From an uncultured Myxococcales bacterium (lineage in GTDB: Bacteria; Myxococcota_A; Polyangia; Polyangiales; Houyiibacteriaceae), in contig CALCTH010000409.1 in the NCBI GenBank assembly GCA_937893795.1, positions 1 to 61,330 of the forward strand: a stretch of DNA of 61,330 nucleotides, given 5' to 3'. Made by a program: the position numbers and the translations under genes. Positions 1 to 61,330 of the stretch are shown in pieces; positions within the stretch are counted from its first letter, which is position 1, and each line of letters begins with the position of its first letter. The notes beneath the pieces are model-generated. The model saw only the letters and a list, made by a program, of their open reading frames with translations. It ran no database searches and had not been told where the DNA came from.

Positions 1-276
1 CTTCGCGATCTGCCGCTCCGCGAGCTCCAGCGCCGCGTCGGCGCTGGCGCGCCGCCGATTCTGCGCCTCGGCGCTCTCGTCGGCGCGCCCCCCGTCGAGG
101 GCTCGCCGGGCCTGCCGGAGCGCCCCCGCAGCCAGCTCTCGCTCCGGTGCCTCCGAGGCCTGCGCGTAGCGTGCCTCGAGCGCCCGCGGGTCCAGGGGCT
201 GGGCGCGCGCGAAGAGCCCCGCCGCGAGGGCCAGGACGAGGGCGAGGGCCGCGGTTCCGCGGGGCAGCGGGGGCAT
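1..276 (-). CDS. Secreted protein, N-terminal fragment (gene runs off the window start)
   Basis: Reverse-strand ATG at 276 is followed by an open frame to position 1. My translation is MPPLPRGTAALALVLALAAGLFARAQPLDPRALEARYAQ..., a signal-peptide-like N-terminus with an ARA-Q cleavage site. It is absent from the ORF track, probably because no stop lies in the window. Confidence 0.45.
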   Translation of the reverse strand, partial: MPPLPRGTAALALVLALAAGLFARAQPLDPRALEARYAQASEAPERELAAGALRQARRALDGGRADESAEAQNRRRASADAALELAERQIAK

Positions 277-445
277 GCGGGGAGGACCCCAGCACAGGAG
301 CGAGTCGCGGTCCACGGGATGCTCCAGGGAACGCCCGGCGCGGGCTGTCTCCTTCCGGCTGGCGTTCGCCGCAGCCCGCACCTAGCACACGACCACCGCG
401 CGCTCGGCGTAATGCACGCCCGTATGCGGAGACCCCCCTCGGCTC

Positions 446-1570
446 ATGCTTCGTATCGACGACGCCCTGACTCCCCTGGACCCGCTCGTGCTCGACGCCC
501 CGGGCGGCTTCGCCTGGTGGTACGTCGAGCTCCTCGACGAGACGCTCACCGGCCTCGTGCTCATCGCGGCCTGGGGCCTCCCCTTCCTGCCCGGCTACGC
601 GAGCGCGGCGCGGCGCGGCGTGGGGCAAGCGCCCCGCTCCCGACCCAGCCTGAACCTGGCCATCTACGAGAAGGGCGAGCTCACGGGCTACCTCCTCCAC
701 GAAGTCGAGCCGCGCTGCGCCTCGTTCTCGGGCGAAGGCACCTGGACGCTGGGCGAGAGCGCGATGCGTACGGTGGATCGGGACGGCCGCCGGCACGTCG
801 AGATCGACCTCGACGCGCCCCTCGTCGCCCACGGCGGCGGCCGGCTCCGCGGCACCATCCGCTTCGCGGGTCCGCTCGTGCGGCGCGCGGAGGCCGGTGC
901 GGGCGACCTCGGCGGCGCCGACAACCACGCCTGGACGCCGCTCGTCGCGCCCTGCCGAGGCGCCGCGCATCTCGACATCGCCGGGCGTCCGCTCGTGCTC
1001 AGCGGCGACGTCTACCACGACCGCAACGCGAGCGATCAGCCGCTCCACGACCTGGGCTTCGGCCGCTGGGTCTGGGGCCACGTCGCCCTGCCGGACCGGC
1101 ACCGCATCTTCTATGTGCTCTGGCCCAAGGGCGCGCGCGGAGCCGACGCGGAGGTCGGCGGCTACGAGGTGAGCGCCGCCGGCGAGCTCCGGGCGGTGGA
1201 GGGGCTGCGCGCCGACTTCCACGGCGGGGGGAGCACCTTCTTCGGCATGCCCGCCTGGCGCGGCGTGACGCTGCACGCGCCCGGCGAGGAGCGACCCTGG
1301 TTCGACGCCCCGCTCACCACGCGCGTGGACGACGGCTTCTTCTACCTACGCTACCTCTTCGAAGCGAAGGCGAGCGGTCGCCGCGCCCCCGGCAGCCTCG
1401 AGATCATCGACCCGGAGCGCGTCGACCTCGGGCGCCACCGGCGCTTCGTGCGCATGCGGGTCTCGAGCGACCTCGCCACGCCCTCGCCCTGGCTCCCGCT
1501 CTTCACCGGCGATCTCCGCAGCAAGTGGTCCCGGCTCGGTCGGGGCCTCTTGAACGGGTCCGCGCGGTGA
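446..1570 (+). CDS. crtC: Carotenoid 1,2-hydratase / hydroxyneurosporene synthase family (CrtC-like)
   Basis: 374-aa ORF. The N-terminal 'GGFAWWYVELLDE...GLVLIAAWGLPFLPGY' resembles the CrtC family signature as I recall it. Its stop overlaps the start of the downstream desaturase (GTGA at 1567-1570). Confidence 0.7.
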   Translation: MLRIDDALTPLDPLVLDAPGGFAWWYVELLDETLTGLVLIAAWGLPFLPGYASAARRGVGQAPRSRPSLNLAIYEKGELTGYLLHEVEPRCASFSGEGTWTLGESAMRTVDRDGRRHVEIDLDAPLVAHGGGRLRGTIRFAGPLVRRAEAGAGDLGGADNHAWTPLVAPCRGAAHLDIAGRPLVLSGDVYHDRNASDQPLHDLGFGRWVWGHVALPDRHRIFYVLWPKGARGADAEVGGYEVSAAGELRAVEGLRADFHGGGSTFFGMPAWRGVTLHAPGEERPWFDAPLTTRVDDGFFYLRYLFEAKASGRRAPGSLEIIDPERVDLGRHRRFVRMRVSSDLATPSPWLPLFTGDLRSKWSRLGRGLLNGSAR

Positions 1571-3057
1571 GCACCGACGTCCTCGTCATCGGTGGCGGCG
1601 TCGGGGGCCTCGCCGCGGCGGTGGTTCTCGCCGGCCGGGGCAAGCGCGTGCATCTCCTCGAGGCCGGCGATGCCCTCGGCGGCAAGCTCGGCACGGCCTC
1701 GCACGACGGCGTCGTCTTCGACACCGGCCCGAGCATCCTCACCGTCCCGGAGGCGTTCCGCCGGGTCTTCGCGGCGGCGGACGTCCGCCTCGAAGACGCG
1801 CTCACGCTGCGCCGCCTGGACCCGAGCTTCCGCTACCGCTTCCCGGGGGGACCGGTGGTGGACTTCCACGACTCCCTCGAGGGGACGCTGGCGAGCGTGC
1901 GGGACACGCTCGGCGCGCAGGCCGCCGACGAGCTTCGTGCCTTTGCCGCGCATGCCGAGGCTCTCTGGGACCGGACGGCGCCCGTCTTCGTCTTCGGTCC
2001 GGCGCCCGCGCCCGACGTGCTCCGGCGCATGCCGCCCTCCCAGCTCCTCGACGTTTTCCGCATCGACGCGACCCGCACCATGTGGCGGGCCATCGAGGAC
2101 CGCGTGAAGACGCCGGAGCTGCGCGCGATCCTCCAGCGCTACGCGACGTACAACGGCTCCGACGCGCGCCGGGCCCCGGGCACGCTCAACTGCATCGCGC
2201 ACGTGGAGCTCGGCCTCGGCGGCTATGGCGTCGAGGGCGGCATGGCGCGTCTGGTGGAGGCGCTGGCGAAGGTGGCGCGCGACCGGGGGGCGGTTCTCGA
2301 GACGAACGCGCGGGTGACCCGGGTGATGACGCGCGGCCGCCGCCTCGGCATCGCCCGCGAGGTCACGGGCGTGGAGCTCGCCGATGGTCGCCGCCTCGAA
2401 GCACGCGCCGTGGTGAGCAACGCGGAGACGCGGCACCTCTTCGACGCGCTCCTCCCCAAGCCGCCTCGGGAGGCGCGCCGGCGCCGCGGCGAGCCTTCCA
2501 CCTCGGGTTGGAACGCCATCGTGAGGGCGGCTCCCACGGAGGCTCGCGCCGCGCACAACGTGCTCTTCCCGGCGCGCTACCGCGGCGAGTTCGAGGACCT
2601 CTTCGACCGGGGCCAGCCGCCCGCGGAGCCCACGGTCTACGCCTGTGACCAACGCCTCGCGCACGGCCGGACGGGCTGGCCGGACGGGCGGGCGCCGCTC
2701 TTCCTGATGGTGAACGCGCCGGCCGTCGAGCACACGCGCGGCGCCATCGACTGGCCCGCCCTACGCGACAAGGCGCTGCGGCGCGCGCGCGACGTGGGGC
2801 TGGTCGGGGAGAACGACGAGGTCGTTTGGGAGCGGCGTCCCGAGGACCTCGCGCGCCGCTTCCCCGGCTCGAGCGGCAGCCTCTACGGGAGCTCCAGCTC
2901 GCATCCCCTGAGCGCGTTTCTCCGGCCGCCGAATCGCATCGCATCCGTACCGGGGCTCTACGTGGCGAGCGGCACGGCGCACCCCGGCGGCGGCGTCCCG
3001 CTCTGCGCCATGAGCGGCTACCAGGCCGCACAGGCCGTCCTGGCCGACGCGCGCTAG
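1567..3057 (+). CDS. crtD: FAD-dependent carotenoid desaturase, phytoene-desaturase family (CrtD/CrtI-like)
   Basis: This is the C-terminal 496 codons of the 912-aa ORF 319..3057. It has the Rossmann motif 'DVLVIGGGVGGLAAAVVLAGRGKRVHLLEAGDALGGK' and the C-terminal 'GLYVASGTAHPGGGVPLCAMSG' typical of CrtI-type desaturases. The start is set at in-frame GTG 1567. The upstream part of the ORF is Arg/Pro-rich junk overlapping crtC. Confidence 0.7.
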   Translation: MSTDVLVIGGGVGGLAAAVVLAGRGKRVHLLEAGDALGGKLGTASHDGVVFDTGPSILTVPEAFRRVFAAADVRLEDALTLRRLDPSFRYRFPGGPVVDFHDSLEGTLASVRDTLGAQAADELRAFAAHAEALWDRTAPVFVFGPAPAPDVLRRMPPSQLLDVFRIDATRTMWRAIEDRVKTPELRAILQRYATYNGSDARRAPGTLNCIAHVELGLGGYGVEGGMARLVEALAKVARDRGAVLETNARVTRVMTRGRRLGIAREVTGVELADGRRLEARAVVSNAETRHLFDALLPKPPREARRRRGEPSTSGWNAIVRAAPTEARAAHNVLFPARYRGEFEDLFDRGQPPAEPTVYACDQRLAHGRTGWPDGRAPLFLMVNAPAVEHTRGAIDWPALRDKALRRARDVGLVGENDEVVWERRPEDLARRFPGSSGSLYGSSSSHPLSAFLRPPNRIASVPGLYVASGTAHPGGGVPLCAMSGYQAAQAVLADAR

Positions 3058-3125
3058 CGAACGTTCCGTACTGCTGTCGGTGCTGCGCACAGAGCCCCGA
3101 TGCGGGCACGGAGTGAAATGCGCTG

Positions 3126-5129
3126 ATGCACCGCGCGCGCTGCGTCGCGGCGGGAAAGCGTTATCGTCACGGGCAGATGCCAGGCATCGCGAACGGCAGC
3201 GGCCCGGGAGCCGCCGACACGGTCGAGACCGAGCGTCTTCGCCTCGCGGCCGAGCTCACGACGCAGGGCCTCTGGGATTGGGACCTCCGGACGGGTGACC
3301 TCTGGTGGTCGCCCGAGCTCCGCGAGCTCCTCGGCGCCGCGCCCGAGACGCTCCAGGTGACGGGGGAGGAGTTCGTCGAGCGCGTCCATCCGGATGATCG
3401 AGAGCGCGTCGGCCGCGCGCTCCGAGCGCACCTCGACGATGGCGCTCCCTACGACCTTGAGTTTCGTATGCTCCATGAGGACGGGCGCGAGGTCGTGGTG
3501 CTCAGCCGGGGTCGCGCCTTCCGGAACCCCGAGGGCGAGGCCTACCGCATGGCGGGCGTCCTCCTGGACATCAGCCCCAGCGCCACGGCCCGGGAGGCGC
3601 TTCGGGTCAGCGAGCGGCGCTACCGCGACATGTCCGCCAGCGTCCCTGGAGCGCTCTATCAGTACGTTCGGCGTCCGGACGGCTCCGACGCGCTCTTGTC
3701 CATGAGCGAAGGCTGCTTCGAGCTCTTCGAGATCACGGCCGACGAGGCGTGTCGGGACGTGGGTCGCCTTTGGGCGCAGATTCACCCGGACGACCTCCAG
3801 GGCGTCGCCGACTCGGTCGCTCACTCCGAGCGAACCCTCGAGCCCTGGCTCGCGCGCTACCGGAACATCACCCCATCGGGGAAGCAGAAGTGGGTCTACG
3901 CGCGCGGGATGCCGCGCCGACTCCCCGATGGGGGCACGCTCTGGACCAGCATCCTCTTCGACGTGTCCGAGCGCGTGCAGATGGAGGAGCAGCTCAAGGA
4001 GAGCCGGGAGCTTCTTTTCCGGGCGCAGAAAATGGACGCGCTGGGGCAGCTCACGGGCGGGCTCGCCCACGACTTCAACAACCTGCTCTCGGTCATCCTC
4101 AGCGGCCTCGAGACGCTCGGGGAGCTTCAGCCGACGCTTCCGCAGGAGCAGCGCGCGGCGCTCGACGATGCCTTTCAGGCGACGCGCCGCGGCGCGGCCC
4201 TCACGCGCTCGCTTCTCGGCTTCGCGCGGCGCGCGGAGCTCGACCCCGTGGTCCTCGACCTCGAGGAGGTCGTCGCCGTCATGCGACCGCTGCTGCGACG
4301 TACGCTTCCGGCGAACATCGCCTTCGGGTGGCGTGGGGCCGACGGCCCGGCGCGGGTGCTCGTCGACCGGGCCGGCCTCGAGAGCACGCTGCTGAACCTC
4401 GTGCTCAACGCCCGGGACGCGCTGCCCTCCGGGGGCCGCGTGGGCTTGTCCGTGACGCTCCGTCCCGGCATCGCGCCCGCGGAGCTTGCCGCAGGTGACT
4501 ACGTGGAGCTCGCCGTCGAGGACGACGGGGAGGGCATGACCGCGGAGACCCTCGCGCGGGTCTTCGAGCCCTTCTTCACGACCAAGGGACGCCGCGGGAG
4601 CGGCATGGGTCTCGCCATGACGCACGGCTTCGTCCAGCAGTCCGGTGGGCGCTGCGACGTGTCGTCCTTGCCCGGAGAAGGGACGCGGGTCTCGCTCCTC
4701 TTCCCGCGCGCACCTACGCGGGCCAAGCGTATCTCGCGTCCGGCGCTGGGCGGGAGCCAGCGGGGCTTCGGGCACATCCGCTTGCTCTTCGTCGAGGACG
4801 AGGACGCCGTGCGACGGTCGGTGGCCCGTGGCCTACGCCGCGCCGGCTTCGAGCTGACGGTCGCGCGCGACGGGGAGGAGGCTCGCAAGCTACTCCGGGC
4901 CTCGTCCTCCGCCTTCGACGTGGTCGTCAGCGACCTGCGCATGCCCGGGGCCGTCCAGGGCGAGCACCTCGCGGACGAGGTCGGGCACGCCATTCCCGTC
5001 ATCGTGGTCAGCGGCAATCCCCCGGAGGGCGGCGTGCGCGGCGCGGTGGCTCTGCTGACGAAGCCCGTGGCGCTCGGAGAGCTGGTGGGCCACATCGCCG
5101 CGGCCGCGACGAAGGTCCAGGGACGCTAG
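3126..5129 (+). CDS. Hybrid sensor histidine kinase (PAS-PAS-HisKA-HATPase-receiver)
   Basis: Two PAS-like segments ('GLWDWDL..WWSPEL', 'YRNITPSGKQKWVYARG'). H-box 'LTGGLAHDFNNLLSVI'. G-box 'GSGMGLAMTHGFVQQSGG'. C-terminal REC domain 'LLFVEDEDAVR...VVVSDLRMPG'. The start could also be ATG 3177. Confidence 0.85.
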   Translation: MHRARCVAAGKRYRHGQMPGIANGSGPGAADTVETERLRLAAELTTQGLWDWDLRTGDLWWSPELRELLGAAPETLQVTGEEFVERVHPDDRERVGRALRAHLDDGAPYDLEFRMLHEDGREVVVLSRGRAFRNPEGEAYRMAGVLLDISPSATAREALRVSERRYRDMSASVPGALYQYVRRPDGSDALLSMSEGCFELFEITADEACRDVGRLWAQIHPDDLQGVADSVAHSERTLEPWLARYRNITPSGKQKWVYARGMPRRLPDGGTLWTSILFDVSERVQMEEQLKESRELLFRAQKMDALGQLTGGLAHDFNNLLSVILSGLETLGELQPTLPQEQRAALDDAFQATRRGAALTRSLLGFARRAELDPVVLDLEEVVAVMRPLLRRTLPANIAFGWRGADGPARVLVDRAGLESTLLNLVLNARDALPSGGRVGLSVTLRPGIAPAELAAGDYVELAVEDDGEGMTAETLARVFEPFFTTKGRRGSGMGLAMTHGFVQQSGGRCDVSSLPGEGTRVSLLFPRAPTRAKRISRPALGGSQRGFGHIRLLFVEDEDAVRRSVARGLRRAGFELTVARDGEEARKLLRASSSAFDVVVSDLRMPGAVQGEHLADEVGHAIPVIVVSGNPPEGGVRGAVALLTKPVALGELVGHIAAAATKVQGR

Positions 5130-5138
5130 CCTGCGGGC

Positions 5139-5828
5139 GTGCAGCCTGCGCGGCGGGTCCCGGCGCCGGCGCCGACCCGTAGTATCAAGGGCGACGTGCC
5201 CGCGCAGATCGAGTTCTTCTTCGACCTCTCCTCACCCTGGACCTGCCTCGCCTTCCACAACCTGCGGCCCATGATGCGGGAGCGCGGGGTCGCGATCCGC
5301 TGGCGTCCTTTCCTCGTCGGGGGCGTGCACAACGCGGTGAACCGCGCCTATCCGGAGGCGCGGCAGACGCAGCTCTCGTCGCCCAAGTGGCGCCAGTTCG
5401 CCCGCTCCCTCTACGACTGGGCCGCCCTCGCCGGGGTGACGATGAGCTTCCCGGGGCCGCATTTTCCGCTGCGCTCGGTCCACGCGATGCGCTTCTGCTG
5501 CCTCCTCGAGGACGATCCGCCCGCCCTCGAGCGCTTCGCCGAGGCGGGCTTCGAGGCCTACTACACGCGGCAGGAGAACCTCGACGATCCGGCCGTGCTC
5601 GTGGCCGTGGCCGACGCCGCGGGCTTCGACGGCGAGGCGCTCCGCGCCCGCTCGACGGAGCAGCCCACGAAGGACCACCTTCGAGCCAACACGGACGAGG
5701 CCATCGCCCGCGGCGCCTTCGGCTCGCCGAGCATCTTCGTGCCCTTCGAAGGCGGCGAGCGCCTCTACTTCGGTAACGACCAGCTGCCCCTCGTCGCCTG
5801 GGCGCTGGACCGCGGCCGCGGCGGCTGA
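5139..5828 (+). CDS. 2-hydroxychromene-2-carboxylate isomerase-like DsbA/thioredoxin-fold protein
   Basis: 'IEFFFDLSSPWTCLAFHNL...RWRPFLVGGV...FGSPSIFV' fits the HCCA-isomerase/DsbA-like family pattern. The start is uncertain: GTG 5139 or GTG 5196. Confidence 0.65.
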   Translation: MQPARRVPAPAPTRSIKGDVPAQIEFFFDLSSPWTCLAFHNLRPMMRERGVAIRWRPFLVGGVHNAVNRAYPEARQTQLSSPKWRQFARSLYDWAALAGVTMSFPGPHFPLRSVHAMRFCCLLEDDPPALERFAEAGFEAYYTRQENLDDPAVLVAVADAAGFDGEALRARSTEQPTKDHLRANTDEAIARGAFGSPSIFVPFEGGERLYFGNDQLPLVAWALDRGRGG

Positions 5829-6130
5829 GCCCGCGTGGGGACGCTCGCGGTGCGCGCCGGAGACGCGGCCATCGACAACAGCTTCGACGCCATGGCGGCC
5901 CGGACCGGCGGCACCGTGCTCGTCGCGGCCGAGCCGAGGCCACGACGCAGGCGGCCGTCGCGCTTCTGCGCCCAGAGCGGACCAGCTCCATCGTGCACTG
6001 CGCGGCCCCGGTCGACGGTCCGCCTAGGCGACGCGTCATGGTCCGCATCGGTGACGTGCCGGCAGAGACGACCTACGACGTGCCGGTCGCTCCCCACGCC
6101 GCCGCGGCTCATCGGGTCCCCGGCAGCTCC

Positions 6131-8377
<2,247 letters not shown>

Positions 8378-8395
8378 GGCGCGGAGCCTACTCGC

Positions 8396-9538
8396 TCAAT
8401 CCGTGGTGACCACGAAGCCGAGGGTGCTGCTGAGGTAGGTGCGGCGCAGCGTGCCGTCGTCTGCGGTGTCGCGGTCCGTGTAGAGGTCGCGGTCGGCGAC
8501 CTCGAGGCGCGTGTCCAGGCGGATGTAGACGTGCTTCGAGGGGTGGTAGTCGAGCGTCGCCGTTACCGTCCCGAGGCGCTCGTACTGGCCCAGCGTGACC
8601 AGCGCCTCCGTGTCGCCGACCAGCTCGCCACGAAGCGCGAGCGCGAAGCTCTCCGTCACGTCGAGGGCGGCCGTGGCGGCGAGGCCGTAGAAGAGCGCGT
8701 CGTCGTCCGGCGCCGAGACGTAGACGCTCCCGTTGACGGCGAGGCGGAGGCGCCCGACGAGGGTGGCCGTGAGCACCGCGTCGACGAAATGCTCCCACTG
8801 GTCGTCGTCCACGGCGGCCGCGGCGGCGCCGTAACCGCTGGCCGAGGCGCCGGTGTAGTAGCCGAGGGCGAGCTCGGCGGCGTCGCCGAGGGGGAAGAGC
8901 ACCTGGACGCCGACGTGGGGGCTCTGGTTGTTGTCCACGACGGCCAGGTTCGTCCCGTTCACGACCATGGCCCTGAGCGTGAAGGCCTCGGCCTCATAGG
9001 TCAGGCGTCCTCCGAAGTGATAAAAGGGCTGCAGAAAGTAGAGCGCCCCGCGCGTGTAGTTCGCGTTGCGCCAGCTGTCGGCGGACTCGACGCCGTAGAG
9101 CGTGTCGAACTGGCCTACGTCGAGCTGCAGGCCCTCCATGGGGCGCCAGCTCGCGTAGGCCTCCTTCAGCGCCACGAACTCGGCGACGGGCGCGCCGATG
9201 AGCGCGGCCTGAGCCCCACCGAAACGGAGGTCGAGGGTCGCGCCGACGTCCTCCCCCTCGTAGGCGATGCCGAGCCCGGCGAAGGAGAGGCCGAAGCCCT
9301 GGTTCCGGTCGAAAGCGCGGTGCGCGATGCCCGCGGAGTTGGCCGTCGGAGCCGCCGGTAGGTTCCAGTCGGCGAGGTAGTAGGCGTCGACGAAGGCCTC
9401 GAGGCGGATGCGCCGCCACCAGTCGTCGTCCGTATCCGCCGAGCCGGATGTCGTGTCCGTTGCGGGGACCGCCGTCTGAGCGCGCGCGTGCGAGGCGAGG
9501 AGACCGAGGAGCGAGGCGAGGATGAGGTGCCGGAACAT
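8396..9538 (-). CDS. Outer-membrane beta-barrel porin (OmpL-like / bbp2-type)
   Basis: Signal peptide 'MFRHLILASLLGLLASHARAQ', with the start trimmed to ATG 9538. 'IRLEAFVDAYYLADWN...RAFDRNQGFGLSFAGLGIAYE...LDLRFGG' and the alternating beta-strand pattern fit this porin family. Confidence 0.6.
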   Translation of the reverse strand: MFRHLILASLLGLLASHARAQTAVPATDTTSGSADTDDDWWRRIRLEAFVDAYYLADWNLPAAPTANSAGIAHRAFDRNQGFGLSFAGLGIAYEGEDVGATLDLRFGGAQAALIGAPVAEFVALKEAYASWRPMEGLQLDVGQFDTLYGVESADSWRNANYTRGALYFLQPFYHFGGRLTYEAEAFTLRAMVVNGTNLAVVDNNQSPHVGVQVLFPLGDAAELALGYYTGASASGYGAAAAAVDDDQWEHFVDAVLTATLVGRLRLAVNGSVYVSAPDDDALFYGLAATAALDVTESFALALRGELVGDTEALVTLGQYERLGTVTATLDYHPSKHVYIRLDTRLEVADRDLYTDRDTADDGTLRRTYLSSTLGFVVTTD

Positions 9539-9586
9539 GCTCCCCTCCTCCCCCGAGGACGGGGGCTGGCTCAAGACTGCTCTGGC

Positions 9587-10153
9587 CTACGTCGCGCTTT
9601 CCTCGCGGAGCGCGCGGAGAAGGCGCCGGAAGCTCGGCGCAGCGAAGCCCGCGGTCTTTCGGGGGGCGAAGGCGCCCAGGACGAGCGACCCGATCACGAA
9701 GGCCAGAAGCGTCGCGGCGTCTTCCGAGCCCAACGTGCCGCCGGAGCGGCGGACGAGCCCTTCGAGCTCCCCGTCGAGGAGCCGCCGGACCCGCTTGAAG
9801 AGAGCGGGCGCCCGCTGCGCCTCGGCGAAGAGACCCACCCAGGCGCGCGCGGCCTCCACGTCGTCCCCAGGCCCGAGGCGCAGCGCCGCGTCGCCGTAGG
9901 CGTCGAGCGGAGCCGCGCCCTCGGCCTCCAGCGCCCGCACGCCGGCCCGGAAGCGCGCGAGCAGTCCGCTCATCAGCACCTCGAGCAGCTCATCCTTGTC
10001 GCGAAAGTGGTGGTGCACGAGCCCCGGCGCCACGCCGGCCTCCGCGGCCACCGCCGCGATGGTGGCCCGGGCGAAGCCCTGCCGCGCGAGCACCCGACCA
10101 AAGGCTCCGGCGATCTCGCGTCGTCGCTCTTCCCGAACGCTCGGACGACCCAT
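9587..10153 (-). CDS. TetR/AcrR family transcriptional regulator
   Basis: N-terminal HTH 'RREIAGAFGRVLARQGFARATIAAVAAEAGVAPGLVHHHFRDKDELL' is canonical for TetR. Confidence 0.88.
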   Translation of the reverse strand: MGRPSVREERRREIAGAFGRVLARQGFARATIAAVAAEAGVAPGLVHHHFRDKDELLEVLMSGLLARFRAGVRALEAEGAAPLDAYGDAALRLGPGDDVEAARAWVGLFAEAQRAPALFKRVRRLLDGELEGLVRRSGGTLGSEDAATLLAFVIGSLVLGAFAPRKTAGFAAPSFRRLLRALREESAT

Positions 10154-10237
10154 GGGGAGAGGCTAGCGTTGATTGGTCCTGCAACCAGTCCGGGCCACCC
10201 GGCTTCGCCAGCGCACGTCTCGAGCCGCTTGCGTGAG

Positions 10238-10263
10238 GTAGATTGGTTGGGTAGCCAATCTAC
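10238..10263. promoter_or_regulatory. Perfect 9-8-9 inverted repeat (GTAGATTGG-N8-CCAATCTAC), candidate TetR operator
   Basis: Read directly from the sequence. It lies in the 130-bp divergent region between the tetR start (10153) and the small ORF starting at 10284. Confidence 0.45.
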
Positions 10264-10283
10264 ACGGGACAGCGTGGGAGCCA

Positions 10284-10621
10284 TGCATCCCTGGATTCGT
10301 ATCGTCCCATGCCCGCTCCCCGGTCTCCCGAGCTATCATGTGGTCTGCGCTCGGCGCCGGGGCCTCGAGGCCGAGGTCGCCGCCGCCGCCCTTTCCCTCG
10401 GTCAGGAGCTCGCGCGGGCTCGCTACGGCCGCGGCGGCGGCTTCGTCGTGCTCATGAGCGGCGGCACGGGGCGGCGCCGGAGCTGGCCGCACGCTCACGT
10501 GGTGGCCGTGCGCAACGTGGCCCACAAACGCGTCTGCCTGGCGCTCCTGCTCGTGAAGCGGCGTCTGGCGGCGCTCGAACGGTTACGCCTCGGTAGCGCA
10601 GGGCGACGCTCCGCCGCCTGA
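10284..10621 (+). CDS. Small hypothetical protein with a weak, degenerate HIT-like motif
   Basis: This is the ATG-initiated tail of ORF 9488..10621. 'GGGFVVLMSGGTGRRRSWPHAHVVAV' loosely resembles the HIT 'G..Q.V.H.H.H' segment but lacks the third His. It is divergent from tetR. Coding status is uncertain. Confidence 0.35.
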
Positions 10622-10665
10622 GGGACTTCTGAACGTCCGTTCCCCATCGTGCTAGCGTCCCGCCC

Positions 10666-11265
10666 GTGATCGGAAGGCTCCGGGGCGCCGTCGGCGCGGT
10701 GCAGCTCGACGGGACGCTTATCGTCGACGTGAGCGGGGTCGGCTACGAGGTCCACGTGCCCCTCGGTACGCTCGGACGGGCCCGGGAAGGCGACGAGCTC
10801 GAGCTCCACGTGCACACCCACGCGCGGGAGACGGAGCTCGCGCTCTACGGCTTCCCGACGGCCGAGGACAAGCACGCCTTCCGCGCCCTCCTCGGCGTCT
10901 CGAACGTCGGACCCAAGCTGGCGCTGGCCATCCTCGGCAGCCTCGACGCGCAGGCGCTCGCCGACGCCGTGACGCGGCAGGACCGGGCCGCGCTCAAGGG
11001 CATAAGCGGCGTGGGCAAGAAGACCATCGAGCGCATCCTCCTCGACCTCGGCGGCAAGCTCGTCGCGCCCCCGCCGGGTCTGCGCGCCGCGCCCGCGGCG
11101 CGGCCGACCACGCTCAGCGGGCCCAAGGCCACCGTGGCCGGCGCGCTCGTCAGCATGGGCTACAAGCGCGCGGAGGCGGAACGCGCGCTGGAGAGTCTCG
11201 AGGACGCGAAGGGGGGCGAGAGCGTCGAGGCGATGCTCCGCCGGGCCCTGGGAGCCATGCGCTGA
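10666..11265 (+). CDS. ruvA: Holliday junction branch-migration complex subunit RuvA
   Basis: 'IGRLRGAV....[18 protein letters not shown]' N-terminal OB fold and '[16 protein letters not shown]' HhH motifs. It lies immediately upstream of ruvB. Confidence 0.92.
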
Positions 11266-11293
11266 TGGGAACCTCACCGAGGGGGAGCGTCCG

Positions 11294-12352
11294 ATGAGCG
11301 CCGTCGAAAACGAGCTCGAGCGCGCCCCCGTGCTCGCCACCGAGGTGCGGCCCGAGGAGGCAGCCTACGAGATCTCGCTGCGCCCGCAGCGCTTCGAGGA
11401 CTTCGTCGGCCAGGACCGCATCAAGGAGAATCTGCGCGTCTTCGTTCAGGCGGCGGCCCAGCGCGGCGACCCCATCGACCACGTGCTCTTCTGCGGACCG
11501 CCGGGCCTCGGCAAGACCACCCTGGCGATGATCCTCGCCGCCGAGCGTGGCGTGACGCTGCACCAGGCGAGCGCGCCCGCCATCGAGCACAAGGGCCAGC
11601 TCGCGTCGCTGCTGACGAAGATCGAGCCGAACGACGTGCTCTTCATCGACGAGATCCACCGTCTCCCACCGGTCGTCGAAGAGAACCTCTACTCGGCCGT
11701 CGAGGACTTTCGCATCGACATCGTGCAGGGCGATGGGCCCTACGCGCAGACGCTCTCGCTGCCGCTCCACCCCTTCACGCTGGCCGCCGCGACCACGCGC
11801 ACGGGGCTGCTCACGAACCCCATGCGCACGCGCTTCGGCTACATCGCCCGGCTCGACTACTACCCGGCGGCGGACCTCGCACAGATCGTCGCCCGCTCCG
11901 CGCGGCTCCTCGAGCTCGAGACCAGCCCCGAGGCCGCCGCCGAGGTCGCCCGTCGCGCGCGTGGCACGCCTCGCATCGCCAACCGGCTGCTGCGCCGCGC
12001 GCGGGACTTCGCCGAGGTGCTCGGCGACGGGCGCCTCGACGAGGCGCAGGCCCAGGACGCCCTCGACCGCCTCGAGGTGGACCACGCGGGCCTCGACGAG
12101 ATGGACCGGCGCTACCTGCAGATCATGCTCGAGTTCTACGAGGGCGGTCCCGTCGGCGTGGAGACCCTCGCGGCCGCGCTCAGCGAGCCGCGGGACACGG
12201 TGGAGGACGTCATCGAGCCCTACCTGCTGCAGCAGGGCTACATCGCGCGGACGCCGCGCGGCCGCACGGCCACGAAGAAGGCCTACGCACACCTCGGCAA
12301 GAAGCGCCGCGGCTCCCCCCCGGACGACGAAGAGCAGCAAGCGCTCTTCTGA
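11294..12352 (+). CDS. ruvB: Holliday junction ATP-dependent DNA helicase RuvB
   Basis: '[19 protein letters not shown]', Walker A '[11 protein letters not shown]', '[10 protein letters not shown]' and '[15 protein letters not shown]' are canonical RuvB motifs. Confidence 0.96.
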
Positions 12353-12380
12353 GCGATTCTCCGTCGACGGTCCGGCAACA

Positions 12381-12411
12381 CCCTGCCCCTGCCCTTGCCC
12401 CTGCCCTGCCC
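12381..12411 (-). repeat. Imperfect hexanucleotide microsatellite with six C3-4 tracts (G-rich on the minus strand: GGGCAGGGCAGGGGCAAGGGCAGGGGCAGGG)
   Basis: Read directly: ccctgcccctgcccttgcccctgccctgccc. It sits in the ruvB/DUF4198 intergenic spacer and fits the G3+N1-7 x4 quadruplex rule with 2-3 nt loops. Confidence 0.85.
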
Positions 12412-12434
12412 GCGGTCGAGAGTTCCGGGTCTCC

Positions 12435-13277
12435 ATGACTCCGGTCTCCATCCCGCGCACCGTGCTCGTTCTCGCTCTGCTCGCGCTCCCGGCTCTCGCC
12501 TCAGCCCACGACTTCCTCCTCTGGCCCGGCGACGTCGAGCACGACGCGCTCGCCCTTCGCCTGCTCGTCCACGACGGTCACGCGCTCGGCGACGAGCGCG
12601 GTTTCCGCCGCGAGCACGTCTCGCGCTTCTTCGCGGAGGACGCGCACGGCCAGCGCGAGCTCGAGGGCCGCGAAGAGGGCGCCCCGCCCTTCGCCCAGGT
12701 GTCGGGGCTCGTCCCCGGGGGGCACTGGCTGGCGGTAGACCGCGTCGCCATCGACATCGAGCTCGCCCCCCAGGTCTTCAACGGCTACCTCGACCACGAG
12801 GGCCTCGACGCCGCGCTCGCGGAGCGGCAGCGGCGCGGCGAAGGCGACGCGCCGGGGCGCGAGCGCTACGCCCGGCACCTCAAGGCCTTCGTGCAGGTCG
12901 GCGCGGAAGGTGACGGCGTCGGCTGCCGGCGCCTCAGACAGGAGCTCGAGGTCGTCTTCCATGATGACCCGGCGCGCTTCGCGGTGGGGCGCACCGTCGA
13001 GGTGGAGCTACTCGAGCTCGGGAGTCCCGTCGCCGACCACCCGCTCGACATCTGGGTCGAGGGCGACCCCGACGTGCACGCCCATCGCGTGCGTACCGAC
13101 GGCCGGGGCCGCGCGCGGGTTACGCTGCGCCGCCCCGGCCGCACCGTGTTTCGAACCGTCTCCATGAAGCGCTGCGAGGGCTGCGACGCCGTCGACTGGA
13201 CCAGCCGCTGGACCGCCGCGACCGTGGACGTCGCGCCCATGGGCAGCGGTGCGCCGCGGGCCTGCCCGCAGGGCTGA
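12435..13277 (+). CDS. Periplasmic DUF4198-like protein
   Basis: The in-frame ATG at 12435 gives the signal peptide 'MTPVSIPRTVLVLALLALPALASAHDFLLWP'. 'AHDFWL'-type N-termini are typical of DUF4198. The upstream part of ORF 11733..13277 overlaps ruvB and is rejected. Confidence 0.55.
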   Translation: MTPVSIPRTVLVLALLALPALASAHDFLLWPGDVEHDALALRLLVHDGHALGDERGFRREHVSRFFAEDAHGQRELEGREEGAPPFAQVSGLVPGGHWLAVDRVAIDIELAPQVFNGYLDHEGLDAALAERQRRGEGDAPGRERYARHLKAFVQVGAEGDGVGCRRLRQELEVVFHDDPARFAVGRTVEVELLELGSPVADHPLDIWVEGDPDVHAHRVRTDGRGRARVTLRRPGRTVFRTVSMKRCEGCDAVDWTSRWTAATVDVAPMGSGAPRACPQG

Positions 13278-13320
13278 GCGCGGGTAGCCAGCGGCGCGGG
13301 TCCTTTGGCATACCCAGGAC

Positions 13321-14067
13321 GTGCAGCCGCTCCTCTACGAGACGCTGGTTCCCTTCTATCACCTGCTCGATCCCCTGGAGGACCACGCGGAGGAAGGCGC
13401 CGAGTTCGGCGACGTACTCCGCGAGGCCGTGCCCGGTGCAAAGAGCTTGCTCGAGCTCGGCGCCGGCGCCGGCCATGGCGCCTATTACGTGAAGCGCGGC
13501 TTCACCGAGACCGTGCTCAACGATCTCTCGGCGCCGATGCTCGCCCGCTCCGCGGCGCTCAACCCCGACTGCGCGCACGTGGAGGGCGACATGCGGACGC
13601 TCCGGCTCGGCCGCAGCTTCGACGTCGTCCTCATTCACGACGCCATCACCTACCTGACGACCCCGGACGCGCTCGGCGAGGCGGCCGCGACGGCCTTCGC
13701 GCACCTCCGCCCGGGCGGCGCGGCGCTCCTCGTACCGGACTGCACCGTCGAGAGCTTCGTCGAATCGCACGAGGATCATTCCGGCGACGACCCCGCCCGG
13801 AGCCTCCGCGCGCTCGCGTGGTCCCACGACCCGGTCCCGGGCGACGGCATGCACGTCGTGGACTTCGCCTTCCTGCTCCGTGAGGGCGCGGGCGAGGTGC
13901 AGGCGCTGCACGACCGGCACGTACATGGGCTCTATCCCGAGGCGACCTGGCTGGAGGTCCTCGGCGGGGCAGGCTTCGCCGTCGAGAGCGTGCGGCGGCC
14001 GCTGCCCGAGGAGTACCGGGGCGGCCCCTACACCGAGACCATGTTCCTCTGCCGCAAGGCGCCCTGA
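13321..14067 (+). CDS. Class I SAM-dependent methyltransferase
   Basis: Motif I 'LLELGAGAGHGAYY', post-I 'VLNDLSAPML' and motif II 'FDVVLIHDAITYL'. Confidence 0.8.
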   Translation: MQPLLYETLVPFYHLLDPLEDHAEEGAEFGDVLREAVPGAKSLLELGAGAGHGAYYVKRGFTETVLNDLSAPMLARSAALNPDCAHVEGDMRTLRLGRSFDVVLIHDAITYLTTPDALGEAAATAFAHLRPGGAALLVPDCTVESFVESHEDHSGDDPARSLRALAWSHDPVPGDGMHVVDFAFLLREGAGEVQALHDRHVHGLYPEATWLEVLGGAGFAVESVRRPLPEEYRGGPYTETMFLCRKAP

Positions 14068-14071
14068 CGAC

Positions 14072-14107
14072 GAAACGCCCGCCCGGGAGTCCGGACGGGC
14101 GTTTCGA
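14072..14107. terminator. GC-rich hairpin between convergent genes (11-bp perfect stem CGAAACGCCCG / CGGGCGTTTCG)
   Basis: Read directly. It sits 5 nt after the methyltransferase stop and 14 nt after the stop of the minus-strand spondin-like gene. There is no long U-tract. Confidence 0.55.
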
Positions 14108-14120
14108 GGCGGGGCGTCGC

Positions 14121-15449
14121 TCAGAGCGGCGTGACGGTCACGCGCAGGATCGAGCTCGCCGCCGGCTGGTCCGTGACGACGCGAATGGTCGGGTTCGGGT
14201 CCGCTGCGCCGGTGTCGGGCCCGGCCTGGAACTGCACCTGGTCGAGGCCGAAGCCGACGGGCTGATCCACCTCCGTCCCGAGGTCGATGGTGAAGAGCGA
14301 GTCGCTCACGTCGCCGCTCACCGGGTCGGCCCCGTCGAAGAGCTCGAGGCCCACCTGCGGGAAGGTGAAGAGCCAGTCGTTCGAGGGAACGAACATGGTG
14401 ATGACGTGCAGGTATTGCCCGGGCAGACCCTCCACCTCGAACTCGTAAGCGCCGCCGGGCGCGATGGGGCCCGGGGCGTCCGCACCGGTCGGCGTGTTGA
14501 AGACGCCCGCGCCGGGGAGCGCGTCGCCCACGGCCGCCGCGAGGGCCCCGGGCATGCCGTCTTCGGCGATGGCCTCGAGGCCGTCGCCGCGGTCCGCCTC
14601 GCCGAGCTTGAAGAGGTCGGTCCCCTCCTCGGTCACTGCCCAGACGCCCGGCGACGCGACGAGCGTGATGCCCGTGACCGCGTCGAGGGCGGCGGCGAGA
14701 TCCGTCGGCGTTCCGTCTTCGGCGATGGCCTCGAGGCCCTCGCCGCGATCCGGCGCGCCAACCGTGAAGAGCGGATCGCTCCCGGCGTGCACGGCGTAGA
14801 CGCCGGGCGAGAGCGGTACGGCCTGCATGTCCGTGGTGGTCGAGAGCGTCGTCGGCGTCGAGACGTTCTCGATGCGCGCCGTGAACTGCCAGTAGTTGCC
14901 GAGGTCCTCGGCAGCGAGCGTCACCTGGATGACGTCGGTCACCTCCGGCAGGTTGCCGAAGGCATCCTCGGCCAGCCGAACGTTCGTGTTGGGGTCGATG
15001 GCCCCCGTGCCCGGGCTGCGCTGCACCTGGTCGGCGCCGGTCCCGGGCTCCTGGTCCACCTCGGTTCCGGCATCCCAGAGATCGACCTGCGTGGTCACGT
15101 CGCCGGTCACGGGCGCCCCCTCGGCGTCGAAGAGCGCGATGCCCTCGCCGTCAGGGCCGTAGAAGAGGTCGTTCGAGGGCACGAACATGGTGGCGAAGCT
15201 GAAGCGCTGTCCCGGAGCGCCGAGGAAGGTCATCTCGTACGCGCCCCCCGGCCCGATGGGGCCGGGATCGGTGGCGTCCACGGGAACGGCGAAGGCACCG
15301 GACTGGGCGAGCGTGAAGGCCGGGCCCTGGTTTTCGACGCGGACGCGGAAGCGCGTCGACGAGGTTCCGTCGTCGCCGCATCCGGCGAGCGCGACGGTCG
15401 AAGCGAGGAGTCCGGCGAAGCCGACTCCGGAGAGAGTGCGAAGGTCCAT
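14121..15449 (-). CDS. Lipoprotein with two spondin_N-like modules
   Basis: Lipobox 'LAGCGDDG'. Repeated 'GEGLEAIAEDG(T/M)P..LAAA' and 'FATMFVPSNDLF / ITMFVPSNDWL' followed by 'D(L/I)..GTEVDQ' resemble the bacterial spondin_N signature as I recall it ('AS.GLE.LAEDG' and '..TNDxF'). Confidence 0.6.
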   Translation of the reverse strand: MDLRTLSGVGFAGLLASTVALAGCGDDGTSSTRFRVRVENQGPAFTLAQSGAFAVPVDATDPGPIGPGGAYEMTFLGAPGQRFSFATMFVPSNDLFYGPDGEGIALFDAEGAPVTGDVTTQVDLWDAGTEVDQEPGTGADQVQRSPGTGAIDPNTNVRLAEDAFGNLPEVTDVIQVTLAAEDLGNYWQFTARIENVSTPTTLSTTTDMQAVPLSPGVYAVHAGSDPLFTVGAPDRGEGLEAIAEDGTPTDLAAALDAVTGITLVASPGVWAVTEEGTDLFKLGEADRGDGLEAIAEDGMPGALAAAVGDALPGAGVFNTPTGADAPGPIAPGGAYEFEVEGLPGQYLHVITMFVPSNDWLFTFPQVGLELFDGADPVSGDVSDSLFTIDLGTEVDQPVGFGLDQVQFQAGPDTGAADPNPTIRVVTDQPAASSILRVTVTPL

Positions 15450-15537
15450 GCGCGGACCTACTTCCCGTCACCCACGACGTTTCGTTCGAGGCGTCGCGAT
15501 TATTCGCAGCCTTCGTGTGCGTTTTTGCGACGAACGC

Positions 15538-17601
15538 TCAGGTGCCCTCGCTCGAGGGCGCGCGTCGCGGCGGTATGAGCCAGGCGAGCGGGTTCCGGAG
15601 GAAGCGGCCCACGAGCATGCGGAAGAGGCGGCCGAACTGCACTGCCGTCACCCGGCGGGACTTGAGCGTGACCGCGAGCGTGAGCCCAAAGCTCACCAGG
15701 AAGTTCACGAAGCCGATGCCCAGCACGCCCGCGAGGACCACGAGGCTTTCGCGGAGGTCGAGCAGATGCGGCGCATCGAGCGCGGCGACGCCCACGTGTG
15801 CCGAGGCGAAGGCGATGTGCCGGATGTCGATGGGGAGCCCGAAGATCTTCCCCACCACGCCCGCGGAGCCGAGCAGGAAACCGAGCACCACGTTCCCGAC
15901 GAGGCCCCCCGCGTGCTTCGCCACGGCCTTGGCGAGCTTGGGGCGAAGCCCGCGGAGGAACGCGAGGCGCGGATGCCCGGCCATGCGTGCCTCGAGCTCC
16001 GTATAGACGACGCGGTTGTCTACGGCGCCCTGAAGCAGGCCCGCGCCGAAGAGGAAGACGCCCGCCACCGCCGCGTAGGCCAGCGCCGGCGAGTCGAAGG
16101 CGTGGTTCTCCGCCAGCAGCTCGAGCGCACCCGCCGTGTCGACGGTCTCGACCCCGAACGCCCGTTCGAGGCCGACGGCGATGGCCACGGCGAGGGGGAA
16201 GGCGGCCAGGAGGTTGCCCAGGAACGAGACGAACTGGCTCCGCCACACCACCACCACGGCGTCAGCGACGCGCTCGAGAGCGCCTTCGCGGCTCTGAGCG
16301 CCGTCGAGCCCCTTGGCGAGGGCGGCGGCGGTGACCGCGGGCTGTTTCGTCGCGAGCGTCGCGCCCACCATGTAGATGAGCGAGAAGCACACCGCGTAGT
16401 TCAGGCCGTAGACGAAGGCTTTGCCCGCGAGCGGCAGGTCGATCTTGCTCAGGAAGAGCTTGAAGATGGCGAAGACGCCGACGAGCGCGCCCCCGCCGAG
16501 CGCCGCGCCGAAGAGCTTCAGGTAGGCCTTGGTCGATTCCCCGAGGTACTTCGCGCCCTTGGCCGCGGCATGCTCGGTGATCTGGAACGCCAGCAGGTCG
16601 ATGGTCTGTCCCACGCGGCGCCGGAGGCTTCGGCCAACCTGGACGGCCTCGAGCAGCTCCGGGAGAAGACGCGCGATGGCCTCCGCGCGCGTCGCGGGGT
16701 CGCTCGGGTGCACCAGCGCCAGCAAGCGCTCGAGGCGCCGGAGCTCCTGTTCCATGCGCCGCGTCAGCCGCGTGAGCCGGAGGCTCGTGCCGCGCACGTG
16801 ACGCTCGCCCCGAAGGCCGGCCACCACTGCGCGGCAGCTGCGCGTCGTGCGCACCGCCTCGTCGAAGTGGGCCCGCCCACCGGCGCCGGTCTCCCGGTCC
16901 GTGAGCAGCTCTTCGACGCGAAGCGGCAGCGAGAGGAAGGGCGCTTCGTAGCCGTCCGCGAAGGCGAGCTTGGAGAGCACCTCCTCGTCGAGCCCCGTGG
17001 CGCTGGTGCGGACGGCGAGGGCGCGGATCGCCGTGGCGACGTCCGCATCGGCGACGAGGTCGTGATCGCCCAGCGCCACCGCGGCGAGGCGCGCCCAGAG
17101 CTCCGTGGGCACGGCAGCCACCCATGCGTGATCCGAGCGGCGGCGGAACACGCGCCGAAGCACGCTCCGCGCGTCGTCCGGCGCGTGGACGGGCGGCAGC
17201 AGGGCCTCGCCGATGGCCTGGCCCAGCACCGCCCCGAGCCCGCGGTCCGCGAGGATGCCGCTCTCGGCGAGCAGGTGCACGAAGCGCGTGGACCCGGCGG
17301 CCTCGACGACGGCGGAGCGAAAGCCCGCGGCCTGTCGGGGGTCGGCCTCGAGCGCCTCCGCCAGCGTACGGAGCCGTGCATCCGGTGCCTCGCCTCGGCG
17401 TGGCCGCGCGAGATCCACCACGGCGGCGAGGCGCAGGCCCTGCCCTTCAGCGAGCGTCGCGGCGAGCGCCTCCTTCACCGCGCGGGAAGCTACCAACACG
17501 GCCGCGCGCGCGCCTCCGCCGTTTGGGGACGCGATGAGCCGGCCCTCGTCCAGGCCCAACCGGAACCCGCAATGCCGCCAACTTCGCCCGTATTTCGCCA
17601 T
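15538..17601 (-). CDS. Polytopic membrane protein of the family historically annotated 'site-specific recombinase' (Gcr/SpecificRecomb-like)
   Basis: The start is trimmed to ATG 17601 because upstream ORF sequence overlaps the + strand gene 17674..18150. 'LAFQITEHAAAKGAKYL...FGAALGGGALVGVFAIFKLFLSK...YGLNYAVCFSLIYMVGATLATKQPAVTAAALA' matches my recollection of this family. There are at least 6 hydrophobic segments in the C-terminal half. Confidence 0.55.
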   Translation of the reverse strand: MAKYGRSWRHCGFRLGLDEGRLIASPNGGGARAAVLVASRAVKEALAATLAEGQGLRLAAVVDLARPRRGEAPDARLRTLAEALEADPRQAAGFRSAVVEAAGSTRFVHLLAESGILADRGLGAVLGQAIGEALLPPVHAPDDARSVLRRVFRRRSDHAWVAAVPTELWARLAAVALGDHDLVADADVATAIRALAVRTSATGLDEEVLSKLAFADGYEAPFLSLPLRVEELLTDRETGAGGRAHFDEAVRTTRSCRAVVAGLRGERHVRGTSLRLTRLTRRMEQELRRLERLLALVHPSDPATRAEAIARLLPELLEAVQVGRSLRRRVGQTIDLLAFQITEHAAAKGAKYLGESTKAYLKLFGAALGGGALVGVFAIFKLFLSKIDLPLAGKAFVYGLNYAVCFSLIYMVGATLATKQPAVTAAALAKGLDGAQSREGALERVADAVVVVWRSQFVSFLGNLLAAFPLAVAIAVGLERAFGVETVDTAGALELLAENHAFDSPALAYAAVAGVFLFGAGLLQGAVDNRVVYTELEARMAGHPRLAFLRGLRPKLAKAVAKHAGGLVGNVVLGFLLGSAGVVGKIFGLPIDIRHIAFASAHVGVAALDAPHLLDLRESLVVLAGVLGIGFVNFLVSFGLTLAVTLKSRRVTAVQFGRLFRMLVGRFLRNPLAWLIPPRRAPSSEGT

Positions 17602-17673
17602 CCAGGCGGGTGGAGATGACGTTTCGCGGCCCCCCGGGGCTCGCCACGTGCGAACATCGTTCGCGACCGCGCC

Positions 17674-18150
17674 GTGCCCACGCTCATTCCGCCCGTCCCC
17701 CCGCACACCGTCCACGACGACGGCGCGCTGCGCATCATGGTTCAGGGGAACGTCTTGGCCGTGTGCAACCGGGAGCCGCCGTCGCTGCGGGGCCTCGAGC
17801 GGCTGCTCTCCGCCATCGACACGCTCCACGCCGAGCGCCGCGGGCGAATCTCCATCGTGGTCGTGCCCCAGGCGGAGCAGCCCCGGCTCACGGCGGACGT
17901 CGCCCGCGCCATCGCGGAGGGCTGGCGCGTACGCGACCCCCTCATCGCCTGCGGCGCGGCCTGGCTCCGGCGCACCGGCTTCGTCGCCGCCGCGCTCCGG
18001 AGCCTCGTGAGCGGCGTGCTCCTGACCCGTCCCTCCACGGCGACGCCCGTGCGCGTCAGCGCCGACCTCGACGAGATCGCCACCTTCGTCGAGGGTCACG
18101 GCGAGCAGGCCTACGAGCTCCGCGGCCTCCTCGAAGCCGTCATCGCCTGA
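17674..18150 (+). CDS. Hypothetical protein (158 aa)
   Basis: GTG start. The composition looks protein-like and the gene is co-directional with the next two genes. I recognise no motif. Confidence 0.5.
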   Translation: MPTLIPPVPPHTVHDDGALRIMVQGNVLAVCNREPPSLRGLERLLSAIDTLHAERRGRISIVVVPQAEQPRLTADVARAIAEGWRVRDPLIACGAAWLRRTGFVAAALRSLVSGVLLTRPSTATPVRVSADLDEIATFVEGHGEQAYELRGLLEAVIA

Positions 18151-18185
18151 TGGCCCCGGGGCCCGCTCGACGCTAAGCCCCGGCC

Positions 18186-18836
18186 GTGGACCCCCGCCTC
18201 AAGCCCGTCCTCGGCTTCCTGGCCTTCGCCGTGGGCTGCGCTTTCGCCTACACGGCTGGGTCCGTCGCGTTGACGGGCACGGGAGCGGCGCCGCCGGAGG
18301 GTGCCGGCGCCGTGCGCGGCACCCTCGTTCGTGGCGAGGCGACGCGGGAGAGCCCCGTGGGCGAACCTTTCCTCTATGGCCTCGTGCGGCTCGCCGGTGC
18401 CGGGGGCGGCGGGGGCGTGGACCAGAGCTGGTCGAAGATCGACGGGAGCCCCGCGGTGACCGTGAGGACGCCCGGCGGCGAGGTCGACATCGAGCTTCCT
18501 CGCCCGGACCGCTGGCGCGGCGCCGCCCGCTTCGAGGATGCCGAGGTCGAGTCGCTCGGTGGGCTCCCCATCATCAGCGACGCCACGGACGTCGACGAGC
18601 GGCTTCGCCCGCCCTACCGCATCCGCGTCAAGGCGCTCCGCCCGGGCGACGCCGTCGTCTTCGCGCCGGGGGACGAGGGCAGCGCGGGAGAGCTCTGGGT
18701 CGGCGACGAAGCGACCATCGCGGCGGATCTGACCGAGAAGGAGAAGGGCCGCTGGCCCGTCGTCGCGCTCATGGCGGTGATGGCCTTGGTCAGCTTCGTC
18801 TTGGCCTTCAAGACGCTCCAGCCGAGTCGCGACTGA
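18186..18836 (+). CDS. Hypothetical membrane protein with N- and C-terminal TM helices flanking a ~150-aa domain
   Basis: 'PVLGFLAFAVGCAFAYTAGSVAL' and 'WPVVALMAVMALVSFVLAF' are hydrophobic helices at the two ends. Confidence 0.6.
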   Translation: MDPRLKPVLGFLAFAVGCAFAYTAGSVALTGTGAAPPEGAGAVRGTLVRGEATRESPVGEPFLYGLVRLAGAGGGGGVDQSWSKIDGSPAVTVRTPGGEVDIELPRPDRWRGAARFEDAEVESLGGLPIISDATDVDERLRPPYRIRVKALRPGDAVVFAPGDEGSAGELWVGDEATIAADLTEKEKGRWPVVALMAVMALVSFVLAFKTLQPSRD

Positions 18837-18888
18837 CGTCCGATAAAGCACGCGAAAGCCGCCTCTCGCTTCCGGTACCCTCGCGCCC

Positions 18889-20454
18889 GTGAGCGTGACT
18901 CCCCGCCGCGACGTCTACGCGAACCTCCTCCGCGACACCCGCGGGCTCCGGCGCGAGCAGGCGCGAAGTCGGGACGGCTGGTACGAGGCGCTCCCCTGGG
19001 ACCGCAAGGAAGCGTCGCTCTTCGAGCTGGAGATGCTCCTCAAGGGCTTCGCGTGCTTCGGCAACGCGCGAAACCACCCGGGGCCGCCGAGCACCGAGAC
19101 GCCCATCGGCCACGACTTCCACGCCGAGCTGCTAATGGCACGCGACGCGCTGGCCCAGGCGATCGTGCGCGTCCGTGAGCTGCTCGGTGAGCGCGAGAAG
19201 GCCTACGTCTTCAGCCGCTACCTCGAATCCGTCGTCCCCGCCGACGCGCTCCGCAGCCGCCTCGTCAAGGAGCAGCTCAATCAGGACACGCCCGACGAGT
19301 CCCTCTTCGTGCTCCGGAACACCTTCGGGAGCTTCCTCGAGATGGCCGACGGCATGCTGCGTCTCGGGCGCGTCTCGCATCGCCACTACTTCGCGCTGCT
19401 CGGCACGGTCACGCGCGAGATCTCGCGGAACACCTACTTCAACCCGCTGGTGGCCCTCGAGTTTCGGCCCGAGCTCGACCGCATTCGCCACGCCGAGGTC
19501 CTCGAGGCGCTTCACGGCGCCCACGACGCCGCGCACCGCAGCGTGGCCCTCACCTACCTCACGCTCTTCCGGGCGCTTCGCTACCTCGACCTGGTCGACG
19601 AGTACGCGAGCGCGCCGGCAAGCATGGGCCGGAGCTACCTCATCCTGGCGGTGCTGCGGAGCGATCTCCGAGCGCTCACGCGCTTCCTCGGCGCGGGCGC
19701 CGGCGCCAGCATGGCGGACGGCTTCGAGCGTCTGCTCCTCAAGGTCCCGGCGGCCGCCGTCGGGGAGATGGAGAACGCTCTCGCCGCCGACGCCGGTCGG
19801 TTGGTGTCGCTTCGGAGCACGCTCGAGGGTCTCGCCAACGTGCTCCGCGTGGAGGTACGTCAGGTGCTCGAGCGCGAGCTTCCACGGGCGCGCGACGCCG
19901 CGGACGATCCCGAGCTCGGCACGCGCCTCGTGCTCGCGACGGCCGCGCTTCGGGGCACGCTTCATCACGCGCTTCGTCAGCTCACGATGGAGCTCCGGCC
20001 GAGCGACGCGACGCCGCTCCTCGCGAGCCCCGGGGACGCAGAGCGCATGGCGAGCGAGCGGCTCCGCCGGGACATCTGGATGTTCGCGCAGATTCTCCGG
20101 GCCTTCCTCGCCAAGGCCAGGGCCGCGCCCAGCGAGGGTGATCGCTGGTCCGCGAGCGGGAGCTTCCACTTCGTGAAGGAGTTCCTCGATCACTTCCGCG
20201 CCATCGGCTACCAGCTCGTCCGCGCCAGCGACTACACGCGCATGAGCGACTTCCTCGCCGCCCTCGACGGGCTCCGCGACGTGGACCTGCTCGAGCCCCG
20301 GCGCCTCGAGGCCGCCGTCGCCGAATGCGAGGCCTTCCGCACCTTCCTCGAGACGCTCTTTCGCGAGGTGGGGCAGCGCAAGGAGCTGCGTGCGTCGCCC
20401 TTCGCCCGCCACGCGGCCGCGGACACGCTCCGGATCTACCTCGGCGCCGCCTGA
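18889..20454 (+). CDS. Hypothetical all-helical protein (521 aa)
   Basis: Long ORF with normal amino-acid composition and no recognisable catalytic or nucleotide-binding motif. Its 3' end overlaps the convergent glycosyltransferase by 19 nt. Confidence 0.65.
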   Translation: MSVTPRRDVYANLLRDTRGLRREQARSRDGWYEALPWDRKEASLFELEMLLKGFACFGNARNHPGPPSTETPIGHDFHAELLMARDALAQAIVRVRELLGEREKAYVFSRYLESVVPADALRSRLVKEQLNQDTPDESLFVLRNTFGSFLEMADGMLRLGRVSHRHYFALLGTVTREISRNTYFNPLVALEFRPELDRIRHAEVLEALHGAHDAAHRSVALTYLTLFRALRYLDLVDEYASAPASMGRSYLILAVLRSDLRALTRFLGAGAGASMADGFERLLLKVPAAAVGEMENALAADAGRLVSLRSTLEGLANVLRVEVRQVLERELPRARDAADDPELGTRLVLATAALRGTLHHALRQLTMELRPSDATPLLASPGDAERMASERLRRDIWMFAQILRAFLAKARAAPSEGDRWSASGSFHFVKEFLDHFRAIGYQLVRASDYTRMSDFLAALDGLRDVDLLEPRRLEAAVAECEAFRTFLETLFREVGQRKELRASPFARHAAADTLRIYLGAA

Positions 20455-21548
20455 CGGATCGCGTCGAGGGTGCGGCTCGCCGTCGCGTCCCAGGTGAAGG
20501 TGCCGCGCACGTGCGCGCGGGTGCGCTCCCGCGCCGAAGCCAGCGTCTCCGGCGCCTCCATGAGCCCCCGGATGCGCGCCGCGAAGGCCTCGGCGTCGCC
20601 GCTCGGCGCAAACCAGCCGTTCACGCCCTCCGCGATCACGTCCCGGATGCCTTCGAGGTCCGCGGCGACCGTGGGCAGGCCGGAGGCGCCGGCTTCGAGC
20701 ATGACGATGCCGAAGCCCTCCATGTCGCCGGGCACCACGATGTTGGGCATCACGAAGAGCGCGCCGCGGGCGTAGAGCGAGAGCAGGCTCGCGTCGTCGA
20801 TCTTCCCGAGGCAGCGCACGCGCCCGCCCATCCCGACCCGGGCGATGGCGGCCTCGATGGTCGGTCGCTCGGGGCCGTCCCCCGCGAGCCAAAAGTGCGC
20901 GTTCGCGGGCAGCCTCGGCATGACGTTCTCGACGAACCAGGCGAAGCCCTTGCGCTTCACCTGGCGGCCCACGGTCACGAGCAGAAAGGCGTCGTCGGGG
21001 AGCGCCGGAGCGCCGGCGACCCGCCCGGTGGCCGGTGCCGTGAAGCGCCCGACGTCGACGGCGTTGGGTACCACCGTCACCCGCCGGCGCGGGGCGCCGC
21101 GCTCCTCGAGCTGCGCGGCCGTGGCACGGCTGACCGGGAGCAGGGCGTCGAGCTGGCGACAGAGCTGCCGGATGGCGGCCTGGTAGACGGGCTGCGGCTC
21201 CGTGACGTCGAGGCCGTGGGCGATGGCCACGAGCCGCGTCCCCTGGCGCCGGAGCGCCCGCCCGAAGAGGAGCGCGGGAAGCGCCGTGGTCATGCTGGTG
21301 AAGAGCACGGCGTCGGCCCGGTGGCGTCTCGCCTCCGAGAGCAGCCGAGGCCCGAGCCCCAGGAGGAAGGGCACGGCCTTGCGGTGGACCTCCTTCCAGC
21401 TCGCGCGGAGGGCGAGCGTCCGCAAGGTCACGTCATCGCGCGCCCCGAGGGCGGCGTGCAGCTCCGTGGCGACCCGCTGCATGCCGCCGACGTTGTCCAG
21501 GGGCGCGCCCTCCGGCGGGAAGGAGTGGGACGCGAAGAGGAGGCGCAT
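20436..21548 (-). CDS. Glycosyltransferase family 4 (GT-B fold)
   Basis: 'MRLLFASHSFPP...GGMQRV' N-terminus and the C-terminal 'EGFGIVMLEAGASGLPTVAADLEGIRDVI' E-x7-E region. Confidence 0.85.
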   Translation of the reverse strand: MRLLFASHSFPPEGAPLDNVGGMQRVATELHAALGARDDVTLRTLALRASWKEVHRKAVPFLLGLGPRLLSEARRHRADAVLFTSMTTALPALLFGRALRRQGTRLVAIAHGLDVTEPQPVYQAAIRQLCRQLDALLPVSRATAAQLEERGAPRRRVTVVPNAVDVGRFTAPATGRVAGAPALPDDAFLLVTVGRQVKRKGFAWFVENVMPRLPANAHFWLAGDGPERPTIEAAIARVGMGGRVRCLGKIDDASLLSLYARGALFVMPNIVVPGDMEGFGIVMLEAGASGLPTVAADLEGIRDVIAEGVNGWFAPSGDAEAFAARIRGLMEAPETLASARERTRAHVRGTFTWDATASRTLDAIRQAAPR

Positions 21549-21587
21549 CGCCCGGGTGATGCGCTGCGGGCTCGTCCCGCGCCAGCG

Positions 21588-22454
21588 CTATTCGGAGCGC
21601 GACGTGGCGGGGAGCTCCACGGTGCCGCTGAACACCCGGCGGGCCGGCCCGCGCATGCGTACGGGCTGGTCGCGCTCTCCCACCGTCAGCACGAGGCGTC
21701 CCCCCGGCAGGTCGATGGGCAGGGGCCGGCCGCGCGCCCAGCGCCCGGTCTCCACCGCGGCGACGGCGGCGGCGCAGGCTCCCGTACCGCACGCGCGGGT
21801 CCAGCCGCTGCCGCGCTCGAAGACGTGAAGCGTCATCGCGTCCGGGCCCATGCGCCCGAAGCCCACGTTCACGCCCTCCGGAAAGCGCGGGTCGGCGCCG
21901 AGGGCCGGCCCGAGCACGAGGCGCTCCTCGCCCACGTCGTCGAAGGACACGAGGTGCGGGTTGCCCATGCTCACCGCCGTCGCCTCCAGCGTGCGTTCAT
22001 CCAGCGGGAACGCGCCGCCGATCAGGGGGGCCTCGAGGACCATGGGAAGCGCCTCCGGGGCGAGGCGCGGCACGGCCATGGCCACTTCCACGTTCACGCC
22101 GTCGGGCGAGAGCGTCACCTCGTGCGGGCCGGCGTCCGTGCCGATGGTGAGCGCGTCCCCCGTGGCGCCGAGGTAGCGCGCGACGCAGCGGAGGCCGTTG
22201 CCGCACATCTCGGCCGCGCTCCCGTCGGCGTTGCGCACGACCATGGCCGGCGCCGCGTGGTCCACGAAGAGCACGCCATCCGCCCCTACGCCCGTGTGCC
22301 GGTCGCAGAGCGCTCGAACCCGCGCCGCGTCCGCCGGCGTGAGCCCCGCGGCTCTCGCTTCGGCGGTATCGACGACCAGGAAGTCGTTGCCGAGGCCTTC
22401 GTACTTCGCGAAGCGCACCCCGGGTGCATAGGCGTCTCGGCACGGCGGCGCCAT
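21588..22454 (-). CDS. dapF: Diaminopimelate epimerase
   Basis: 'FAKYEGLGNDFLVVD', catalytic 'MCGNGLRCVARYL', 'MGNPHLVSF' and second catalytic Cys 'ACGTGACAAAVA'. Confidence 0.92.
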   Translation of the reverse strand: MAPPCRDAYAPGVRFAKYEGLGNDFLVVDTAEARAAGLTPADAARVRALCDRHTGVGADGVLFVDHAAPAMVVRNADGSAAEMCGNGLRCVARYLGATGDALTIGTDAGPHEVTLSPDGVNVEVAMAVPRLAPEALPMVLEAPLIGGAFPLDERTLEATAVSMGNPHLVSFDDVGEERLVLGPALGADPRFPEGVNVGFGRMGPDAMTLHVFERGSGWTRACGTGACAAAVAAVETGRWARGRPLPIDLPGGRLVLTVGERDQPVRMRGPARRVFSGTVELPATSRSE

Positions 22455-22514
22455 GGCGCCCTGCCTCGCGCCTTTCGTCGCCAGCGAGGGCGCCTTTCGC
22501 TACATTGGTAGGTC

Positions 22515-23864
22515 ATGAGACTTCGCTTCCTTTGCCTCGCCCTGGCCCTCACGGCCTGCGGTGACGACGACCGGATGGCCGGCCCCGACATGGGCGCCGA
22601 CCTCGGCGGGCCCGAGATGGGCGCCGACGGGTCCACCGACGCGGCCACGGACTCCGGTCTGGATCTCGGCCTCGACCTCGGCCCGCCGGTGGAGGTCAGC
22701 TACGGCTGCACCGACGACGTCGGCCTCGACCGCCCCCTCGAGGGCTGCGTCCCCGAGCGCCGCTGCCCCAACGTCGACCCGCTCCCCTTCACCATGGCGC
22801 GAGACGACGGCATGGAGCCGGACCCCTACCGAGAGGCGAGCCCGCTCCCGCTCTGCGAGTCCAACACCGCGGCCATCGAAGCTGGCCGCTTCGCCGTCTC
22901 CGACGGGGTGCCGCGCATGTACGACATCGACGGCGTCGAGCGCTACGCCTGCGTGGCCGAGCCCGAGGGGGGCGAGCCGGGTCGTCCCCGCGGCCTCGTC
23001 GTCTTCCTCCACGGCCTCGGTGGCTCGGCGCAGGACGTCTACCTCGAGACCAACCTTCGCTCGCAGGCGGAAGACCGACGCCTCGGGCCCCTGGGTACGC
23101 CGAGCGGGTTCTACCTGGTCTCGCTCCAGGCGCGGAACGTCCACGGGCCCAACGCGACGGACGGCCCGCACTGGGATCACACCTTTCGGGACCTCTACGC
23201 GGACGCTTTCGAGGGCGACACCATGAACCCCGACGTGCGCTACATCGACCGCGTCATCGACGCCGTCGTCGCCGACTTCGCGGGTGACGTCGATGACGAG
23301 CGCATCTACCTCGTCGGCTGGGACGACGGTGGCGAAATGGCCCTCTTCTACGGCCTGATTCGCCACGACACGCCGACGGCCGCGGGCAACCGGGTCGCCG
23401 CCGTGGTGACCTTGGGCGCCAAGGATCCCTTCGTGCACGAGGCCGAGACCGAGGAGTCCTGCGGGCTCATGACGCTCCCGACCTCGACGCTGCCGATTCA
23501 GTACATCACGCGAAGTTGCGACACGGTGGCCTGCGACACGAACCAGCTCATCGATCTCAACCGGGGGACCCCCGTGCAGCTGCCGCCGGGGAGCGACGCC
23601 GAGGTCTTCGTGCGTCGCCTCGAGGTCCAGGGCGCGAACGACAACGTCGAACGCATCATCCTCGGCCCGCGCAACGGTACGGTGCCCTGCGCGAGCTCGA
23701 GCGCTTGCTTCCGGCGCGCCGCCGACGACGAGCCCGACCGTGACGCCACCCGGCTCCATCGCCGCTGGATCGACAACGTAGGCAGCGAGACGAACAACGA
23801 CTTCGAGCCGAGGCTCCTCGACTTCCTCGCCGACAACCCGCTGCCCCTCGACGACGTGCGTTGA
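22515..23864 (+). CDS. Secreted lipoprotein, alpha/beta-hydrolase (LpqC/PHB-depolymerase-like esterase) fold with an atypical nucleophile elbow
   Basis: Lipobox 'LTACGDDD'. 'RGLVVFLHGLGGSAQDV' oxyanion-type segment. The elbow reads 'IYLVGWDDGGEMALFYG' (G-W-D-D-G at 23316-23330) where G-x-S-x-G is expected. Confidence 0.5.
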   Translation: MRLRFLCLALALTACGDDDRMAGPDMGADLGGPEMGADGSTDAATDSGLDLGLDLGPPVEVSYGCTDDVGLDRPLEGCVPERRCPNVDPLPFTMARDDGMEPDPYREASPLPLCESNTAAIEAGRFAVSDGVPRMYDIDGVERYACVAEPEGGEPGRPRGLVVFLHGLGGSAQDVYLETNLRSQAEDRRLGPLGTPSGFYLVSLQARNVHGPNATDGPHWDHTFRDLYADAFEGDTMNPDVRYIDRVIDAVVADFAGDVDDERIYLVGWDDGGEMALFYGLIRHDTPTAAGNRVAAVVTLGAKDPFVHEAETEESCGLMTLPTSTLPIQYITRSCDTVACDTNQLIDLNRGTPVQLPPGSDAEVFVRRLEVQGANDNVERIILGPRNGTVPCASSSACFRRAADDEPDRDATRLHRRWIDNVGSETNNDFEPRLLDFLADNPLPLDDVR

Positions 23865-23913
23865 GGGCGTCGGAGATGGCCTTCCAAGCGGCCGCCGAGA
23901 CCGCGCTTCGGGC

Positions 23914-25983
23914 TCAGGGCACGGTCACGGTGACCGAGTCGGTGCTGGTGCGGCCGAAGTCGTCGGTGACCTCGAGCGTATAGGTGGTGGTCGCGCCGGG
24001 CATCACGTCGAGCGTGCACTCGCTCCCCACGGTACCGGCGCCGTCGCTCCACGCGCAGGTGAGCGGCGGGACGCCGAGCTCGGCCCCGCCCTCGAGGGTG
24101 GTGCTCTCGCCCGCGGCGAGCGTCCGATCGTCGCCGGCCTCGGCCTGGTAGTCCGCCAGCGACGCCAGCCGGAAGTCCCCGAAGGCCACCTCCTGCTGGG
24201 AGTTGCTGAAGAACGCGAAGCCCCCGCGCGGATAGCTCGAGTCCGTCACGTCGAGGGTGGCGACGAGCGTCTCCGTCGACCCCGTCATCTCGTCGTCCTC
24301 GAAGACGAAGATCTTGGTGCGCGCTGGCGTGTAGAAGAACTCGAAGCGGTAGGTGATGAGGTCGCGCCAGCCGCCCGTGAACGCCCCCGGGTCCGCCGGG
24401 CTCACGAGGAAGATGGTGTCGTCGCTCAGGAGACCGGCGTCCGCCCGGTCCGTCGACCACGTGTCCGCGCAGAGCTGCACGTAGTCCGTGATGTTCAGGT
24501 CGCGCCCCATGTCGAAGGAGATGGTGTCCGGGGCGTCGAGGGCGCCGTCGATTTTCTTGATCGCGATGCCCGCCAGCGCGTTCCCGCAGGCGCCGCCGAG
24601 GCTCTGGTTCCGCTGCTTCCAGGACAGCAGATAGTACTGCGTCGGGTCGCGCCAGCCCCAGACGAAGCCGATGAGGTCGTCGTCGGACGTCGTCTCCACC
24701 GAGATGTTGCCCGTGATGCGCACGTTCTGAACGTCGAGGTCGCTCAGCACGATCGAGGGGTCGGCGTTGCGCACCTGCCGCCGCGCGGTGCCGGTTTCGT
24801 CGCAGACGTAGTTCGGGTTCGCCGGCGAGGGGAAGCTCTCGGCGTCGAGCACCACGACGTTCCAGCCGCAGAGCTGGGCGGGGCGGTCCACGACGAAGAC
24901 CGTGGCGCTGTCGGTGTTCGCCGCGCCGGTGCTCGTGTCCGTGACCGTGAGGAAGTACTGCGTGGTCGCTTCGGGCGTCACCGTCACGTCGCAGCTCTCG
25001 GCCAGGAGCGTGCCGTCGGAGAGGCGCCACTCGCAGGCGATGCAGCTCGTGTCGGCGCAGGATGCGCCGGCCCAGCTGCCGGAGAGGATGGCGCTCTCGC
25101 CGCCATTCACGTTGGCGTCGTCCCCGGCGTCCACGAGGAGCGGCACGACGGTGATCTCTGCGCGATCCGTCGCCATGAGGCCGGAGGCGTCGGTCACCGT
25201 GAGCGTGAAGACCGTGTCGGCGGCGACGGTGGCCGTCGTCGTGCATTCGGTGCTCACGGTCTCGTCCACGTCGTTGGTCCAGGCGCAATCGAAGCGGCCG
25301 TTGAAGCCGACGGCGCTTCCTTCGAGCGTGACGTCCGAGCCCATCACGATCTCCTGGTCCGGCCCCGCGAGCGCACGCAGCAGTGGGCACCCGTCGTCCT
25401 CGCAGAGCGAGCAGGTGAAGCCCGTCTCGGGTGCCGGTTGGTCCGTGCACGTGGTGCCGGCGAGGCAGGGCGCGTCGGCGCAGCCGTCGATGTCGGTGCA
25501 GGTGACGCCGTCGCCTTCGAGACCGCGGGGACAGGCGTCGCAGGTGAAGCCCGAGCCCGGCGCGGGCACGTCCATGCAGGCCACGCCTTCGAAGCAGGGC
25601 GCGTCGGCGCAGCCATCGACGTCCGCGCAGGCTTCGCCATCGCCGGCGGTTCCGTCGGGGCAGTCGCCGCAGCTGAAGCCGGTGCCCGGTGCGGGTACGT
25701 CCGTGCAGGCCACGCCGGTGAAGCAGGGCGCGCCGGCGCAGCCATCGATGTCGTCGCAGCTTCGGCCGTCGCCCTCGGTACCGTCCGGGCAGGCGTCGCA
25801 GGTGAAGCCTCCCTCGTCGTCGGGCACGCACGATCCCTCGACGAAGCAGGGGCGGTCGAGCACCTCGCAGGGGCTGAGCTCCTCCATGGGCCCGTCGTCT
25901 CCGCACCCGGCGAGCGACACGGCGAGGAGAAAAAGAGAGGCGGCGCGGGGCGCTGCCTGGCGAGGAAGGCGCAAACCGAGCAT
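23914..25983 (-). CDS. Thrombospondin-like lipoprotein: four EGF-like Cys-rich repeats, PKD-like modules and a TSP C-terminal (L-lectin-like) domain
   Basis: Lipobox 'LAGCGDDG'. The 43-aa repeats read 'C.D(I/V)DGCA.APC..G..C.D.PAPG.GF.C..CP.G..GDG..C'. 'AGPDQ/AGDD...TVTD' modules are PKD-like. 'SDDDLIGFVWGWRDPTQYYLLSWKQ', 'WRDLITYRFEFFYTPARTKIFVF' and 'GGFAFFSNSQQEVAFGDFRL' parallel human TSP-1 '[24 protein letters not shown]', '[23 protein letters not shown]' and '[21 protein letters not shown]' (from memory). Confidence 0.7.
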   Translation of the reverse strand: MLGLRLPRQAAPRAASLFLLAVSLAGCGDDGPMEELSPCEVLDRPCFVEGSCVPDDEGGFTCDACPDGTEGDGRSCDDIDGCAGAPCFTGVACTDVPAPGTGFSCGDCPDGTAGDGEACADVDGCADAPCFEGVACMDVPAPGSGFTCDACPRGLEGDGVTCTDIDGCADAPCLAGTTCTDQPAPETGFTCSLCEDDGCPLLRALAGPDQEIVMGSDVTLEGSAVGFNGRFDCAWTNDVDETVSTECTTTATVAADTVFTLTVTDASGLMATDRAEITVVPLLVDAGDDANVNGGESAILSGSWAGASCADTSCIACEWRLSDGTLLAESCDVTVTPEATTQYFLTVTDTSTGAANTDSATVFVVDRPAQLCGWNVVVLDAESFPSPANPNYVCDETGTARRQVRNADPSIVLSDLDVQNVRITGNISVETTSDDDLIGFVWGWRDPTQYYLLSWKQRNQSLGGACGNALAGIAIKKIDGALDAPDTISFDMGRDLNITDYVQLCADTWSTDRADAGLLSDDTIFLVSPADPGAFTGGWRDLITYRFEFFYTPARTKIFVFEDDEMTGSTETLVATLDVTDSSYPRGGFAFFSNSQQEVAFGDFRLASLADYQAEAGDDRTLAAGESTTLEGGAELGVPPLTCAWSDGAGTVGSECTLDVMPGATTTYTLEVTDDFGRTSTDSVTVTVP
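25387..25869 (-). repeat. Coding tandem repeat, period about 129 bp (43 aa), nearly 4 copies, encoding EGF-like modules
   Basis: Cys spacing repeats at C76/C119/C162 of the encoded protein, and the DNA copies are visibly similar (gcagccatcgacgtc / gcagccatcgatgtc / gcagccgtcgatgtc). Confidence 0.8.
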
Positions 25984-26029
25984 GCGCCATCATACCTTTG
26001 ACTACACGTTCCGTAATGGGGGGGGGCTT

Positions 26030-28597
26030 TCATAGGAGCTCGGCGAACTCCCCCACAGCCGCGCCGGCGCAGCCGAGGGCGACCCACACGCGGCCGGGCT
26101 GGTCCGGGTCTCCGAGGAGGTCGACGGGGAGCTGCGGCCTGCCGGCGGGGAAGGGGCCGAGGAAGACCCAGCGCGGCGCGGCCGCGTCGGCGTCGGGGGA
26201 GGCCCAGACGCCCGGGACGCCGCCCACGTAGCCGGCGAGGAAGAGCACGGGGTAGCCGGAGCCGCCCGGCGCGGGCGCGCCAAAGCCGAAGCGTGCGACC
26301 TCGCCGACGCCCGGTAGAGCTTCCAGCGTCTCGCCCTCGTCGAGGGAGCGGTAGAGCTTCCCCGGGCCCTCGACGCCGTCGGGCGGCGTCGGGCCGGAGC
26401 CGAGCCAAAGATGCCCGGTCACCGGCGACCGGAGCGTGACCCCGCCCCGCCACTCCTCCGGCGCGGGCGGTAGGCCGGCATGGACGCGGCGCCATTGCAC
26501 GCCGCCGTCCTCGCTCCGCCAGATGCCCTGGAGCTCCGGGTCATCGGAGCTGCTGAAGAAGCTGAACGTGCCGATCGCCTCCGGGTCAGCGACGACCACA
26601 CGCCGGTGACGCTGGGCGCCCTCGTGGATTCCACGCACGCGCGCCTCGGTCCAGGGCACGCCGAGGTCCATCGGCGTCCAGGTGGCGCCGCGGTCCCTCG
26701 TGACGAGCGGTGCGCGCTCGACGCCCTCCTCGCTCCCCGCCGGCACGAGCACGATGGCGTCGCGCCCCGCGTAGGCGAGCGTCGTCCCCGGGGCGCGGTC
26801 GAAGGGGAGCGTACCTTCGAAGCGCGTCCAGCTCGCGCCGTCGTCGCCCGACCAGCCGGAGCGAGCCACCTCGCCGCGCCCGTCCGCGAAGACGCGGGCG
26901 AGGAAGCGCGGGTCCTCCGACGAGCGGTCGAGGCCCCAGCCCGAGACGTCGATGTCGAAGCCGTCGACGACTGTTGGGTAGCCCGCGCCGTCCCGCGGGA
27001 GCTGCGCGTAGCCGAGCTCCTCGAGCACGGCGTGCACGTGCGAGGAGCCGGGCGGGAGGACCATGGCGTTCATGCAGGCCTGCTCGAGGCCCACGGCGTG
27101 CGTATCGACGGCGAGGTCGCCCGGGATCGCGGCGAAGGCCGCGTCGAAGTCGACGGACGCCACGCCGCGTGGCTCGCCGGTCACCCACACGCGACGCGTG
27201 ACCGGGTCGAGCAGCCACCCCGTCGTTGCGGCGTCGGCGCCCGCGGGCGCGTCGTGCCAGGGGATGCCGTCGGCACTCCTGAAGCGCGTTCGACCGAGCT
27301 GCTCCTCCGACCACGTGGCGCCGCGGTCCGTGCTCCGCGTGAAGTTCAGGTTCTGCTGCCGTCCCACGAGGATGCGTTCGCCGTCCACCGCGAAGCGGAG
27401 GTTGTTCGCGCCCGGTACCGGGAGCTCCATCCAGCTGCCCTCTTCGTAGCGCCACAGGCCGTTCTCCGAGACGTAGTAGGCGCCCCGCGCATCGAAGGCC
27501 GCCATGGTCGCGCGGCGGTCCGGTCCCCCCGCCGAAATGTCCGCGAAGGTCGCGCCGCCGTCCGTGCTGCGGAAGTAATCCGAGCCGGTGGACACGATGA
27601 CCTCCGAGGTGCGCCCCTCGGTCACGGGTGAGCTCCGGTTGAAGGCGACGCCCGCGAAGCCCCGCGGGTTGCCGCGAGGGCGGGGGAGGCTCTCGACCTC
27701 CGCCCACGTCGCGCCGCCGTCGACCGTGCGCCAGAGCCCCTCCTCGTCGCCCAGGAGCACGTGGTCGGGCGTGCGCGGGTCGATGGCGCCGTGGTGCTGC
27801 TGCCGCGCCGTCGTGCCCCGGGCGGCGGCGAAGGAGCGCTCCACCAGCACCGCCTCGAAGCTCGCGCCGCCGTCCCGGGAGCGGAAGAACACTCCGCCCT
27901 CGAGAGCGTCGCCGGTGTCGTAGGCGACGTAGATCACGTCGCTGTCGGATGGCGCGACGAGGACCTCGTACACGCCCGCGCCGTTCCACGGGAGGCGATA
28001 GCGCTCAGGCAGGTGGGCCGGCACGAGCGGGACGAAGCGGCCCGTTTCGTCGTCGTAGCGGGTGGCGCCGCTCGTCGTGCTGCGGAAGACCTTCGTCCCG
28101 TCGGCCGCGACGTCGCCACCGCTCACGACGCCTCCGCCGCCGAAGCGCGCGAGCTGCCAGCGGACGAGCCGGAGCGTGTAGACGCAGCCGGCGACGGGCT
28201 CCCCCGCCGCGTCCTCGAAGGTGACGCGATAGCGCGTCGCGTCGGCGTCGCCGGCCGCCGCGACCACGTAGTCCGCCACGCCGCCGGTCCCTGCGGCGAC
28301 CGTCTCGGCCTCGCCACGTTCCCAGCGCCAGCGGGTGCCTTGCGATGCCGTGGCGCGGCTCGCGATGCGGCCGCCTTCGGCCACGATGGGCCGGCCATTG
28401 AAGGTCGCGTGGCTCACGCCGCAGGTCGGCAGGCCGACGTCGCCCGGCACGCCATCGTCCGGAATCGCTGCGTCGCTTCCTGCGTCCGCGGGCGCTGCCG
28501 AGTCCCCGCCGCACGCCAACGCGAGGAGCAGTATCAGCCAACCTCGGCGCCGCAGGGACGTCGCGAAATCGGGCTCCGGGCGCGGCACCGGCTCCAC
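26030..28597 (-). CDS. Lipoprotein with a BNR/Asp-box repeat beta-propeller (sialidase/GH74/sortilin-VPS10-like architecture)
   Basis: Lipobox 'LALACGGD'. There are eight Asp-boxes (S-x-D-x-G-x-T-W type): 'RSRDGGASFE', 'RTVDGGATWAE', 'RSTDGGATFAD', 'RSTDRGATWSE', 'SGDDGASWTR', 'TRDRGATWTP', 'RSEDGGVQWRR' and 'RSLDEGETLEA'. Confidence 0.8.
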   Translation of the reverse strand: MEPVPRPEPDFATSLRRRGWLILLLALACGGDSAAPADAGSDAAIPDDGVPGDVGLPTCGVSHATFNGRPIVAEGGRIASRATASQGTRWRWERGEAETVAAGTGGVADYVVAAAGDADATRYRVTFEDAAGEPVAGCVYTLRLVRWQLARFGGGGVVSGGDVAADGTKVFRSTTSGATRYDDETGRFVPLVPAHLPERYRLPWNGAGVYEVLVAPSDSDVIYVAYDTGDALEGGVFFRSRDGGASFEAVLVERSFAAARGTTARQQHHGAIDPRTPDHVLLGDEEGLWRTVDGGATWAEVESLPRPRGNPRGFAGVAFNRSSPVTEGRTSEVIVSTGSDYFRSTDGGATFADISAGGPDRRATMAAFDARGAYYVSENGLWRYEEGSWMELPVPGANNLRFAVDGERILVGRQQNLNFTRSTDRGATWSEEQLGRTRFRSADGIPWHDAPAGADAATTGWLLDPVTRRVWVTGEPRGVASVDFDAAFAAIPGDLAVDTHAVGLEQACMNAMVLPPGSSHVHAVLEELGYAQLPRDGAGYPTVVDGFDIDVSGWGLDRSSEDPRFLARVFADGRGEVARSGWSGDDGASWTRFEGTLPFDRAPGTTLAYAGRDAIVLVPAGSEEGVERAPLVTRDRGATWTPMDLGVPWTEARVRGIHEGAQRHRRVVVADPEAIGTFSFFSSSDDPELQGIWRSEDGGVQWRRVHAGLPPAPEEWRGGVTLRSPVTGHLWLGSGPTPPDGVEGPGKLYRSLDEGETLEALPGVGEVARFGFGAPAPGGSGYPVLFLAGYVGGVPGVWASPDADAAAPRWVFLGPFPAGRPQLPVDLLGDPDQPGRVWVALGCAGAAVGEFAELL

Positions 28598-28695
28598 TTT
28601 ACTTCAAGGCGACGCCTGCCTTCCCCTTCCTGCGTCGCGTAAAGGCGCCCCCGCCGTAACGGTAACGAGCGGTCTTCTGGCCGTAGCGTCATCGC

Positions 28696-30297
28696 GTGCG
28701 CGGCTTGATCGCCCTCCTTTGCTGCGGTGTCGTCGTCGCCTGCGACGGCGTCATCGGCGACCCCCTCGCGGGCCTCGGTGGGCCGCGCGACGTCGACGAT
28801 CCGCGCGCGGTGATCGACCCGGCCAGGCTTCAGGACCCGCGTTTCGAGGCGCGCATCTGGCGCCTCAGCCCCGATCAGTACGTGCGTGAGTCGCAGCGTC
28901 TCTTCGGGCCCGGCGTACCGGCCGTGGAGCTCCCGGGGTCGGCCAGCGAGGACGGGCTGACGAACATCGCCGGCAACGCCCGCATCGACGCGGGGAGCGC
29001 CGCCCGCTTCCGCGACGCGGCCTCCATGCTCGCCCGCTGGGTCGTGTCGGAGCGCGCCACGCGCTGCGCCGACTGGGGCTCGCCCGCGTGCCGGGATGCG
29101 CTGCTCGGCTGGCTCCCGGACGAGGCGTTCCGCCGTCCGGCGACCGACGAGGAACGAAGCACGCTACGAGCACTCTTCGACCAGCTCGAGACTGGCTACG
29201 ACTTCGATTTCGCCGTCGAGGGCGTCGTCCGGGCCGTGCTTCTCGCCCCGGAGTTCCTCTACCGTACGGAGCTCGGCGAGCCCGGCGCGACCGGCGAGGT
29301 CGTCACGCTGGTGGGTCACGAGATCGCGAGCTTGCTCGCCTTCGGCATCACGGATCGCGCGCCGGACGCGGAGCTGCTCGCCGACGCCGCCCGGCTTGGC
29401 GACCCCGACGTGCGCGAGGCCCAGGCGCGCCGGCTCATGGCCGGGTCGGCGCCGGTGTGGGAGCGCTTCTTCTGGGAGTGGCTCGAGATGGCCACGCTCG
29501 AGAGCCAGGGCCAGGAGGTCGGCCTCTCGGATGCGCTCGTCGGCCAGATTCGCGAGGAGTACGCGACCTTCGTCGAGGAGATCATCGTGCGCGACCGGGG
29601 CACGCTCCGCGACCTGCTCTCGACGACGCGCAGCTGGACCCGTCCCGAGCTCGCCGCCTACTACGGCGCCGACCACCCGGGCGAGGGGGTGGCCGCCATC
29701 GAGCTCGACGCCACGCAGCGCGCCGGCCTGCTCACGCGCGGGGTCTGGCTCGTGAGCCACGGCAAGCGCGGCCGCGCGAACGTGGTGCGCCGCGGCATGG
29801 GCCTCTACCGCGACGCCATGTGCAACGACGTCACGCCCATCGACATCGACCTCGAGGAGGCCCTCGTGGAGCTGGTGGGGGAGGACGCCACCGTGCGTGA
29901 GATCGTCGAGGCCCGCGGCAACGACCCCACCTGCGGGGGCTGTCACGAGATCGCCGACCCCGTCGGCCTCGTGTTCGAGAGCTTCTCGGGTGACGGGCGC
30001 TGGCAGACGGAGTACGCGGACGGGCTGCCCGTCGAGCCGCAGATCGACCTGGAGCTCGGCAGCTTCGACAACGCGGCCGAGTTCTCCGCGGCGCTGGCCG
30101 ACGACCCGGCCTTCAAGCACTGCATGATCCAGCGCTTCGCCCACTTCCTGATGGGCATCGACGTCGGCAGCCCGCGGGCCATCCGCTGGACCTACGACGC
30201 GCTGGTCGATTTCGACGCGGCCGAGGGCTCCTTCGAGGAGCTCCTCGTGTCCATCGTCCGCCATCCCGCCTTCGTGGAGCGGCGGAGGGAGCCCTGA
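28696..30297 (+). CDS. DUF1587/DUF1595/DUF1592/DUF1588/DUF1585-type protein with a single CxxCH motif
   Basis: 'IWRLSPDQYVRE', 'DEAFRRPATDEE', 'VLLAPEFLYRTE', 'RAGLLTRGVWLVSH...VVRRGMGLY' and 'CGGCHEIADPVGLVFESFSGDGRWQ' follow the order of these domains as I recall them. Lipobox-like 'VVACDG'. Confidence 0.7.
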   Translation: MRGLIALLCCGVVVACDGVIGDPLAGLGGPRDVDDPRAVIDPARLQDPRFEARIWRLSPDQYVRESQRLFGPGVPAVELPGSASEDGLTNIAGNARIDAGSAARFRDAASMLARWVVSERATRCADWGSPACRDALLGWLPDEAFRRPATDEERSTLRALFDQLETGYDFDFAVEGVVRAVLLAPEFLYRTELGEPGATGEVVTLVGHEIASLLAFGITDRAPDAELLADAARLGDPDVREAQARRLMAGSAPVWERFFWEWLEMATLESQGQEVGLSDALVGQIREEYATFVEEIIVRDRGTLRDLLSTTRSWTRPELAAYYGADHPGEGVAAIELDATQRAGLLTRGVWLVSHGKRGRANVVRRGMGLYRDAMCNDVTPIDIDLEEALVELVGEDATVREIVEARGNDPTCGGCHEIADPVGLVFESFSGDGRWQTEYADGLPVEPQIDLELGSFDNAAEFSAALADDPAFKHCMIQRFAHFLMGIDVGSPRAIRWTYDALVDFDAAEGSFEELLVSIVRHPAFVERRREP

Positions 30298-30299
30298 GC

Positions 30300-31763
30300 A
30301 TGGCGATCTCTCGGCGAGACTTCGCGCGCCTGCTGGGCGCCTCGGCCCTGGGGGCCGGCCTCGTACCCTCCTTTCGCCGCGCGGGCGCGCAGGGGGCCAC
30401 GGCGCCGGTGCGCTTCTTGGCCATCCGCACGCCGCACGGCACGGACCGCGACTACTGGATCCCGCGGAACCCCGACGGCTCCGAGCCCGACGCCGACGCG
30501 CCGCTGCGCGGGCTGATGTTCGCCTACGAGAACTCGATGCTCGACCCGCTCGCCCCGTGGGCGGACCAGGTCACGATCCTCGACGGCCTCGACACGCAGG
30601 TCGTGAAGGAAGGAACGCGCGGCGGGCTCCGCACGGCGCACGGGCACAACGAGCAAGGTACGTTGCTCACCGGGGCGCAGGCACCGGCCAACCGTGAAGG
30701 CTTCTTCGACGGCCACCCGTCGCTCGACTTTTTCCTGCATGGTCGGTTCGGCGCGCCGGCGCTCATCACGGCGAGCGTTCAGCCAACGGGCAGCTGGAAG
30801 TGCATGAGCTACGACGACGGCGGCCGGCCCCGCCCGCCCGAGCACGACCCGCGGAGCGTCTTCCGTGTGGTCTTCCCGAGCGACTTCGCGCCGCCGGACC
30901 CCGAGGAGCCGGTCGGCGACTTCACGGCGGGCGAGCAGGCCATCGACGCCTTCGGCGCGGCGCGCCTCGAGCGGCTTCGCGCGCGGCTCCGCGGCAGCGA
31001 GCGCGAGAAGATCGATGCGCACCTGGCGGCGATGAGCGCGCTGACCCCCGGCGGCGGCATGCCGCCCGGCACGACGGCTTCCTGCACGACGCGCGGTACG
31101 GACGTGCCGAGCCGCGACGGCCGCATCGACGATTGGAGCGAGGTCCGGGAGGTGACGCGCGTGCACGCGCAGGTCATCGCCCAGGCCTTCGCCTGCGGGC
31201 GCTCGCGCTGCGCGACGCTGCAGATCCTGAACGACTTCCCGAACTTCTATACGGACGTGCCTGGCGTCCGCACGTCGGGCATTCGCGCGCGCTACGGCGA
31301 CACCTTCCGCTTCCACGAGAACCTCGTGCACGACTACTGGTCCGCGCGCGGCTCCGAGCAGGAGACGCTGCGCGTGGGCTACGCGACGGGGCAGCGCTGG
31401 GCCGCGGGGCACTTCGCCGCGGTGCTCGAAGAGCTCGAGGCCATGCCGGACCCCTTCGACCCGGCGGGGGGCTCGATCCTCGATAATACCGTGGTGTTCT
31501 GGCACAACGAGTTCGGCCACGACGGGCACGACCGGCAGGAGACGCGACACCCGACCGTCATCGCCGGCGGCGGTGGTCGCGTGCTCCGGCTGGGTCGCTA
31601 CCTGCGGCTCCGGAACATCAACTCGAGCGAGCGCGTCCCGCACAACCGCCTGCTCGTGAGCCTCTGCCACGCGGTAGGCCTCACGGACATCGACCACTTC
31701 GGCGACCGCGACCTCGTGGACGACCCCGCCTACCGCGGCCCCCTCGCCCCCCTCATGGCCTGA
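30300..31763 (+). CDS. DUF1552-type protein with a twin-arginine signal
   Basis: 'MAISRRDFARLLGASALGAGL' is a Tat signal. 'LDNTVVFWHNEFGHDGHDRQETRHPTVIAGGGG' resembles the DUF1552 C-terminal region. It starts 2 nt after the upstream stop, and the pairing with a DUF1592/1588 gene is classical. Confidence 0.65.
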   Translation: MAISRRDFARLLGASALGAGLVPSFRRAGAQGATAPVRFLAIRTPHGTDRDYWIPRNPDGSEPDADAPLRGLMFAYENSMLDPLAPWADQVTILDGLDTQVVKEGTRGGLRTAHGHNEQGTLLTGAQAPANREGFFDGHPSLDFFLHGRFGAPALITASVQPTGSWKCMSYDDGGRPRPPEHDPRSVFRVVFPSDFAPPDPEEPVGDFTAGEQAIDAFGAARLERLRARLRGSEREKIDAHLAAMSALTPGGGMPPGTTASCTTRGTDVPSRDGRIDDWSEVREVTRVHAQVIAQAFACGRSRCATLQILNDFPNFYTDVPGVRTSGIRARYGDTFRFHENLVHDYWSARGSEQETLRVGYATGQRWAAGHFAAVLEELEAMPDPFDPAGGSILDNTVVFWHNEFGHDGHDRQETRHPTVIAGGGGRVLRLGRYLRLRNINSSERVPHNRLLVSLCHAVGLTDIDHFGDRDLVDDPAYRGPLAPLMA

Positions 31764-31808
31764 GCGCCAGGGAGACCGCCAGGGGACGGACCGTACCAAC
31801 GAAACCAA

Positions 31809-31841
31809 CGCGCCACGAAAGCCTAAGGATTTCGTGGCGCG
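31809..31841. terminator. Perfect 12-bp stem hairpin (CGCGCCACGAAA-N9-TTTCGTGGCGCG) between convergent genes
   Basis: Read directly. It lies between the DUF1552 stop (31763) and the OMP stop (31854). Confidence 0.6.
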
Positions 31842-31853
31842 CCGTCCCGCCGC

Positions 31854-32480
31854 TCAGAGCGCATAGCTGGCACCGATGTTCATCGCGAACTGATTGGCGG
31901 TGACATCGAAGTCGCCCTCGCCCTCCTCGCTGAAGATCTGGTGCCGGCGCCAGCCGGCCTCGACGAAGACGCCGATGCGCTCGCGGATGATCCACTGGCC
32001 GCCGGCGAGCAGGCCGAGGTTGAAGCCGAGGCCCGTGTCGTTGGTGCCCGTGAACACCTCGTCTTCCGAAGCGATGCTGATGCCGAAGGGCACGAGCGCG
32101 TAGGCCTCGAAGTTGCTCCGGCCCACCTTCACCAGCCAGCCCGTCTTGAAGAAGACGTCGAAATCGAAGACCGGCTGGCGGTCCGTCGAGGGGTCGAGCT
32201 CGAACGACCGAAGCTCGAAGAGCCCGCCGATGGCGAAGTTGTCGTTGAGCGGCGCCTGATAGCGCACGCCGAGCCCCACGCTCGGATCGAGGTCGACGTC
32301 GCCGCCGGGATCGTAGCTGGCATCGCCGCCGAACCCGAGCAGCAGGTAGGCGTTGAGCTGCTGCTGCGGCTCGGCGCGCTGCTGCGCGGCGGCCGGGGCG
32401 ACGGCGAGCAGGCCACCCGCCCACAGGAGCATGGCGAGCGCGCGGGTGACGATCGAGGTGTTGGGGATGCAGGCCTTCAT
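31854..32480 (-). CDS. Small outer-membrane beta-barrel protein (OmpW/OmpA-barrel-like)
   Basis: The start is trimmed to ATG 32480. Signal 'MKACIPNTSIVTRALAMLLWAGGLLAVAPAAAQ'. Alternating beta-strand pattern. The C-terminus 'FAMNIGASYAL' is aromatic/hydrophobic, typical of OMPs. Confidence 0.6.
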   Translation of the reverse strand: MKACIPNTSIVTRALAMLLWAGGLLAVAPAAAQQRAEPQQQLNAYLLLGFGGDASYDPGGDVDLDPSVGLGVRYQAPLNDNFAIGGLFELRSFELDPSTDRQPVFDFDVFFKTGWLVKVGRSNFEAYALVPFGISIASEDEVFTGTNDTGLGFNLGLLAGGQWIIRERIGVFVEAGWRRHQIFSEEGEGDFDVTANQFAMNIGASYAL

Positions 32481-32706
32481 GGCCTGCAAGGAGTGACGCA
32501 CGTCGGTGGCCGGGTCATGTGACGGGATACGTCCTGTGCGTTTCCCCGCCGTCGGTCGTCGCAGCGGCGGGCGGATGACACGGTAGCGGGCTTCGTGGGG
32601 TGCATGCGCGCGACGCACGATTCGCGCACCCGGACGGCTCGTTGGGTCTAGCCTGAGCGCACGGCTGCGTCCGGTGCGGTACGCTCGCGCCTGGGAAGGG
32701 GGGAAC

Positions 32707-33711
32707 ATGCTCCTGAGCGACGTGGAGACCGTCGAGGGGATCGGTCCGGCGTATGGCGAGGCGCTGCGGGCGCGGGGGATCGGATGCCCCCTCGACCTTC
32801 GGCTCTCGGCCGCGAAGTGGCCTCAGCTCATCGCGGACGGCGTCCCGGAGACGCTCCTGGCGCGCTGGGTCCGCATGGCCGACCTCTTCCGGGTCGCGGG
32901 CATGACGGCCGACATGGCCGAGTGCCTCGTGGACGCGGGCATCCACAACGTGGAGAAGCTCTCGGAAGCCGGCCTCCGCACGCTCGAGACGGCCCAGCGC
33001 CGGGCCGTCGAAGCGCGGCGCATGCCCGCGGAGCTCTCGCGCTACGCGCTCGCGGACCTCATCCGGGAGGCCTGGCGCGCACGGAGCAGCGCCCTCGCGC
33101 ACGGGTCGCTCGTCGATCCGACTGGCGCGCCCATCCCCGAGGCGGTCGTGGTGCTCGGCTTCCTGCGGGTGAAGCCGCGGGCGGCGGACGGGCGCTTCGT
33201 GCTGCCGAGCGTGCCCGTGCCCGACGCTCGCTACGCCGTCGAGCTCGGGACCACCCGTCTGATGCGCGGGAGGCTGCGCCTCGCCGCGGGCGCGCTGCAC
33301 GCCATGGGCAAGATCACCGCCAATCCCGCGCGCGCTGGCACCGAGCGCGTGGTCCGCGAGGGTCGCGGCTTTCGCTTTCCACCGCCTGCCTCCGGCACCG
33401 CGCGGGAGACGATCGAGCGCGAGAGCGTCGAGGAGGGTCGCTTCTTCGTCTACCGGAAGACGCTGGCCAGCGGGATCGTCCGCCTCCTCGCGCTCGATCG
33501 GACGCTTCGAGGGACGCGCATGGTGCTGCACCGCATGGATGTCCCGCCGGAGGAGCTCGACGGCGAGCCTCTCGGCCGCGACAGCATCTTCCTCTTCACC
33601 GGCGGCAAGCTCTTGCGCCAGCCGCTGACGCGCCGGGAGTTCGAGGAGCAGCGCTTCCGGGGCACGCTCGGCTTCCAGCCGCCCGACGCGGGAGCGCACC
33701 CCGATGCCTGA
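32707..33711 (+). CDS. DUF4332 (helix-hairpin-helix)-like N-terminal domain protein with an unknown C-terminal two-thirds
   Basis: ATG 32707 is preceded by GGAAGGGGGG (SD-like). 'LSDVETVEGIGPAYGEALRARGI' and 'LFRVAGMTADMAECLVDAGIHNVEKL' are HhH-type repeats as in DUF4332. A short 'GSLVDPTGAPIPEAVVV...DGRFVLPSVP' segment is carboxypeptidase-regulatory-like. Confidence 0.5.
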   Translation: MLLSDVETVEGIGPAYGEALRARGIGCPLDLRLSAAKWPQLIADGVPETLLARWVRMADLFRVAGMTADMAECLVDAGIHNVEKLSEAGLRTLETAQRRAVEARRMPAELSRYALADLIREAWRARSSALAHGSLVDPTGAPIPEAVVVLGFLRVKPRAADGRFVLPSVPVPDARYAVELGTTRLMRGRLRLAAGALHAMGKITANPARAGTERVVREGRGFRFPPPASGTARETIERESVEEGRFFVYRKTLASGIVRLLALDRTLRGTRMVLHRMDVPPEELDGEPLGRDSIFLFTGGKLLRQPLTRREFEEQRFRGTLGFQPPDAGAHPDA

Positions 33712-34327
33712 CGGGCTCTACTACTTCGAGGCGACGTCCGAGGCGTGCGAGCGCTGTCAGCTCCACGAGGGCTTCCACCCGACGGATGCGCTCGCCCACG
33801 ACCTGTGTCGCTGCACGTCGACGGCGGTGAAGCTCGACGACACGAAGAAGAAGAAGGGCAAGGACTGCGTCGAGGTCTTCTTCAACATGAACGTCGACGA
33901 CGGGACGACCATCGAGCGCTTCGAGAACCATCATGACGACGCGGGCTGCCACGGGGGGTTCGGCGACCACGACATCGAGCGCGAGTACACGTACACGGTC
34001 GACCCCGATGCCGAGCTGACGGACGACGGGCGCTTCGTGCTCGACTTCGAGGGGTGGTCGACGGACTTCCCGACGCAGGCCAGCGCGCGCTACAGCGTCC
34101 CGCGCTTCCACGAGTGCGAGTTCCTCGTCGCTGCCCAGCTGCAGGTGCTCACCATCACGGCCGTGGTCTTCGAGCGATGCACGCTCCCCGACGGGAGCTT
34201 CGACTACACCTTCCTGCGCGTCGTCGACGAGACGGTGACCTTCGTGCTGGGCGTCGAGGTCTTCGACCGCGCGTGCTGGGACTGCGGAAGCGAGCGGCCG
34301 CGTCCATCGCTCCCGCCCTGGCCCTGA
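33704..34327 (+). CDS. Hypothetical Cys/His-rich protein (207 aa)
   Basis: The start overlaps the upstream stop by 8 nt (ATGCCTGA). The N-terminus reads 'CERCQLHEGFHPTDALAHDLCRC' (C-x2-C ... H-x2-C-x-C). A Lys tract 'DDTKKKKGKD' and a second 'CWDC' near the C-terminus follow. I recognise no family. Confidence 0.55.
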   Translation: MPDGLYYFEATSEACERCQLHEGFHPTDALAHDLCRCTSTAVKLDDTKKKKGKDCVEVFFNMNVDDGTTIERFENHHDDAGCHGGFGDHDIEREYTYTVDPDAELTDDGRFVLDFEGWSTDFPTQASARYSVPRFHECEFLVAAQLQVLTITAVVFERCTLPDGSFDYTFLRVVDETVTFVLGVEVFDRACWDCGSERPRPSLPPWP

Positions 34328-34391
34328 CGCCAAGGCGGAGCCTCGCGGCGGCAGCGGGTCTCGCGAGCGAGCGCGGCATCAGCGCAGTGGC

Positions 34392-34802
34392 CTACCGCAT
34401 GCGGTCACGCTCGCAGGCGATCCACTCGCCGAGCAGCAGTCGCTCGTCCGGGCTCGGGCCGCCGCCCGGCGGCATGGCGTCGTTGTCGTCCGCAGCGCGC
34501 TGATAGATCGCCTCGAGGCGCTGGAGCACGGCGGCCTCGTCGTCGAAGTTCACGCCGGTCGGCGCGCCGGCCCGCGCCTCGAGGCCCTCGAGACCGCTGC
34601 CGTGGCAGCCGGTGCACCAGTTGCGGACGAAGGGCTCGCCGAAGGTCTCCCAGTCGAGGGTGCTTTCCTCGGGGCACACGCGCAGCGAGAACGTGCGGGG
34701 CTCGCCGCGCGGGCCCGCCGGACCGGCGCCCTCCGCGGCGCAGCCCACCGCCAGCAAGAGCATCAGCGCCCCGGTACGGCATACGGCAGGTGTACTAGCC
34801 AT
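34392..34802 (-). CDS. Small lipoprotein with a PSCyt1-like mono-haem cytochrome c motif
   Basis: Lipobox 'LAVGCAAE'. 'WCTGCHGSGLEGLEARAGAPTGVNFD...NDAMPPGGGPSPDERLLLGEWI' follows the 'CxxCH...GL.L....MPP.....L..WI' pattern of Planctomycete cytochrome C domains as I recall it. The start overlaps the DUF1501 stop by 8 nt. Confidence 0.6.
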   Translation of the reverse strand: MASTPAVCRTGALMLLLAVGCAAEGAGPAGPRGEPRTFSLRVCPEESTLDWETFGEPFVRNWCTGCHGSGLEGLEARAGAPTGVNFDDEAAVLQRLEAIYQRAADDNDAMPPGGGPSPDERLLLGEWIACERDRMR

Positions 34803-36075
34803 GGAAGGCCCGGAGCGGGACGGCGCCGGGGAACTCCACGGCCGAGTTCACGCCCGCCGCCTCGAGCACTCCGGCGACCAGGTTGGCGGTCTGGATGCGC
34901 GCGCCGCCCGCATCCTCTTCGCCCGTCGCCAGGTCGACGCGGACGCTCTTGAAGTCGCTCGTCGTGCGCCCGATGGTGCGGCCGCCGCGCACCCCCGAGC
35001 CGATCACCATCGCGCTCGCCACGGGCCAGTGGTCCTTCCCGCCGCTCGGGTTCAGGAGCGGCGTGCGGCCCATCTCGCTCACGACGAGCACCATCGTCTC
35101 GTCGCCGAGGCCGGCGTCCCGCAGGCCGGTCATCAAGCCGTTCAGAGAGGCGAAGAGAAGCTCGTGAAGGTTGTTCTGCTGCGCGTTGTTCTCGTGGGTG
35201 TCGAAGTTCCCGATCTCGACCATCACGGCCTGCGAGAAGTCCCGCCGGAGTGCCTCGATGCCGACGGCCAGCTGCGCCGCCGGGTCCGCCACCAGCGCCC
35301 GTTCGCCAAAGCCCGCCTCGCCGATGAACTGCCGGAGCTGGTCCGCCCGGCCTCGCGCCGCCACGAGCTCCTCGGCTCGCCGCGCCGCCGTCCGCCGGGC
35401 CGCCGCCGCGCGAAAGCGCGTCTCGCCGGAAGCCCGAAAGCTCTCGAGGAGCGTCGCCTCGCCCGCCGTGGGCACCACCAGCGGCGCGCCCATCAGGTCC
35501 GGGTAGGCCTGTGCCGGATCCGCCAGCGCCAGCAGCTGGTTGGTGAGCCCCACGCGGCCCGTGAGCGACTCGAGCTCGCCGGCGCGCGCCGTGCTGCCGA
35601 GCACCAGGTAGGGGATGGGCCGGTCCGCGCCGAGGCAGGCCGCCGTCATCGCGCCGACGTCCGGCGCGTCGTCCCGCGGGGTGCCCGTCAGCACACGCTT
35701 CTCGCAGTCGCGGTGCACGAAGCTGCGGACCTCGATGCCGTGCACGACCGCCGTCTGGTCGGCCCAACGCTCGAAGAAACGGCCCACGCTGGGGCGGCTC
35801 GGCGCCGTATGCACCTCGAGGTCGGCGAAGCGACGGACCACGCCCGGGGCGCCGTCGATGGTCGCCACGGCGGGCTTCGGGTCGATGCTGTAGGTCGTGT
35901 CCCAGCCGCCGCGCGCGTAGACGAGCACGAGGCGCTTCGGCGCGCGCTCCGACCCGCCGACGTCGGCCGAGACGGCACTCGCGCCCAGCCGTCCGAGGGC
36001 CGTGGCGCCAAGGGCCGCCGCACCGCCCTGGAGCAGCGCGCGGCGAGAAAGTGAGGGGCTCTTCCGATGCGTCAT
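34795..36075 (-). CDS. DUF1501 (sulfatase/phosphatase-fold) protein with a Tat signal
   Basis: 'SRRALLQGGAAALGATALG' is a Tat signal. 'LVLVYARGGWD', 'IGNFDTHENNAQQ' and 'GGKDHWPVASAMVIGSGVRGGRTIG' are DUF1501 hallmarks. Confidence 0.8.
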   Translation of the reverse strand: MTHRKSPSLSRRALLQGGAAALGATALGRLGASAVSADVGGSERAPKRLVLVYARGGWDTTYSIDPKPAVATIDGAPGVVRRFADLEVHTAPSRPSVGRFFERWADQTAVVHGIEVRSFVHRDCEKRVLTGTPRDDAPDVGAMTAACLGADRPIPYLVLGSTARAGELESLTGRVGLTNQLLALADPAQAYPDLMGAPLVVPTAGEATLLESFRASGETRFRAAAARRTAARRAEELVAARGRADQLRQFIGEAGFGERALVADPAAQLAVGIEALRRDFSQAVMVEIGNFDTHENNAQQNNLHELLFASLNGLMTGLRDAGLGDETMVLVVSEMGRTPLLNPSGGKDHWPVASAMVIGSGVRGGRTIGRTTSDFKSVRVDLATGEEDAGGARIQTANLVAGVLEAAGVNSAVEFPGAVPLRAFHG

Positions 36076-36085
36076 GGCTGCGTCC

Positions 36086-37768
36086 TCAGTAGGTGGCGAA
36101 GCGAAGGTCTTCGAGGAGGGCGGCGAGGGTGAGCCCCCACGCCCGCCGCGGGTCGCTGGACGCCCCGCGGAGGCCCGCGAAGAGCGTGGCCGCGGCGTCG
36201 ATGGCCGGATCGTCCGGCGCGTGGCGCACGCCGTAGAGCCGCCGGTGAAGGACCACCAGCACGTCGCGTACCGTGGCGTCGTCGGCGGTGCTCAGGTCCG
36301 CGTCGGGGAAGAGCTGGCGCCGCTCTCCCGGCGCAGCGAAGTCGCCCATGACCACGTGGAACGCGGCGCGGCGAGCGAGCGTCTCCCGGACCAAGCTGCT
36401 CGTGGCCGTCGCGCTCCGGGCGGGCTGGGTCACGGCGAAGCCGTCGGTGCCGCCGGCGAGGACCTCGTAGCCGAGCACGGAGTCATCCATCAGGTCGATC
36501 ACGCCGAGCGTCGGCCGCGCGTTGCCGAAGAGCGCGTCGACGTCGAGCAGCATCTGGTAGCCGGTCAGGTCTTCCACGGCGCGCGCGAGCTGCCGCGGGC
36601 GCGCCAGATGCAGCCCTTCGCTCCAGCCATCGACCTCGGCGTCCGCGCCTGCCAGGCGGAAGGCCGGCGAGAGCACCACCGCGCGAGCGAGGGCGCGCGC
36701 GTTCAGGTCGGCCGCCACGAAAACGTCGTGGAGCTGCTCGACCAGCGCCCGAGGGACGTCGTCCCGACGCACGCGAAGGAGGTACGCGGCGAAGTGCCGT
36801 GAGGCGCAGAGCGCGAAGCGCGGGTCGGTGGCGATCTCCTGGCCGAGCTCGGCGATGGAGGACGCCGGGCGGCCGAAGTAGGCGGGCTCCGCCGTGCGGC
36901 GCGGCGCGGCGTTCTCCGGGTCGAAGAGCGCGAAGGCCGTCGGATAGCTGAAGGTCGCGACGGCCGGTGCGCCCGAGCCGTAGGGCGCGAAGAACGCCGC
37001 CAGCGGGTCCAGGGACTGGTGGCAGTTCTGGCAGCTCTCCTGCTCCGCGATGGCGTTCTCGACGGCCGCGTCGTCACCGAGGTCCACGTCCGTGTCGATC
37101 TCCACGCTGCGGTCGAGGAAGTCGAAGCAGAGGAGTGCCCGGCTGACCATGTTCGCCCGGCCCCGGTTCCGGTTGAAGAACGTCGAGTCGTGGCGGTTGA
37201 AGAGCGAGTTGTCGCTCAGGATGCCGGCCACGTCGCGCCCGTCCGCCGGCCGCACCGCCTGCCACCCGCCGCGCGCCTCGTCGTAGGGCAGGCCCCACAC
37301 CGTCGCGACGGTACGGTCCGCGAAGACGTAGTCGGCCGTGACGATCTCCCCGTAGCCGAGGTCCCGGTCGATGACGTCGACGATGAGCTCGAGGGGGCTG
37401 TCCGTGAGCGAGCGATTCAGGTCGAACTGGAGCACGTCGGCGAGCGGGCCGAGGGGCCGGAAGCCGAAGATCGGGCTGAAGCCGTCGAGGTTCATGCCGA
37501 AGACGTCGCCGTGCAGGTCGCGCATCGTATCGAGGAAGCGCGGGTCGTAGAGATAGCTCTCCACGAGCTCCACGTAGCGGCTCGGGTCGGCTTCGATGGC
37601 GTCGAGCTCGTCCAGCGTGGGCCGGGTGCCACGGAGCGCCATCGAGGCCCGGGTCAGGAGCGCGGCGGGGCCGAGCTCGTCGCGCAGCTCGCTCGGCGCG
37701 GGCTCGGCGGGCGTCGCGGCGTCGCCGCAGCCGAGCAGCGCCAGGACCACGAGGGTGGTTCGTCTCAC
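36086..37768 (-). CDS. DUF1592/DUF1588/DUF1585-like lipoprotein with one CxxCH motif
   Basis: The start is set at in-frame GTG 37768, giving 'VRRTTLVVLALLGCGDAATP' with a lipobox. 'AGILSDNSLFNRHDS...RGRANMVSRALLCFDFL' and 'CQNCHQSLDPLAAFFAPYG' parallel the protein at 28696. The upstream part of ORF 36086..38182 belongs to the next gene's region. Confidence 0.65.
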   Translation of the reverse strand: MRRTTLVVLALLGCGDAATPAEPAPSELRDELGPAALLTRASMALRGTRPTLDELDAIEADPSRYVELVESYLYDPRFLDTMRDLHGDVFGMNLDGFSPIFGFRPLGPLADVLQFDLNRSLTDSPLELIVDVIDRDLGYGEIVTADYVFADRTVATVWGLPYDEARGGWQAVRPADGRDVAGILSDNSLFNRHDSTFFNRNRGRANMVSRALLCFDFLDRSVEIDTDVDLGDDAAVENAIAEQESCQNCHQSLDPLAAFFAPYGSGAPAVATFSYPTAFALFDPENAAPRRTAEPAYFGRPASSIAELGQEIATDPRFALCASRHFAAYLLRVRRDDVPRALVEQLHDVFVAADLNARALARAVVLSPAFRLAGADAEVDGWSEGLHLARPRQLARAVEDLTGYQMLLDVDALFGNARPTLGVIDLMDDSVLGYEVLAGGTDGFAVTQPARSATATSSLVRETLARRAAFHVVMGDFAAPGERRQLFPDADLSTADDATVRDVLVVLHRRLYGVRHAPDDPAIDAAATLFAGLRGASSDPRRAWGLTLAALLEDLRFATY

Positions 37769-38358
37769 GGCGTCTCCCCTTCCGTCGGCGGCTCGCCGAA
37801 GCAGAGCGCATAGGTGTCGCTCATCAGGTCCAGGCACGCCTGCGCCCGGGTGAAGATGCAGACGTTCGCGGCGTCCTCTTCCGCGGCGCAGCTGGGGTCC
37901 GGGCAATCGCCCCTCGCGCAGTCCACCTGGCAGCAGCGCTGGGCGACGTAGGCGTCCTCGCAGCCCCGGGTCTGCGCGCAGCCCACGAGCATTCGGAAGG
38001 CGCAGCCGATGCAGTCGCCGAAGTAGATCGTGGGCGGCGAGGCGTCCGCGCCGAGGCAGCCGAAGACGCACTCGATGTTCGTAGGCGTGAGCGGGCCGCA
38101 GGCGTCGACGCAGGCCCGGGTGTCCGCCGTGCAATAGGGCGCGCCATCGACCTCCGGGGGCGGCACAGGGCTGAAGCCGCACTGGGCCTCGCGTCCCGGG
38201 TCGGTGGTCACCGGCGGCTCCATTCCGTCACCCATGGGCGCGAAGGGAGGCAGGCTTCCCGGGAAACCGGCGTCCATGGCGACCATGGGCTCCGCGGCGT
38301 CACCGCACGCGGCGGCCACCAGGGTGAGGGCGAGCGGGAGCCCGCGTCGAAGATCCAT
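37765..38358 (-). CDS. Cysteine-rich lipoprotein (about 22 Cys in about 180 mature residues)
   Basis: ATG 38358 gives 'MDLRRGLPLALTLVAAACGDAAEP'. The stop overlaps the downstream GTG (GTGA at 37765-37768). Dense CxxxC/CxC patterning ('CVDACGP', 'CVFGC', 'CIGCAF', 'CCQVDCARGDCPDPSC'). Confidence 0.6.
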   Translation of the reverse strand: MDLRRGLPLALTLVAAACGDAAEPMVAMDAGFPGSLPPFAPMGDGMEPPVTTDPGREAQCGFSPVPPPEVDGAPYCTADTRACVDACGPLTPTNIECVFGCLGADASPPTIYFGDCIGCAFRMLVGCAQTRGCEDAYVAQRCCQVDCARGDCPDPSCAAEEDAANVCIFTRAQACLDLMSDTYALCFGEPPTEGETP

Positions 38359-38513
38359 CGTCTTTCTCCCCGAGCCCGAACGGGCTCCGGGAAGTGTACG
38401 CGCGGAGGGGCGCCTTTCTCCCTCCGGGCGCTCGAGCATCGTCGTCGCGGGGGCCACGACACCTTCATCGACGGTGGATCGGAAGAGTTCCTGAAGCCGT
38501 CGAGGGCCCGCGC

Positions 38514-40073
38514 TCAGCGCTGCGGCGCGACGGTGAGGCTCGTGGGCGTTCGCCCGCGCTCGCGCGCGACCTGGACGATGGCGTCGGCCTCTCGCCACCA
38601 GTCCTCGGCCTCTTCGCGGCTCCAGGGCGCGACGGGAAGCGCGCGGAGCGCGGCGGCGAGCGCACCGGCGTCCGGGTGCCGGTCGTCCGGATCCTTGGCG
38701 AGGCATCGGAGCACCAGCGCCTCGAGCTCCGGGCTCACCTGGGGTGACGTCTCGGAGAGCGGTGTCGGCGCGCTGTGCAGGTGGTGGCCGAAGACCTCGA
38801 CGGTCGAGCCTCGGAACACGGGCTCACCCGTCAGCAGGAAGTGCGCGACGGCGCCGAGGGCGTAGAGGTCCGCGCGCGCATCCACCTCCTCGGGCCGCGC
38901 CAGTGCCTCCGGCGCCATGTAGAGCGGCGTACCCTGCACCGTGTCTGCCTGGCTCAGACCAACGTCGCCGCCCTGCACGTCCTTCACGAGCCCGAAGTCG
39001 AGCACCTTCACGACGTCGGGGACGCCGCCGCGGCGGCAGAGCACGAGGTTGTCGGGCTTCACGTCACGCTGCACGAGGCCGCGCCCGTGCGCCTCGGCGA
39101 GCGCGTCGGCCGCCTGCGTCAGCAGGTGCACCGTGCGGCTCTCCGGGAGCGGGCCGAGCTCCTCGACCAGCGCCTGAAGGGTGAGCCCTTCGAGGTACTC
39201 CATCACGTAGAAGAAGACGCCCTCGCGCGTCCGTCCGAAGTCGAAGATGGCGACGGTGTTCGGATGCGTGAGCCGCGTGGTCTCCTGCACCTCGCGCTCG
39301 AAGCGGGCGATGGCGCGGTCGCCGGCCTTCGCCCGCGGCAGCAGCTTCAGCGCCGCCGGTCGCCGGAGCATGCGGTGCCGCGCCTTGTAGACGACGCCCA
39401 TGCCGCCCTCGCCGATCTTCTCTTCGAGCGTGTATTGCCCGAGCTCCTGGGCCGCCCGCACCTTCGCCTCGAGGCCGTAGACCACGTGGCTGATCACAGC
39501 GGCCACGAAGGCCGTCCCGACGGTGGTGAATACGCCCATGGCGGCCGGGAAGTCGGCGCCGTCGTTGCGGAACTCCTGGCCCGCGTAGGCCGGCGGGACC
39601 TCGACGACGATGCCCTCCCAGCCGCGCACGGCGAAGAAGGTCGCCGCGCTCCCGGCGCCGAGCGCCACGAGCGCGCTCAGCCACGGCGGGCTCGGGAGGA
39701 GCCCCGCACGAAGCAACACGACGAAGGTCACGAAGACGGGGATGAAGAGCGACAGGGCGCCGCCGACCCCTTCGATGGGCGGATAGACCGGCAGCACGGC
39801 GAGCACGCCCGTCGCCACGGCCACGCTTCCCAGCTCGACGGCCCGGCTCAGCCAGCGCGGGTGCGACCCCCGGCGCATCAGGAGCCAGCCACCGGCGTTG
39901 ACGCCGAGGGCCACGAGGGAGGCCACCCGCGTGCTCGAGAAGAGGGGCTCGCCGGGCGCCGGCACGGACCAATCCGCCGCGAGCGCGAGCGCGAAGAAGA
40001 GCGCCGTGAAGCCCGCAAACGTCCGGACCCGGCTCTGCAGGTACGCGCGCGGATCTTCGAAGACCTCGGCCAT
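38514..40073 (-). CDS. Ser/Thr protein kinase with an N-terminal polytopic membrane domain
   Basis: About 6 hydrophobic helices in the first ~210 aa. Hanks motifs follow: 'IGEGGMGVVYKA', 'AALKLL', 'VQRDVKPDNLVL', 'DFGLVK' and 'GTPLYMAPE'. Confidence 0.85.
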   Translation of the reverse strand: MAEVFEDPRAYLQSRVRTFAGFTALFFALALAADWSVPAPGEPLFSSTRVASLVALGVNAGGWLLMRRGSHPRWLSRAVELGSVAVATGVLAVLPVYPPIEGVGGALSLFIPVFVTFVVLLRAGLLPSPPWLSALVALGAGSAATFFAVRGWEGIVVEVPPAYAGQEFRNDGADFPAAMGVFTTVGTAFVAAVISHVVYGLEAKVRAAQELGQYTLEEKIGEGGMGVVYKARHRMLRRPAALKLLPRAKAGDRAIARFEREVQETTRLTHPNTVAIFDFGRTREGVFFYVMEYLEGLTLQALVEELGPLPESRTVHLLTQAADALAEAHGRGLVQRDVKPDNLVLCRRGGVPDVVKVLDFGLVKDVQGGDVGLSQADTVQGTPLYMAPEALARPEEVDARADLYALGAVAHFLLTGEPVFRGSTVEVFGHHLHSAPTPLSETSPQVSPELEALVLRCLAKDPDDRHPDAGALAAALRALPVAPWSREEAEDWWREADAIVQVARERGRTPTSLTVAPQR

Positions 40074-40206
40074 CCCCGTCCTTGTACACGCCTATCCCCG
40101 GGCGCGGGGCGCGGTCCGCGCGTCGCGTCCCGTGCTAGTGGACCCACGGGGCCGAGAAGCGAACGCGCCGGGCCGCCCGAGCGAGACGCGGCCGCGCCGA
40201 GGACGC

Positions 40207-41253
40207 ATGAAGGACGTCACGACCACTACCGAGCCCGAGGGTTGGCTCTTGAGCCCGGTGGCCATCCACCTCGTGTCGTGGGCGAAGAAGCAGGGCGTCG
40301 ACGTGGCCGGCGCGCTCCGGGACGTCGGGCTGTCGTTCGACGATTTCGCGGGTCAACCCCGGCGCGTCAGCATCGCGTCCATGGAGCGCCTTCTGGCGGC
40401 GCTCGGTCGCCGGATGCCGGACGACGTCTTCGCCTTGCGCTCCGGGGCAGCCACGCCCCACGCCCTCATCCCTTTGCTCGGGCCGCTGATGACGGCTTCC
40501 TCGAGCCTGGAGGAGGCCTTCGACGCGCTCGGTCGCTACTACGCGGTCGCCTCGGACACCTTTCACGTGGACGTGAAGCGGACGGGCGCGTCGCTCCGGG
40601 TCGTTAGCACCTGGCGGCTACGCACGGACGCGGTGAGGCGCTACGCGGCGGAGTCCACGGCGGCGCACTGGGTGGCCTTCGCCGCGGCGATCTGCGTCGA
40701 GGCGCCCCGCCTCGTGGAGGTTCGCTTCCCCTTCGCCGCACCCTCCGCCTCCGCCCAGCGAGCCCACCGCGACTTCTTCGGCGTGCAGCCCTCCTACGGG
40801 CCCGGCCGGGTGCTCGACCTCGGCTGGGCGCTCGGTACCGACACGCGGCTGAGCACGCAGGACGCGACGCTGGTCGGCCTCCTTCGCGAGCCCCTCGAGC
40901 GCGAACGGTCCGGAACCGGCCTCGGCGCTCGCGTGCGCCGCATGCTCATGGCGGCACCTCAACCGGCCACGCTCGGCGCCGAGGCGCTGGCGGCGGAACT
41001 CGGCGTGTCGGTCCGCACCCTGTCCCGGCAGCTGGCCTCGGAAGGAACGAGCTTCGGCGCCCTGGCCCGAGAGGTGCTCGAGCGTCGGGCCAAGGCGCAG
41101 CTTTCCGTCGCCGGGCGCAAGGTGAGCGAGGTCGCGCTCGAGCTGGGCTACGCGAGCCGGAGCTCCTTCGACCGAGCCTTCCTTCGGTGGACGGGACGGA
41201 CGCCGGTGCGCTGGCGCCGGGAAACGCACCCGGTCGGCGATGGCCGCGATTGA
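40207..41253 (+). CDS. AraC family transcriptional regulator
   Basis: In-frame ATG 40207. The C-terminal 'VSEVALELGYASRSSFDRAFLRWTGRTPVRWR' is the AraC HTH signature. Confidence 0.85.
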   Translation: MKDVTTTTEPEGWLLSPVAIHLVSWAKKQGVDVAGALRDVGLSFDDFAGQPRRVSIASMERLLAALGRRMPDDVFALRSGAATPHALIPLLGPLMTASSSLEEAFDALGRYYAVASDTFHVDVKRTGASLRVVSTWRLRTDAVRRYAAESTAAHWVAFAAAICVEAPRLVEVRFPFAAPSASAQRAHRDFFGVQPSYGPGRVLDLGWALGTDTRLSTQDATLVGLLREPLERERSGTGLGARVRRMLMAAPQPATLGAEALAAELGVSVRTLSRQLASEGTSFGALAREVLERRAKAQLSVAGRKVSEVALELGYASRSSFDRAFLRWTGRTPVRWRRETHPVGDGRD

Positions 41254-41311
41254 TGTCGCCTTGGCCGAACGTGACGTCTCGGCGGGTGCCGGGAACGGGT
41301 AGACCCCCAGC

Positions 41312-41989
41312 ATGCAAGCATTGCGGGGCGCATACGCCGGGCTGCTCGTCTCGGCGGCGTTGATCTTGGGGGGCTGCGACCGAGGCTCCGAAGCGGAGGC
41401 CGCGCCGACGGCCGGGCCGCCCCCGAGCTGGTTGAGCCCCACCGTGGCGGTGGTGTTCTTCGACGAGGGAAGCGGACGCGAGGTCCCGGGGAGCTGGGCG
41501 GGCGTCGATGCCGCGCTGCGCGCTCAGCCGGGCTTCCAGCGGAACCTGCTCTTCGGCGCGCAGCAATCCGAGCATCCCTACGTGAGCTTCGTCGTGTGGG
41601 ACGACGCGGAGGCGCTCGCCTCCGCGCTCGCGGCGCCGACGGTGCGCGAGAAGCTGGTCGCCGACGTCGCCGCAGGCACCTACGAACGGGCCGAGCACCG
41701 CGGCGACGTCAGCGAAGCGGGAGCCGCCGTCACCATCGTGCCCATCACGGGATCCGTCGGCGACATGGAAGAGAAGTTCCGGCAGGCGAGCGCGTGGTTC
41801 GCTCGGCGCGAGGGCTTCCTCGGGGCCTTGCTCTTGCGGCGCGTCGCCGGCGCGACGGCGCCCTACGTGCTCGTGGCGCGTTGGAGCTCCGCCGACGCCT
41901 TCGCAGGCGTGACCGCGGACCGTGACTTCCCGCTGCACACCAGCGGCGTCGAGGGCATTCTCGGTACCTACGTGCCCGTCACGCCTTAG
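41312..41989 (+). CDS. Lipoprotein with two ABM (antibiotic biosynthesis monooxygenase-like) ferredoxin-fold domains
   Basis: Lipobox 'LILGGCDRG'. 'YVSFVVWDDAEALASA' and 'YVLVARWSSADAFAGV' are the typical ABM '...W.s.ea...' segments. Confidence 0.5.
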   Translation: MQALRGAYAGLLVSAALILGGCDRGSEAEAAPTAGPPPSWLSPTVAVVFFDEGSGREVPGSWAGVDAALRAQPGFQRNLLFGAQQSEHPYVSFVVWDDAEALASALAAPTVREKLVADVAAGTYERAEHRGDVSEAGAAVTIVPITGSVGDMEEKFRQASAWFARREGFLGALLLRRVAGATAPYVLVARWSSADAFAGVTADRDFPLHTSGVEGILGTYVPVTP

Positions 41990-42061
41990 CCGGCCCTCCC
42001 GCGCCGCCCCTGCCCGCGCCAGCGCCCGTGTCGCGGGGCTCGATCGCTTCGTGAGCGTCGC

Positions 42062-42697
42062 TCAGCCGCCGCGGTAGAGCCCCTCCGCGTAGGCCGGGCC
42101 GTAGTGCGCCTCGAGCTGCCGCAGGCTCGCCTCGGGCGCTTCGATGGCTTTCACGATCTCGGCCCGGCTGGGCATCACCCCCGGCGTCCAGGCGTCGTGC
42201 TCCCACAGGCCGCTCCGCATCCACGCCTTGGCGCAATGGTAGAAGAGCGTCTCGATCTCGACCTCGAGCGCGAGCCTCGGCCGGTGCCCCTTCACCACGA
42301 GGGCGTCGAAGTAGTCGCCGTCCCGCACGATGCGCGCCGTGCCGTGGATGCGGAGCGTGTCGCTGCGCCCGGGAATGACGAAGAGCAGGCCCACGTGTGG
42401 GTTTTCGAGCACGTGGTGGAATCCGTCGGCGCGCTTGTTCCCCGGCCGGTCCGGGATCGCGAGGTGCGTGTCGTCGATGACGTGCACGAAGCCCGCGGGG
42501 TCGCCCTTCGGCGACACGGCGCAGCGCCCCTGCGCGTCGGAGGTCGCGACGAGGCAGAAGGGAGCGTGCGCGAGCCAGCGCCGGTCCATCGCGTGCAGGG
42601 CGTGGCGGTCCTTGTTGGCGGCGCGCTCGCTCGGCGCACCGAGGATGGCGCGGAGCTCGGCGGCGTCCGTGACGACGTGGTCCGAAGGCATGCCCAA
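42062..42697 (-). CDS. Pyridoxamine 5'-phosphate oxidase-family FMN-binding flavoprotein
   Basis: 'APFCLVATSDAQGRCAVSPKGDPAGFVHVID...LAIPDRPGNKRADGFHHVLENPHVGLLFVIPG..DTLRIHG' matches the PPOX-type split-barrel family. Confidence 0.75.
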   Translation of the reverse strand: MGMPSDHVVTDAAELRAILGAPSERAANKDRHALHAMDRRWLAHAPFCLVATSDAQGRCAVSPKGDPAGFVHVIDDTHLAIPDRPGNKRADGFHHVLENPHVGLLFVIPGRSDTLRIHGTARIVRDGDYFDALVVKGHRPRLALEVEIETLFYHCAKAWMRSGLWEHDAWTPGVMPSRAEIVKAIEAPEASLRQLEAHYGPAYAEGLYRGG

Positions 42698-42742
42698 GCC
42701 CTAGCAGACGCGGCCCCGGACCACCCCTGGCAGTGCGCATCA

Positions 42743-42762
42743 ATATTCGATATACAGAATAT
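42743..42762. promoter_or_regulatory. AT-rich 6-8-6 inverted repeat (ATATTC-N8-GAATAT) abutting the ArsR start codon, candidate operator
   Basis: Read directly. It is the only strongly AT-rich stretch in the 65-bp divergent region between the PPOX-like gene and the ArsR gene. Confidence 0.4.
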
Positions 42763-43458
42763 ATGGAGCTGGACGAGCTTTCTCGGTTGCTGCGGGCGCT
42801 TGGCGATCCCACGCGGCTGCGCATCCTTCACCTCCTCTGGCGCCGGCAGGAGGTGCCCTGGCCAGCCGGCGCGATCGTGGATGCGCTCGAGCTACCCCAA
42901 CCGACGGTGAGTCGGCACCTCGGCCTACTTCACGAGGCAGGCCTGGTTGAGCGCGCGGCGCAGGGCACGCATCGGCTCTACGCGCTGGCGGCGACCCAGC
43001 CGCCGGCGCACGCGGCGCTGCTCGCGGCGCTCGAGGCCTTCGTCGCGGCGTCCCCGGAGGCGCGGGAGGACGTCGCGCGGTTGACCCCGCGCAAGAAACA
43101 TGAAACTAGTAAGTTGGATATGCGGCCGGAGAGGGACGAAGCACGTACGACGCACGCCTTTCGGGCGTTGGCGCACCCGCTCCGCCGGCGCGTGCTCGAC
43201 GCCGTCGCCGCGCGGCCGGGGGTGAGCGTTGCCGAGGTCGCGTCCGGCTTCGCCGAGAGCCGGGTCGCGGTCAGCAAGCACCTGGCGGTGCTCGAGCGTG
43301 CCGGGCTCGTGCACTCCCGGCGCCGCGGCCGGGAGCGCCGGCTCTACGCGGATCCGATGCCGCTCCAGCTCGCCTACGACCGCTGGACGAATCGCTTCAC
43401 CGCGGCGCTGGGCACGATGATGGCCGACGTGAAGCACGCGGCCGAAGGGAGAGCGTGA
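42763..43458 (+). CDS. Tandem (double) ArsR/SmtB-family winged-helix regulator
   Basis: ATG 42763 is preferred over GTG 42733 because the codons between them are AT-rich and atypical. Domain 1: 'LLRALGDPTRLRILHLL...LPQPTVSRHLGLLHEAGLV'. Domain 2: 'AFRALAHPLRRRVLDAV...ESRVAVSKHLAVLERAGLV'. Confidence 0.75.
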   Translation: MELDELSRLLRALGDPTRLRILHLLWRRQEVPWPAGAIVDALELPQPTVSRHLGLLHEAGLVERAAQGTHRLYALAATQPPAHAALLAALEAFVAASPEAREDVARLTPRKKHETSKLDMRPERDEARTTHAFRALAHPLRRRVLDAVAARPGVSVAEVASGFAESRVAVSKHLAVLERAGLVHSRRRGRERRLYADPMPLQLAYDRWTNRFTAALGTMMADVKHAAEGRA

Positions 43459-43970
43459 TGCGCGAGGTCGACGAGCCGGCAGTGGTGCACGAGGTGGTGA
43501 TCGAGGCCCCCATCGATCGGGTGTGGGCCGAGGTCACGAAGACCCACGAGGTGCAGAAGGCCATGTTCGACATGCGCATGGACGCGCGCCTCGAGGTCGG
43601 GGCGCCCTTTCGGATGCGCAGCCGCGACGGCAAGTACACGGGCGTGGTGGGCGAGATCCTGGAGGTGGACCCGCCGCACCGGCTCGCCTTCACCTTCAAG
43701 TTCACGCTGCACGATGACCCCGCGTGCCGCGTGACCTACGAGCTCGAAGAAGCGGAGGGCGGGACGCGTTTCCGGATGACCTCCGACCGGCTCCCGCTCG
43801 GCACCAAGACCGCCAAGCAGATGACCCAGGGCGGGCAGCTCATCGTCGACACGCTCAAAGCGGTCTGCGAGACGGGCCGGCCGTCCTTCAAGGTGCGGAC
43901 GCTCTACGCCATCTTCGCTCTGACGGCGCCCTTCACGCCGAAGCGCTGTCTGTCGACGAACTGGCCCTGA
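43455..43970 (+). CDS. SRPBCC/AHSA1 (Aha1-like) ligand-binding fold protein
   Basis: 'VVIEAPIDRVWAEVT...G..FRMRSRDGKY.GVVGEILEVDPPHRLAFTF' is a typical AHSA1/SRPBCC pattern. The start overlaps the ArsR stop. The ArsR + SRPBCC pairing is common. Confidence 0.75.
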   Translation: MMREVDEPAVVHEVVIEAPIDRVWAEVTKTHEVQKAMFDMRMDARLEVGAPFRMRSRDGKYTGVVGEILEVDPPHRLAFTFKFTLHDDPACRVTYELEEAEGGTRFRMTSDRLPLGTKTAKQMTQGGQLIVDTLKAVCETGRPSFKVRTLYAIFALTAPFTPKRCLSTNWP

Positions 43971-44008
43971 ATGGGGACGTTTGCCCTCGGGGCCGCTATC
44001 CTCGGGTC

Positions 44009-45400
44009 GTGCCAACCCTCGAGGAGGTCGACGCGCTGCGGGGCGAGGACCGTGCGGCCGCGCTCCGCGCGTACGCGGACGTCCAGGAGCAGATCGGCAC
44101 CGAGGATCGCGAGCGCATCCTCTGGATCGCGGACCAGTCGGCGCCGGGGCCACCCGCGGAGCTCGACCCGCTCTTCGAGCGTGTGCTCGCCCGGGCAGGT
44201 GACCCCGAGCTGATCCGCGCCGCGCACCACGCGCGGGCGCTCATCGCCTGGTTCGAGGGCCGCGCCGAGGCGGCGGAGGCCGGCTGGGCTGCGGCCATGC
44301 AGCTGACGGCCTCGGGTCGCGACCGCTCGTGGATTCGCTCCTGTTTGAACCTCGGCATGGCGCTCCTGGCCCGCGGTTGCCTCTTCGAGCCGGTCGTGCT
44401 CACGGGCATGGGCGCCCGGGCGGCGGCGAGGGCGAAGCAGCCCTACCTCGAGGCCTACGCGGCCTTCGTGCGCGCGGCGCTGCTCCTGGGCATCGACGAC
44501 CTGCCGCGCGCCGAAAGCGAGGCAGCCCGGGCGCGGCTCGCCGCGGCGAAGGTGGACGACCCCGGCGAGCTCCGCGTCCTCGAGTACCTGCGCTTCGACC
44601 TCGGCGTCGGACAGCTCCGCGCTCGCCGCGAGCTCCGAGCGGCCCTGGCGGAGCTCGAGCGCCAGCGCGCGTGGCTCGACGCCTATGGCGAGGCGGAGCC
44701 CGTGGTGCTCGCCGAGGTCGAGGGCCGGCAGCTCGCGGTCCGCTACGAGCTCGAGCCCGAGTCACGGGCGGCGATCGTCGATACGCTTCAGCGGCTCCCC
44801 GAGACCTACGCGCTCGGGCCGGCGTGGGCCGGAGACGGGCGTCGTGACGCCTGGGCGCTGGCCATCCGCCATGCGGTGGAGAGCGGCGACGCCTGCGCCG
44901 CGGGGCGCGAGGCGCGAGCCCTGATGGACGACCTTCGCTCCGAGGCGAGAGCGTCCCGGCGTGTGCGGCGCGCCATGGGCCTCGGCCAGCTCTTGGCCGG
45001 CCTCGGTCCCCAGGCCGACGAGCTCGCGCACGAGGCGCTCGCGCTCGCCTCGGAGGCCTGTCTCGCGCGCATTCAGGCCGCCGAACGTGCGACGCACGAC
45101 ATCCCCGCGCTCGCCGAGGCGACGCCGGACGACTGGCAGATCCTCGCCGACTTCCGTCGCCGGCTCCGGGATGAGCAGGCCGCCGTGCTCGCCACGGTGG
45201 CCGAGGTGCTTCAGCCCGGCGCGCCGGCCTTCGAGCTCCTGGTGCGCGACGACATGATCTGCATCTGCGCGTGGTGCTCGCGCGTGCGCACGGCATCGGA
45301 TGCGTGGCTGCCCGTCGCCCACTTCGTCCCGGCGACGGGCGCCATCGCGGTCACGCACGGCATGTGCGAGGCCTGCATGGAGACCCACTTCGCGAAGTGA
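44009..45400 (+). CDS. Helical-repeat (TPR-like) protein with a C-terminal CxxC...HGxCxxC module
   Basis: This is the in-frame tail of ORF 43724..45400. The start is uncertain (GTG 44009 is the first plausible start after the SRPBCC stop). The C-terminus reads 'ICICAWCSRVRTASDAWLPVAHFVPATGAIAVTHGMCEACMETHF'. Confidence 0.5.
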   Translation: MPTLEEVDALRGEDRAAALRAYADVQEQIGTEDRERILWIADQSAPGPPAELDPLFERVLARAGDPELIRAAHHARALIAWFEGRAEAAEAGWAAAMQLTASGRDRSWIRSCLNLGMALLARGCLFEPVVLTGMGARAAARAKQPYLEAYAAFVRAALLLGIDDLPRAESEAARARLAAAKVDDPGELRVLEYLRFDLGVGQLRARRELRAALAELERQRAWLDAYGEAEPVVLAEVEGRQLAVRYELEPESRAAIVDTLQRLPETYALGPAWAGDGRRDAWALAIRHAVESGDACAAGREARALMDDLRSEARASRRVRRAMGLGQLLAGLGPQADELAHEALALASEACLARIQAAERATHDIPALAEATPDDWQILADFRRRLRDEQAAVLATVAEVLQPGAPAFELLVRDDMICICAWCSRVRTASDAWLPVAHFVPATGAIAVTHGMCEACMETHFAK

Positions 45401-45416
45401 TGGCGGGTCTCCGCCA
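45401..45416. terminator. Short hairpin (TGGCGG-GTCT-CCGCCA) filling the 18-nt gap between convergent stops
   Basis: Read directly. 6-bp stem, 4-nt loop, no U-tract. Confidence 0.35.
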
Positions 45417-45418
45417 GC

Positions 45419-45961
45419 TCAGCTGGCCTTCTTGTACTGCTCGGCCTTGAACTCGATCTTCACGGCGTTGCCGTCGAGGCTCACCTCGACCTCTTCGCCG
45501 TAGTACTGGCCGATGCCCTTCGCGAGGCCGGGCATGAGTGCCACGAGGCCGCGCGACGAGTCGTAGTTCATGACCAGGCGCGCCGGGTCCGAGTCGTCGT
45601 AGGTGAAGCGCGGCGGGCGCGCGTTCGCCATCGTCGACGTGATGGTGACGTGGATGCCGTCGAGGCTGAGCAGGAACTCCCGCGCGTTCGACGCCTTCTG
45701 GAAGTAGGAGTCGTAGATGGACGGCGCGTAGGTCGTCGACCAGTGGATGCCGAAGGCCTCCATGGCGGCCTCGGCGCTGATGCCGAGCACCTCGGCCGTC
45801 GTGCCGATCATCTTGACGGCGTCGCCGTCCGGGACGTCCTCGGAGGACGCGAACTCACGGTCGGCGTCGTGGCCGGCCTTCGTGAGGATCTCCTCCCACT
45901 TCTCGTCGCCGTGGTTGTCGCGTACCAGCTCTTCGAGGCAACGGACGATCGTACCCTTCAT
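45419..45961 (-). CDS. Stand-alone H-NOX (haem-nitric oxide/oxygen binding) domain protein
   Basis: The start is trimmed to ATG 45961 (180 aa). 'MKGTIV' N-terminus, proximal His in '[10 protein letters not shown]' (H104), 'ARPPRF', and the Y-x-S-x-R clamp 'YDSSR' (Y133/S135/R137). It aligns nearly gaplessly with the Tt H-NOX sequence as I remember it. Confidence 0.8.
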
Positions 45962-46142
45962 GTCGTGCTCACCCTTCTCCCCGGCGGGTTGTTCGACGCC
46001 GCGGTGGGCAGGCGAAACGTCTAGGGCGCGGAAGCCTGAATCCCCGCGAGGAAACGACGGCCGGGCGTCCGAAGGGGCATTCATCGGAGGCCCCAGCCGT
46101 CGTTCCAGCCACCCGGGGGCGGGTGCTTGGGAAAGGGTCACC

Positions 46143-47618
46143 GTGAGCGAGGCAAACGTCAGCGCAGAAGGCACTGCACCGAACGGGCAGAGCGACCATC
46201 ATGAGGATCGGCGCGTGGCCGAGCTCGAGGCCCGCGTGGCCGAGCTCGAGACCCGCGCCCTCGACGCCGAGTGGGAGCACGGGCTTCTCCGGGCGCAGAT
46301 TCGGGGCTCGCACGTGCCCATGGCGCGCTTTGGTGAGGACCGCCATTTCCTCGAGGCCAACCCTGGCTTCGAAGCCCTCGTCGAGCGGCTCGAGCTGCTC
46401 CCCGCGGGCGCAGAGCTCGTCGGCCAGAGCGCCGCGATTCTGAACGGCGCGACGCACGACTGGCCGGCCGTTCTGGGGGACCACGCTCAGCTGCCGGCCA
46501 AGGCCACGCTCGTCTTCGGGACGTCGACGCTCGAGGCGGTGTGGGACGCCATCCGCTGCAAGCGCGGCAACGTCGTCGGCTACCAGTGCGGCTGTGAAGC
46601 CGTCTCGCAGCGCGTGCATCTCGAGGCCGAGCGCATGGCCCAGCGCGAGCGTGACCGCGACAAGCAGAAGAAGGACCAGCGCCGGGCGCGCGCCATTCGC
46701 CGCGCGGTCGAGGCCGCGCGAAAGGGCGACCTCACCGTGGAGGTCCCCGTGAAGGGCGAGGACGTGCTCGCTGAGCTGGCGAAGGACGTGGGCGGGCTCG
46801 TCGAGGACTTCCGCGCGTCGGTGATGCAGATCGGCGAAGGCTCCAAGAGCCTGGCCGCCCAGAGCGGTGAGCTCTCGTCGGTGAGCACGAATCTCGCCTC
46901 GAACGCCTCGGCGACCACCGAGCAGGCCGTCGTGGTCAGCGCGTCGGCGGACCAGGTGTCCAGCTCGGTACAGACCGTCGCCGCGGGCATCGAAGAGATG
47001 AGCGCGTCGGTGAAGGAGATCGCGAAGAACGCTCAAGACGCCGCCTCCGTGGCGACGGAGGGCGTCGAGGTCGCGCGCTCCACCAACGCGGCCGTGGCCA
47101 AGCTCGGGGAGAGCTCCGCCGAGATCGGCAAGGTGGTGAAGGTGATCACCTCCATCGCCCAGCAGACGAATCTCCTCGCGCTCACCGCGACCATCGAGGC
47201 CGCGCGCGCCGGAGCGGCGGGCAAGGGCTTCGCCGTCGTCGCCTCCGAGGACAAGGAGCTGGCCAAGGAGACGGCCAAGGCGACCGAGGACATCTCACAG
47301 AAGATCGAGGCGATTCAGGGCGACACGACGAGCGCCGTCGACGCCATCGATCGCATCAGCCGCATCATCGGTCAGGTGAACGAGATCCAGGGCACCATCG
47401 CCATGTCCGTCGACGAGCAGCGCTCCACGACGAACGAGATCAGCCGCTCGCTGAACGAAGCCGTCACGAGCACGCGCGACATCGCCGACAACATCAGCGG
47501 CGTGGCCGAGGCCGCGCGCGGCACGAAGGACGGCGCCGGCAAGACGCGCTCCACGGCCGAGAGCTTCGCGGACCTCGCGCAGGAGCTCGACACGCTCATC
47601 GCGCGCTTCACCGTGTGA
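46143..47618 (+). CDS. Soluble methyl-accepting chemotaxis protein (no TM segments; coiled coil + PAS-like N-terminus)
   Basis: GTG 46143 is the first plausible start after the divergent H-NOX gene (alternative ATG about 46320). The MA domain has the tip '[37 protein letters not shown]'. No hydrophobic helix occurs anywhere in the protein. Confidence 0.85.
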
Positions 47619-47630
47619 GGCCGCCGAGCC

Positions 47631-50231
47631 TCAGCGGCTGATCATCACGCGCTCGAGCGTCACGCGGTCGATGGCCTGAATGCCCGTGGGGTTCCGGTTC
47701 ACGACCAGAGCCACGTCCCCGCCGGGGAGCATGGCCACGTCGAAGGGCGTCGTGACGATCGGGCCGCGACCGATGGTGTCGCCGGCCACCACGCGGCGAA
47801 CCCGGGTCTCCCGGTCGACGGCCACGACGCCCTGGCGTGCCGCGAGCCAGATCTCGTTCGCGTCGGCGTCGAGGCCTTGGAAGCTGCCGAGGCGCGTGCC
47901 ACCTCCGTCGCTCACGTCCACGCGGTCACCGTCGTCCGGGGCCACGGTAAGCGCCGACTGGGCGTCGCCGAGGACCACCTCGGTGCCCGACCAGGCGAGG
48001 CCTCCGGGTAGGAAGCCGAAGGGAAGCGGCCCCTCGCCGCGGCTCGCGGTGCTGCCGTCATCGAGGCGTCCGGCCGCCACGTCCCACACCCGGACGATGG
48101 AGGGTCGGTGCGCGATTATGAGGCGCCGTCCGACGGTGTCCACGTCGATGCCGACGTGCGCGAAGACGGTGACCACGGGGGGTGGAATGTCGATGCGTCC
48201 GATGTCGCCACCGGGCGTGTCCGGGTCCAGCACCGCCACCTGCCCGCCGAGGTCGCGCACGTAGAGCTCGCCGCCGACGGGGTCGTAGGCGAGGCCCACG
48301 GGCTCGCCGAGCTCCTCGGACCGGCTGATCTCCCGGCGATCCCCGTTGGCGAGGTCGACCTCGAAGACGGCGTCGAGCGCGTCGTCCGCGCCGAAGAGCC
48401 GGTCGCCGCCGAGGGCGAGGGCGGTCGGCGCCTCGAAGGCGGGGCCGTCGCCGAAGCTCGCCAGGAAGACGGGGATCGCCTCGCCGCCCGTCCGCGGCTG
48501 CCGCCAGATGGTCTCGGTCACGGTCGTACCGATGAAGACGAGCTCGCCCGCCGCCTCGTCGATGTCGAAGGCGCGGATGAAGCCGAACTCCAGGCCAACC
48601 TCCAGGCGGGTCCGGTCGCCCGTCACGAGGTCGACGACCACCCCGGTGCTGCCGCCGCCCTCGGCGACGACGAGCTCGTTCGCGGACACGTCCCCGCTCA
48701 GGGACAGGGGGGAGCCCAGCGCGGGTGCCGTGCCGCGGGAAGAGGCGCACAGCGGGTCGAAGACGCCGGTGGGGGGGTCCAGGGTACGAAGGGAGCGTGT
48801 CGTGAAGTCGTAGAAGACGAGAAGGGCCTGCGTCGGGTCCCAGGTGAAGAGGCCGATGTTGACGAGGCCCTCGACCACGGTGCGGTCGCCCGTGATCAGG
48901 TCGACGGCCAACATGCGCTGGCTGAACCCGTTGAAGGTCCCGATGAAGGCGGTGCGTTCTCCGTCGAGCGCGATGCGTCGGATGCCCGAGATGGGCGGCC
49001 CCGAGCCGCGCGTGGGACCGCTGATCTCCTCGCGCACGCCGGTCGTGGGGTCGACGCGGATCAGCTGGCCCCCGCGGAGCGAGCCGATGAGCAGGGCGTC
49101 CTCGTCGGCCTCCCAGGCGAGGGCGAAGGGCTCGAAGACGCGTGGCCCCGGCCCGCTCGGCAGCGCGCGCGTGCGCCCCGTGGCGAGGTCGACGACCTGC
49201 ACGATGCCGCTCGTGCTGTCGGCGACGAAGGCCACGTCGTCCACCGGGTCGACGACGATGTCCGAGGCGGTGAGGCTCGGGATCGTGGTGCGGCGGACCT
49301 CCACGGAGGGGCCCGTCGTAAGCGCCCCGTCGATGGTCTCAGCCACCGCCTCGAGGCGCGTGGTCTCGCCGTCGGGGCCCAGCGGCACGAGCGCCGACCA
49401 GGTGGCGAAGCCGTCGTCGCTCGTCGCCTCCACGCCCGCCACGCGCACCGCGACGACGTCGTCCGGGCTCTCCGTGGTGCCGCGCACCGTCAGCGTCGGC
49501 TCGTTGGTCTGCGAGCTCGGCGGCGGGAACACGATGGCGAGGTTCACCTCGCCCGGGTTCCGGTAGCTCAGCCCTTCGCTGCACTCGCTGACGTTGCCGG
49601 CCAGGTCCGTGGCGCGCGCGCTCACGGTGGACGTCACGTCCGGGGGCAGCTCGACCTCGATGCGGAAGGTGCCGTCGGCCTCGGCGACGCCTTCGGCCAG
49701 CGGCTCCTCGCAGTCCTCGCCGAGGAAGATCGTGATGCGCGCGCCGGCTTCGGTCGCTCCGAGCACGTCGGGCCGCGGCTCCTCGGCCGGTGACACCGGG
49801 TCGGTCCCCGTGAGCTGGGGCGGGTCCGGCGCCGTGCTGTCCTCCACGTAGGTGGCGGAGGTCGTGCTGCAGGGGCTCGCGTCCTCCCCGGGGAGCGTGG
49901 CGCGCGCCCAGAAGGTCGTCGTGGAGTCGTCGGGGACGCCGACGGGGATCTCGAGCTCGCCGCTCTCCGACACCCCGGTCCCGACGGGGTCGTCACTGCA
50001 ATCCGGAGCGCGATGAATCGTGACCGTGGCCGCCGGCTCGGCCCGAACCAGCACGAGCGGGAGGTTCTCGTTCGCTGGGCTCTCGGGCCGCGTCCCTTCG
50101 ACGGTGGGCTCGGGCGTGACGCCCACCCCACCGTCCGCGATGGGTCCGACGTCACCGCCGGCAATCACCACCCGCTGACACCCGGCGGCGAACATCGCCA
50201 CCAGGACCCCGGCTACCGCCGCGTTCCGCAT
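47631..50231 (-). CDS. Large lipoprotein: N-terminal Ig-like modules followed by a beta-propeller-like region
   Basis: Lipobox 'MFAAGCQ'. Repeated about 95-aa modules ('ATVTIHRAPDCSDDPVG...GELEIPV', 'ARITIFLGEDCEEPLAE...GTFRIEVEL'). The long C-terminal region has recurring 'D..TG.R' / 'G..P.G(L/I)A.D' strand patterns reminiscent of NHL/YVTN propellers. The domain call is tentative. Confidence 0.65.
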   Translation of the reverse strand: MRNAAVAGVLVAMFAAGCQRVVIAGGDVGPIADGGVGVTPEPTVEGTRPESPANENLPLVLVRAEPAATVTIHRAPDCSDDPVGTGVSESGELEIPVGVPDDSTTTFWARATLPGEDASPCSTTSATYVEDSTAPDPPQLTGTDPVSPAEEPRPDVLGATEAGARITIFLGEDCEEPLAEGVAEADGTFRIEVELPPDVTSTVSARATDLAGNVSECSEGLSYRNPGEVNLAIVFPPPSSQTNEPTLTVRGTTESPDDVVAVRVAGVEATSDDGFATWSALVPLGPDGETTRLEAVAETIDGALTTGPSVEVRRTTIPSLTASDIVVDPVDDVAFVADSTSGIVQVVDLATGRTRALPSGPGPRVFEPFALAWEADEDALLIGSLRGGQLIRVDPTTGVREEISGPTRGSGPPISGIRRIALDGERTAFIGTFNGFSQRMLAVDLITGDRTVVEGLVNIGLFTWDPTQALLVFYDFTTRSLRTLDPPTGVFDPLCASSRGTAPALGSPLSLSGDVSANELVVAEGGGSTGVVVDLVTGDRTRLEVGLEFGFIRAFDIDEAAGELVFIGTTVTETIWRQPRTGGEAIPVFLASFGDGPAFEAPTALALGGDRLFGADDALDAVFEVDLANGDRREISRSEELGEPVGLAYDPVGGELYVRDLGGQVAVLDPDTPGGDIGRIDIPPPVVTVFAHVGIDVDTVGRRLIIAHRPSIVRVWDVAAGRLDDGSTASRGEGPLPFGFLPGGLAWSGTEVVLGDAQSALTVAPDDGDRVDVSDGGGTRLGSFQGLDADANEIWLAARQGVVAVDRETRVRRVVAGDTIGRGPIVTTPFDVAMLPGGDVALVVNRNPTGIQAIDRVTLERVMISR

Positions 50232-50296
50232 GAGCTACCTCGTGGTCCACGAGTACCACGGAGGACACGGCGCGATCACCGGGGTCCGGCGTCGAG

Positions 50297-52345
50297 CTAC
50301 TCGGCGGGCGCGACGGTGACGCGGATGATGTTGCCGGTGGCCGGGTACGCCCAGACGCCGTCCGGGACCTGGCGCACGAGGCCGTTGCCTTCCGCCTCGC
50401 CCATGTTCGGGCCGCCCTGGCCGCCCGGTCCACCGAAGAAGGGCGGGCGCGCCTGCATGGAGCCGGCGGCACCGGCCTGGTTCTGCTCCGTGCCCGCGTC
50501 CCATACGGCGAGCGCGCCAGCGATGTCGGCGTTGATGTCCTCGACGGAGCGCAGGCTGCCCTCGTCGTCGAGGAGCGCGATGCCGTCGCGGCCAAACGCG
50601 AGGAAGAGGTCGTTCGAGGGAATGACCATCGTCGCGAGGCTCAGGAAGCGGCCCTCCATGGTCGGGATCACCGAGAAGGTGTAGCCGTCGCCGGGCTCCG
50701 CCGGACCGGGGCCCTCGGCGGTGTTCGGGACGGCTTCCACGCCGGCCTGGTCGACGGCCGCCGCGCCCTCGAGCTCGGCGACGATCGTGTCGACGGAGCC
50801 GTCCTCGGCGAGCGCCTGGAGGCCGGCCGAGGCGGGCATGCCCGGCGTGAAGAAGTCGATGGCGTCGCTGTGGAGCGCCCAGGCGACGGGCGTGAGGCCG
50901 GGGAAGCCCTCGCCGTTCGACTGCACGCGGATGACGTAGGCGCCCTCGATGTCCTCGACGGTGACGCTGAGCAGACCGGACGTCGCGAGGTCCGCGAGGG
51001 CGTTCGTGGTGCCCGTGGTGCGGTCGTAGAGACGCACCACGCCGCCCTCGTCGGCGCCCGTGTTGGGCGTGCCCTGCCGCGGCGCCTGGTTCGGACCCAC
51101 GCCGGGGATCTCGTCGACCTCGGTGCCGGCGTCGTAGATGCGTAGCAGCGACATCACGTCGGCCTGCACGTCTGCAGCGGCGCGCGGCATGCCGGCGTCG
51201 TCGAGGAGCGCGATGCCGGCGGGCGGCGTCGACCAGAAGGCGTCGTTCGTCTGCACGACCATGGCCGCGAAGCTGATGAGCGGCGCGGCGGCGGTGGGCG
51301 TGACGTCGAAGGAGAGCGAGTCGCCGCCCATGACGGGCCCGCCGGCGCTCGCCGCGTTCGCGCTCACGCCTTCCACCGCGTCGAGCTCGGCGGCCCAGGC
51401 CGCGCCGCCGCCATCCTCGGCGAGGATCTCGAGCCCTGGGGAGGCGGCCGCGTCGAGCGCGAAGAACTGCACGGCGTCGCCGTGGAGCGCGTAGACGATG
51501 TCGGCGAAGGGCGTCAGCAACGTGCCCGAGGTCGGGGCCGTGTTGGTGACCTCGAAGGTGTAGGTGCCGCCGGCCTCGGTGACCTCGACGCCGACGAAGG
51601 CCGCGGGCGTGGGAAGGGCATGCGTCGGGGCCGCGTGCGGGCGAACGACGCCCTCGGCGCCACCGACGTCCATGCCGCTCTGCCGCGGCGCCTGGTTGGG
51701 GCCGGAGCCCGGGGCCTCGTTCGCCTCGGAGCCGACGTCCCAGAGCGAGACGAGGTCCGTCACGTCACGCGCGGGGAGCGCGTTCCCGTCGCCGTCGAAG
51801 AGGGGGATGCCGGCCTCGTCCGGCGAGAGGAAGACGTCGTTCGACTGCACGAACATCGTCGCGAAATGCAGCGCGTCACCGGCCTCGGCCTCGACGGTGG
51901 CCTCGTAGAAGCTGCCCGGGAACGCGGGGCCCGCCTCACCGCCGTTGTCCGGCATGGAGAAGACCACCGCGCCCTCGATGGCGGCGCCGAGCGCGCCAGC
52001 GCTGCCGTCCTCGGCAATGGCGACGAGTCCCTCGCCGCGGTCGACCGCGTCCACGGTGAAGAGCGGCGCGGCTTCGTCGGTGGCCAGGACCACTCCCGGA
52101 GAGACGGGGCCCGGGATCGGCCCCGCGCCGGAGACGTTCTCGATGCGGAGTACGAAGCGCGTCGGCCCGCCCGGGTCCATGTCCTCCGGCAGGTCGGGCT
52201 CCATGTCCGGCATGGCGTCGCCCATGTCCATCGCCATGTCGGGGTCGGTCGTGCCGGTGCCGCCGTCGTCGTCACCGCATCCGCCGAGGACCAGTCCGCT
52301 CAACGCTCCTGCGATGAGCAACCGCTTACGCCATACGTTCGTCAT
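50297..52345 (-). CDS. Lipoprotein with three tandem spondin_N-like modules
   Basis: The start is trimmed to ATG 52345 ('MTNVWRKRLLIAGALSGLVLGGCGDDDGG'). There are three modules of about 190 aa. Each has 'GEGLVAIAEDGS / SPGLEILAEDGG / SAGLQALAEDGS', then 'FATMFVQSNDVF / FAAMVVQTNDAF / LATMVIPSNDLF', then 'WD(V/A)G(S/T)E' motifs. It is a paralogue of 14121..15449. Confidence 0.65.
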   Translation of the reverse strand: MTNVWRKRLLIAGALSGLVLGGCGDDDGGTGTTDPDMAMDMGDAMPDMEPDLPEDMDPGGPTRFVLRIENVSGAGPIPGPVSPGVVLATDEAAPLFTVDAVDRGEGLVAIAEDGSAGALGAAIEGAVVFSMPDNGGEAGPAFPGSFYEATVEAEAGDALHFATMFVQSNDVFLSPDEAGIPLFDGDGNALPARDVTDLVSLWDVGSEANEAPGSGPNQAPRQSGMDVGGAEGVVRPHAAPTHALPTPAAFVGVEVTEAGGTYTFEVTNTAPTSGTLLTPFADIVYALHGDAVQFFALDAAASPGLEILAEDGGGAAWAAELDAVEGVSANAASAGGPVMGGDSLSFDVTPTAAAPLISFAAMVVQTNDAFWSTPPAGIALLDDAGMPRAAADVQADVMSLLRIYDAGTEVDEIPGVGPNQAPRQGTPNTGADEGGVVRLYDRTTGTTNALADLATSGLLSVTVEDIEGAYVIRVQSNGEGFPGLTPVAWALHSDAIDFFTPGMPASAGLQALAEDGSVDTIVAELEGAAAVDQAGVEAVPNTAEGPGPAEPGDGYTFSVIPTMEGRFLSLATMVIPSNDLFLAFGRDGIALLDDEGSLRSVEDINADIAGALAVWDAGTEQNQAGAAGSMQARPPFFGGPGGQGGPNMGEAEGNGLVRQVPDGVWAYPATGNIIRVTVAPAE

Positions 52346-52568
52346 GTGCTCTCTCCCCGTAGCTAAGTGCGTCGCCAACGAGGCGACGGAGGGCTGCGCC
52401 CAATGGGGGAAGCTATGCGGCGTGATCGCGAGCGTTACGTCGGCTCGAACGCTTTTTCTCGTTCGTTCAAACGAAAAGAATGAGCCATTGCCGTGCCCTC
52501 AACGGCTCGAAGTGGCGCGACCATCGACCCGAGTTTCCACTGCCGCGGCGCACCGAACGTTCTCATGC

Positions 52569-54041
52569 TCAGCGGTGGGGCAGCGTGGAGCGGCGGTCGA
52601 AGCGGGTGCGGATGTCCTCGACGAGCGTCTCTGGAAGCACGCCCTCCTGCTGGAAGGCGCGCATGTGGAGAATGGGCTCGCCGCCGAGGTCCGCGGCCGT
52701 GCGGCCGGCGATGCGCTCGACGTACTTCTTGGGCTCGAAGGGCGCGAGGTCGACGCCCTCCACCACCTCGATGCGGCGGCAGAGGTCGAGGAGCGCCGTC
52801 AGCGAGTTCATTTTCATGTAGGGGCAGGTCGCGCAGCCGCCGGCGGTGCTGCAGCCCTCGCCGCCCTTCACGCCGGGCACGATGGGGAGGCTCGCGTCAC
52901 CGGTCATGCTCACGGCTTCTTCGGCGACGGGGAAGACGATCTCCGCGTCGAAGCGCGCCCCACCCTCGCGAAGCACGCGCTGCACGTTCTTCACGATGGG
53001 CGTGATCATCCCGGCCTCGGTCCCGAGCACGAAGCGGAGCGTGTCCGTGCCGCCGGCCGCGACCGCTTCGCTCACCTTGCGCTCGATGAAGGCGAGGATG
53101 TTCGACGTGGAGCCGACCACGCCGCGGTCGTTTTGCTGCGCCTCGAGCCCGAGCGCGAACATCTCGCCGGGCACCTCCAGGTGGGCCGTGACGAAGGCGT
53201 CGGCGTAGTGCTCGTTCACCAGCTGCACGACCTCGTCGCCGAACATGTGGTGCACGATGCAGGTGCCCTGCTCGAAGTAGCGGAAGCGCTCGAGGAGCCG
53301 CGCGATGCTCTTCCGGTCGTGCGCCGGATGCACCGCGCGAATGGCCGCGTCGTCGAGGGTCGCGAGGCCTTCGAAGCGCGCCCGGAGATTCGCGCCCATG
53401 TAGGTGTCCGGCCCGAAGAAGATCGCCACGTCGGGCTCCTGCGCAGCCGCCTGGAGCACGGTCTGCACCACGTTCGAGCTGGTGCAGGTGATCGTCGGGA
53501 CCAGGTGGTGCGCCTTGGCCTTCGTGACGAGCGACGTGTTGATGTAGACGACGTGAAGCGCCTTGTCCGTGCGCTGCGCTTCCGTGAGGTAGGCGCCGTA
53601 GGCGCGCGCCTCCGCGGACTCGGCGAGAGAACAGCCGATGGGGTCCGCCGCGACGCGGTAAACGGGCACCTCGGCGTGGCCCGCCGCGTCCAGCATCGCC
53701 CGCGCGTTCTCGCTCATGAAGTCCACGCCGAGCACGACGACGGTGCGCACGCCGGCATCCACCATCTTCACGCCCCGGTCGGCCATGAGCAGCGAGTCGC
53801 TCACGCCGATGTGCTCCCACTCGCAGCTCGCGAGCACGCCCTGGAGCTCCGGGTCCATGTAGTAATGCGCGACCACGCCGATGTGCCTCTCGCGGAGCAG
53901 TGCGTCGAGCTCACGCACCACGGCGAGGTCCGGCGTCAGGAAGGTCTTCTGCGCCTCAGCGAAGCTCCCGCGCGCGTACAAGCCGTCGGGCGTGATGCGG
54001 AGGGAGGGGAAGACGGGCAGGCCGTTCATGCGCGGGAGCAT
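52569..54041 (-). CDS. nadA: Quinolinate synthase (long form)
   Basis: 'VVAHYYMDPELQ', 'DSLLMA', 'VVLGVDFMSENA' and the three Fe-S cysteines in 'IGCSLAE', 'GTCIVHHMF' and 'CATCPYMKMN'. The start is ATG 54041 or 54029. Confidence 0.85.
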   Translation of the reverse strand: MLPRMNGLPVFPSLRITPDGLYARGSFAEAQKTFLTPDLAVVRELDALLRERHIGVVAHYYMDPELQGVLASCEWEHIGVSDSLLMADRGVKMVDAGVRTVVVLGVDFMSENARAMLDAAGHAEVPVYRVAADPIGCSLAESAEARAYGAYLTEAQRTDKALHVVYINTSLVTKAKAHHLVPTITCTSSNVVQTVLQAAAQEPDVAIFFGPDTYMGANLRARFEGLATLDDAAIRAVHPAHDRKSIARLLERFRYFEQGTCIVHHMFGDEVVQLVNEHYADAFVTAHLEVPGEMFALGLEAQQNDRGVVGSTSNILAFIERKVSEAVAAGGTDTLRFVLGTEAGMITPIVKNVQRVLREGGARFDAEIVFPVAEEAVSMTGDASLPIVPGVKGGEGCSTAGGCATCPYMKMNSLTALLDLCRRIEVVEGVDLAPFEPKKYVERIAGRTAADLGGEPILHMRAFQQEGVLPETLVEDIRTRFDRRSTLPHR

Positions 54042-54117
54042 AGGGCTCCCGGGTCCCCCGCGGGAGCCGCCCGCCGTCACGACGCCGGCCGTCGCCTCAT
54101 GCCCCGCGCGGCGCTAC

Positions 54118-55278
54118 ATGCCCCACGTGCTCGACACGTCCGTCTACGTGCACTTTCCCTGGTGCGCGAAGAAGTGTCCTTACTGCGACTTCGCGACGCG
54201 GAAGCGGCCGGCGGAGGCCATCCCGCACGAGGCCTACGCGGACGCGCTGCTGCGCGAGCTCGTGCTGCGTGGGGATCTCCGCGGCAGGCGCCTCGTGAGC
54301 GTATTCTTCGGCGGCGGCACGCCCTCGCTCTGGGCTGCCGAGGCGCTGGGCCGCGTCCTGGCGGGCATCCGGGGCGCCTTCGAGCACGAGGCGCCGGAGC
54401 TCGAGGTCACGGCCGAGTGCAATCCCCAGAGCCTCACCGCGGAGAAGGCGCGGGGCTTCGCCGCCGCCGGGGTCAACCGCTTGAGCGTCGGGGTGCAGTC
54501 GCTGCGCGACGACCAGCTCCGCTTCCTCGGTCGCCTCCACGACCGGGAGGGGGCGCTGAGGGCGCTTTCCGACGCCGCGGCCGCCGTGCCTCGCGTCAGC
54601 GCCGACCTGATGTTCGGCATGCCCAAGCAACACGCCATGGACGCCGAAATCGAGGCCGTGCTGGCGACGGGCGTCGAGCACGTGAGCGCCTATTCGCTCA
54701 CCATCGAGCCCGGCACCCAGTTCGGCGAGCTGAGTCGGCTGGGGCGCCTCGAGGTGGCCCCCGACGACGACGTCGCGCGCATGTTCCAGGCCGCCGAGGC
54801 GCGCTTCGCGGAGGACGGCTTCGCCCACTACGAGGTGTCCAACTACGCCCGCGCGGGCGCCGAGGCGCGGCACAACCAGCATTACTGGCGCGGTGGCGAC
54901 TACCTGGCGCTCGGGGCCGCGGCGGTCGGTTGCCTCGGGGAGGGAGCGGCCGCGCGCCGATACCGCAACGTGAAGGATGGCGACGCCTACCTCGAGGCCG
55001 TGGGCGGGGCCGCGTCGGCCGCCGACGTCGAGGGCTGGCGGGAGACGCTCGGCCCGGAGGAGCGGATCCAAGAGGCGCTCATGCTCGGTCTTCGCACGAC
55101 GGAGGGCGTCGACCTCGGGGCGCTCGAGGCCCGGCTCGGCTGCGATCCGCTGACCGGGCGCGAGGCGGCCGTGGAGCGCGCCCTCGCGACCGGCGAGCTC
55201 GTGCGCGAGGGAGGTCGGCTCATCGCCCCCCGCGCGCAGTGGCTCCATCTGGACGGCATCACCGCCCGGCTCTTCTGA
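54118..55278 (+). CDS. hemW: Radical SAM haem chaperone / oxygen-independent coproporphyrinogen oxidase-like protein (HemN/HemW family)
   Basis: In-frame ATG 54118. 'VYVHFPWCAKKCPYCDF' is the CxxxCxxC radical-SAM motif in the HemW context. 'GGGTPS' and 'HVSAYSLTIEPGTQF' are also present. Confidence 0.85.
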   Translation: MPHVLDTSVYVHFPWCAKKCPYCDFATRKRPAEAIPHEAYADALLRELVLRGDLRGRRLVSVFFGGGTPSLWAAEALGRVLAGIRGAFEHEAPELEVTAECNPQSLTAEKARGFAAAGVNRLSVGVQSLRDDQLRFLGRLHDREGALRALSDAAAAVPRVSADLMFGMPKQHAMDAEIEAVLATGVEHVSAYSLTIEPGTQFGELSRLGRLEVAPDDDVARMFQAAEARFAEDGFAHYEVSNYARAGAEARHNQHYWRGGDYLALGAAAVGCLGEGAAARRYRNVKDGDAYLEAVGGAASAADVEGWRETLGPEERIQEALMLGLRTTEGVDLGALEARLGCDPLTGREAAVERALATGELVREGGRLIAPRAQWLHLDGITARLF

Positions 55279-55383
55279 AGACGCCTCGGGCTCTTCCGCC
55301 AGGGCGTGGGTCGTAGCACCCTCCGGAGCTGAATAGGCACACCGTGGCGCCGTCCACACTGCCGCGCCGTCCAAGAGGTCCCC

Positions 55384-55953
55384 ATGCTCCGCTCTCGCTC
55401 CTTCGCCCTCTCCGCATTCGCCGCCGTGTCGCTCCTGGCGGTCTCCTCTCCCGCCGAAGCGAAGCGCTGCGTCGGCGTGACCATGCCGGACGAGATCACC
55501 GTCGAAGGCGAGACGCTCCGCCTCAACGGCATGGGCGTCCGCGAGGCGACCATCTTCAACGTGAACGTCTACGTGGCGGGGCTGTACGTGCCGGAGGTGA
55601 GCACCGATGGGGCGGCGATCCTCGCGAGCGAAGGCACCAAGCGCCTCGTGCTCCGCTTCGTTCGCGACGTCGACGGCGAGACCATGGCCGAGGCCATCCA
55701 GGACGCCTTCGGCGACCGGCAGGCGGCGAGCGTCGCGCGGCTCACGGGCATGCTGCCCGAGGAGATCGCCGACGGGAGCACGCTGACCTTCACCTACCGA
55801 GAGGGGAGCGGCCTGGAGGTGCGCATCGGCAACCGCGTCGCGGGGACCGTCGCCGGCGCCGGCTTCGCCCGGACCTTCTTCGGCATCTGGATCGGAAACC
55901 GGCCGCCGAACCGCGGCCTCAAGCGCGGTCTCCTCGGCGGGCGCTGCGGATGA
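55384..55953 (+). CDS. Secreted chalcone-isomerase-like fold protein
   Basis: Signal peptide 'AAVSLLAVSSPAEA'. 'LRLNGMGVREATIFNVNVYVAGLYV' is characteristic of bacterial CHI-like proteins. Confidence 0.65.
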   Translation: MLRSRSFALSAFAAVSLLAVSSPAEAKRCVGVTMPDEITVEGETLRLNGMGVREATIFNVNVYVAGLYVPEVSTDGAAILASEGTKRLVLRFVRDVDGETMAEAIQDAFGDRQAASVARLTGMLPEEIADGSTLTFTYREGSGLEVRIGNRVAGTVAGAGFARTFFGIWIGNRPPNRGLKRGLLGGRCG

Positions 55954-56020
55954 GCCGCGGCGCGCGGCCCTCGTGATTCCGTCGCCGAAGGCGGGGCCGG
56001 CCGTGCTCTAATCGCCGCGC

Positions 56021-58747
56021 ATGAGCAGGGAGCACGAGCGGCTGGCCGAGGCCGATGCGGGCCGGCGTCGCTGGCGCCGCTGGGGCCCCTACGTGAGCGA
56101 GCGGCAGTGGGGCACCGTGCGGGAGGACCTCAGCCCCGAAGGCGCGGCCTGGGAGTTCTTTCCTCACGATCACGCGCGCTCGCGCGCCTATCTTCGCGGT
56201 GAAGACGGTCTCGCCGGTATCTGCGACGACCGGCAGTTCCTCTGCTTCGCCGTCGCGCTCCACAACGGCGTCGACCCGATCCTGAAGGAGCGACTCTTCG
56301 GCCTCACGAACTCCGAGGGCAATCACGGAGAGGACGTCAAAGAACTCTACTACTACCTCGACTCGACGCCGACGCATTCCTACATGCGGTACCTCTACAA
56401 GTACCCGCAGTCGCCCTTTCCCTACGGCGACCTCGTCGGCACGAACGCCCGGCGCTCGCGCCTCGAGCCCGAGTACGAGCTGCTCCACACCGGGATCTTC
56501 GACGACGACCGCTACTTCGACGTCGAGGTGGAGTACGCGAAGGCCGGGCCCGAGGATCTGCTCATCCGGATCACCGCGACCAACCGCGGCCCGGACCCGG
56601 CGCCGCTCGTCGTCCTGCCGACGCTCTGGTTCCGCAACCGGTGGAAGCGTTCGCCCACCCAGGGCGAACGCTCGACGCCGCGCCCGACCATGCGCCGCGT
56701 GGGCCGGCGTGTCGTCGCCGAGCACTATCGCCTCGGCGAGCGTCAGCTCCGCTGCGACCGGCGCGAGGCGACGCTCCTCTTCTGCGACAACGAGACGAAC
56801 ACCTGGCGCCTCTTCGGGACGCCCAACGCCTGGCGCTACCCGAAGGACGCCTTCGACGACTACGTCGTGGGCGGTCGGAGGAGCGCCGTGAACCCCCTCG
56901 AGGAGGGAACCAAGGCCGCCTATCTCGTGCGCATGACCCTCGCGCCCGGCGCGAGCGAGACGATCCGCCTTCGCCTCGAGCCCGGCGATCACCCGGGGCT
57001 CATGCCGAAGACCGACTTCGATGCGCTGATCGCCACGCGGCGCGGAGAGGCCGACGAGTTCTACGCGGAGATCACCAGCCCGGCCCTCGACGCGGACGAG
57101 CGCCGCGTCTTTCGCCAGGCCATGGCCGGAATGCTCTGGTCGAAGCAGTACTACACCTTCGACGTGTCGGGCTGGCTGGACCAGCGGGGCCAGCACCCGC
57201 TCCGCGTGCACGACGCGAGCTCCCCGGGCCGGAACGCCGACTGGTTCCACATGGTGAACGCGGACGTGATCTCCATGCCGGACAAGTGGGAGTACCCCTG
57301 GTACGCGGCGTGGGATCTCGCGTTCCACTGCGCGGCCATGGCGCGCATCGACCTCGGCTTCGCCAAGGAGCAGATGCTGCTGATGCTCTCGGAGCGCTAC
57401 CAGCATCCGAACGGGCAAATTCCGGCCTACGAGTGGGCCTTCGGGGACGTCAATCCGCCGGTGCACGCCTGGGCGACGCTCTTTCTCCACTTCGTCGAGA
57501 AGACGCTCGGCGACGGCAAGGGCGACCCGGAGTTCCTGGCGCGGAGCTTCCAGAAGCTGGTGTTGAACTTCACCTGGTGGGTCAACCGCACGGACCCGCG
57601 CGGCGCGAACGTCTTCGCCGGCGGCTTTCTCGGCCTCGACAACATCGGCGTGTTCGATCGCTCCGCGCCGCTGCCGACGGGAGGTTTCCTCGAGCAGGCC
57701 GACGGCACGGCGTGGATGGCCCTCTACTGCCTGAACATGCTCGAGATGGCCCTCGAGCTCGGCCACGACGACCGGTCCATGGAGGACATGGCGATCAAGT
57801 TCGCCGAGCACTTCCTCTGGATCGCCGTCGCCATGAACCAGCAGCACCTCTGGGACGAAGAGGACGGCTTCTTCTACGACGTGCTCCGCATGCCCGACGG
57901 CCACCCGGAGCGCCTCAAGGTGCGCTCCTTCGTCGGCCTCGTGCCCTTCTGCGCGGTGCTCGTGCTCGAGAAGGAGACCCTCGCCCGCTATCCGAAGATC
58001 GTGCGTCGCATGACGCGCTTCCTCGGGGCCTACCCGGAGCTCATCGGCGCCGTGCATCCCCTCGACCGCCCCGGCGTGGGTGGGCGGCATCTGCTGAGCG
58101 TGCTGGATGAGCCGTCGCTTCGCCGGGTGCTCGCGCGGCTCCTCGACCCCGAGGAGTTCCTGGGTGACTACGGCATCCGCTCCCTGTCGCGGGCGCACCG
58201 CGACGCGCCCTTCGTGCTCGAGCACGAGGAGTCCGAGTACCGCGTCGACTACCAGCCGGCGGACTCCACCTCGGAGACCTTCGGCGGGAACTCCAATTGG
58301 CGCGGGCCCATCTGGGCGCCGATCAACGCGCTCATCATCCGCACGCTCATCCAGCTTCACGCCTACTACGGCGACGAGTTCAGGGTCGAGTGCCCGACCG
58401 GATCCGGCAACCAGATGAACCTCTTCGAGGTCGCCTCGCTCATCGCCGGGCGCCTCGCGTCGATCTTCACCAAGGACCCGGAGACCGGACGCCGCGCGGT
58501 CTTCGGGGAGGACGAGAAGCTCCAGACGGACCCGCACTTCCGCGACCACCTGCTCTTCTACGAGTACTTCCACGGCGACGACGGCCGCGGCATCGGCGCG
58601 TCGCACCAGACCGGCTGGACGGGCCTCGTCGCGTTGATGCTCGAGCTCTTCGCGGAGATGAGCGGCGAGTCGGTGATCAAGAAGGGCCGGGTCGCGATGG
58701 CGAGCCACGTGGGCACCCGCTCGCGCCGCCCCCGCCGCCGCAAGTAG
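56021..58747 (+). CDS. GH63-related (MGH1-like) glucosidase family protein
   Basis: 908 aa. 'RWRRWGPYVSERQWGTVREDLS', 'FPHDHARSRAYLRGEDGLAGICD', 'LFGLTNSEGNHGEDVKELYYYLD' and 'WEYPWYAAWDLAFH' match a widely conserved bacterial 'glucosidase' family with an (alpha/alpha)6 C-terminal domain. Confidence 0.75.
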   Translation: MSREHERLAEADAGRRRWRRWGPYVSERQWGTVREDLSPEGAAWEFFPHDHARSRAYLRGEDGLAGICDDRQFLCFAVALHNGVDPILKERLFGLTNSEGNHGEDVKELYYYLDSTPTHSYMRYLYKYPQSPFPYGDLVGTNARRSRLEPEYELLHTGIFDDDRYFDVEVEYAKAGPEDLLIRITATNRGPDPAPLVVLPTLWFRNRWKRSPTQGERSTPRPTMRRVGRRVVAEHYRLGERQLRCDRREATLLFCDNETNTWRLFGTPNAWRYPKDAFDDYVVGGRRSAVNPLEEGTKAAYLVRMTLAPGASETIRLRLEPGDHPGLMPKTDFDALIATRRGEADEFYAEITSPALDADERRVFRQAMAGMLWSKQYYTFDVSGWLDQRGQHPLRVHDASSPGRNADWFHMVNADVISMPDKWEYPWYAAWDLAFHCAAMARIDLGFAKEQMLLMLSERYQHPNGQIPAYEWAFGDVNPPVHAWATLFLHFVEKTLGDGKGDPEFLARSFQKLVLNFTWWVNRTDPRGANVFAGGFLGLDNIGVFDRSAPLPTGGFLEQADGTAWMALYCLNMLEMALELGHDDRSMEDMAIKFAEHFLWIAVAMNQQHLWDEEDGFFYDVLRMPDGHPERLKVRSFVGLVPFCAVLVLEKETLARYPKIVRRMTRFLGAYPELIGAVHPLDRPGVGGRHLLSVLDEPSLRRVLARLLDPEEFLGDYGIRSLSRAHRDAPFVLEHEESEYRVDYQPADSTSETFGGNSNWRGPIWAPINALIIRTLIQLHAYYGDEFRVECPTGSGNQMNLFEVASLIAGRLASIFTKDPETGRRAVFGEDEKLQTDPHFRDHLLFYEYFHGDDGRGIGASHQTGWTGLVALMLELFAEMSGESVIKKGRVAMASHVGTRSRRPRRRK

Positions 58748-58807
58748 CTGGGCGGCTCGGCGCCCGCTAGCGTGTAGGCGGGGCGTTGGCCCCGTGGGGC
58801 ACGCGCG

Positions 58808-59221
58808 ATGGAGCTACACCGGGTGCGATGGGTCGTGCTTGCGGGCGCGGCGGCGCTTGCGTCCTGCGGAGACGCGCCGAGCGCACGCTTCGACGAATGC
58901 TTGGGGTCGCTCTCGACGCTCTGCGCTGGCGGATGTCCGACCGAGGCCGAGGCGCTGGAGACGGCGGGGCAAGTGTGCAGCTCCCGTTCGAGCTTCTTCG
59001 GCGTCGAGTATACGTGGGCGCGGTGCGAAGGCGGCGTGAGCGTCCTTCGCTACGCGGACGGCTTCAGCGGATCGACCGAGTACTACCGGAACGGCGAGCT
59101 CTTCGCCGCCGCCTACTCCACGGACTACAACGGCTACTGCGACGGCCGGGCCTTCTCCATCCGCTACGGACGCTTGCCCGGATGTGCGGAGCTCGAGCGG
59201 GTCGACCTCTGCGCCGAGTAG
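58808..59221 (+). CDS. Small Cys-containing lipoprotein, hypothetical
   Basis: Lipobox 'ALASCGDAPS' and several further Cys. I recognise no family. Confidence 0.5.
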   Translation: MELHRVRWVVLAGAAALASCGDAPSARFDECLGSLSTLCAGGCPTEAEALETAGQVCSSRSSFFGVEYTWARCEGGVSVLRYADGFSGSTEYYRNGELFAAAYSTDYNGYCDGRAFSIRYGRLPGCAELERVDLCAE

Positions 59222-59408
59222 GGCCCTTTTCATTCCTCGGCCGCCTTCGAGGCCTCGCGCCGTCCTTCAGCGTGCTCCACGTGGGCGCCGGACGCGGCGA
59301 GACGTCGTGGAAGCGAGACGAGGCGCGACCCGACGGCCTACTCGCGCGGGTCGCGCGGCGCCTCTCGCCCGGCATGAAGCGGCGCCGGCGTGGTACCACC
59401 CGGGCGCG

Positions 59409-61238
59409 ATGCAGCCGTCATGGGAGCCCGGCCTCTTGGTAGGTCCCTACCGCCTTCGGAAGAGGCTTCAGGAAGGCGGAATGGCCGAGCTCTGGTTGGC
59501 CGAGCTGGAGACCAAGGAGGGCTTCGAGGGCTTCTCCCGGCAGGTCGCCATCAAGGCCGTGCGCGCCCAGTTCGCCGACGACCCTTCCTTTCGTGAGATG
59601 TTCGTCGCGGAGGCCGAGCTGTCGGCGCGCGTTCTCCATCCGAACGTCATCCGGGTAGAGAACGTCGGTGCGCACGCCGGGAGGCCCTACCTCGCCATGG
59701 AGCTCATCGAGGGGCGGAGCCTCGAGGAGCTCTTGCTCGCGCTCGGCCGTCGAGGGCAGCGGCTCCGGCCCGCGCTGGCCGTGTGGATCGTGGGCCAGGT
59801 GCTCGATGGGCTGCACGCGGCGCACGGGGCCGTGGACGGCCGGACCGGCGACGCCCTCCGGATCGTGCACCGCGACGTGTCGCCTCCGAACGTGATGCTC
59901 TCGCGCGATGGCGCGGTGAAGGTCGTCGACTTCGGCGTCGCGAAGGCCGCGCGGGCGCTGGGACCGCGAACGGAGCCCGGTACGGTCAAGGGCAAGCCGG
60001 CCTACATGTCCCCGGAGCAGGCGCGCGGCGATTCGGGGCAGGTGGACCACCGCACGGACGTCTACGCCGCGGCCATCGTGCTCTGGGAGGCGCTGACGGG
60101 GCGGCGGCTCTTCAAAGGCCCGAACGCCAACGCCACGCTGCGCCAGGCGATGTTCCCGGAGCTGGTGGCACCGAGCGCATACGCGCCCCAGGTGTCGCCG
60201 GAGCTCGACGCCGTCGTCCTGCGCGGCCTCGCGACCGAGCCCGCCGACAGGCCCGCGAGCGCCGCCGAGCTGAAGCGCGAGCTTCTCGGCGTGGAGCGCG
60301 GCGCCAAGGAGGACCGCCGCGAGACGCTGGCGGAGCTGGTCCAGGCCCTCGTGGATGCGGACGAGGGCGCCGTGGAGACGGCGTTTCCGAGCGGGGCCAC
60401 CCTCGCCGACGCCAGCGCCGGCCTCGAGGATGGGGACCTGCCGTCGATGTCGCCGGTCCACCCCGTTCGCCACGACGACGAGCCCCCGACGACGCGCCGG
60501 GTCCGCGGACCCAAGGCGCCACCGGCCCGCACTCGTGGGCGACGTCTCGGGCTCGTGCTCCTGGCCTTGGTCGCCCTCGTCGCGGTAGCCCTGGCTCTTC
60601 GTGCGTGGACGTCCGAGCCCGAGCTCATCGCGGCGCGCGTCGCGTCGAGCGTGGAGGGCGAGCTGCGCATCGATGGTCGCGCTCGCGGCCGCATCGGACC
60701 CTCCGTCGAGCTCGTCTTCGAGCTGCCGCGCGGCTTACACCGTTTCGCCGTCGCGACCGACGATGGGATGCTCTTGGCGCGTGACGCCGACCTCCGGACT
60801 GGCACCCGCATCGAGCTCGGCCTTCCGGCGTCGGCCCGCGTCGAAGAGCGTGCCGAGGCAGGGGCAGATGCCGAAACGCCAACCGGCGTCGAGGGGAGCC
60901 CAGGGAGCGCGCCCGAGGCCGTGCCGGAAGTGGACCCCGAGGCGGGCGCGGCGGGCGTCGCCGGGGCTGGTGCGGACGGGGAGGGCGGCACCGAGGCTTC
61001 GCGTCCCGCGCAGCTCGAGCTCGACCTCGATGCGGTCCTCGCCCGCTGCCGCAACGACGCCGCCTGCCGGGTCGAGGCGCTCGCCGGGCGTGCCCGCAGC
61101 CCGCTGGAGCGCGCCACCCTCATTCAGGCCTACCGCAACCTCGGCCGGACCGACGCCATGACCGCCGAGATGCGTGCGTTCCTCGAGGCGCATCCGGACG
61201 CGCTTCAGGCCTCGAGCTACCGGCGCCAGCTCGAGTAG
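59409..61238 (+). CDS. Ser/Thr protein kinase with TM helix, PEGA-like domain and helical C-terminus
   Basis: In-frame ATG 59409. Kinase motifs 'VAIKAV', 'HRDVSPPNVML', 'DFGVAK' and 'GKPAYMSPE'. TM helix 'LGLVLLALVALVAVALAL'. 'GELRIDGRARGRIGPSVELVFELPRGLHRFAV' resembles a PEGA domain. Confidence 0.85.
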   Translation: MQPSWEPGLLVGPYRLRKRLQEGGMAELWLAELETKEGFEGFSRQVAIKAVRAQFADDPSFREMFVAEAELSARVLHPNVIRVENVGAHAGRPYLAMELIEGRSLEELLLALGRRGQRLRPALAVWIVGQVLDGLHAAHGAVDGRTGDALRIVHRDVSPPNVMLSRDGAVKVVDFGVAKAARALGPRTEPGTVKGKPAYMSPEQARGDSGQVDHRTDVYAAAIVLWEALTGRRLFKGPNANATLRQAMFPELVAPSAYAPQVSPELDAVVLRGLATEPADRPASAAELKRELLGVERGAKEDRRETLAELVQALVDADEGAVETAFPSGATLADASAGLEDGDLPSMSPVHPVRHDDEPPTTRRVRGPKAPPARTRGRRLGLVLLALVALVAVALALRAWTSEPELIAARVASSVEGELRIDGRARGRIGPSVELVFELPRGLHRFAVATDDGMLLARDADLRTGTRIELGLPASARVEERAEAGADAETPTGVEGSPGSAPEAVPEVDPEAGAAGVAGAGADGEGGTEASRPAQLELDLDAVLARCRNDAACRVEALAGRARSPLERATLIQAYRNLGRTDAMTAEMRAFLEAHPDALQASSYRRQLE

Positions 61239-61256
61239 CGCCCCGACGCCAGCCGC

Positions 61257-61330
61257 TCAGCCCGCGCCGTGGCTGCGCGCCTGCTTCACGTAGGCCACGA
61301 GCGCGTTCGTCGAGGCGTCATGGCCGCCGC
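61257..61330 (-). CDS. C-terminal fragment of an unidentified minus-strand gene
   Basis: The reverse frame reads ...GGHDASTNALVAYVKQARSHGAG-stop (stop at 61257-61259), open to the window edge. It is too short to classify. Confidence 0.3.
   Translation of the reverse strand, partial: GGHDASTNALVAYVKQARSHGAG

Follow-up and report, generated by a model that had tools for sequence, protein, structure and literature searches.

Metazoan thrombospondins and COMP share a C-terminal signature domain of EGF-like repeats, type 3 repeats and an L-lectin domain; the last of these is situated at or close to the C-terminus, in a single structural unit with the type 3 repeats. Studies of how the extracellular matrix (ECM) evolved treat this thrombospondin C-terminal domain (TSP_C) as an animal or choanozoan innovation and propose that its DDD calcium motif arose in a metazoan ancestor (PMC6526912, PMC6792448); the DDD residues coordinate calcium in thrombospondins (PMC6526912). 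Among the Myxococcota, Myxococcus xanthus possesses CglD, an integrin-like adhesin of gliding motility that is a cell-surface lipoprotein (bioRxiv 10.1101/2023.10.19.562135).

The window, a 61,330-nt stretch of DNA from an uncultured Myxococcales bacterium, carries two minus-strand lipoprotein ORFs separated by a spacer of 46 nt (25984-26029, read from the sequence), as the earlier note had reported. The ATG-initiated ORF at 23914-25983 encodes a TSP_C-containing lipoprotein of 689 aa (protein 1); the gene call is backed by its homologue clusters and by a full-length AlphaFold model (pLDDT 89.5, pTM 0.77). The GTG-initiated neighbour at 26030-28597 encodes a GH74-like double β-propeller lipoprotein of 855 aa (protein 2), for which the ORF is supported by PDB and Pfam matches. 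All features described below are on the minus strand. NCBIfam provided no family for protein 1 and sub-threshold matches alone for protein 2, and a search for further TSP_C or EGF-repeat genes elsewhere in the window found none. The practical gain for the window is an improved annotation of two "hypothetical" genes; the claims of an operon and of transfer from animals, discussed below, fall away.

Protein 1 is built, in this order, of a lipobox Cys, four EGF-like repeats, two PKD/Ig-like modules, the TSP_C domain and a terminal PKD module. Its signal peptide (25903-25983; residues 1-31 have a pLDDT <50) ends in a canonical lipobox, L-A-G-C27, and Cys27 does not vary across the 28 sequences of the family alignment (A4). 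By this conserved lipobox protein 1 is a bacterial lipoprotein, with lipidation and localisation as predictions. The first EGF-like unit follows directly after Cys27. The four 43-aa six-Cys repeats start at residues 36, 79, 122 and 165 (aa 36-199, 25387-25878) and were delimited by regex and HMM scans; with an HMM built from the family repeat, units 1-4 reach 32.7, 60.4, 68.3 and 32.8 bits, respectively, the fourth repeat being shorter at its C-terminal end. When compared to the PDB, the family repeat profile matches the EGF arrays of Notch and Delta (Notch1, 1.5e-12; DLL1, 1.3e-11) and TSP-2 (1.5e-8). The best single-domain match is the EGF-2 module of TSP-2 (37.7 bits across the full repeat), which has the same C4-x-x-C5 spacing, and phmmer aligns residues 78-159 of protein 1 with residues 2-83 of TSP-2. 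The repeats are thus EGF-like, of the thrombospondin EGF-2 subtype. On protein 1 alone Pfam EGF and cEGF reach 16.0 and 17.7 bits, each below its own cut-off. Many further Myxococcota proteins without TSP_C contain the same repeat.

The three PKD-like modules that the earlier note had recognised are confirmed by three stretches of Pfam K319L-like_PKD (PF22352; 39.1 bits, cut-off 27) and by β-sandwiches in the AlphaFold model at about residues 203-280, 283-364 and 615-687. Module 1 (aa 203-280, 25144-25377) contains a K319L-like_PKD stretch at 206-279 together with model strands. Module 2 (aa 283-364, 24892-25137) is a β-sandwich in the model with a PKD_4 stretch at 284-364 (23.7 bits, under the cut-off of 27). 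Module 3 (aa 613-689, 23917-24147) contains a K319L-like_PKD stretch, model strands at 628-687 and a weak match to a collagenase PKD domain at residues 645-688. No oligomerisation coiled coil or N-terminal domain was recognised in protein 1, and the AlphaFold model has no long helix.

The TSP_C domain (aa 365-612, 24148-24891) was identified by Pfam, by a PDB profile search and by AlphaFold and Foldseek. Pfam TSP_C (PF05735) scores 64.5 bits against a gathering cut-off of 25.6 (E = 1.5e-17), the match being in two stretches that are split by a loop expansion. The E value, together with conservation of the family at 48-76% identity (28 aligned sequences), means that the region is not a chance match. 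The profile of the family retrieves TSP-1 (1.7e-19), TSP-2 (4e-19) and COMP (3e-15) from the PDB. The domain was modelled with a pLDDT of 93.9 and a pTM of 0.92, and the four best Foldseek matches of the model are 2RHP, 1YO8, 3FBY and 1UX6 (E 6e-16 to 6e-15, TMq 0.68-0.72). The nearest folds after the thrombospondins are CBM66 and L-type lectins; the next fold stands at 1.6e-6, which leaves an E-value gap of ~1e9-fold between TSP/COMP and CBM66 or legume lectins. The three sequence blocks on which the earlier note had based its proposal are present in the translation, and the human TSP-1 strings it had set beside them agree with the aligned 1UX6 sequence. By sequence as well as by fold, this region of about 245 aa is a true TSP_C and not a generic LamG or ConA domain. 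Neither of the two outcomes that the earlier note had named as refuting its proposal, a region with no specific TSP_C similarity or Cys repeats unrelated to EGF, was observed. Identity to human thrombospondins is 21-25%, and the motifs DDD..GF.[FW]G[YW] and W[KR]D.t.YR are collinear with those of thrombospondins.

The DDD motif of protein 1 (D434-D436, 24676-24684) aligns with the calcium-coordinating D1001-D1003 of TSP-1 and with the equivalent residues of TSP-2 and COMP, and it is invariant in the family alignment. The aspartates expected to bind calcium are thus retained, and in the family of protein 1 the motif could be purely structural. A family-specific expanded loop (aa 484-536, 24376-24534), delimited in the profile alignment, contains C505 of the invariant pair C466/C505 and forms two short helices and strands in the AlphaFold model. 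Profile positions 120-172, which correspond to this loop, are unmatched in human thrombospondins, which have about 28 residues there, and other bacterial TSP_C domains fill a median of 25 of the 53 loop columns. The expansion in the family of protein 1 amounts to ~25 residues.

Protein 1 has 37 homologue clusters in Myxococcota MAGs and metagenomes (36 with a precomputed PF05735 assignment). Full-length relatives were found only in 10 Myxococcota species genomes, and every family member found derives from a MAG or a metagenome. The TSP_C domain itself is spread far more widely. A profile of the domain retrieves 1667 cluster representatives at E <= 1e-3 and 687 at E <= 1e-10, with matches in genomes of >12 bacterial phyla. 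Domains that pass the Pfam threshold occur in Planctomycetota, Bacteroidota, Alpha-, Beta- and Gammaproteobacteria, Acidobacteriota, Chloroflexota, Cyanobacteria, Actinomycetota and other groups; the cut-off was passed by all 10 sampled proteins and all 10 sampled genome loci, which come from different phyla. The top sampled score, 102 bits, belongs to a Planctomycetota domain. DDD is kept in 137 of 150 TSP_C domains from outside the family. Closeness to animal TSP_C was gauged by profile scores and by BLAST ranks against three human sequences (TSP-1, TSP-2 and COMP, as aligned fragments); in BLAST similarity the family of protein 1 ranks ~100th-120th of the 186 retrieved domains, and several other, apparently bacterial, domains show 32-35% identity to human thrombospondins compared to 23-25% here. 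The TSP_C of protein 1 is part of a large, multi-phylum bacterial population and is not especially close to the animal domains. Within that population, the Myxococcota lipoprotein family also carries thrombospondin-type EGF modules. One of the top matches, P0075, looks eukaryotic, and "bacterial" applies to most, not all, of the top 150 representatives.

Protein 2 contains the eight Asp-boxes described in the earlier note, at residues 240, 291, 344, 422, 583, 633, 695 and 751; five conform strictly to S-x-D-x-G-x-[TS]-[WFL] and all eight do so with relaxed positions 1 and 7. Pfam BNR matches. A full VPS10 domain comprises a ten-bladed propeller and a 10CC module; Pfam Sortilin-Vps10 scores 34.3 bits on protein 2 against a cut-off of 33, the best stretch covering only profile positions 6-114 of 446. 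The similarity to GH74 is far stronger: 2CN3 (9e-26) and 4LGN (8.7e-20) are matched with both propellers covered, which makes protein 2 a bacterial GH74-like double propeller instead of the animal-ECM-like protein that had been proposed. Asp stands at both catalytic positions in 14 of 14 aligned homologues and in Xgh74A (D70 and D480), while protein 2 has T174 (28076-28078) and E527 (27017-27019). Judged from its sequence, protein 2 is an ordinary bacterial double propeller, both catalytic aspartates of which are lost in this genome. Its N-terminus includes a relaxed lipobox (LLLALAC29). The public gene call, an 806-aa product starting 49 codons downstream, loses the lipoprotein signal; the 855-aa ORF was preferred to it because lipoboxes are present in the homologues P0227-P0229 and P0231 as well.

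The gene neighbourhood was compared through the gene tables of four homologues, by tblastn of five window neighbours against 86 fetched loci, and by all-against-all clustering of flanking ORFs at 13 family loci. No neighbour is conserved over the 13 loci. A GH74-like gene does not adjoin the protein 1 homologue at any of the 12 other family loci, including those of relatives with 76% and 70% identity, and tblastn found no match of protein 2 in the 86 loci. Only in this genome do the two genes lie side by side. Within the 46-nt spacer, a scan for promoters and terminators revealed neither a terminator-like nor a sigma-70-like site, and the surroundings of the spacer were likewise uninformative; such spacing without a terminator-like site is compatible with co-transcription in this genome. 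Local synteny is common to close relatives only, along with a generic Ser/Thr kinase family.

Three other readings of the locus have to be weighed. The fold class of the TSP_C-like region is very common and its identity to human thrombospondins is low (21-24%), as would suit a generic concanavalin/LamG-type jelly roll that resembles thrombospondins by chance or convergence. This reading is effectively refuted by the Pfam, Foldseek and PDB profile results, and its probability is close to nil: Pfam gives TSP_C and no other concanavalin-like family, the PDB profile search matches TSP-1, TSP-2 and COMP and nothing else, the Foldseek gap sets TSP/COMP apart from the next fold, and the motifs, DDD included, are collinear. 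The earlier note saw in an EGF array followed by TSP_C the signature architecture of metazoan thrombospondins, and in protein 1 a possible adhesin that was gained horizontally from animals or is itself a direct ancestral form of thrombospondin. In favour of this reading, an EGF-2-type repeat and TSP_C, each a thrombospondin module of its own, come together in one protein, the DDD motif is conserved, and the literature regards TSP_C as a choanozoan or metazoan domain. The architecture itself fails to match: protein 1 yielded no TSP_3 or TSP3_bac match even at E <= 1 and no D.D.DG..D..D.C or D.D.D[GN]..D match in a pattern scan, and TSP_C is flanked by PKD modules, two between it and the EGF array and a third behind it. 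Protein 1 is not a thrombospondin because it has no type 3 calcium-binding repeats. The case for acquisition from animals is further weakened by the many bacterial phyla with TSP_C, by the middling rank of this family and the higher identities of other, apparently bacterial, domains to human thrombospondins, and by the Planctomycetota score on the Pfam model (102 bits against 64.5 here), and the presence of the EGF-like repeat in so many Myxococcota proteins without TSP_C fits local domain shuffling. We consider both the animal transfer and the direct ancestral thrombospondin very improbable.

The third reading concerns the gene pair. In the form of a TSP-like adhesin operon it is unsupported because the GH74-like gene is absent from the 12 other family loci. 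A functional operon that binds or processes polysaccharide, with the propeller and the TSP_C lectin acting jointly on β-glucan or exopolysaccharide, draws some support from the co-directional arrangement of two lipoprotein genes with a short gap and no terminator-like site, from the use of xyloglucan by GH74 enzymes, from the proximity of the TSP_C fold to CBM66 and L-type lectins, and from a cellulosome-associated protein of Ruminiclostridium cellulolyticum annotated as S-TSP_C-(fn3)4-CBM. Against it stand the missing partner gene at the flanks of even the closest relatives and the T and E that replace, in the window copy, the catalytic aspartates kept by all aligned homologues; we regard such an operon as unlikely. 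We propose instead that protein 1 is a stand-alone, calcium-dependent, ligand-binding surface lipoprotein of an uncharacterised family restricted to Myxococcota. This is its most likely function, and we hold it to be probable; that the gene stands alone follows from the lack of any neighbour conserved over the 13 loci. After lipidation and export, the EGF-like and PKD modules would keep the TSP_C head off the membrane, and the head may use calcium to bind a glycan or matrix polymer, either of the cell's own surface or matrix or of a substrate or prey; protein 1 would accordingly act as an adhesin or lectin. Ligand, calcium dependence and surface exposure are properties that we infer. The surface location is backed by the conserved lipobox and by the likeness to surface Ig-repeat proteins and to CglD of M. 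xanthus; the lipoprotein could also remain periplasmic.

A broader possibility, which we put forward tentatively and consider rather unlikely, is that the components of the thrombospondin signature region (an EGF-2-type module, acidic calcium-binding Cys repeats and TSP_C with DDD) existed in bacteria before animals, and that the holozoan TSP_C derives from a bacterial one. If so, the Myxococcota family would represent, in a present-day bacterial group, a surface protein that combines EGF and TSP_C, and the DDD-mediated matrix retention of animal thrombospondins could have a bacterial counterpart in matrix-building Myxococcota. A large, multi-phylum bacterial TSP_C population, mostly with DDD, could alter the view of where a core ECM domain came from, and bacterial TSP_C proteins would be tractable models for the ligands of this lectin fold.

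With metazoan thrombospondins and COMP (1UX6, 1YO8 and 3FBY) protein 1 shares the TSP_C fold (TM about 0.7), the collinear motifs, DDD, upstream EGF-like modules of the EGF-2 subtype (C4-x-x-C5, CP.G..G.G..C) and a disulfide-rich, extracellular nature, the latter being predicted for protein 1. In contrast to them, it lacks the type 3 "wire", in place of which it has two PKD modules, as well as the coiled coil, the N-terminal domain, TSR and vWC. Its TSP_C is not C-terminal, since a 77-aa PKD module follows it, and the domain has the ~25-residue loop expansion and two family-specific Cys pairs; by its lipobox the protein is lipid-anchored, and it is bacterial and distant (21-25% identity) from the human proteins. 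Other, uncharacterised bacterial TSP_C proteins include Ccel_1543 of R. cellulolyticum (the S-TSP_C-(fn3)4-CBM protein), giant Ig-repeat proteins and short secreted proteins of 250-400 aa. They resemble protein 1 in their Pfam family (above the cut-off), in DDD (137/150) and in being secreted or surface proteins, and their TSP_C is often joined to Ig-like, PKD or fn3 repeats. The family of protein 1 differs in its thrombospondin-type EGF repeats, its loop expansion and its restriction to Myxococcota, whereas most other bacterial TSP_C domains are without the insert and nearer to the animal consensus (GFVFGYQ...FY...WKQ). CglD, compared by description, is likewise a lipoprotein of animal-ECM-like modules, with a Cys-rich EGF-like stalk and a stretch matched to the signature domain of COMP; DxDxDG (type 3-like) repeats that bind calcium are present in CglD, as is a VWA domain, and no TSP_C is reported for it, whereas protein 1 has TSP_C and lacks both type 3-like repeats and a VWA domain. 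Protein 2, finally, shares tandem Asp-box propellers, in both halves (E = 9e-26), with the GH74 xyloglucanases of C. thermocellum (Xgh74A, 2CN3) and A. cellulolyticus (4LGN), and differs from them by the replacement of both catalytic Asp residues, by its lipoprotein signal and by an extra N-terminal region of ~110 aa.

Two co-directional genes on the minus strand, separated by a 46-nt spacer, encode a TSP_C-containing lipoprotein, protein 1 (23914-25983 (-), 689 aa, ATG start), and its GH74-like neighbour, protein 2 (26030-28597 (-), 855 aa, GTG start), an arrangement that the ORF coordinates confirm as an earlier note on this DNA had described it. The four six-Cys repeats (43-aa period, starting at residues 36, 79, 122 and 165), the three PKD-like modules and the three TSP_C-like sequence blocks which that note had read in protein 1 are all present, the human TSP-1 strings it had quoted are correct as aligned to the family profile, and its eight Asp-boxes in protein 2 were located, five of them strict. 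Protein 1 has a signal peptide that ends in a lipobox (LAGC27), the Cys27 of which is invariant in a 28-sequence family alignment, and the N-terminal signal of protein 2 is 'RRRGWLILLLALAC29'. In the public gene call for protein 2 (P0225, 806 aa) the start lies 49 codons further downstream than the GTG at 28597, so that a stretch (28451-28597 (-)) encoding the signal peptide and lipobox of the 855-aa ORF is lost. Since its homologues P0227-P0229 and P0231 carry lipoboxes at their N-termini, the longer ORF is favoured and the 806-aa call was set aside. Downstream of protein 1, a convergent gene (22515-23864 (+)), with its stop codon 49 nt from that of the protein 1 gene, codes for a predicted lipoprotein of 449 aa ('LALALTAC') without any Pfam family at E ≤ 0.001. 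Divergently upstream (28696-31763 (+)) lie genes for a DUF1595/DUF1592/DUF1588/DUF1585 protein (533 aa) and, directly after it, a DUF1552 (HXXSHH) protein (487 aa); no tie between these DUF genes and the two lipoprotein genes was found.

Protein 1 scores 64.5 bits against Pfam TSP_C (PF05735; gathering cut-off 25.6, E = 1.5e-17), and the Pfam scan reported no other concanavalin-like family. A phmmer search of the TSP_C region against all PDB sequences matched solely TSP-2, COMP and TSP-1, and a profile of this region built from 21 family members retrieved TSP-1 (1.7e-19), TSP-2 (4e-19) and COMP (3e-15) and no others. The AlphaFold model of residues 365-612 is confident (pLDDT 93.9, pTM 0.92); its top four Foldseek matches in the PDB are 2RHP, 1YO8, 3FBY and 1UX6 (E 6e-16 to 6e-15, TM 0.68-0.72), and the first fold after the TSP/COMP structures is CBM66 at 1.6e-6, followed by L-type lectins. 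A generic LamG/concanavalin domain with nothing specific to thrombospondins, the alternative envisaged in the earlier note, is ruled out because sequence and fold searches alike single out thrombospondins and COMP; the proposed homology is real and specific, and we hold the domain assignments for protein 1 with high confidence. In canonical thrombospondins, calcium is coordinated by a DDD motif, which also governs retention in the matrix (PMC6526912). Protein 1 retains this motif as D434-D436, invariant in the family and aligned with TSP-1 D1001-D1003. Two Cys pairs of the domain (C372/C394 and C466/C505) are likewise family-invariant, and residues 484-536 hold a loop expansion of ~25 residues relative to human TSPs.

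A profile of 29 family Cys repeats matched the EGF arrays of Notch1 (1.5e-12) and DLL1 (1.3e-11), E-values that sum over several domains. The best single-domain match is TSP-2 EGF-2 (37.7 bits, full repeat covered), with single Notch and DLL1 EGF domains at ≤ 24.7 bits among the alignments shown. The family repeats follow TSP-2 'CLSNPCFPGAQC..SWSCGFCPVGFLGNGTHC' in their spacing, C-x4-C-x5-C-x11-C-x2-C-x10-C, and in their tail, 'CP.G..GDG..C'. Judged by sequence, the repeats are EGF-like, as had been suspected, and of the thrombospondin EGF-2 subtype. Many other Myxococcota proteins share the repeat at 55-65% identity, with unrelated domains (FG-GAP, LTD, PPC, LRR) and no TSP_C; within the phylum the module is mobile.

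Neither Pfam at E ≤ 1 nor a motif scan detected TSP type 3 repeats in protein 1. Two PKD modules occupy the position of the type 3 'wire', a third follows TSP_C, and the Pfam layout and AlphaFold model leave no room, and show no helix, for a coiled coil. The signature region is defined as EGF repeats, type 3 repeats and L-lectin forming one unit (PMC6526912). Protein 1 has two of these three module types and, lacking type 3 repeats, is not a thrombospondin by the published definition. The full-length model is confident (pLDDT 89.5, pTM 0.77); among its structural matches, surface proteins of bacteria with Ig repeats (Aureispira GhpA and Bacteroides surface lipoproteins, for instance) come nearest after the TSPs. 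In the family members P0035 (943 aa) and P0036 (928 aa) a different N-terminal region of ~550 aa replaces most of the EGF array, while the last EGF-like unit, the PKD modules and TSP_C are retained.

Full-length relatives of protein 1 form 37 clusters at 90% identity, all annotated 'hypothetical protein' or unnamed, and the source, wherever an organism name is given, is a MAG of Myxococcota or 'Deltaproteobacteria'. In GTDB data (one genome per species) the full-length family occurs in 10 species only, all Myxococcota MAGs, the closest at 75% identity. The TSP_C domain reaches much further. With the family profile, 1667 cluster representatives (clustering at 50% identity) were retrieved at E ≤ 1e-3, and 687 at E ≤ 1e-10; the matches with a named source are bacterial (Orenia, Verrucomicrobiales, Ca. 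Binatia). In a genome scan, domains 25-30% identical turned up in Planctomycetota, Bacteroidota (Aequorivita isolates), Verrucomicrobiota, Acidobacteriota, Alpha-, Beta- and Gammaproteobacteria (among them Oceanicella, Pseudooceanicola, Neptunomonas and Psychromonas isolates), Chloroflexota, Cyanobacteria, Actinomycetota, Calditrichia, Chlorobiota, Rhodothermales and Desulfobacterota. The Pfam cut-off was passed by 10/10 sampled proteins and 10/10 sampled loci, with a top score of 102 bits, above that of protein 1, in a Planctomycetota MAG. A TSP_C-like domain also lies on one Thermoplasmata archaeon MAG contig (L078:3447-3989 (+), JAEHCK010000136.1), barely above the Pfam cut-off (30.4 vs 25.6 bits) and archaeal by MAG binning.

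DDD is kept in 137 of 150 non-family TSP_C domains, the consensus of which (DDD..GFVFGYQD...FYLFDWKQ) is nearer the human sequence than that of the window family; human TSP-1, TSP-2 and COMP score 131-136 bits on their profile. Not every entry among the top 150 is bacterial: P0075 (L087:1131-3380 (+), Logan SRR18067319), an ORF of 749 aa on a contig of 4 kb, looks eukaryotic and probably represents eukaryotic DNA within a metagenome. Its three TSP_C domains stand in tandem, share 40-42% identity with human TSP-1 and TSP-2 and include the segment 'LKLVNSTTGP...ALW.T.DTPNQVK.LW'; an extra TSP_C fragment lies upstream. By BLAST similarity to human TSPs/COMP the window family ranks about 100th-120th of 186 domains (23-25% identity to human TSP-1 and TSP-2, against 32-35% for several apparently bacterial domains). 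This low rank and the multi-phylum spread argue against a recent transfer from animals, and the horizontal acquisition put forward in the earlier note is not upheld. TSP_C and DDD extend beyond Holozoa, contrary to what the literature on ECM evolution assumes.

That the holozoan TSP_C, and the thrombospondin module set more generally, is of bacterial origin we consider unlikely, although a second bacterial lipoprotein family (P0131, P0181, P0190, P0202 and P0136) supports such a reading. Its members have tandem acidic Cys repeats of DxDxDGxGD type ('C..D.D.DG[WFY]GD...PG.DCDD....FPGAAE'), then a PKD-like module and a C-terminal TSP_C, a module order resembling type 3 repeats plus TSP_C of thrombospondins. 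Separate from this family, P0142 has eight Pfam Cu-binding_MopE stretches, one TSP3_bac and two TSP_C. The domain family itself is already known, these proteins are already tagged by automated annotation, and the literature mentions bacterial TSP_C annotations in passing, R. cellulolyticum Ccel_1543 (S-TSP_C-(fn3)4-CBM) being one; a literature search found no studies of bacterial TSP_C domains. New are the uncharacterised, Myxococcota-restricted family combining a lipobox, thrombospondin-type EGF repeats, two PKD, an expanded TSP_C and a final PKD, and the wide spread across bacteria, now documented, of TSP_C domains that carry DDD.

Both halves of protein 2 align with GH74 xyloglucanases (2CN3, 9e-26; 4LGN, 8.7e-20). 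Related proteins with BNR repeats are widespread in bacteria; some are named xyloglucan-specific exo-beta-1,4-glucanase, others have RICIN or cellulose-binding modules. The Pfam Sortilin-Vps10 match of protein 2 is borderline and partial. The protein is thus an ordinary bacterial double propeller rather than the animal-ECM-like Asp-box protein proposed. The catalytic Asp pair (D70 and D480 in the C. thermocellum xyloglucanase Xgh74A) is kept in Xgh74A and 14/14 aligned homologues; at these positions protein 2 has T174 (28076-28078 (-)) and E527 (27017-27019 (-)). As both catalytic residues are replaced, protein 2 is probably a non-catalytic derivative, specific to this genome. Given the 46-nt spacer, in which no terminator-like site was found, the two genes may be co-transcribed in this genome. 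The flanks of all 12 other family loci examined, those of the 76% and 70% identity relatives included, lack the GH74-like gene, and across 13 loci protein 1 has no other conserved neighbour; the comparison lends no support to a functional pairing, and the proposed adhesin operon does not hold.

Sequence and model together present protein 1 as the precursor of a lipoprotein in which an EGF-like array and PKD modules accompany a TSP_C head. We propose that protein 1 is held by a lipid anchor and exposed at the cell surface, where a rigid stalk of disulfide-bonded EGF and PKD modules would present a calcium-loaded TSP_C lectin head that may bind a glycan or matrix polymer; a role as adhesin or lectin has, in our estimate, an even chance of being correct. 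In design, the closest characterised myxobacterial analogue is CglD. This surface lipoprotein, which stabilises gliding focal adhesions, combines a VWA domain and an EGF-like stalk with COMP-like DxDxDG repeats (bioRxiv 10.1101/2023.10.19.562135).

Follow-up and report, generated by a model that had tools for sequence, protein, structure and literature searches.

The window analysed here, a stretch of 61,330 nucleotides of DNA from an uncultured Myxococcales bacterium, carries a tightly packed operon of four minus-strand genes, g1-g2-g3-g4, at positions 34392–38358 (Table 1). The g1/g2 junction is −4 nt, a GTGA overlap, the g2/g3 junction is +10 nt (TGA-N10-ATG) and the g3/g4 junction is −8 nt (ATGGCTAG). 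All four frames show a GC3 of 0.90–0.94, which falls to 0.59–0.65 where the maximal open reading frames extend upstream of the chosen starts; thus these starts are right and all four frames are coding. The coordinates and the coding signal agree with a preliminary description of a four-gene periplasmic-type operon with these junctions. A sigma-70-like promoter or an intrinsic terminator is not found within positions 34000–38700.

Table 1. Features of the cassette and its surroundings (positions in the window).
Feature	Positions	Strand	Description
g1	37765–38358	-	197 aa, ATG start
g1 Cys-rich helical domain	37801–38181	-	residues 60–186
g2	36086–37768	-	560 aa, GTG start
g2 CQNCH	37019–37033	-	C246, C249, H250; haem-c attachment-type motif
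g3	34795–36075	-	426 aa, Tat-signal DUF1501 protein
g3 twin-arginine motif SRRALLQ	36028–36048	-	R11, R12 invariant in 34 sequences
g4	34392–34802	-	136 aa, class-I-like cytochrome c lipoprotein
g4 CTGCH	34602–34616	-	CxxCH in 71/72 members
g4 MPP	34467–34475	-	in 70/72 members
Ser/Thr kinase gene	38514–40073	-	co-directional, 155 nt upstream of g1; Pkinase 148 bits
PSCyt3/PSD (DUF1595-1592-1588-1585) + DUF1552 (HXXSHH) Tat protein pair	28687–31763		same window

The g3 product matches DUF1501 (PF07394) in Pfam with 108.7 bits, a family which we take to be a member of Pfam's alkaline-phosphatase clan. The motifs conserved in alignment A2 are GGWD59, H121xDC124xKR127, D292-T-H294, S333-E-M-G-R-T338 and G-K-D348-H349-W, and three divergent DUF1501 paralogues of the genome (g3 and two others) have RR, GGxD, H121, DxH, S[ED]xGRT and GxDH in common. 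The DUF1501 protein with a twin-arginine signal and metal-site-like motifs noted earlier is borne out, as SRRALLQ, DTH and GKDHW can be placed by coordinate. Weak collinear hhalign matches are seen to a sulfatase profile (Prob 43%) and an NPP profile (Prob 17%), in which DTH aligns with the D..H motif and SEMG with SDHG of the metal-site profiles. The Ser/Thr nucleophile position is not recognizable in these profile alignments, and the sulfatase formylglycine motif C/S-x-P-x-R is absent from g3 in alignment A2. The two profile matches hint at a place in the alkaline-phosphatase superfamily, and g3 is presumed to be a catalytic metal enzyme.

The g2 product has the lipobox LLGC and a predicted all-alpha fold. 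It is laid out as a PSD4(DUF1592)-like, a PSCyt3(DUF1588)-like and a PSD2(DUF1585) block followed by about 190 C-terminal residues that have no Pfam match. PSD2/DUF1585 scores above the Pfam cut-off (27.6 bits), PSCyt2, PSCyt3, DUF1800 and PSD1 are sub-threshold only, and residues 119–370 align with the window's own DUF1592/1588/1585 protein (hhalign Prob 96%); both searches agree with the DUF1592/1588/1585-like blocks first described for this gene, and its CQNCH motif can be placed by coordinate. There are more than 469 full-length homologues. Within the family the CxxCH motif is invariant, His as well as Cys, in 120/120 members, and exactly four Cys are invariant (C214, C246, C249 and C321), forming a C...CxxCH...C constellation. 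The DUF1552-partner paralogue, 23% identical, retains all four of these Cys as well as the His. The AF2 model of g2 (pLDDT 80.8, pTM 0.83) places the CxxCH within one of the helices of this large, helical protein and yields no fold match in the PDB, cytochrome-like or other; the only PDB sequence match is to the CxxCH helix of cytochromes c555/c552. C214 and C321, together with the CxxCH Cys, could form two disulfides or a metal site instead of binding haem.

The g4 lipoprotein (lipobox AVGC) has a domain of approximately 90 aa with CxxCH near its start, a conserved Met about 43 residues further on, and the tail MPP...ER..LGEWL.CG. A pair of Cys, C43/C130, is conserved in 66–69 of 72 members. 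The Pfam match to Cytochrome_CBB3 is sub-threshold (23.7 bits), as it is in 20/31 g4 members, and the PDB sequence matches are class I cytochromes c only (E 0.007–1). g4 carries a divergent class-I-type monohaem cytochrome c domain. It had been described as PSCyt1-like, which the profile does not bear out, the PSCyt1 model giving nothing even at E ≤ 10. The proposal that the cytochrome-like module forms its own gene thus holds as far as the separate 136-aa g4 is concerned, but a split-off from PSCyt1 is unsupported, since g4 is a divergent cytochrome of the class I type that the PSCyt1 model does not match.

In g1, a signal with the lipobox AAAC is followed by a Pro/Gly-rich linker of approximately 40 aa and the 135-aa Cys-rich domain. 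The translation contains 19 Cys, of which one belongs to the lipobox and 18 to the mature domain, and not about 22 as counted before. The domain carries twin CX3C motifs; 16 of the Cys are invariant and 2 near-invariant in the family alignment A3. It is predicted to be all helical (AF2, pLDDT about 90). There is no match to g1 in Pfam or NCBIfam, and the AF2 model finds no fold match in the PDB. Relatives make up 278 clusters in a search of 1.84 billion representatives, so that this open reading frame has homologues and a family alignment in addition to its coding signal (GC3 0.90). Among longer proteins containing the g1 domain, 8 of the 10 scanned show the Pfam putative metal-binding motif 'Cu-binding_MopE'.

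The core cassette g2-g3-g4 is conserved across the Myxococcota. A g2 relative is found in 199 species genomes and in 87 of 401 sampled genomes, often with three or more copies each. g3 follows g2 in 79/80 loci (median distance from g2 stop to g3 start 22 nt, 79 loci), and g2 is the obligate partner of the DUF1501 gene. g4 follows g3 in 70/80 loci, or 70 of about 75 when only loci with sufficient flanking DNA are counted, and in assessable loci usually overlaps or abuts g3. It is absent from five loci that have enough flank, so the cassette does not strictly depend on the small cytochrome. The order of all four genes is retained in another genus at 31–51% identity. Because gene order is retained in many loci, the operon arrangement goes beyond chance, and the co-conserved operon of exported proteins is real, as are the conserved CxxCH motifs of g2 and g4. 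The Cys-rich gene does not always accompany the trio, as had been asked; g1 is present in only 18/80 loci and marks one clade of the cassette. Within this clade it lies before g2 or after g4, positions that fit a single recruitment. g1 is a clade-specific accessory gene, and the idea of a Cys-rich lipoprotein added to a pre-existing trio is upheld for that clade only.

The kinase gene upstream of g1 is found in the same position within the genus (L023/L015, 86.5% identical), and a kinase gene lies directly downstream of the cassette in another genus. Kinases and FHA-sigma54 activators recur beside the cassette in other loci; divergent FHA-sigma54 activators lie next to g2 in about 17–21 of 80 loci. 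In many loci sigma54-type promoter elements are placed ahead of the cassette, and in several such a promoter stands before g1. The upstream Ser/Thr kinase is a possible regulator of the cassette.

Modules of DUF1501 with PSCyt1/PSCyt2/PSD1 are known from Planctomycetes, Verrucomicrobia and Lentisphaerae (PMC3542564, PMC5615132). DUF1501 and its cytochrome-motif partners have been recognized as a conserved module for which electron transport was proposed (Kamneva et al. 2012, PMC3542564), and carbohydrate-binding domains occur in related modules (He et al. 2017, PMC5615132). No function is assigned to these families in the literature found, in line with the earlier statement that DUF1501, DUF1588/1592 and PSCyt lack an experimentally defined one. 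Those modules resemble the cassette in having a Tat-signal DUF1501 gene next to one for a large, helical partner protein that bears a cytochrome c motif, in the export of all products and in variants of up to four genes. They differ in that the cassette's host phylum is Myxococcota, PSCyt2/PSD1 are only sub-threshold in g2, the cytochrome forms a lipoprotein of its own (136 aa) not matched by PSCyt1, every non-Tat component is a lipoprotein, and one clade adds the 18-Cys lipoprotein g1. According to He et al. (2017), genes for DUF1501 cluster with those for PSCyt2, and genes for DUF1552 with those for PSCyt3 (PMC5615132); g2, of the PSD4-PSCyt3-PSD2 type yet partnered with DUF1501, forms a cross-pairing, a point absent from the preliminary description.

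With the DUF1552-paired PSCyt3/PSD proteins, such as that of the pair in the same window, g2 shares the RGRAN block, C...CxxCH..DP and DPRF..C. However, its enzyme partner is DUF1501, it lacks the DUF1595 N-terminus and has the additional C-terminal region, and the cassette adds a separate cytochrome gene. DUF1800-DUF1501 two-gene operons, found for example on contig C658 of this genome and linked elsewhere to bacterial chitin synthase genes (PMC5122149), likewise encode a DUF1501 Tat protein and an upstream helical partner, but that pair has neither a CxxCH partner nor a cytochrome gene. Part of the g2 PSD2 block gives faint DUF1800 matches; membership of g2 in DUF1800 is rejected (12.5 bits against 284.5 bits for a genuine DUF1800 in the same genome; hhalign Prob 1–2%). 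g4 has the CxxCH and later Met of class I monohaem cytochromes c (CcoP haem domains, c6, c5, c551), but its matches to them are marginal and under the Pfam cut-off, and it is a lipoprotein with the extra C43/C130 pair and its own tail.

The cassette may encode an extracytoplasmic enzyme that is anchored by lipid and has an electron path over two haems, a reading that we favour and hold to be about as likely right as wrong. The four genes, as one operon, would encode this enzyme complex outside the cytoplasm. g3 would be the catalytic subunit, which folds in the cytoplasm, probably takes up its metal there and leaves through Tat. g2, its helical partner, would be exported by Sec and lipidated, tethering the enzyme to a membrane, and either a c-type haem or a metal bound by Cys and His would sit at its C...CxxCH...C. 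g4 would act as a monohaem cytochrome c with His/Met ligation, linking g2/g3 to a redox partner, e.g. the respiratory chain. g1 would be a disulfide-stapled helical lipoprotein, recruited once by one clade as an accessory subunit. The lipoprotein (Sec) signals of g1, g2 and g4 are compatible with periplasmic haem attachment to g2 and g4, and cytochrome c assembly proteins are encoded in the genome. The tight junctions, the co-conservation of g2, g3 and g4, the haem-type motifs, the metal-site-like residues of g3 and the linkage of g1 within its clade favour this reading. Against it weigh the g2 model, which matches no cytochrome-like fold, the weak sulfatase and NPP profile scores of g3 and the five loci missing g4.

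A purely hydrolytic scavenging system is a doubtful but serious alternative. g3 would be phosphatase-, phosphodiesterase- or sulfatase-like and g2 a lipoprotein without haem that serves as a scaffold or binds the substrate, its four Cys engaged in disulfides or in a structural metal site, with g4 an unrelated or regulatory co-transcribed cytochrome. Metal-loaded phosphatases, e.g. PhoD and PhoX, are typically exported by Tat, and the alignment of g3 with sulfatase and NPP metal-site motifs, the carbohydrate-binding domains of related modules, the number of invariant Cys in g2, its model without a cytochrome fold match and the five loci missing g4 all point the same way. However, g4 is kept in nearly all assessable loci, disulfides alone need no His, yet in the CxxCH of g2 the His varies no more than the Cys do, and g3 shows neither the formylglycine motif nor a recognizable nucleophile position.

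Handling of copper, iron or another metal appears improbable. Ions would be bound or delivered by g1 and the g2 Cys/His site and processed by g3 and g4, e.g. by periplasmic oxidation or reduction, which would suit the 18 conserved Cys on helices in g1, the MopE motif of its longer relatives and the g2 constellation. But three quarters of the cassettes are without g1, so that g1 cannot define the core function; it is Sec-exported to an oxidising compartment, its even Cys number and twin CX3C are a disulfide-staple pattern, and its model matches no copper-storage fold. The MopE motif, moreover, is widespread in myxobacteria as an extracellular Cys-rich repeat and does not prove metal binding, and no conserved metal transporter or metal regulator is found beside the cassette among the loci examined. 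Signal sensing, in which the haem proteins would report an envelope redox or gas signal to the Ser/Thr kinase or the FHA-sigma54 activator with g3 non-enzymatic, seems very improbable. The neighbouring kinases, activators and sigma54-type elements speak for it, but because sigma54 promoters stand ahead of the cassette, this adjacency is better explained as regulation of the cassette than as signalling by it. Kinases are also very numerous in these genomes, the conserved polar residues of g3 that resemble a metal site are all retained, and three or more copies in many genomes would be unusual for a sensor.

A functional analogy, not homology, for the combination of a hydrolase with cytochromes is Sox thiosulfate oxidation, in which SoxXA cytochromes, the Tat-exported dinuclear-metal hydrolase SoxB and the carrier SoxYZ work in one periplasmic cycle; such a combination can make mechanistic sense. 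The SoxB fold is different and no sequence relationship is expected; the cassette has no SoxYZ-like carrier, and no sulfur-metabolism context is seen. To our knowledge there is no redox enzyme on an alkaline-phosphatase scaffold, a further point against the lipid-anchored enzyme. If that enzyme is built from g1–g4 in the roles proposed, it would link the reactions of an alkaline-phosphatase-like metal centre with electron transfer, acting on a substrate outside the cytoplasm. By analogy a glycan or other polymer is weakly favoured as this substrate, because related modules have carbohydrate-binding fusions and a chitin-synthase linkage.

The four genes at 34392-38358 form a minus-strand operon with the junctions given in the preliminary description: a GTGA overlap (-4 nt) between g1, the gene for a Cys-rich lipoprotein, and g2, the gene for a helical lipoprotein with a CxxCH motif; a 10-nt spacer between g2 and g3, which encodes a DUF1501 protein with a Tat signal; and the overlap ATGGCTAG (-8 nt) between g3 and g4, which encodes a small putative cytochrome c lipoprotein. 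Each of the motifs quoted there is found at its expected coordinates; the Cys count of g1, claimed to be about 22, is actually 19. Third-position G+C is 0.90-0.94 in each of the four chosen frames; where the maximal open reading frames extend further upstream it falls to 0.59-0.65, and the predicted gene boundaries are where the frame changes. This fall and these changes show that all four genes are coding and that their starts are sound. The window has 72% G+C, and MAGs with the label Myxococcota or Sandaracinaceae are its nearest relatives in the databases; the host genome is itself a MAG of 6.4 Mb in 738 contigs. The lipoboxes AAAC (g1), LLGC (g2) and AVGC (g4) are bacterial lipoprotein signals. 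The lipobox Cys of g2 is kept in 97% of 120 family members, and lipoboxes are present in g1 and g4 homologues too. An NCBIfam search gave no meaningful match.

Positions of the operon genes and of neighbouring features in the window
Feature	Positions	Strand	Description
g1	37765-38358	-	197 aa
g2	36086-37768	-	560 aa, start GTG
g3	34795-36075	-	426 aa
g4	34392-34802	-	136 aa
Ser/Thr kinase	38514-40073	-	N-terminal polytopic membrane domain; 155 nt upstream of g1
DUF1552 module	28687-31763	+	DUF1595/1592/1588/1585 protein (536 aa, CxxCH), 2 nt, Tat-signal DUF1552 protein (HXXSHH)

Relatives of g2 are found in 199 genomes in a scan of one genome per species. The best 80 g2 loci are all labelled Myxococcota save two vaguely labelled MAGs, and they come from Sandaracinaceae, Polyangiaceae, Nannocystaceae, Kofleriaceae and Haliangiales, with the cultured Paraliomyxa miuraensis (L049) among them. 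In 79 of the 80 loci the gene after g2 encodes a DUF1501 protein, the exception being a contig end, and the median distance from g2 stop to g3 start is 22 nt. The small cytochrome gene comes next in 70 of the 80; of the ten loci without it, five are cut off by the end of the contig and five truly have no g4. When the phylum is sampled evenly, a g2-family gene (E<=1e-40) is present in 87 of 401 genomes, many of which carry three or more, and in only one of 23 genomes of the window's own taxonomic family, its own genus excepted. The four-gene order recurs in another genus, where g2-g4 show 44-51% identity and g1 31-33%, and is present in metagenome contigs too.

Some loci depart from this layout. 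Five cassettes have more than 1 kb of downstream DNA without a small cytochrome gene (L033, L059, L077, L086 and L098); L059 and L086 are each the second copy in a genome whose other cassette is complete (L084 and L091). The cassette DUF1501 of L022 (7741-8409, ENA contig_53583) is called as only 222 aa and is separated from the cytochrome gene by a gap of ~590 nt. A frameshift, a misassembly or decay of this copy could account for the short form.

The only Pfam cut-off passed by g2 is that of PSD2/DUF1585 (PF07624), with 27.6 bits (cut-off 25.8) at residues 299-370, and 31 of 32 scanned members of the g2 family match PSD2. PSCyt3/DUF1588 (PF07627) is sub-threshold for g2 of the window (21.4 bits, cut-off 27) and is matched at E<0.01 by all 32 members, at least one of them above the cut-off (P0094, 31.1 bits). 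PSD4 is matched in 10 of the 32, and short overlapping sub-threshold matches on the same segments are seen for PSCyt2 (22 members), PSD1 (7) and DUF1800 (6). The first protein of the DUF1552 module (28687-30297) is a genuine PSCyt3 protein (65.8 bits), and hhalign aligns residues 119-370 of g2 with it at Prob 96%. Positions C214, C246, C249, H250 and C321 of g2 are all kept in this paralogue at 23% identity. The pattern RGRAN...LC.DF...C..CH...DPLA is invariant in the g2 family and aligns with the paralogue, and it shows the CxxCH followed by DP that is characteristic of PSCyt3. All 120 full-length g2 homologues (42-87% identity) carry the CxxCH motif, and C214 and C321 are invariant. The predicted AF2 structure of g2 is nearly all helical (pLDDT 80.8, pTM 0.83), and its last ~190 residues match no Pfam family.

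Three other assignments of g2 were rejected. PSCyt2/DUF1549 (PF07583) reaches 23.4 bits against a cut-off of 29.8 and covers only ~60 N-terminal residues, PSD1/DUF1553 (PF07587) reaches at most 20.6 bits in family members against a cut-off of 28.5, over only ~40 residues, and DUF1800 (PF08811) gives 12.5 bits against 26.1 with hhalign Prob of 1.9% and 1.3%. At the hhalign sensitivity used, g2 is unrelated to the genuine DUF1800 protein of the same genome.

The g3 sequence matches DUF1501 (PF07394) with 108.7 bits (cut-off 27) over model positions 2-337 of 390, and a whole-genome search agrees. In the g3 family alignment the twin-arginine RR is invariant and GGWD59, D65, K67, H121, R127, D292-x-H294, S333-E334-x-G-R337-T338 and K347-D348-H349 are conserved. 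Two other DUF1501 paralogues of the same genome (24-26% identity) share with g3 the RR, GGxD, H121, DxH, S[ED]xGRT and GxDH elements. Locally built sulfatase and NPP profiles give weak, collinear hhalign alignments with g3 (Prob 43%, E 2.5e-4 and Prob 17%, E 1.4e-3, respectively), in which D292-T-H294 lines up with the D..H metal motif and S333-E334-M-G with SDHG. A PDB sequence search with the g3 profile gave no match. Since a C/S-x-P-x-R motif is absent, g3 is not a formylglycine sulfatase (PF00884); the nearest sequence is H121-R-D-C124-E-K-R127, and C124 is not kept in the other DUF1501 paralogues of the genome.

The CxxCH motif of g4 is present in 71 of 72 sequences, the MPP (M110) in 70, and the C43/C130 pair in 66-69. 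The only Pfam match is to Cytochrome_CBB3 and is sub-threshold, as it is in 20 of 31 family members. Matches to g4 are confined to Cytochrome_CBB3, CcoP, c6, c5 and c551, all sub-threshold or marginal, and PDB sequence hits are marginal and all to class I cytochromes c. Judged from its sequence, with CxxCH and a distal Met in a helical domain, g4 is a putative class I cytochrome c. It had been called PSCyt1-like, which does not hold: PSCyt1 (PF07635) gives no Pfam hit at E<=0.1, and the PSCyt1 model run over the whole genome misses 34392-34802 even at E<=10. That g2, g3 and g4 would be conserved together, with the CxxCH motifs of g2 and g4 intact, is borne out by the gene order in the 80 loci and by the motif counts.

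The g1 sequence has no match in Pfam or NCBIfam. The family alignment shows 16 invariant and two near-invariant Cys, including twin CX3C motifs, and the domain is modelled as a helical bundle (pLDDT ~90); Foldseek of the model against the PDB gave nothing below E=1. Among 1.84 billion representative proteins, only 278 clusters match the g1 profile (124 at E<=1e-10), and most of these are lipoprotein-sized. Eight of ten scanned longer proteins with the g1 domain have a Cys-rich 'Cu-binding_MopE' motif upstream of it, and in some genomes the domain is repeated inside proteins with 54-57 Cys. The g1 family is a new, unannotated, disulfide-rich 18-Cys helical domain with no relative among solved structures. 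Because the Cys count is even, the CX3C motifs are twinned and the protein is exported by Sec, we read g1 as a disulfide-stapled extracytoplasmic module; alternatively, it may have a metal-binding role. Domains of the g1 type also occur away from any DUF1501 cassette (L017 in genome G053, 8006-9610; L016 in genome G006, 8012-10476). These cassette-free forms are a stand-alone 201-aa protein with 20 Cys and larger proteins that have 54-57 Cys in 534-536 aa, one of which also matches DUF4215.

The check on whether g1 always accompanies the other three genes comes out negative: only 18 of the 80 loci have a member of the g1 family, nine with it ahead of g2 and nine with it behind g4. On a tree of g2 plus g3, the g1-bearing cassettes all fall in one clade (support 100), which subdivides into a subclade with g1 after g4 (Polyangiaceae) and a subclade with g1 before g2 that contains the window. 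The sole g1-less member of the clade ends at a contig edge, and the other 57 cassettes on the tree are without g1. Therefore g1 was recruited once (or, less simply, lost once), moved once, and is universal within its clade. Cys-rich open reading frames beside g1-less cassettes, and those next to the other DUF1501 modules of the host genome, are not homologous to g1.

Sequence scans of the operon surroundings in the window found no sigma-70-like promoter, intrinsic terminator or sigma54-type element. A sigma54-type element upstream of g1 is found neither in the window nor in its genus and is common elsewhere. The element, TGGYMC-N5-TTGC, occurs in 35 of 78 loci, the case for it being positional clustering and not a chance expectation; many copies cluster ~29 nt before the g2 model start, and in four or five loci with g1 first it lies just before g1 instead. 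A divergent FHA-sigma54 activator gene abuts g2 in about 17-21 of the 80 loci. Sigma54 control of the cassette is probable in many lineages. In cassettes of the Kofleriaceae/Haliangiales type (L048, L058, L060, L062, L067, L068, L070, L072, L080-L085, L091, L097, L100 and L101) the divergent activator with its FHA domain is accompanied by Ser/Thr kinase genes ~3 kb upstream. The kinase upstream of g1 in the window keeps this position in the genus (86.5% identity), and in another genus (G013, G030) a kinase gene comes immediately after g4.

The DUF1552 pair, a canonical module 3 kb from the operon, is considered to be outside the system, since its adjacency is not kept in relatives, even of the same genus. 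Two further DUF1501 modules are present in the host genome: a classical pair with DUF1800, and one that is split in another way and has a CxxCH partner of its own. The first, on contig C658 (L127, 4931-9168), consists of a DUF1800 gene (284.5 bits) followed by a DUF1501 gene (109.5 bits); downstream are a TIG-domain protein and then a 340-aa lipoprotein with 24 Cys that is not a g1 homologue. The second, on contig C705 (L128, ~2200-7645), includes a 224-aa lipoprotein with a weak match to the g2 model, a DUF1501 protein that is divergent in sequence (65.7 bits) and a 608-aa protein that has 17 Cys, a CADCH motif and a match to the g2 family (E 3e-16). Another part of the module, encoded divergently, is a 536-aa protein that has a cytochrome-like C-terminus, HCSSSGACH...MPP...WIDGG, with an apparent C-x5-CH motif.

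DUF1501 has been described with PSCyt1, PSCyt2 and PSD1 partners in PVC bacteria, four-gene forms included, and membrane-targeted electron transport was proposed, with the function unknown (Kamneva et al., 2012; PMC3542564). In a later study, the clustered neighbours of DUF1501 were PSCyt2 genes and those of DUF1552 were PSCyt3 genes, and carbohydrate-binding fusions were noted in related modules (He et al., 2017; PMC5615132). DUF1800-DUF1501 pairs are linked to chitin synthase genes of bacteria (PMC5122149). A literature search found no functional study of modules of DUF1501 with cytochrome partners. Whereas the partner in published DUF1501 modules is PSCyt2, here a PSCyt3-type g2 is cross-paired with DUF1501, which shows the partner families to be interchangeable pieces of one superfamily. 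Unlike in PSCyt1-containing modules, the cytochrome is a stand-alone lipoprotein and not PSCyt1. These two features are new, as are the 18-Cys family recruited once and the probable sigma54 control in many lineages.

The cassette had been presented as a coupled four-gene periplasmic redox or hydrolytic operon; the operon as observed stands, and the interpretation is only partly upheld. The favoured picture is of a lipid-anchored extracytoplasmic enzyme assembly of DUF1501 catalytic subunit, g2 partner, g4 cytochrome and, in one clade, g1, a picture on which belief and doubt are about evenly balanced. In such an assembly g3 would be the Tat-exported catalytic subunit, g2 its helical partner, a lipoprotein that carries a haem or else a Cys/His metal site, g4 a dedicated monohaem cytochrome c lipoprotein, and g1 a disulfide-rich accessory lipoprotein of the single clade. 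The split between Sec and Tat would fit cofactor logic, with haem c attached after Sec export and a metal enzyme folded before Tat export. Cytochrome c assembly proteins are encoded in the host genome.

A PDB sequence search with the g2 profile gives only a local match of 30 residues, to the CxxCH helix of cytochrome c555/c552, and Foldseek of the g2 model against the PDB gives nothing below E=1 (best E 1.3) and no cytochrome fold match. A plain hydrolase with a non-haem scaffold is the main alternative to the lipid-anchored assembly with its cytochrome, possible though doubtful. DUF1501 is presumably placed by Pfam in the alkaline-phosphatase clan. A bolder and unlikely proposal makes DUF1501 a redox-coupled catalyst on an alkaline-phosphatase-type scaffold, wired through haem in the PSCyt3-type partner and the monohaem cytochrome c, with the 18-Cys lipoprotein as a thiol/disulfide relay or carrier in one clade. 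With g1 as a carrier, the arrangement would bear a loose resemblance to that of Sox, with its cytochromes, hydrolase and carrier; no described member of the alkaline-phosphatase superfamily is known to carry out redox-coupled chemistry of such kind. That the cassette handles metals is very unlikely, and that it serves in sensing is less likely again.

In Planctomycetes and Verrucomicrobia, few exported gene modules without an explanation are as abundant as those of DUF1501 or DUF1552 with cytochrome-motif partners. The myxobacterial cassette is a compact, dissected form of such a module, with enzyme, helical CxxCH partner and cytochrome each encoded by a small gene of its own. The cassette is widespread, well defined and open to experimental testing, and at least one organism in culture, Paraliomyxa miuraensis, has it; the apparent sigma54 promoter and FHA-domain activator of many lineages offer a handle on the inducing condition. 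If the redox-coupled catalyst were true, the hundreds of unexplained DUF1501/DUF1552 modules with 'planctomycete cytochrome' partners would together make up a single new class of extracytoplasmic oxidoreductases, spread over at least four phyla.

Follow-up and report, generated by a model that had tools for sequence, protein, structure and literature searches.

Reviews of 2021, 2022 and 2025 place H-NOX proteins in two categories. In the first, an O2-binding H-NOX with a distal Tyr is fused to a membrane-bound methyl-accepting chemotaxis protein (MCP) in strict anaerobes; in the second, an NO-sensing, stand-alone H-NOX has a histidine kinase or c-di-GMP enzyme under its control, and all experimentally characterised partners of stand-alone H-NOX proteins are histidine kinases or DGC/PDEs. 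This is also how an earlier note on this DNA, made from the sequence alone, had presented the field: kinases and c-di-GMP enzymes as partners, and the MCP link as a fusion found in anaerobes. The locus described here points, together with about nine related lineages, to a third wiring, in which a stand-alone H-NOX of the predicted NO/CO type is genetically coupled to a soluble and, in relatives, often sensor-less MCP. A two-protein H-NOX/MCP chemoreceptor was not described in the literature that we searched, whose coverage did not extend to the original HNOB paper (Iyer et al. 2003).

Tt H-NOX/Tar4 of Caldanaerobacter subterraneus (PDB 1U4H) resembles our pair in linking an H-NOX haem domain with an MCP signalling domain, and the two H-NOX have in common the fold, the proximal His, the Pro and the YxSxR motif. 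However, Tt H-NOX/Tar4 is a single membrane-bound polypeptide with the O2-stabilising residues Trp9/Asn74/Tyr140, whereas the window (the whole stretch of 61,330 nucleotides that was analysed) encodes two soluble proteins on opposite strands, with Leu9/Trp74/Leu142 in the distal pocket. The stand-alone H-NOX of Shewanella (HnoX-HnoK), Vibrio (H-NOX-HqsK/HahK) and Legionella (Hnox1) also lack the distal Tyr. Their genes adjoin that of a signalling protein thought to be regulated by direct binding; in the window, the neighbour is an MCP instead. Like the window protein, the H-NOX of Nostoc sp. PCC 7120 (Alr2278) and of sGC beta1 have Trp74 and a distal pocket that is non-polar. NO and CO are ligands of both, and O2 is not. 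The H-NOX of sGC is part of one polypeptide with PAS, coiled-coil and cyclase domains, whereas the putative effector in the window is a separate MCP, although one with a similar layout of coiled coil, PAS and helical regions.

Cytoplasmic MCPs that sense gas through haem are known from Aer2 (Pseudomonas aeruginosa, Vibrio cholerae) and HemAT. The window MCP is also cytoplasmic, and its PAS fold, HAMP-like module and signalling domain follow each other as in Aer2. The haem domain of Aer2 and HemAT (PAS or globin) lies inside the receptor, whereas in the window it would be the H-NOX, on a separate protein. The haloarchaeal sensory rhodopsins and their Htr partners are a sensor and an MCP-type transducer that are separate, encoded side by side, and signal by protein-protein contact. 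They are membrane-embedded and light-sensing, while the window pair is soluble and proposed to sense gas; the likeness is an analogy alone, since the sensors are not homologous. The features of the locus are collected in Table 1.

Table 1. Features of the H-NOX/MCP locus, in positions of the window
Feature	Position	Strand	Details
Stand-alone H-NOX gene	45419..45961	-	180 aa; ATG 45961, stop 45419; N-terminus MKGTIV
H-NOX Tyr133-x-Ser135-x-Arg137	45551-45565	-	Residue alignment
H-NOX His104 codon	45650-45652	-	Residue alignment
Divergent intergenic spacer	45962..46142	.	181 bp, common to the H-NOX and MCP genes
Soluble methyl-accepting chemotaxis protein	46143..47618	+	491 aa from GTG 46143; MCPsignal E=6.7e-30
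MCP N-terminal long helix, residues 19-55, predicted coiled coil	46197..46307	+	AlphaFold2 model
MCP PAS-fold domain, residues 60-153	46320..46601	+	Strand/helix order in AlphaFold2 model; Foldseek
MCP HAMP-like two-helix module, residues 155-244	46605..46874	+	Model helices 155-193 and 208-244
MCP signalling domain, residues 295-458	47025..47516	+	Pfam PF00015, E=6.7e-30
MCP hairpin tip	47160..47279	+	Three lineage-specific replacements at family-invariant residues
Tip Asn -> Thr348	47184-47186	+	Alignment of 120 closest homologues
Tip Asn -> Ser368	47244-47246	+	Alignment of 120 closest homologues
Tip Val -> Asp370	47250-47252	+	Alignment of 120 closest homologues

The H-NOX protein and its predicted ligands

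The minus-strand open reading frame of 180 aa that begins with MKGTIV had been read as an H-NOX, and it has indeed a strong match to the Pfam HNOB profile (PF07700; E=2.6e-41, 141.7 bits against a score cut-off of 25.5), which extends over profile positions 1-162 of 163. We mapped its residues using Tt H-NOX (PDB 1U4H) and Nostoc H-NOX as references. In this three-way alignment, His104 corresponds to Tt His102 and Nostoc His105, the proximal haem-ligating His of helix alphaF, and Tyr133/Ser135/Arg137 correspond to Tyr131/Ser133/Arg135, the propionate clamp of Tt H-NOX. The conserved H-NOX Pro is aligned with Pro116/117. The proximal His, the Pro and the YxSxR motif are thus where the earlier note had placed them, and its replacement of the O2-stabilising triad (Trp9 by Leu9, Asn74 by Trp74, Tyr140 by Leu142) is reproduced exactly. 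His104, Pro116, Pro117, Tyr133, Ser135, Arg137 and Trp74 are invariant in the family alignment (36/36 homologues), in which Cys8 is almost invariant and is the single conserved Cys. No Tyr occurs at distal position 142 among the clade sequences listed residue by residue. We infer that haem b is bound by His104 and the Tyr133-Ser135-Arg137 clamp. With a non-polar distal pocket (Leu9, Trp74, Leu142), the protein should bind NO or CO without forming a stable complex with O2, like Nostoc H-NOX and sGC beta1.

Tt H-NOX had been named as the closest template, which has to be corrected: the best solved template by sequence in a PDB search is the Nostoc Alr2278 H-NOX (E=1e-19) and the next is sGC beta1 (E=4e-14), both ahead of Tt H-NOX (E=3e-12). 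The matches to Shewanella and Vibrio-type H-NOX are much weaker (E=1e-5 to 1e-4). The AlphaFold2 model (pLDDT 91.6) superposes on Nostoc H-NOX with TM 0.86-0.87 and on Tt H-NOX with TM 0.77-0.81 (Foldseek), and no transmembrane helix was found in the protein. Pfam, the PDB search, the family alignment, the model, Foldseek and the three-way alignment are in agreement on its identity and haem site. The gene is under purifying selection, with dN/dS values of 0.08-0.19 against two orthologues.

The divergently encoded soluble MCP

The product of the divergent gene consists of a coiled coil, a PAS domain, a HAMP-like module and a signalling domain. It has no transmembrane helix (the top 19-residue Kyte-Doolittle mean is 1.11). 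Hydropathy, the structural model and Foldseek together uphold its previous description as a 491-aa MCP with no transmembrane helix and a coiled-coil/PAS-like N-terminus. The PAS domain is undetected by Pfam; in Foldseek, this region matches PAS domains including the PAS-HAMP structures of Aer2 (3vol and 4hi4; TMt 0.67-0.72), and the protein matches the PAS-MCP P0125 in BLASTP (E=7e-15). Related PAS-MCPs carry in a helical segment the motif FHxxPxHQR (family consensus). The window PAS is shortened there: a gap of four residues falls on the HQR part, and the segment is otherwise without match to the motif. The Pfam match to HAMP is weak and below cut-off (residues 181-217, E=0.005-0.008), and the HAMP-like module includes a segment, A-[IV]-E-x(3,4)-G-[DS]-L, that the window MCP has in common with the sensor-less partner MCPs described below. 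Within the same signalling-module family, fusions to sensor domains of the gas or redox type (PAS, GAF, Bac_globin, Globin) are frequent, and no H-NOX was found near one of the PAS-MCPs, P0117. The MCP gene is under purifying selection (pairwise dN/dS against orthologues, 0.20-0.25).

The hairpin tip of the signalling domain shows a particular pattern of substitution. Thr348, Ser368 and Asp370, which the earlier note does not mention, are unique to the window MCP, and each of the 119 other close homologues has Asn, Asn and Val there; the orthologues in L001 and L088, two of the loci described below, keep Asn/Asn/Val. The replacements require five nucleotide changes, and they are therefore not single-base sequencing errors. 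The tip is otherwise mostly canonical, except that its usual Glu is Ala. This residue is Ala or Ser in all three orthologues (the window one included) and in 12 of the 120 homologues, so its loss by itself is tolerated. Together with the three replacements, it may alter or impair array formation or kinase control in the window genome.

With the MCP starting at GTG 46143, the divergent region separating the two genes measures 181 bp, as had been reported; the start chosen by the gene caller lies 24 codons later, and would result in a 467-aa product and a spacer of 253 bp. The orthologous spacers measure 150 bp (L001) and 163 bp (L088). No clear operator was found when the three were aligned, and short blocks alone are conserved. 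Scanning positions 45300-47800, we found no sigma-70 consensus promoter, and terminator-like matches at chance level; both scans are uninformative at 72% GC. Rfam and tRNA scans found nothing in the whole window.

Recurrence of the pair in related lineages

The earlier note had proposed synteny in relatives as a check on the pairing. We observed that the pairing is kept, in three arrangements: the immediate neighbour of the H-NOX gene is an MCP gene in nine of the 10 lineages that form the window H-NOX subclade in a neighbour-joining tree of relatives (built without support values). The adjacency is not due to chance. All sources are MAGs or metagenome contigs, labelled as Myxococcota and Planctomycetota within the subclade. 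The MCP is divergent from the H-NOX in three Myxococcota MAGs, namely those of the window, L001 (H-NOX 88% identical) and L088 (94%), and the orthologous MCPs of the latter two are 78-79% identical to the window MCP. The gene on the far side of the MCP is not the same in L088 as in the window, and the pair is still intact. In the remaining arrangements the two genes share a strand, with the MCP immediately upstream of the H-NOX in four lineages (L002, L003, L093 and L089/L090; gaps of 40-140 bp) and immediately downstream of it in two (L005/L094 and L091). A single lineage of the subclade (L007/L085-87) has no MCP neighbour. We found none in the clades neighbouring the subclade. Four distant clade members have an MCP neighbour on the same strand (L035, L062, L064, L070), and in the sister lineage L084 the H-NOX is divergent from cheY-cheW.

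Five partner MCPs outside the window trio are complete, with lengths of 342-378 aa. No Pfam sensor domain was found in the four that were scanned (L002, L003, L005, L089), and the partners in L093 (342 aa) and L094 (348 aa) match these in size and in their short N-terminus. The partners in L002, L003, L005, L093 and L094 possess an N-terminal stretch that can be aligned to the HAMP-like module of the window MCP, with little else before the signalling domain. Short MCPs with no sensor of their own are the form expected if a separate protein supplies it. By signalling-domain distances, the MCP of the window trio groups with PAS/GAF-MCPs of Myxococcota and not with the sensor-less partners, so the partner MCPs are not simple orthologues. 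A single orthologous group of MCPs co-inherited with the H-NOX, which we considered, is unsupported by these distances.

The earlier note had also raised the possibility that the nearest H-NOX homologues always sit beside kinases or GGDEF genes. This is not the case: neither is a recurrent neighbour in the clade, and both HATPase_c and GGDEF/EAL are absent from the 25 commonest neighbour families (139 neighbours, 80 related loci). In the window itself, there is no histidine kinase or GGDEF/EAL gene within about 8 kb of the H-NOX; one PAS_3/HATPase_c kinase is encoded outside this neighbourhood. CheA, CheW, CheY, CheR and CheB were found neither within +/-8 kb nor among the 25 Pfam families listed, out of 49, for the 61-kb window.

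A candidate two-protein receptor and its alternatives

The H-NOX/MCP pairing recurs in three gene orders across about nine related uncultured lineages, and this suggests a two-protein gas chemoreceptor. We put at roughly 60% the probability that the two genes of the window encode such a receptor, of cytoplasmic location. Ligand binding would shift the conformation of the H-NOX, which would relay the change to the neighbouring soluble MCP by direct, non-covalent contact. The HAMP-like N-terminal module would be the likeliest contact site, because a stretch that can be aligned to it is what the partners in L002, L003, L005, L093 and L094 share; in the window genome, the degenerate PAS beside it may contribute as well. 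The MCP would in turn regulate a CheA-type kinase whose gene lies elsewhere in the genome. The physical interaction of H-NOX and MCP, the identity of the gas, the ligand selectivity and the output through a Che/Frz-like pathway are all points that we infer.

The two genes could also be co-regulated without any contact between their products, the H-NOX signalling via a histidine kinase or c-di-GMP enzyme encoded elsewhere and the MCP sensing something else via its own PAS. The window MCP does have a PAS domain, the window does hold one kinase of the PAS_3/HATPase_c type, and the experimentally characterised partners of stand-alone H-NOX are all of these two kinds. Yet the FHxxPxHQR segment seen in related PAS-MCPs is missing from this PAS, and four partner MCPs have no Pfam sensor domain with which to sense (two more are alike in size and N-terminus). 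Moreover, the adjacency persists through three gene orders, and the clade shows no recurrence of histidine kinase or GGDEF genes next to the H-NOX. We thus consider this explanation rather unlikely. It is less probable still that the H-NOX is not a signalling protein at all, its adjacency to the MCP being incidental, and acts instead in gas or haem handling (NO/CO buffering, scavenging) or as a haem-free thiol redox sensor. Metabolic genes (cooS/cooF, TatD, glutaredoxin, peroxiredoxin) do adjoin the H-NOX in many clade members, Cys8 is almost invariant, and haem-free redox sensing has been reported for the H-NOX of Vibrio cholerae. The mechanism described there, however, involves a 3-Cys zinc site, as opposed to the one conserved Cys of this family, in which the complete set of haem-binding residues is invariant. 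The recurrent and rearranged adjacency to MCPs, and also to cheY-cheW, favours signalling. We regard a non-signalling role as very improbable.

A different objection concerns the window genome only. The ancestral pair may have signalled through a Che array and the one in the window be a decaying or re-purposed remnant that does so no longer, its tip changes blocking contacts within trimers of dimers or with CheA or CheW. Three unique residues at otherwise invariant positions, acquired through five nucleotide changes, together with the Ala in place of the tip Glu, are what such a remnant could look like. Nevertheless, the MCP reading frame is intact and its dN/dS is not near 1, the H-NOX is strongly constrained, and the change of Glu to Ala or Ser is common to the three orthologues and found in other homologues too. 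We therefore regard decay or re-purposing as quite unlikely.

If the coupling of H-NOX and MCP is physical, as in the two-protein receptor that we favour, the pair would constitute a cytoplasmic chemoreceptor with its sensor on a separate protein. It would offer a simple system in which to study how a signal travels from an H-NOX to a HAMP or coiled-coil module, a question that sGC activation raises too. In uncultured lineages labelled as Myxococcota and Planctomycetota, the reach of NO or CO sensing would also come to include Che-type behaviour.

In anaerobes such as Methanoperedens, Nitrospirota and Thermodesulfovibrionales, the clade H-NOX has cooS and cooF, the genes of anaerobic CO dehydrogenase, as neighbours. 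The H-NOX of this clade might be a portable sensor of CO (or of CO and NO) plugged into different outputs, with CO-taxis through a sensor-less soluble MCP as the output in the window subclade. We advance this reading tentatively and think it unlikely; if true, the two-protein cytoplasmic receptor would be a gas-sensing mode as yet undescribed for H-NOX. We also considered a link to flagella at another locus, L010, where the gene upstream of the H-NOX is of the FliP family. We rejected it, as the further upstream open reading frames tested gave either an LpxR match or nothing, and as the H-NOX gene of L010 is itself frameshifted.

The H-NOX protein and its divergent MCP neighbour

By every sequence and structure criterion testable here, the window H-NOX is a bona fide member of its family. 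It matches the Pfam HNOB profile with E=2.6e-41 and near-complete profile coverage. Among PDB sequences the top match is Nostoc Alr2278 H-NOX (E=1e-19), followed by sGC beta1 (about 4e-14) and the H-NOX domain of Caldanaerobacter Tar4 (Tt H-NOX; 3e-12), with weak matches to Shewanella and Kordia-type proteins (1e-5 to 1e-4). The AlphaFold2 model (pLDDT 91.6) compares with Nostoc H-NOX at TM 0.86-0.87 and rmsd 2.0-2.4 Å, and with Tt H-NOX at TM 0.77-0.81. The nearest template is thus of the Nostoc/sGC type and not Tt H-NOX, which the earlier note had favoured. Its residue-level mapping was nevertheless correct, as seen in an alignment with Tt H-NOX (sequence identical to 1U4H), Nostoc H-NOX and family members. 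His104 corresponds to Tt His102, Pro116/117 to the conserved H-NOX proline, and Tyr133/Ser135/Arg137 to Tt Tyr131/Ser133/Arg135, while the Tt distal triad Trp9/Asn74/Tyr140 is replaced by Leu9/Trp74/Leu142. Trp74 is common to the window and Nostoc proteins, and it is invariant in 36 homologues together with His104, Pro116, Pro117, Tyr133, Ser135 and Arg137. From established H-NOX biochemistry, a non-polar distal pocket keeps O2 out and gives preference to NO or CO; by inference, the window H-NOX would do the same.

The window has a G+C content of about 72%. Both outer neighbours are convergent with the genes they adjoin, and H-NOX and MCP therefore form an isolated divergent pair (see table). 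The public gene call starts the MCP 24 codons downstream (467 aa); the upstream GTG is plausible because residues 1-24 are conserved in both orthologues. The MCPsignal domain spans residues 295-458 (E=6.7e-30), and with a maximum 19-residue hydropathy mean of 1.11 the protein has no transmembrane helix. Residues 1-245 were modelled with AlphaFold2 (pLDDT 82.7), and Foldseek matched this model to PAS domains, the Aer2 PAS-HAMP structure among them. Pfam detects no PAS in the MCP and gives a weak HAMP match at residues 181-217. By BLASTP, residues 49-235 align to a PAS-bearing homologue (E=7e-15), with a four-residue gap at the FHxxPxHQR segment conserved in related PAS-MCPs. Hydropathy, model and Foldseek matches thus bear out the soluble receptor with a coiled-coil/PAS-like N-terminus that had been proposed from sequence.

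Features of the window and of related H-NOX loci (L handles; MAGs or metagenome contigs)
Feature	Position	Strand	Size	Remarks
Outer neighbour of H-NOX	43724-45400	+	558 aa	No Pfam match; convergent with H-NOX
H-NOX ORF	45961 (ATG) to 45419 (stop)	-	180 aa	N-terminus MKGTIV
Spacer	45962-46142		181 bp	Between H-NOX and MCP
MCP ORF	46143 (GTG) to 47618	+	491 aa	
MCP long helix	residues 19-55			AlphaFold2 model
MCP PAS-type strand/helix arrangement	residues 60-153			AlphaFold2 model
MCP two long helices	residues 155-193 and 208-244			AlphaFold2 model
MCP Thr348	47184-47186			Hairpin tip
MCP Ser368	47244-47246			Hairpin tip
MCP Asp370	47250-47252			Hairpin tip
Outer neighbour of MCP	47631-50231	-	866 aa	Big_6 protein; convergent with MCP
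Predicted lipoprotein	50297-52378	-	693 aa	Matches Spondin_N (PF06468)
H-NOX/cooS, L054	6764-8806			
H-NOX/cooS, L041	1701-3599			
H-NOX/cooS, L045	2086-4044			
H-NOX/cooS, L061	3108-5270			
H-NOX/cooS, L077	3741-5732			
Sister-lineage locus, L084	193-1383 (-) and 1876-2418 (+)			H-NOX with cheY-cheW operon
H-NOX with extension, L023	5974-7413	+		Candidatus Sulfotelmatobacter MAG
Frameshifted H-NOX locus, L010	5135-5890 and 6001-6468			Myxococcota MAG
Electrothrix locus, L046	4479-5870 and 6546-8096			

The 558-aa neighbour carries a Cys-rich C-terminal motif, ICICAWCSRVR...THGMCEACMETHF, zinc-ribbon-tail-like in appearance, and has a syntenic counterpart (78% identity) in L001, one of the two other Myxococcota-type contigs with the divergent pair. 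In the predicted lipoprotein the Spondin_N region is internally repeated, and 88% identity is kept in both L001 and L088, the other such contig.

Pairing of H-NOX and MCP across relatives

A profile of the H-NOX clade recovered 80 loci from genomes (one per species) and 70 from JGI metagenomes, and individual proteins were also looked up. The MCP was sought in all loci by tblastn, and H-NOX proteins were placed in neighbour-joining trees. The window protein falls in a subclade of ten lineages, in nine of which the MCP gene is immediately adjacent to H-NOX. The arrangement is divergent in three Myxococcota-type contigs: the window, L088 (H-NOX 94% identical, 163-bp spacer) and L001 (88%, 150 bp). 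In L002, L003, L093 and L089/L090 (53-66%) the MCP immediately precedes H-NOX on the same strand, at a distance of 40-140 bp, and in L005/L094 and L091 (56-58%) it immediately follows H-NOX, again on the same strand. The visible region of the remaining lineage, L007/L085-87, lacks the MCP; TatD precedes H-NOX, glutaredoxin follows it in L085-87, and the L007 contig stops at the H-NOX gene. Adjacency kept through three gene orders is a classic signature of a functional link. In L088 the gene past the MCP is unlike that of the window, the 866-aa gene being missing, and the pair is intact. By chance, no more than a few per cent of loci would be expected to adjoin any single gene family (our estimate, not a computed value). 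Neighbouring H-NOX clades from Acidobacteriota, Polyangiales and peat metagenomes include no member with an MCP neighbour; MCPs of other classes are same-strand neighbours in four more remote members of the clade (Melioribacteraceae, Spirochaetes, Clostridia and Anaerolineales). In the sister-lineage locus L084, the H-NOX gene (58% identical) is divergent from a cheY-cheW operon, and the following gene has an N-terminus (..GVGLWDMSVIAGDPVNP) judged PAS-MCP-like by eye.

Five partner MCPs outside the three divergent loci are complete (L002, L003, L005/L094, L089 and L093; 342-378 aa), and the four scanned with Pfam have the signalling domain only, plus faint HAMP at best. The N-terminal stretch of the L002, L003, L005, L093 and L094 proteins aligns with the HAMP-like region of the window MCP, with which they share the motif A-[IV]-E-x(3,4)-G-[DS]-L. 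Our strongest argument for H-NOX as the sensor, on a separate polypeptide, is that a sensor-less receptor is encoded beside a stand-alone sensor. Relative to these partners, the MCPs of the three divergent loci have an extra coiled coil and PAS, and their signalling domain groups with Myxococcota PAS/GAF-MCPs and not with the sensor-less partners; this lineage may have swapped or reshaped its partner. PAS, GAF, Bac_globin and Globin domains are widespread fusion partners of this signalling-module family, which is thus in common use for sensing gases or redox state in the cytoplasm. Fusions of Bac_globin (truncated-haemoglobin type, PF01152) and PAS to this module (homologues P0119, P0121, P0122, P0127 and many others) are soluble and 700-860 aa long, from Myxococcota, Planctomycetota, Luteitalea or Eisenbacteria where named; a few homologues have PF00042 Globin in place of PF01152.

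Proposed mechanism and its alternatives

We suggest, with a probability of about 0.6, that an NO/CO-binding H-NOX acts through direct contact on the soluble MCP encoded beside it. Haem-loaded H-NOX would bind NO or CO and, like other members of its family, change conformation; it would then contact the MCP, probably at the HAMP-like module, and modulate it, and the signal would pass to a CheA whose gene lies elsewhere in the genome. For the window's version of the pair, the H-NOX, PAS and coiled-coil layout of sGC is a suggestive parallel. Co-regulation of the two genes without contact between their products would also account for the pairing, and we regard it as unlikely. Less probable again is that the pair is a remnant, degenerate in the window genome. 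Pairwise dN/dS over three orthologous pairs (0.08-0.19 for H-NOX, 0.20-0.25 for MCP) indicates that both genes are constrained. The window MCP nevertheless departs from its homologues at residues 348, 368 and 370, which are Asn, Asn and Val in 119/119 other close homologues, both orthologues included. These changes need five nucleotide substitutions and are therefore not single-base sequencing errors. The residues sit in the hairpin tip, which in Tsr/Tar mediates trimer-of-dimers and CheA/CheW contacts, and signalling output in the window genome may be altered, through either adaptation or decay. The usual tip Glu is Ala or Ser in all three orthologues, and likewise in 12/120 homologues. A gas- or haem-handling, non-signalling role for H-NOX seems the most remote of these readings.

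Reviews from 2021, 2022 and 2025 recognize two H-NOX classes only, Tt/Tar4 and HK/DGC. The window protein differs from both: the distal Tyr, fusion and membrane anchor of the former are absent, as is the defining genomic context of the latter, with no HK or GGDEF gene within about 8 kb. Our search, which lay outside most subscription-journal literature and the 2003 HNOB paper, brought up no account of an MCP as the partner of a stand-alone H-NOX, and a passing earlier mention is possible. The comparative evidence for the pair is solid and the prediction testable; the components, however, are familiar, and the whole case is built on uncultured genomes.

Other gene neighbours of H-NOX

The Pfam families of the 139 immediate neighbours at the 80 genome loci are led by Prismane/CO dehydrogenase (10 loci), followed by MCPsignal (7 loci) and by sigma-54 activators and response regulators, with four loci each. 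Neither HATPase_c nor GGDEF/EAL figures in the 25 most frequent families. The earlier note had held that nearest homologues always beside kinases or GGDEF genes would speak against its proposal. The nearest relatives without an MCP instead adjoin unrelated genes, among them OmpA, an AMP-binding enzyme, TatD, TetR/SnoaL and peroxiredoxin.

A homologous Prismane/CO dehydrogenase gene lies at most two genes away from H-NOX at 14 loci in the more distant half of the clade, where H-NOX is 40-45% identical to the window protein (the five loci in the table and L038, L048-L051, L053, L059, L068 and L078). These loci belong to Methanoperedens, Nitrospirota and Thermodesulfovibrionales. Of six gene products tested, five exceed the NCBIfam TIGR01702 cut-off for CooS, the catalytic subunit of anaerobic CO dehydrogenase, and a CooF-like Fe-S gene lies between H-NOX and cooS in L041, L053 and L059. 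This association suggests CO sensing, and CO therefore stays a serious candidate as the clade's ligand. Our literature search found no paper mentioning both H-NOX and CooS.

Three further contexts were observed. In L023 the H-NOX ORF runs without a stop into an extension of about 300 aa ending in a hemerythrin domain (PF01814, E=2e-14), which would be an H-NOX-hemerythrin fusion unless it is an assembly artefact. The L010 H-NOX shares 73% identity with the window protein across residues 1-129 and has a frameshift after about residue 96. A FliP/SctR-family gene, in no obvious flagellar cluster, precedes it by 110 bp; the contig ends just past H-NOX. In cable-bacteria MAGs of Candidatus Electrothrix (L044, L046 and L066), the conserved context differs from both the MCP and the cooS settings: H-NOX is flanked by an NtrC-type sigma-54 response regulator gene on one side and a methylenetetrahydrofolate reductase-related gene on the other.
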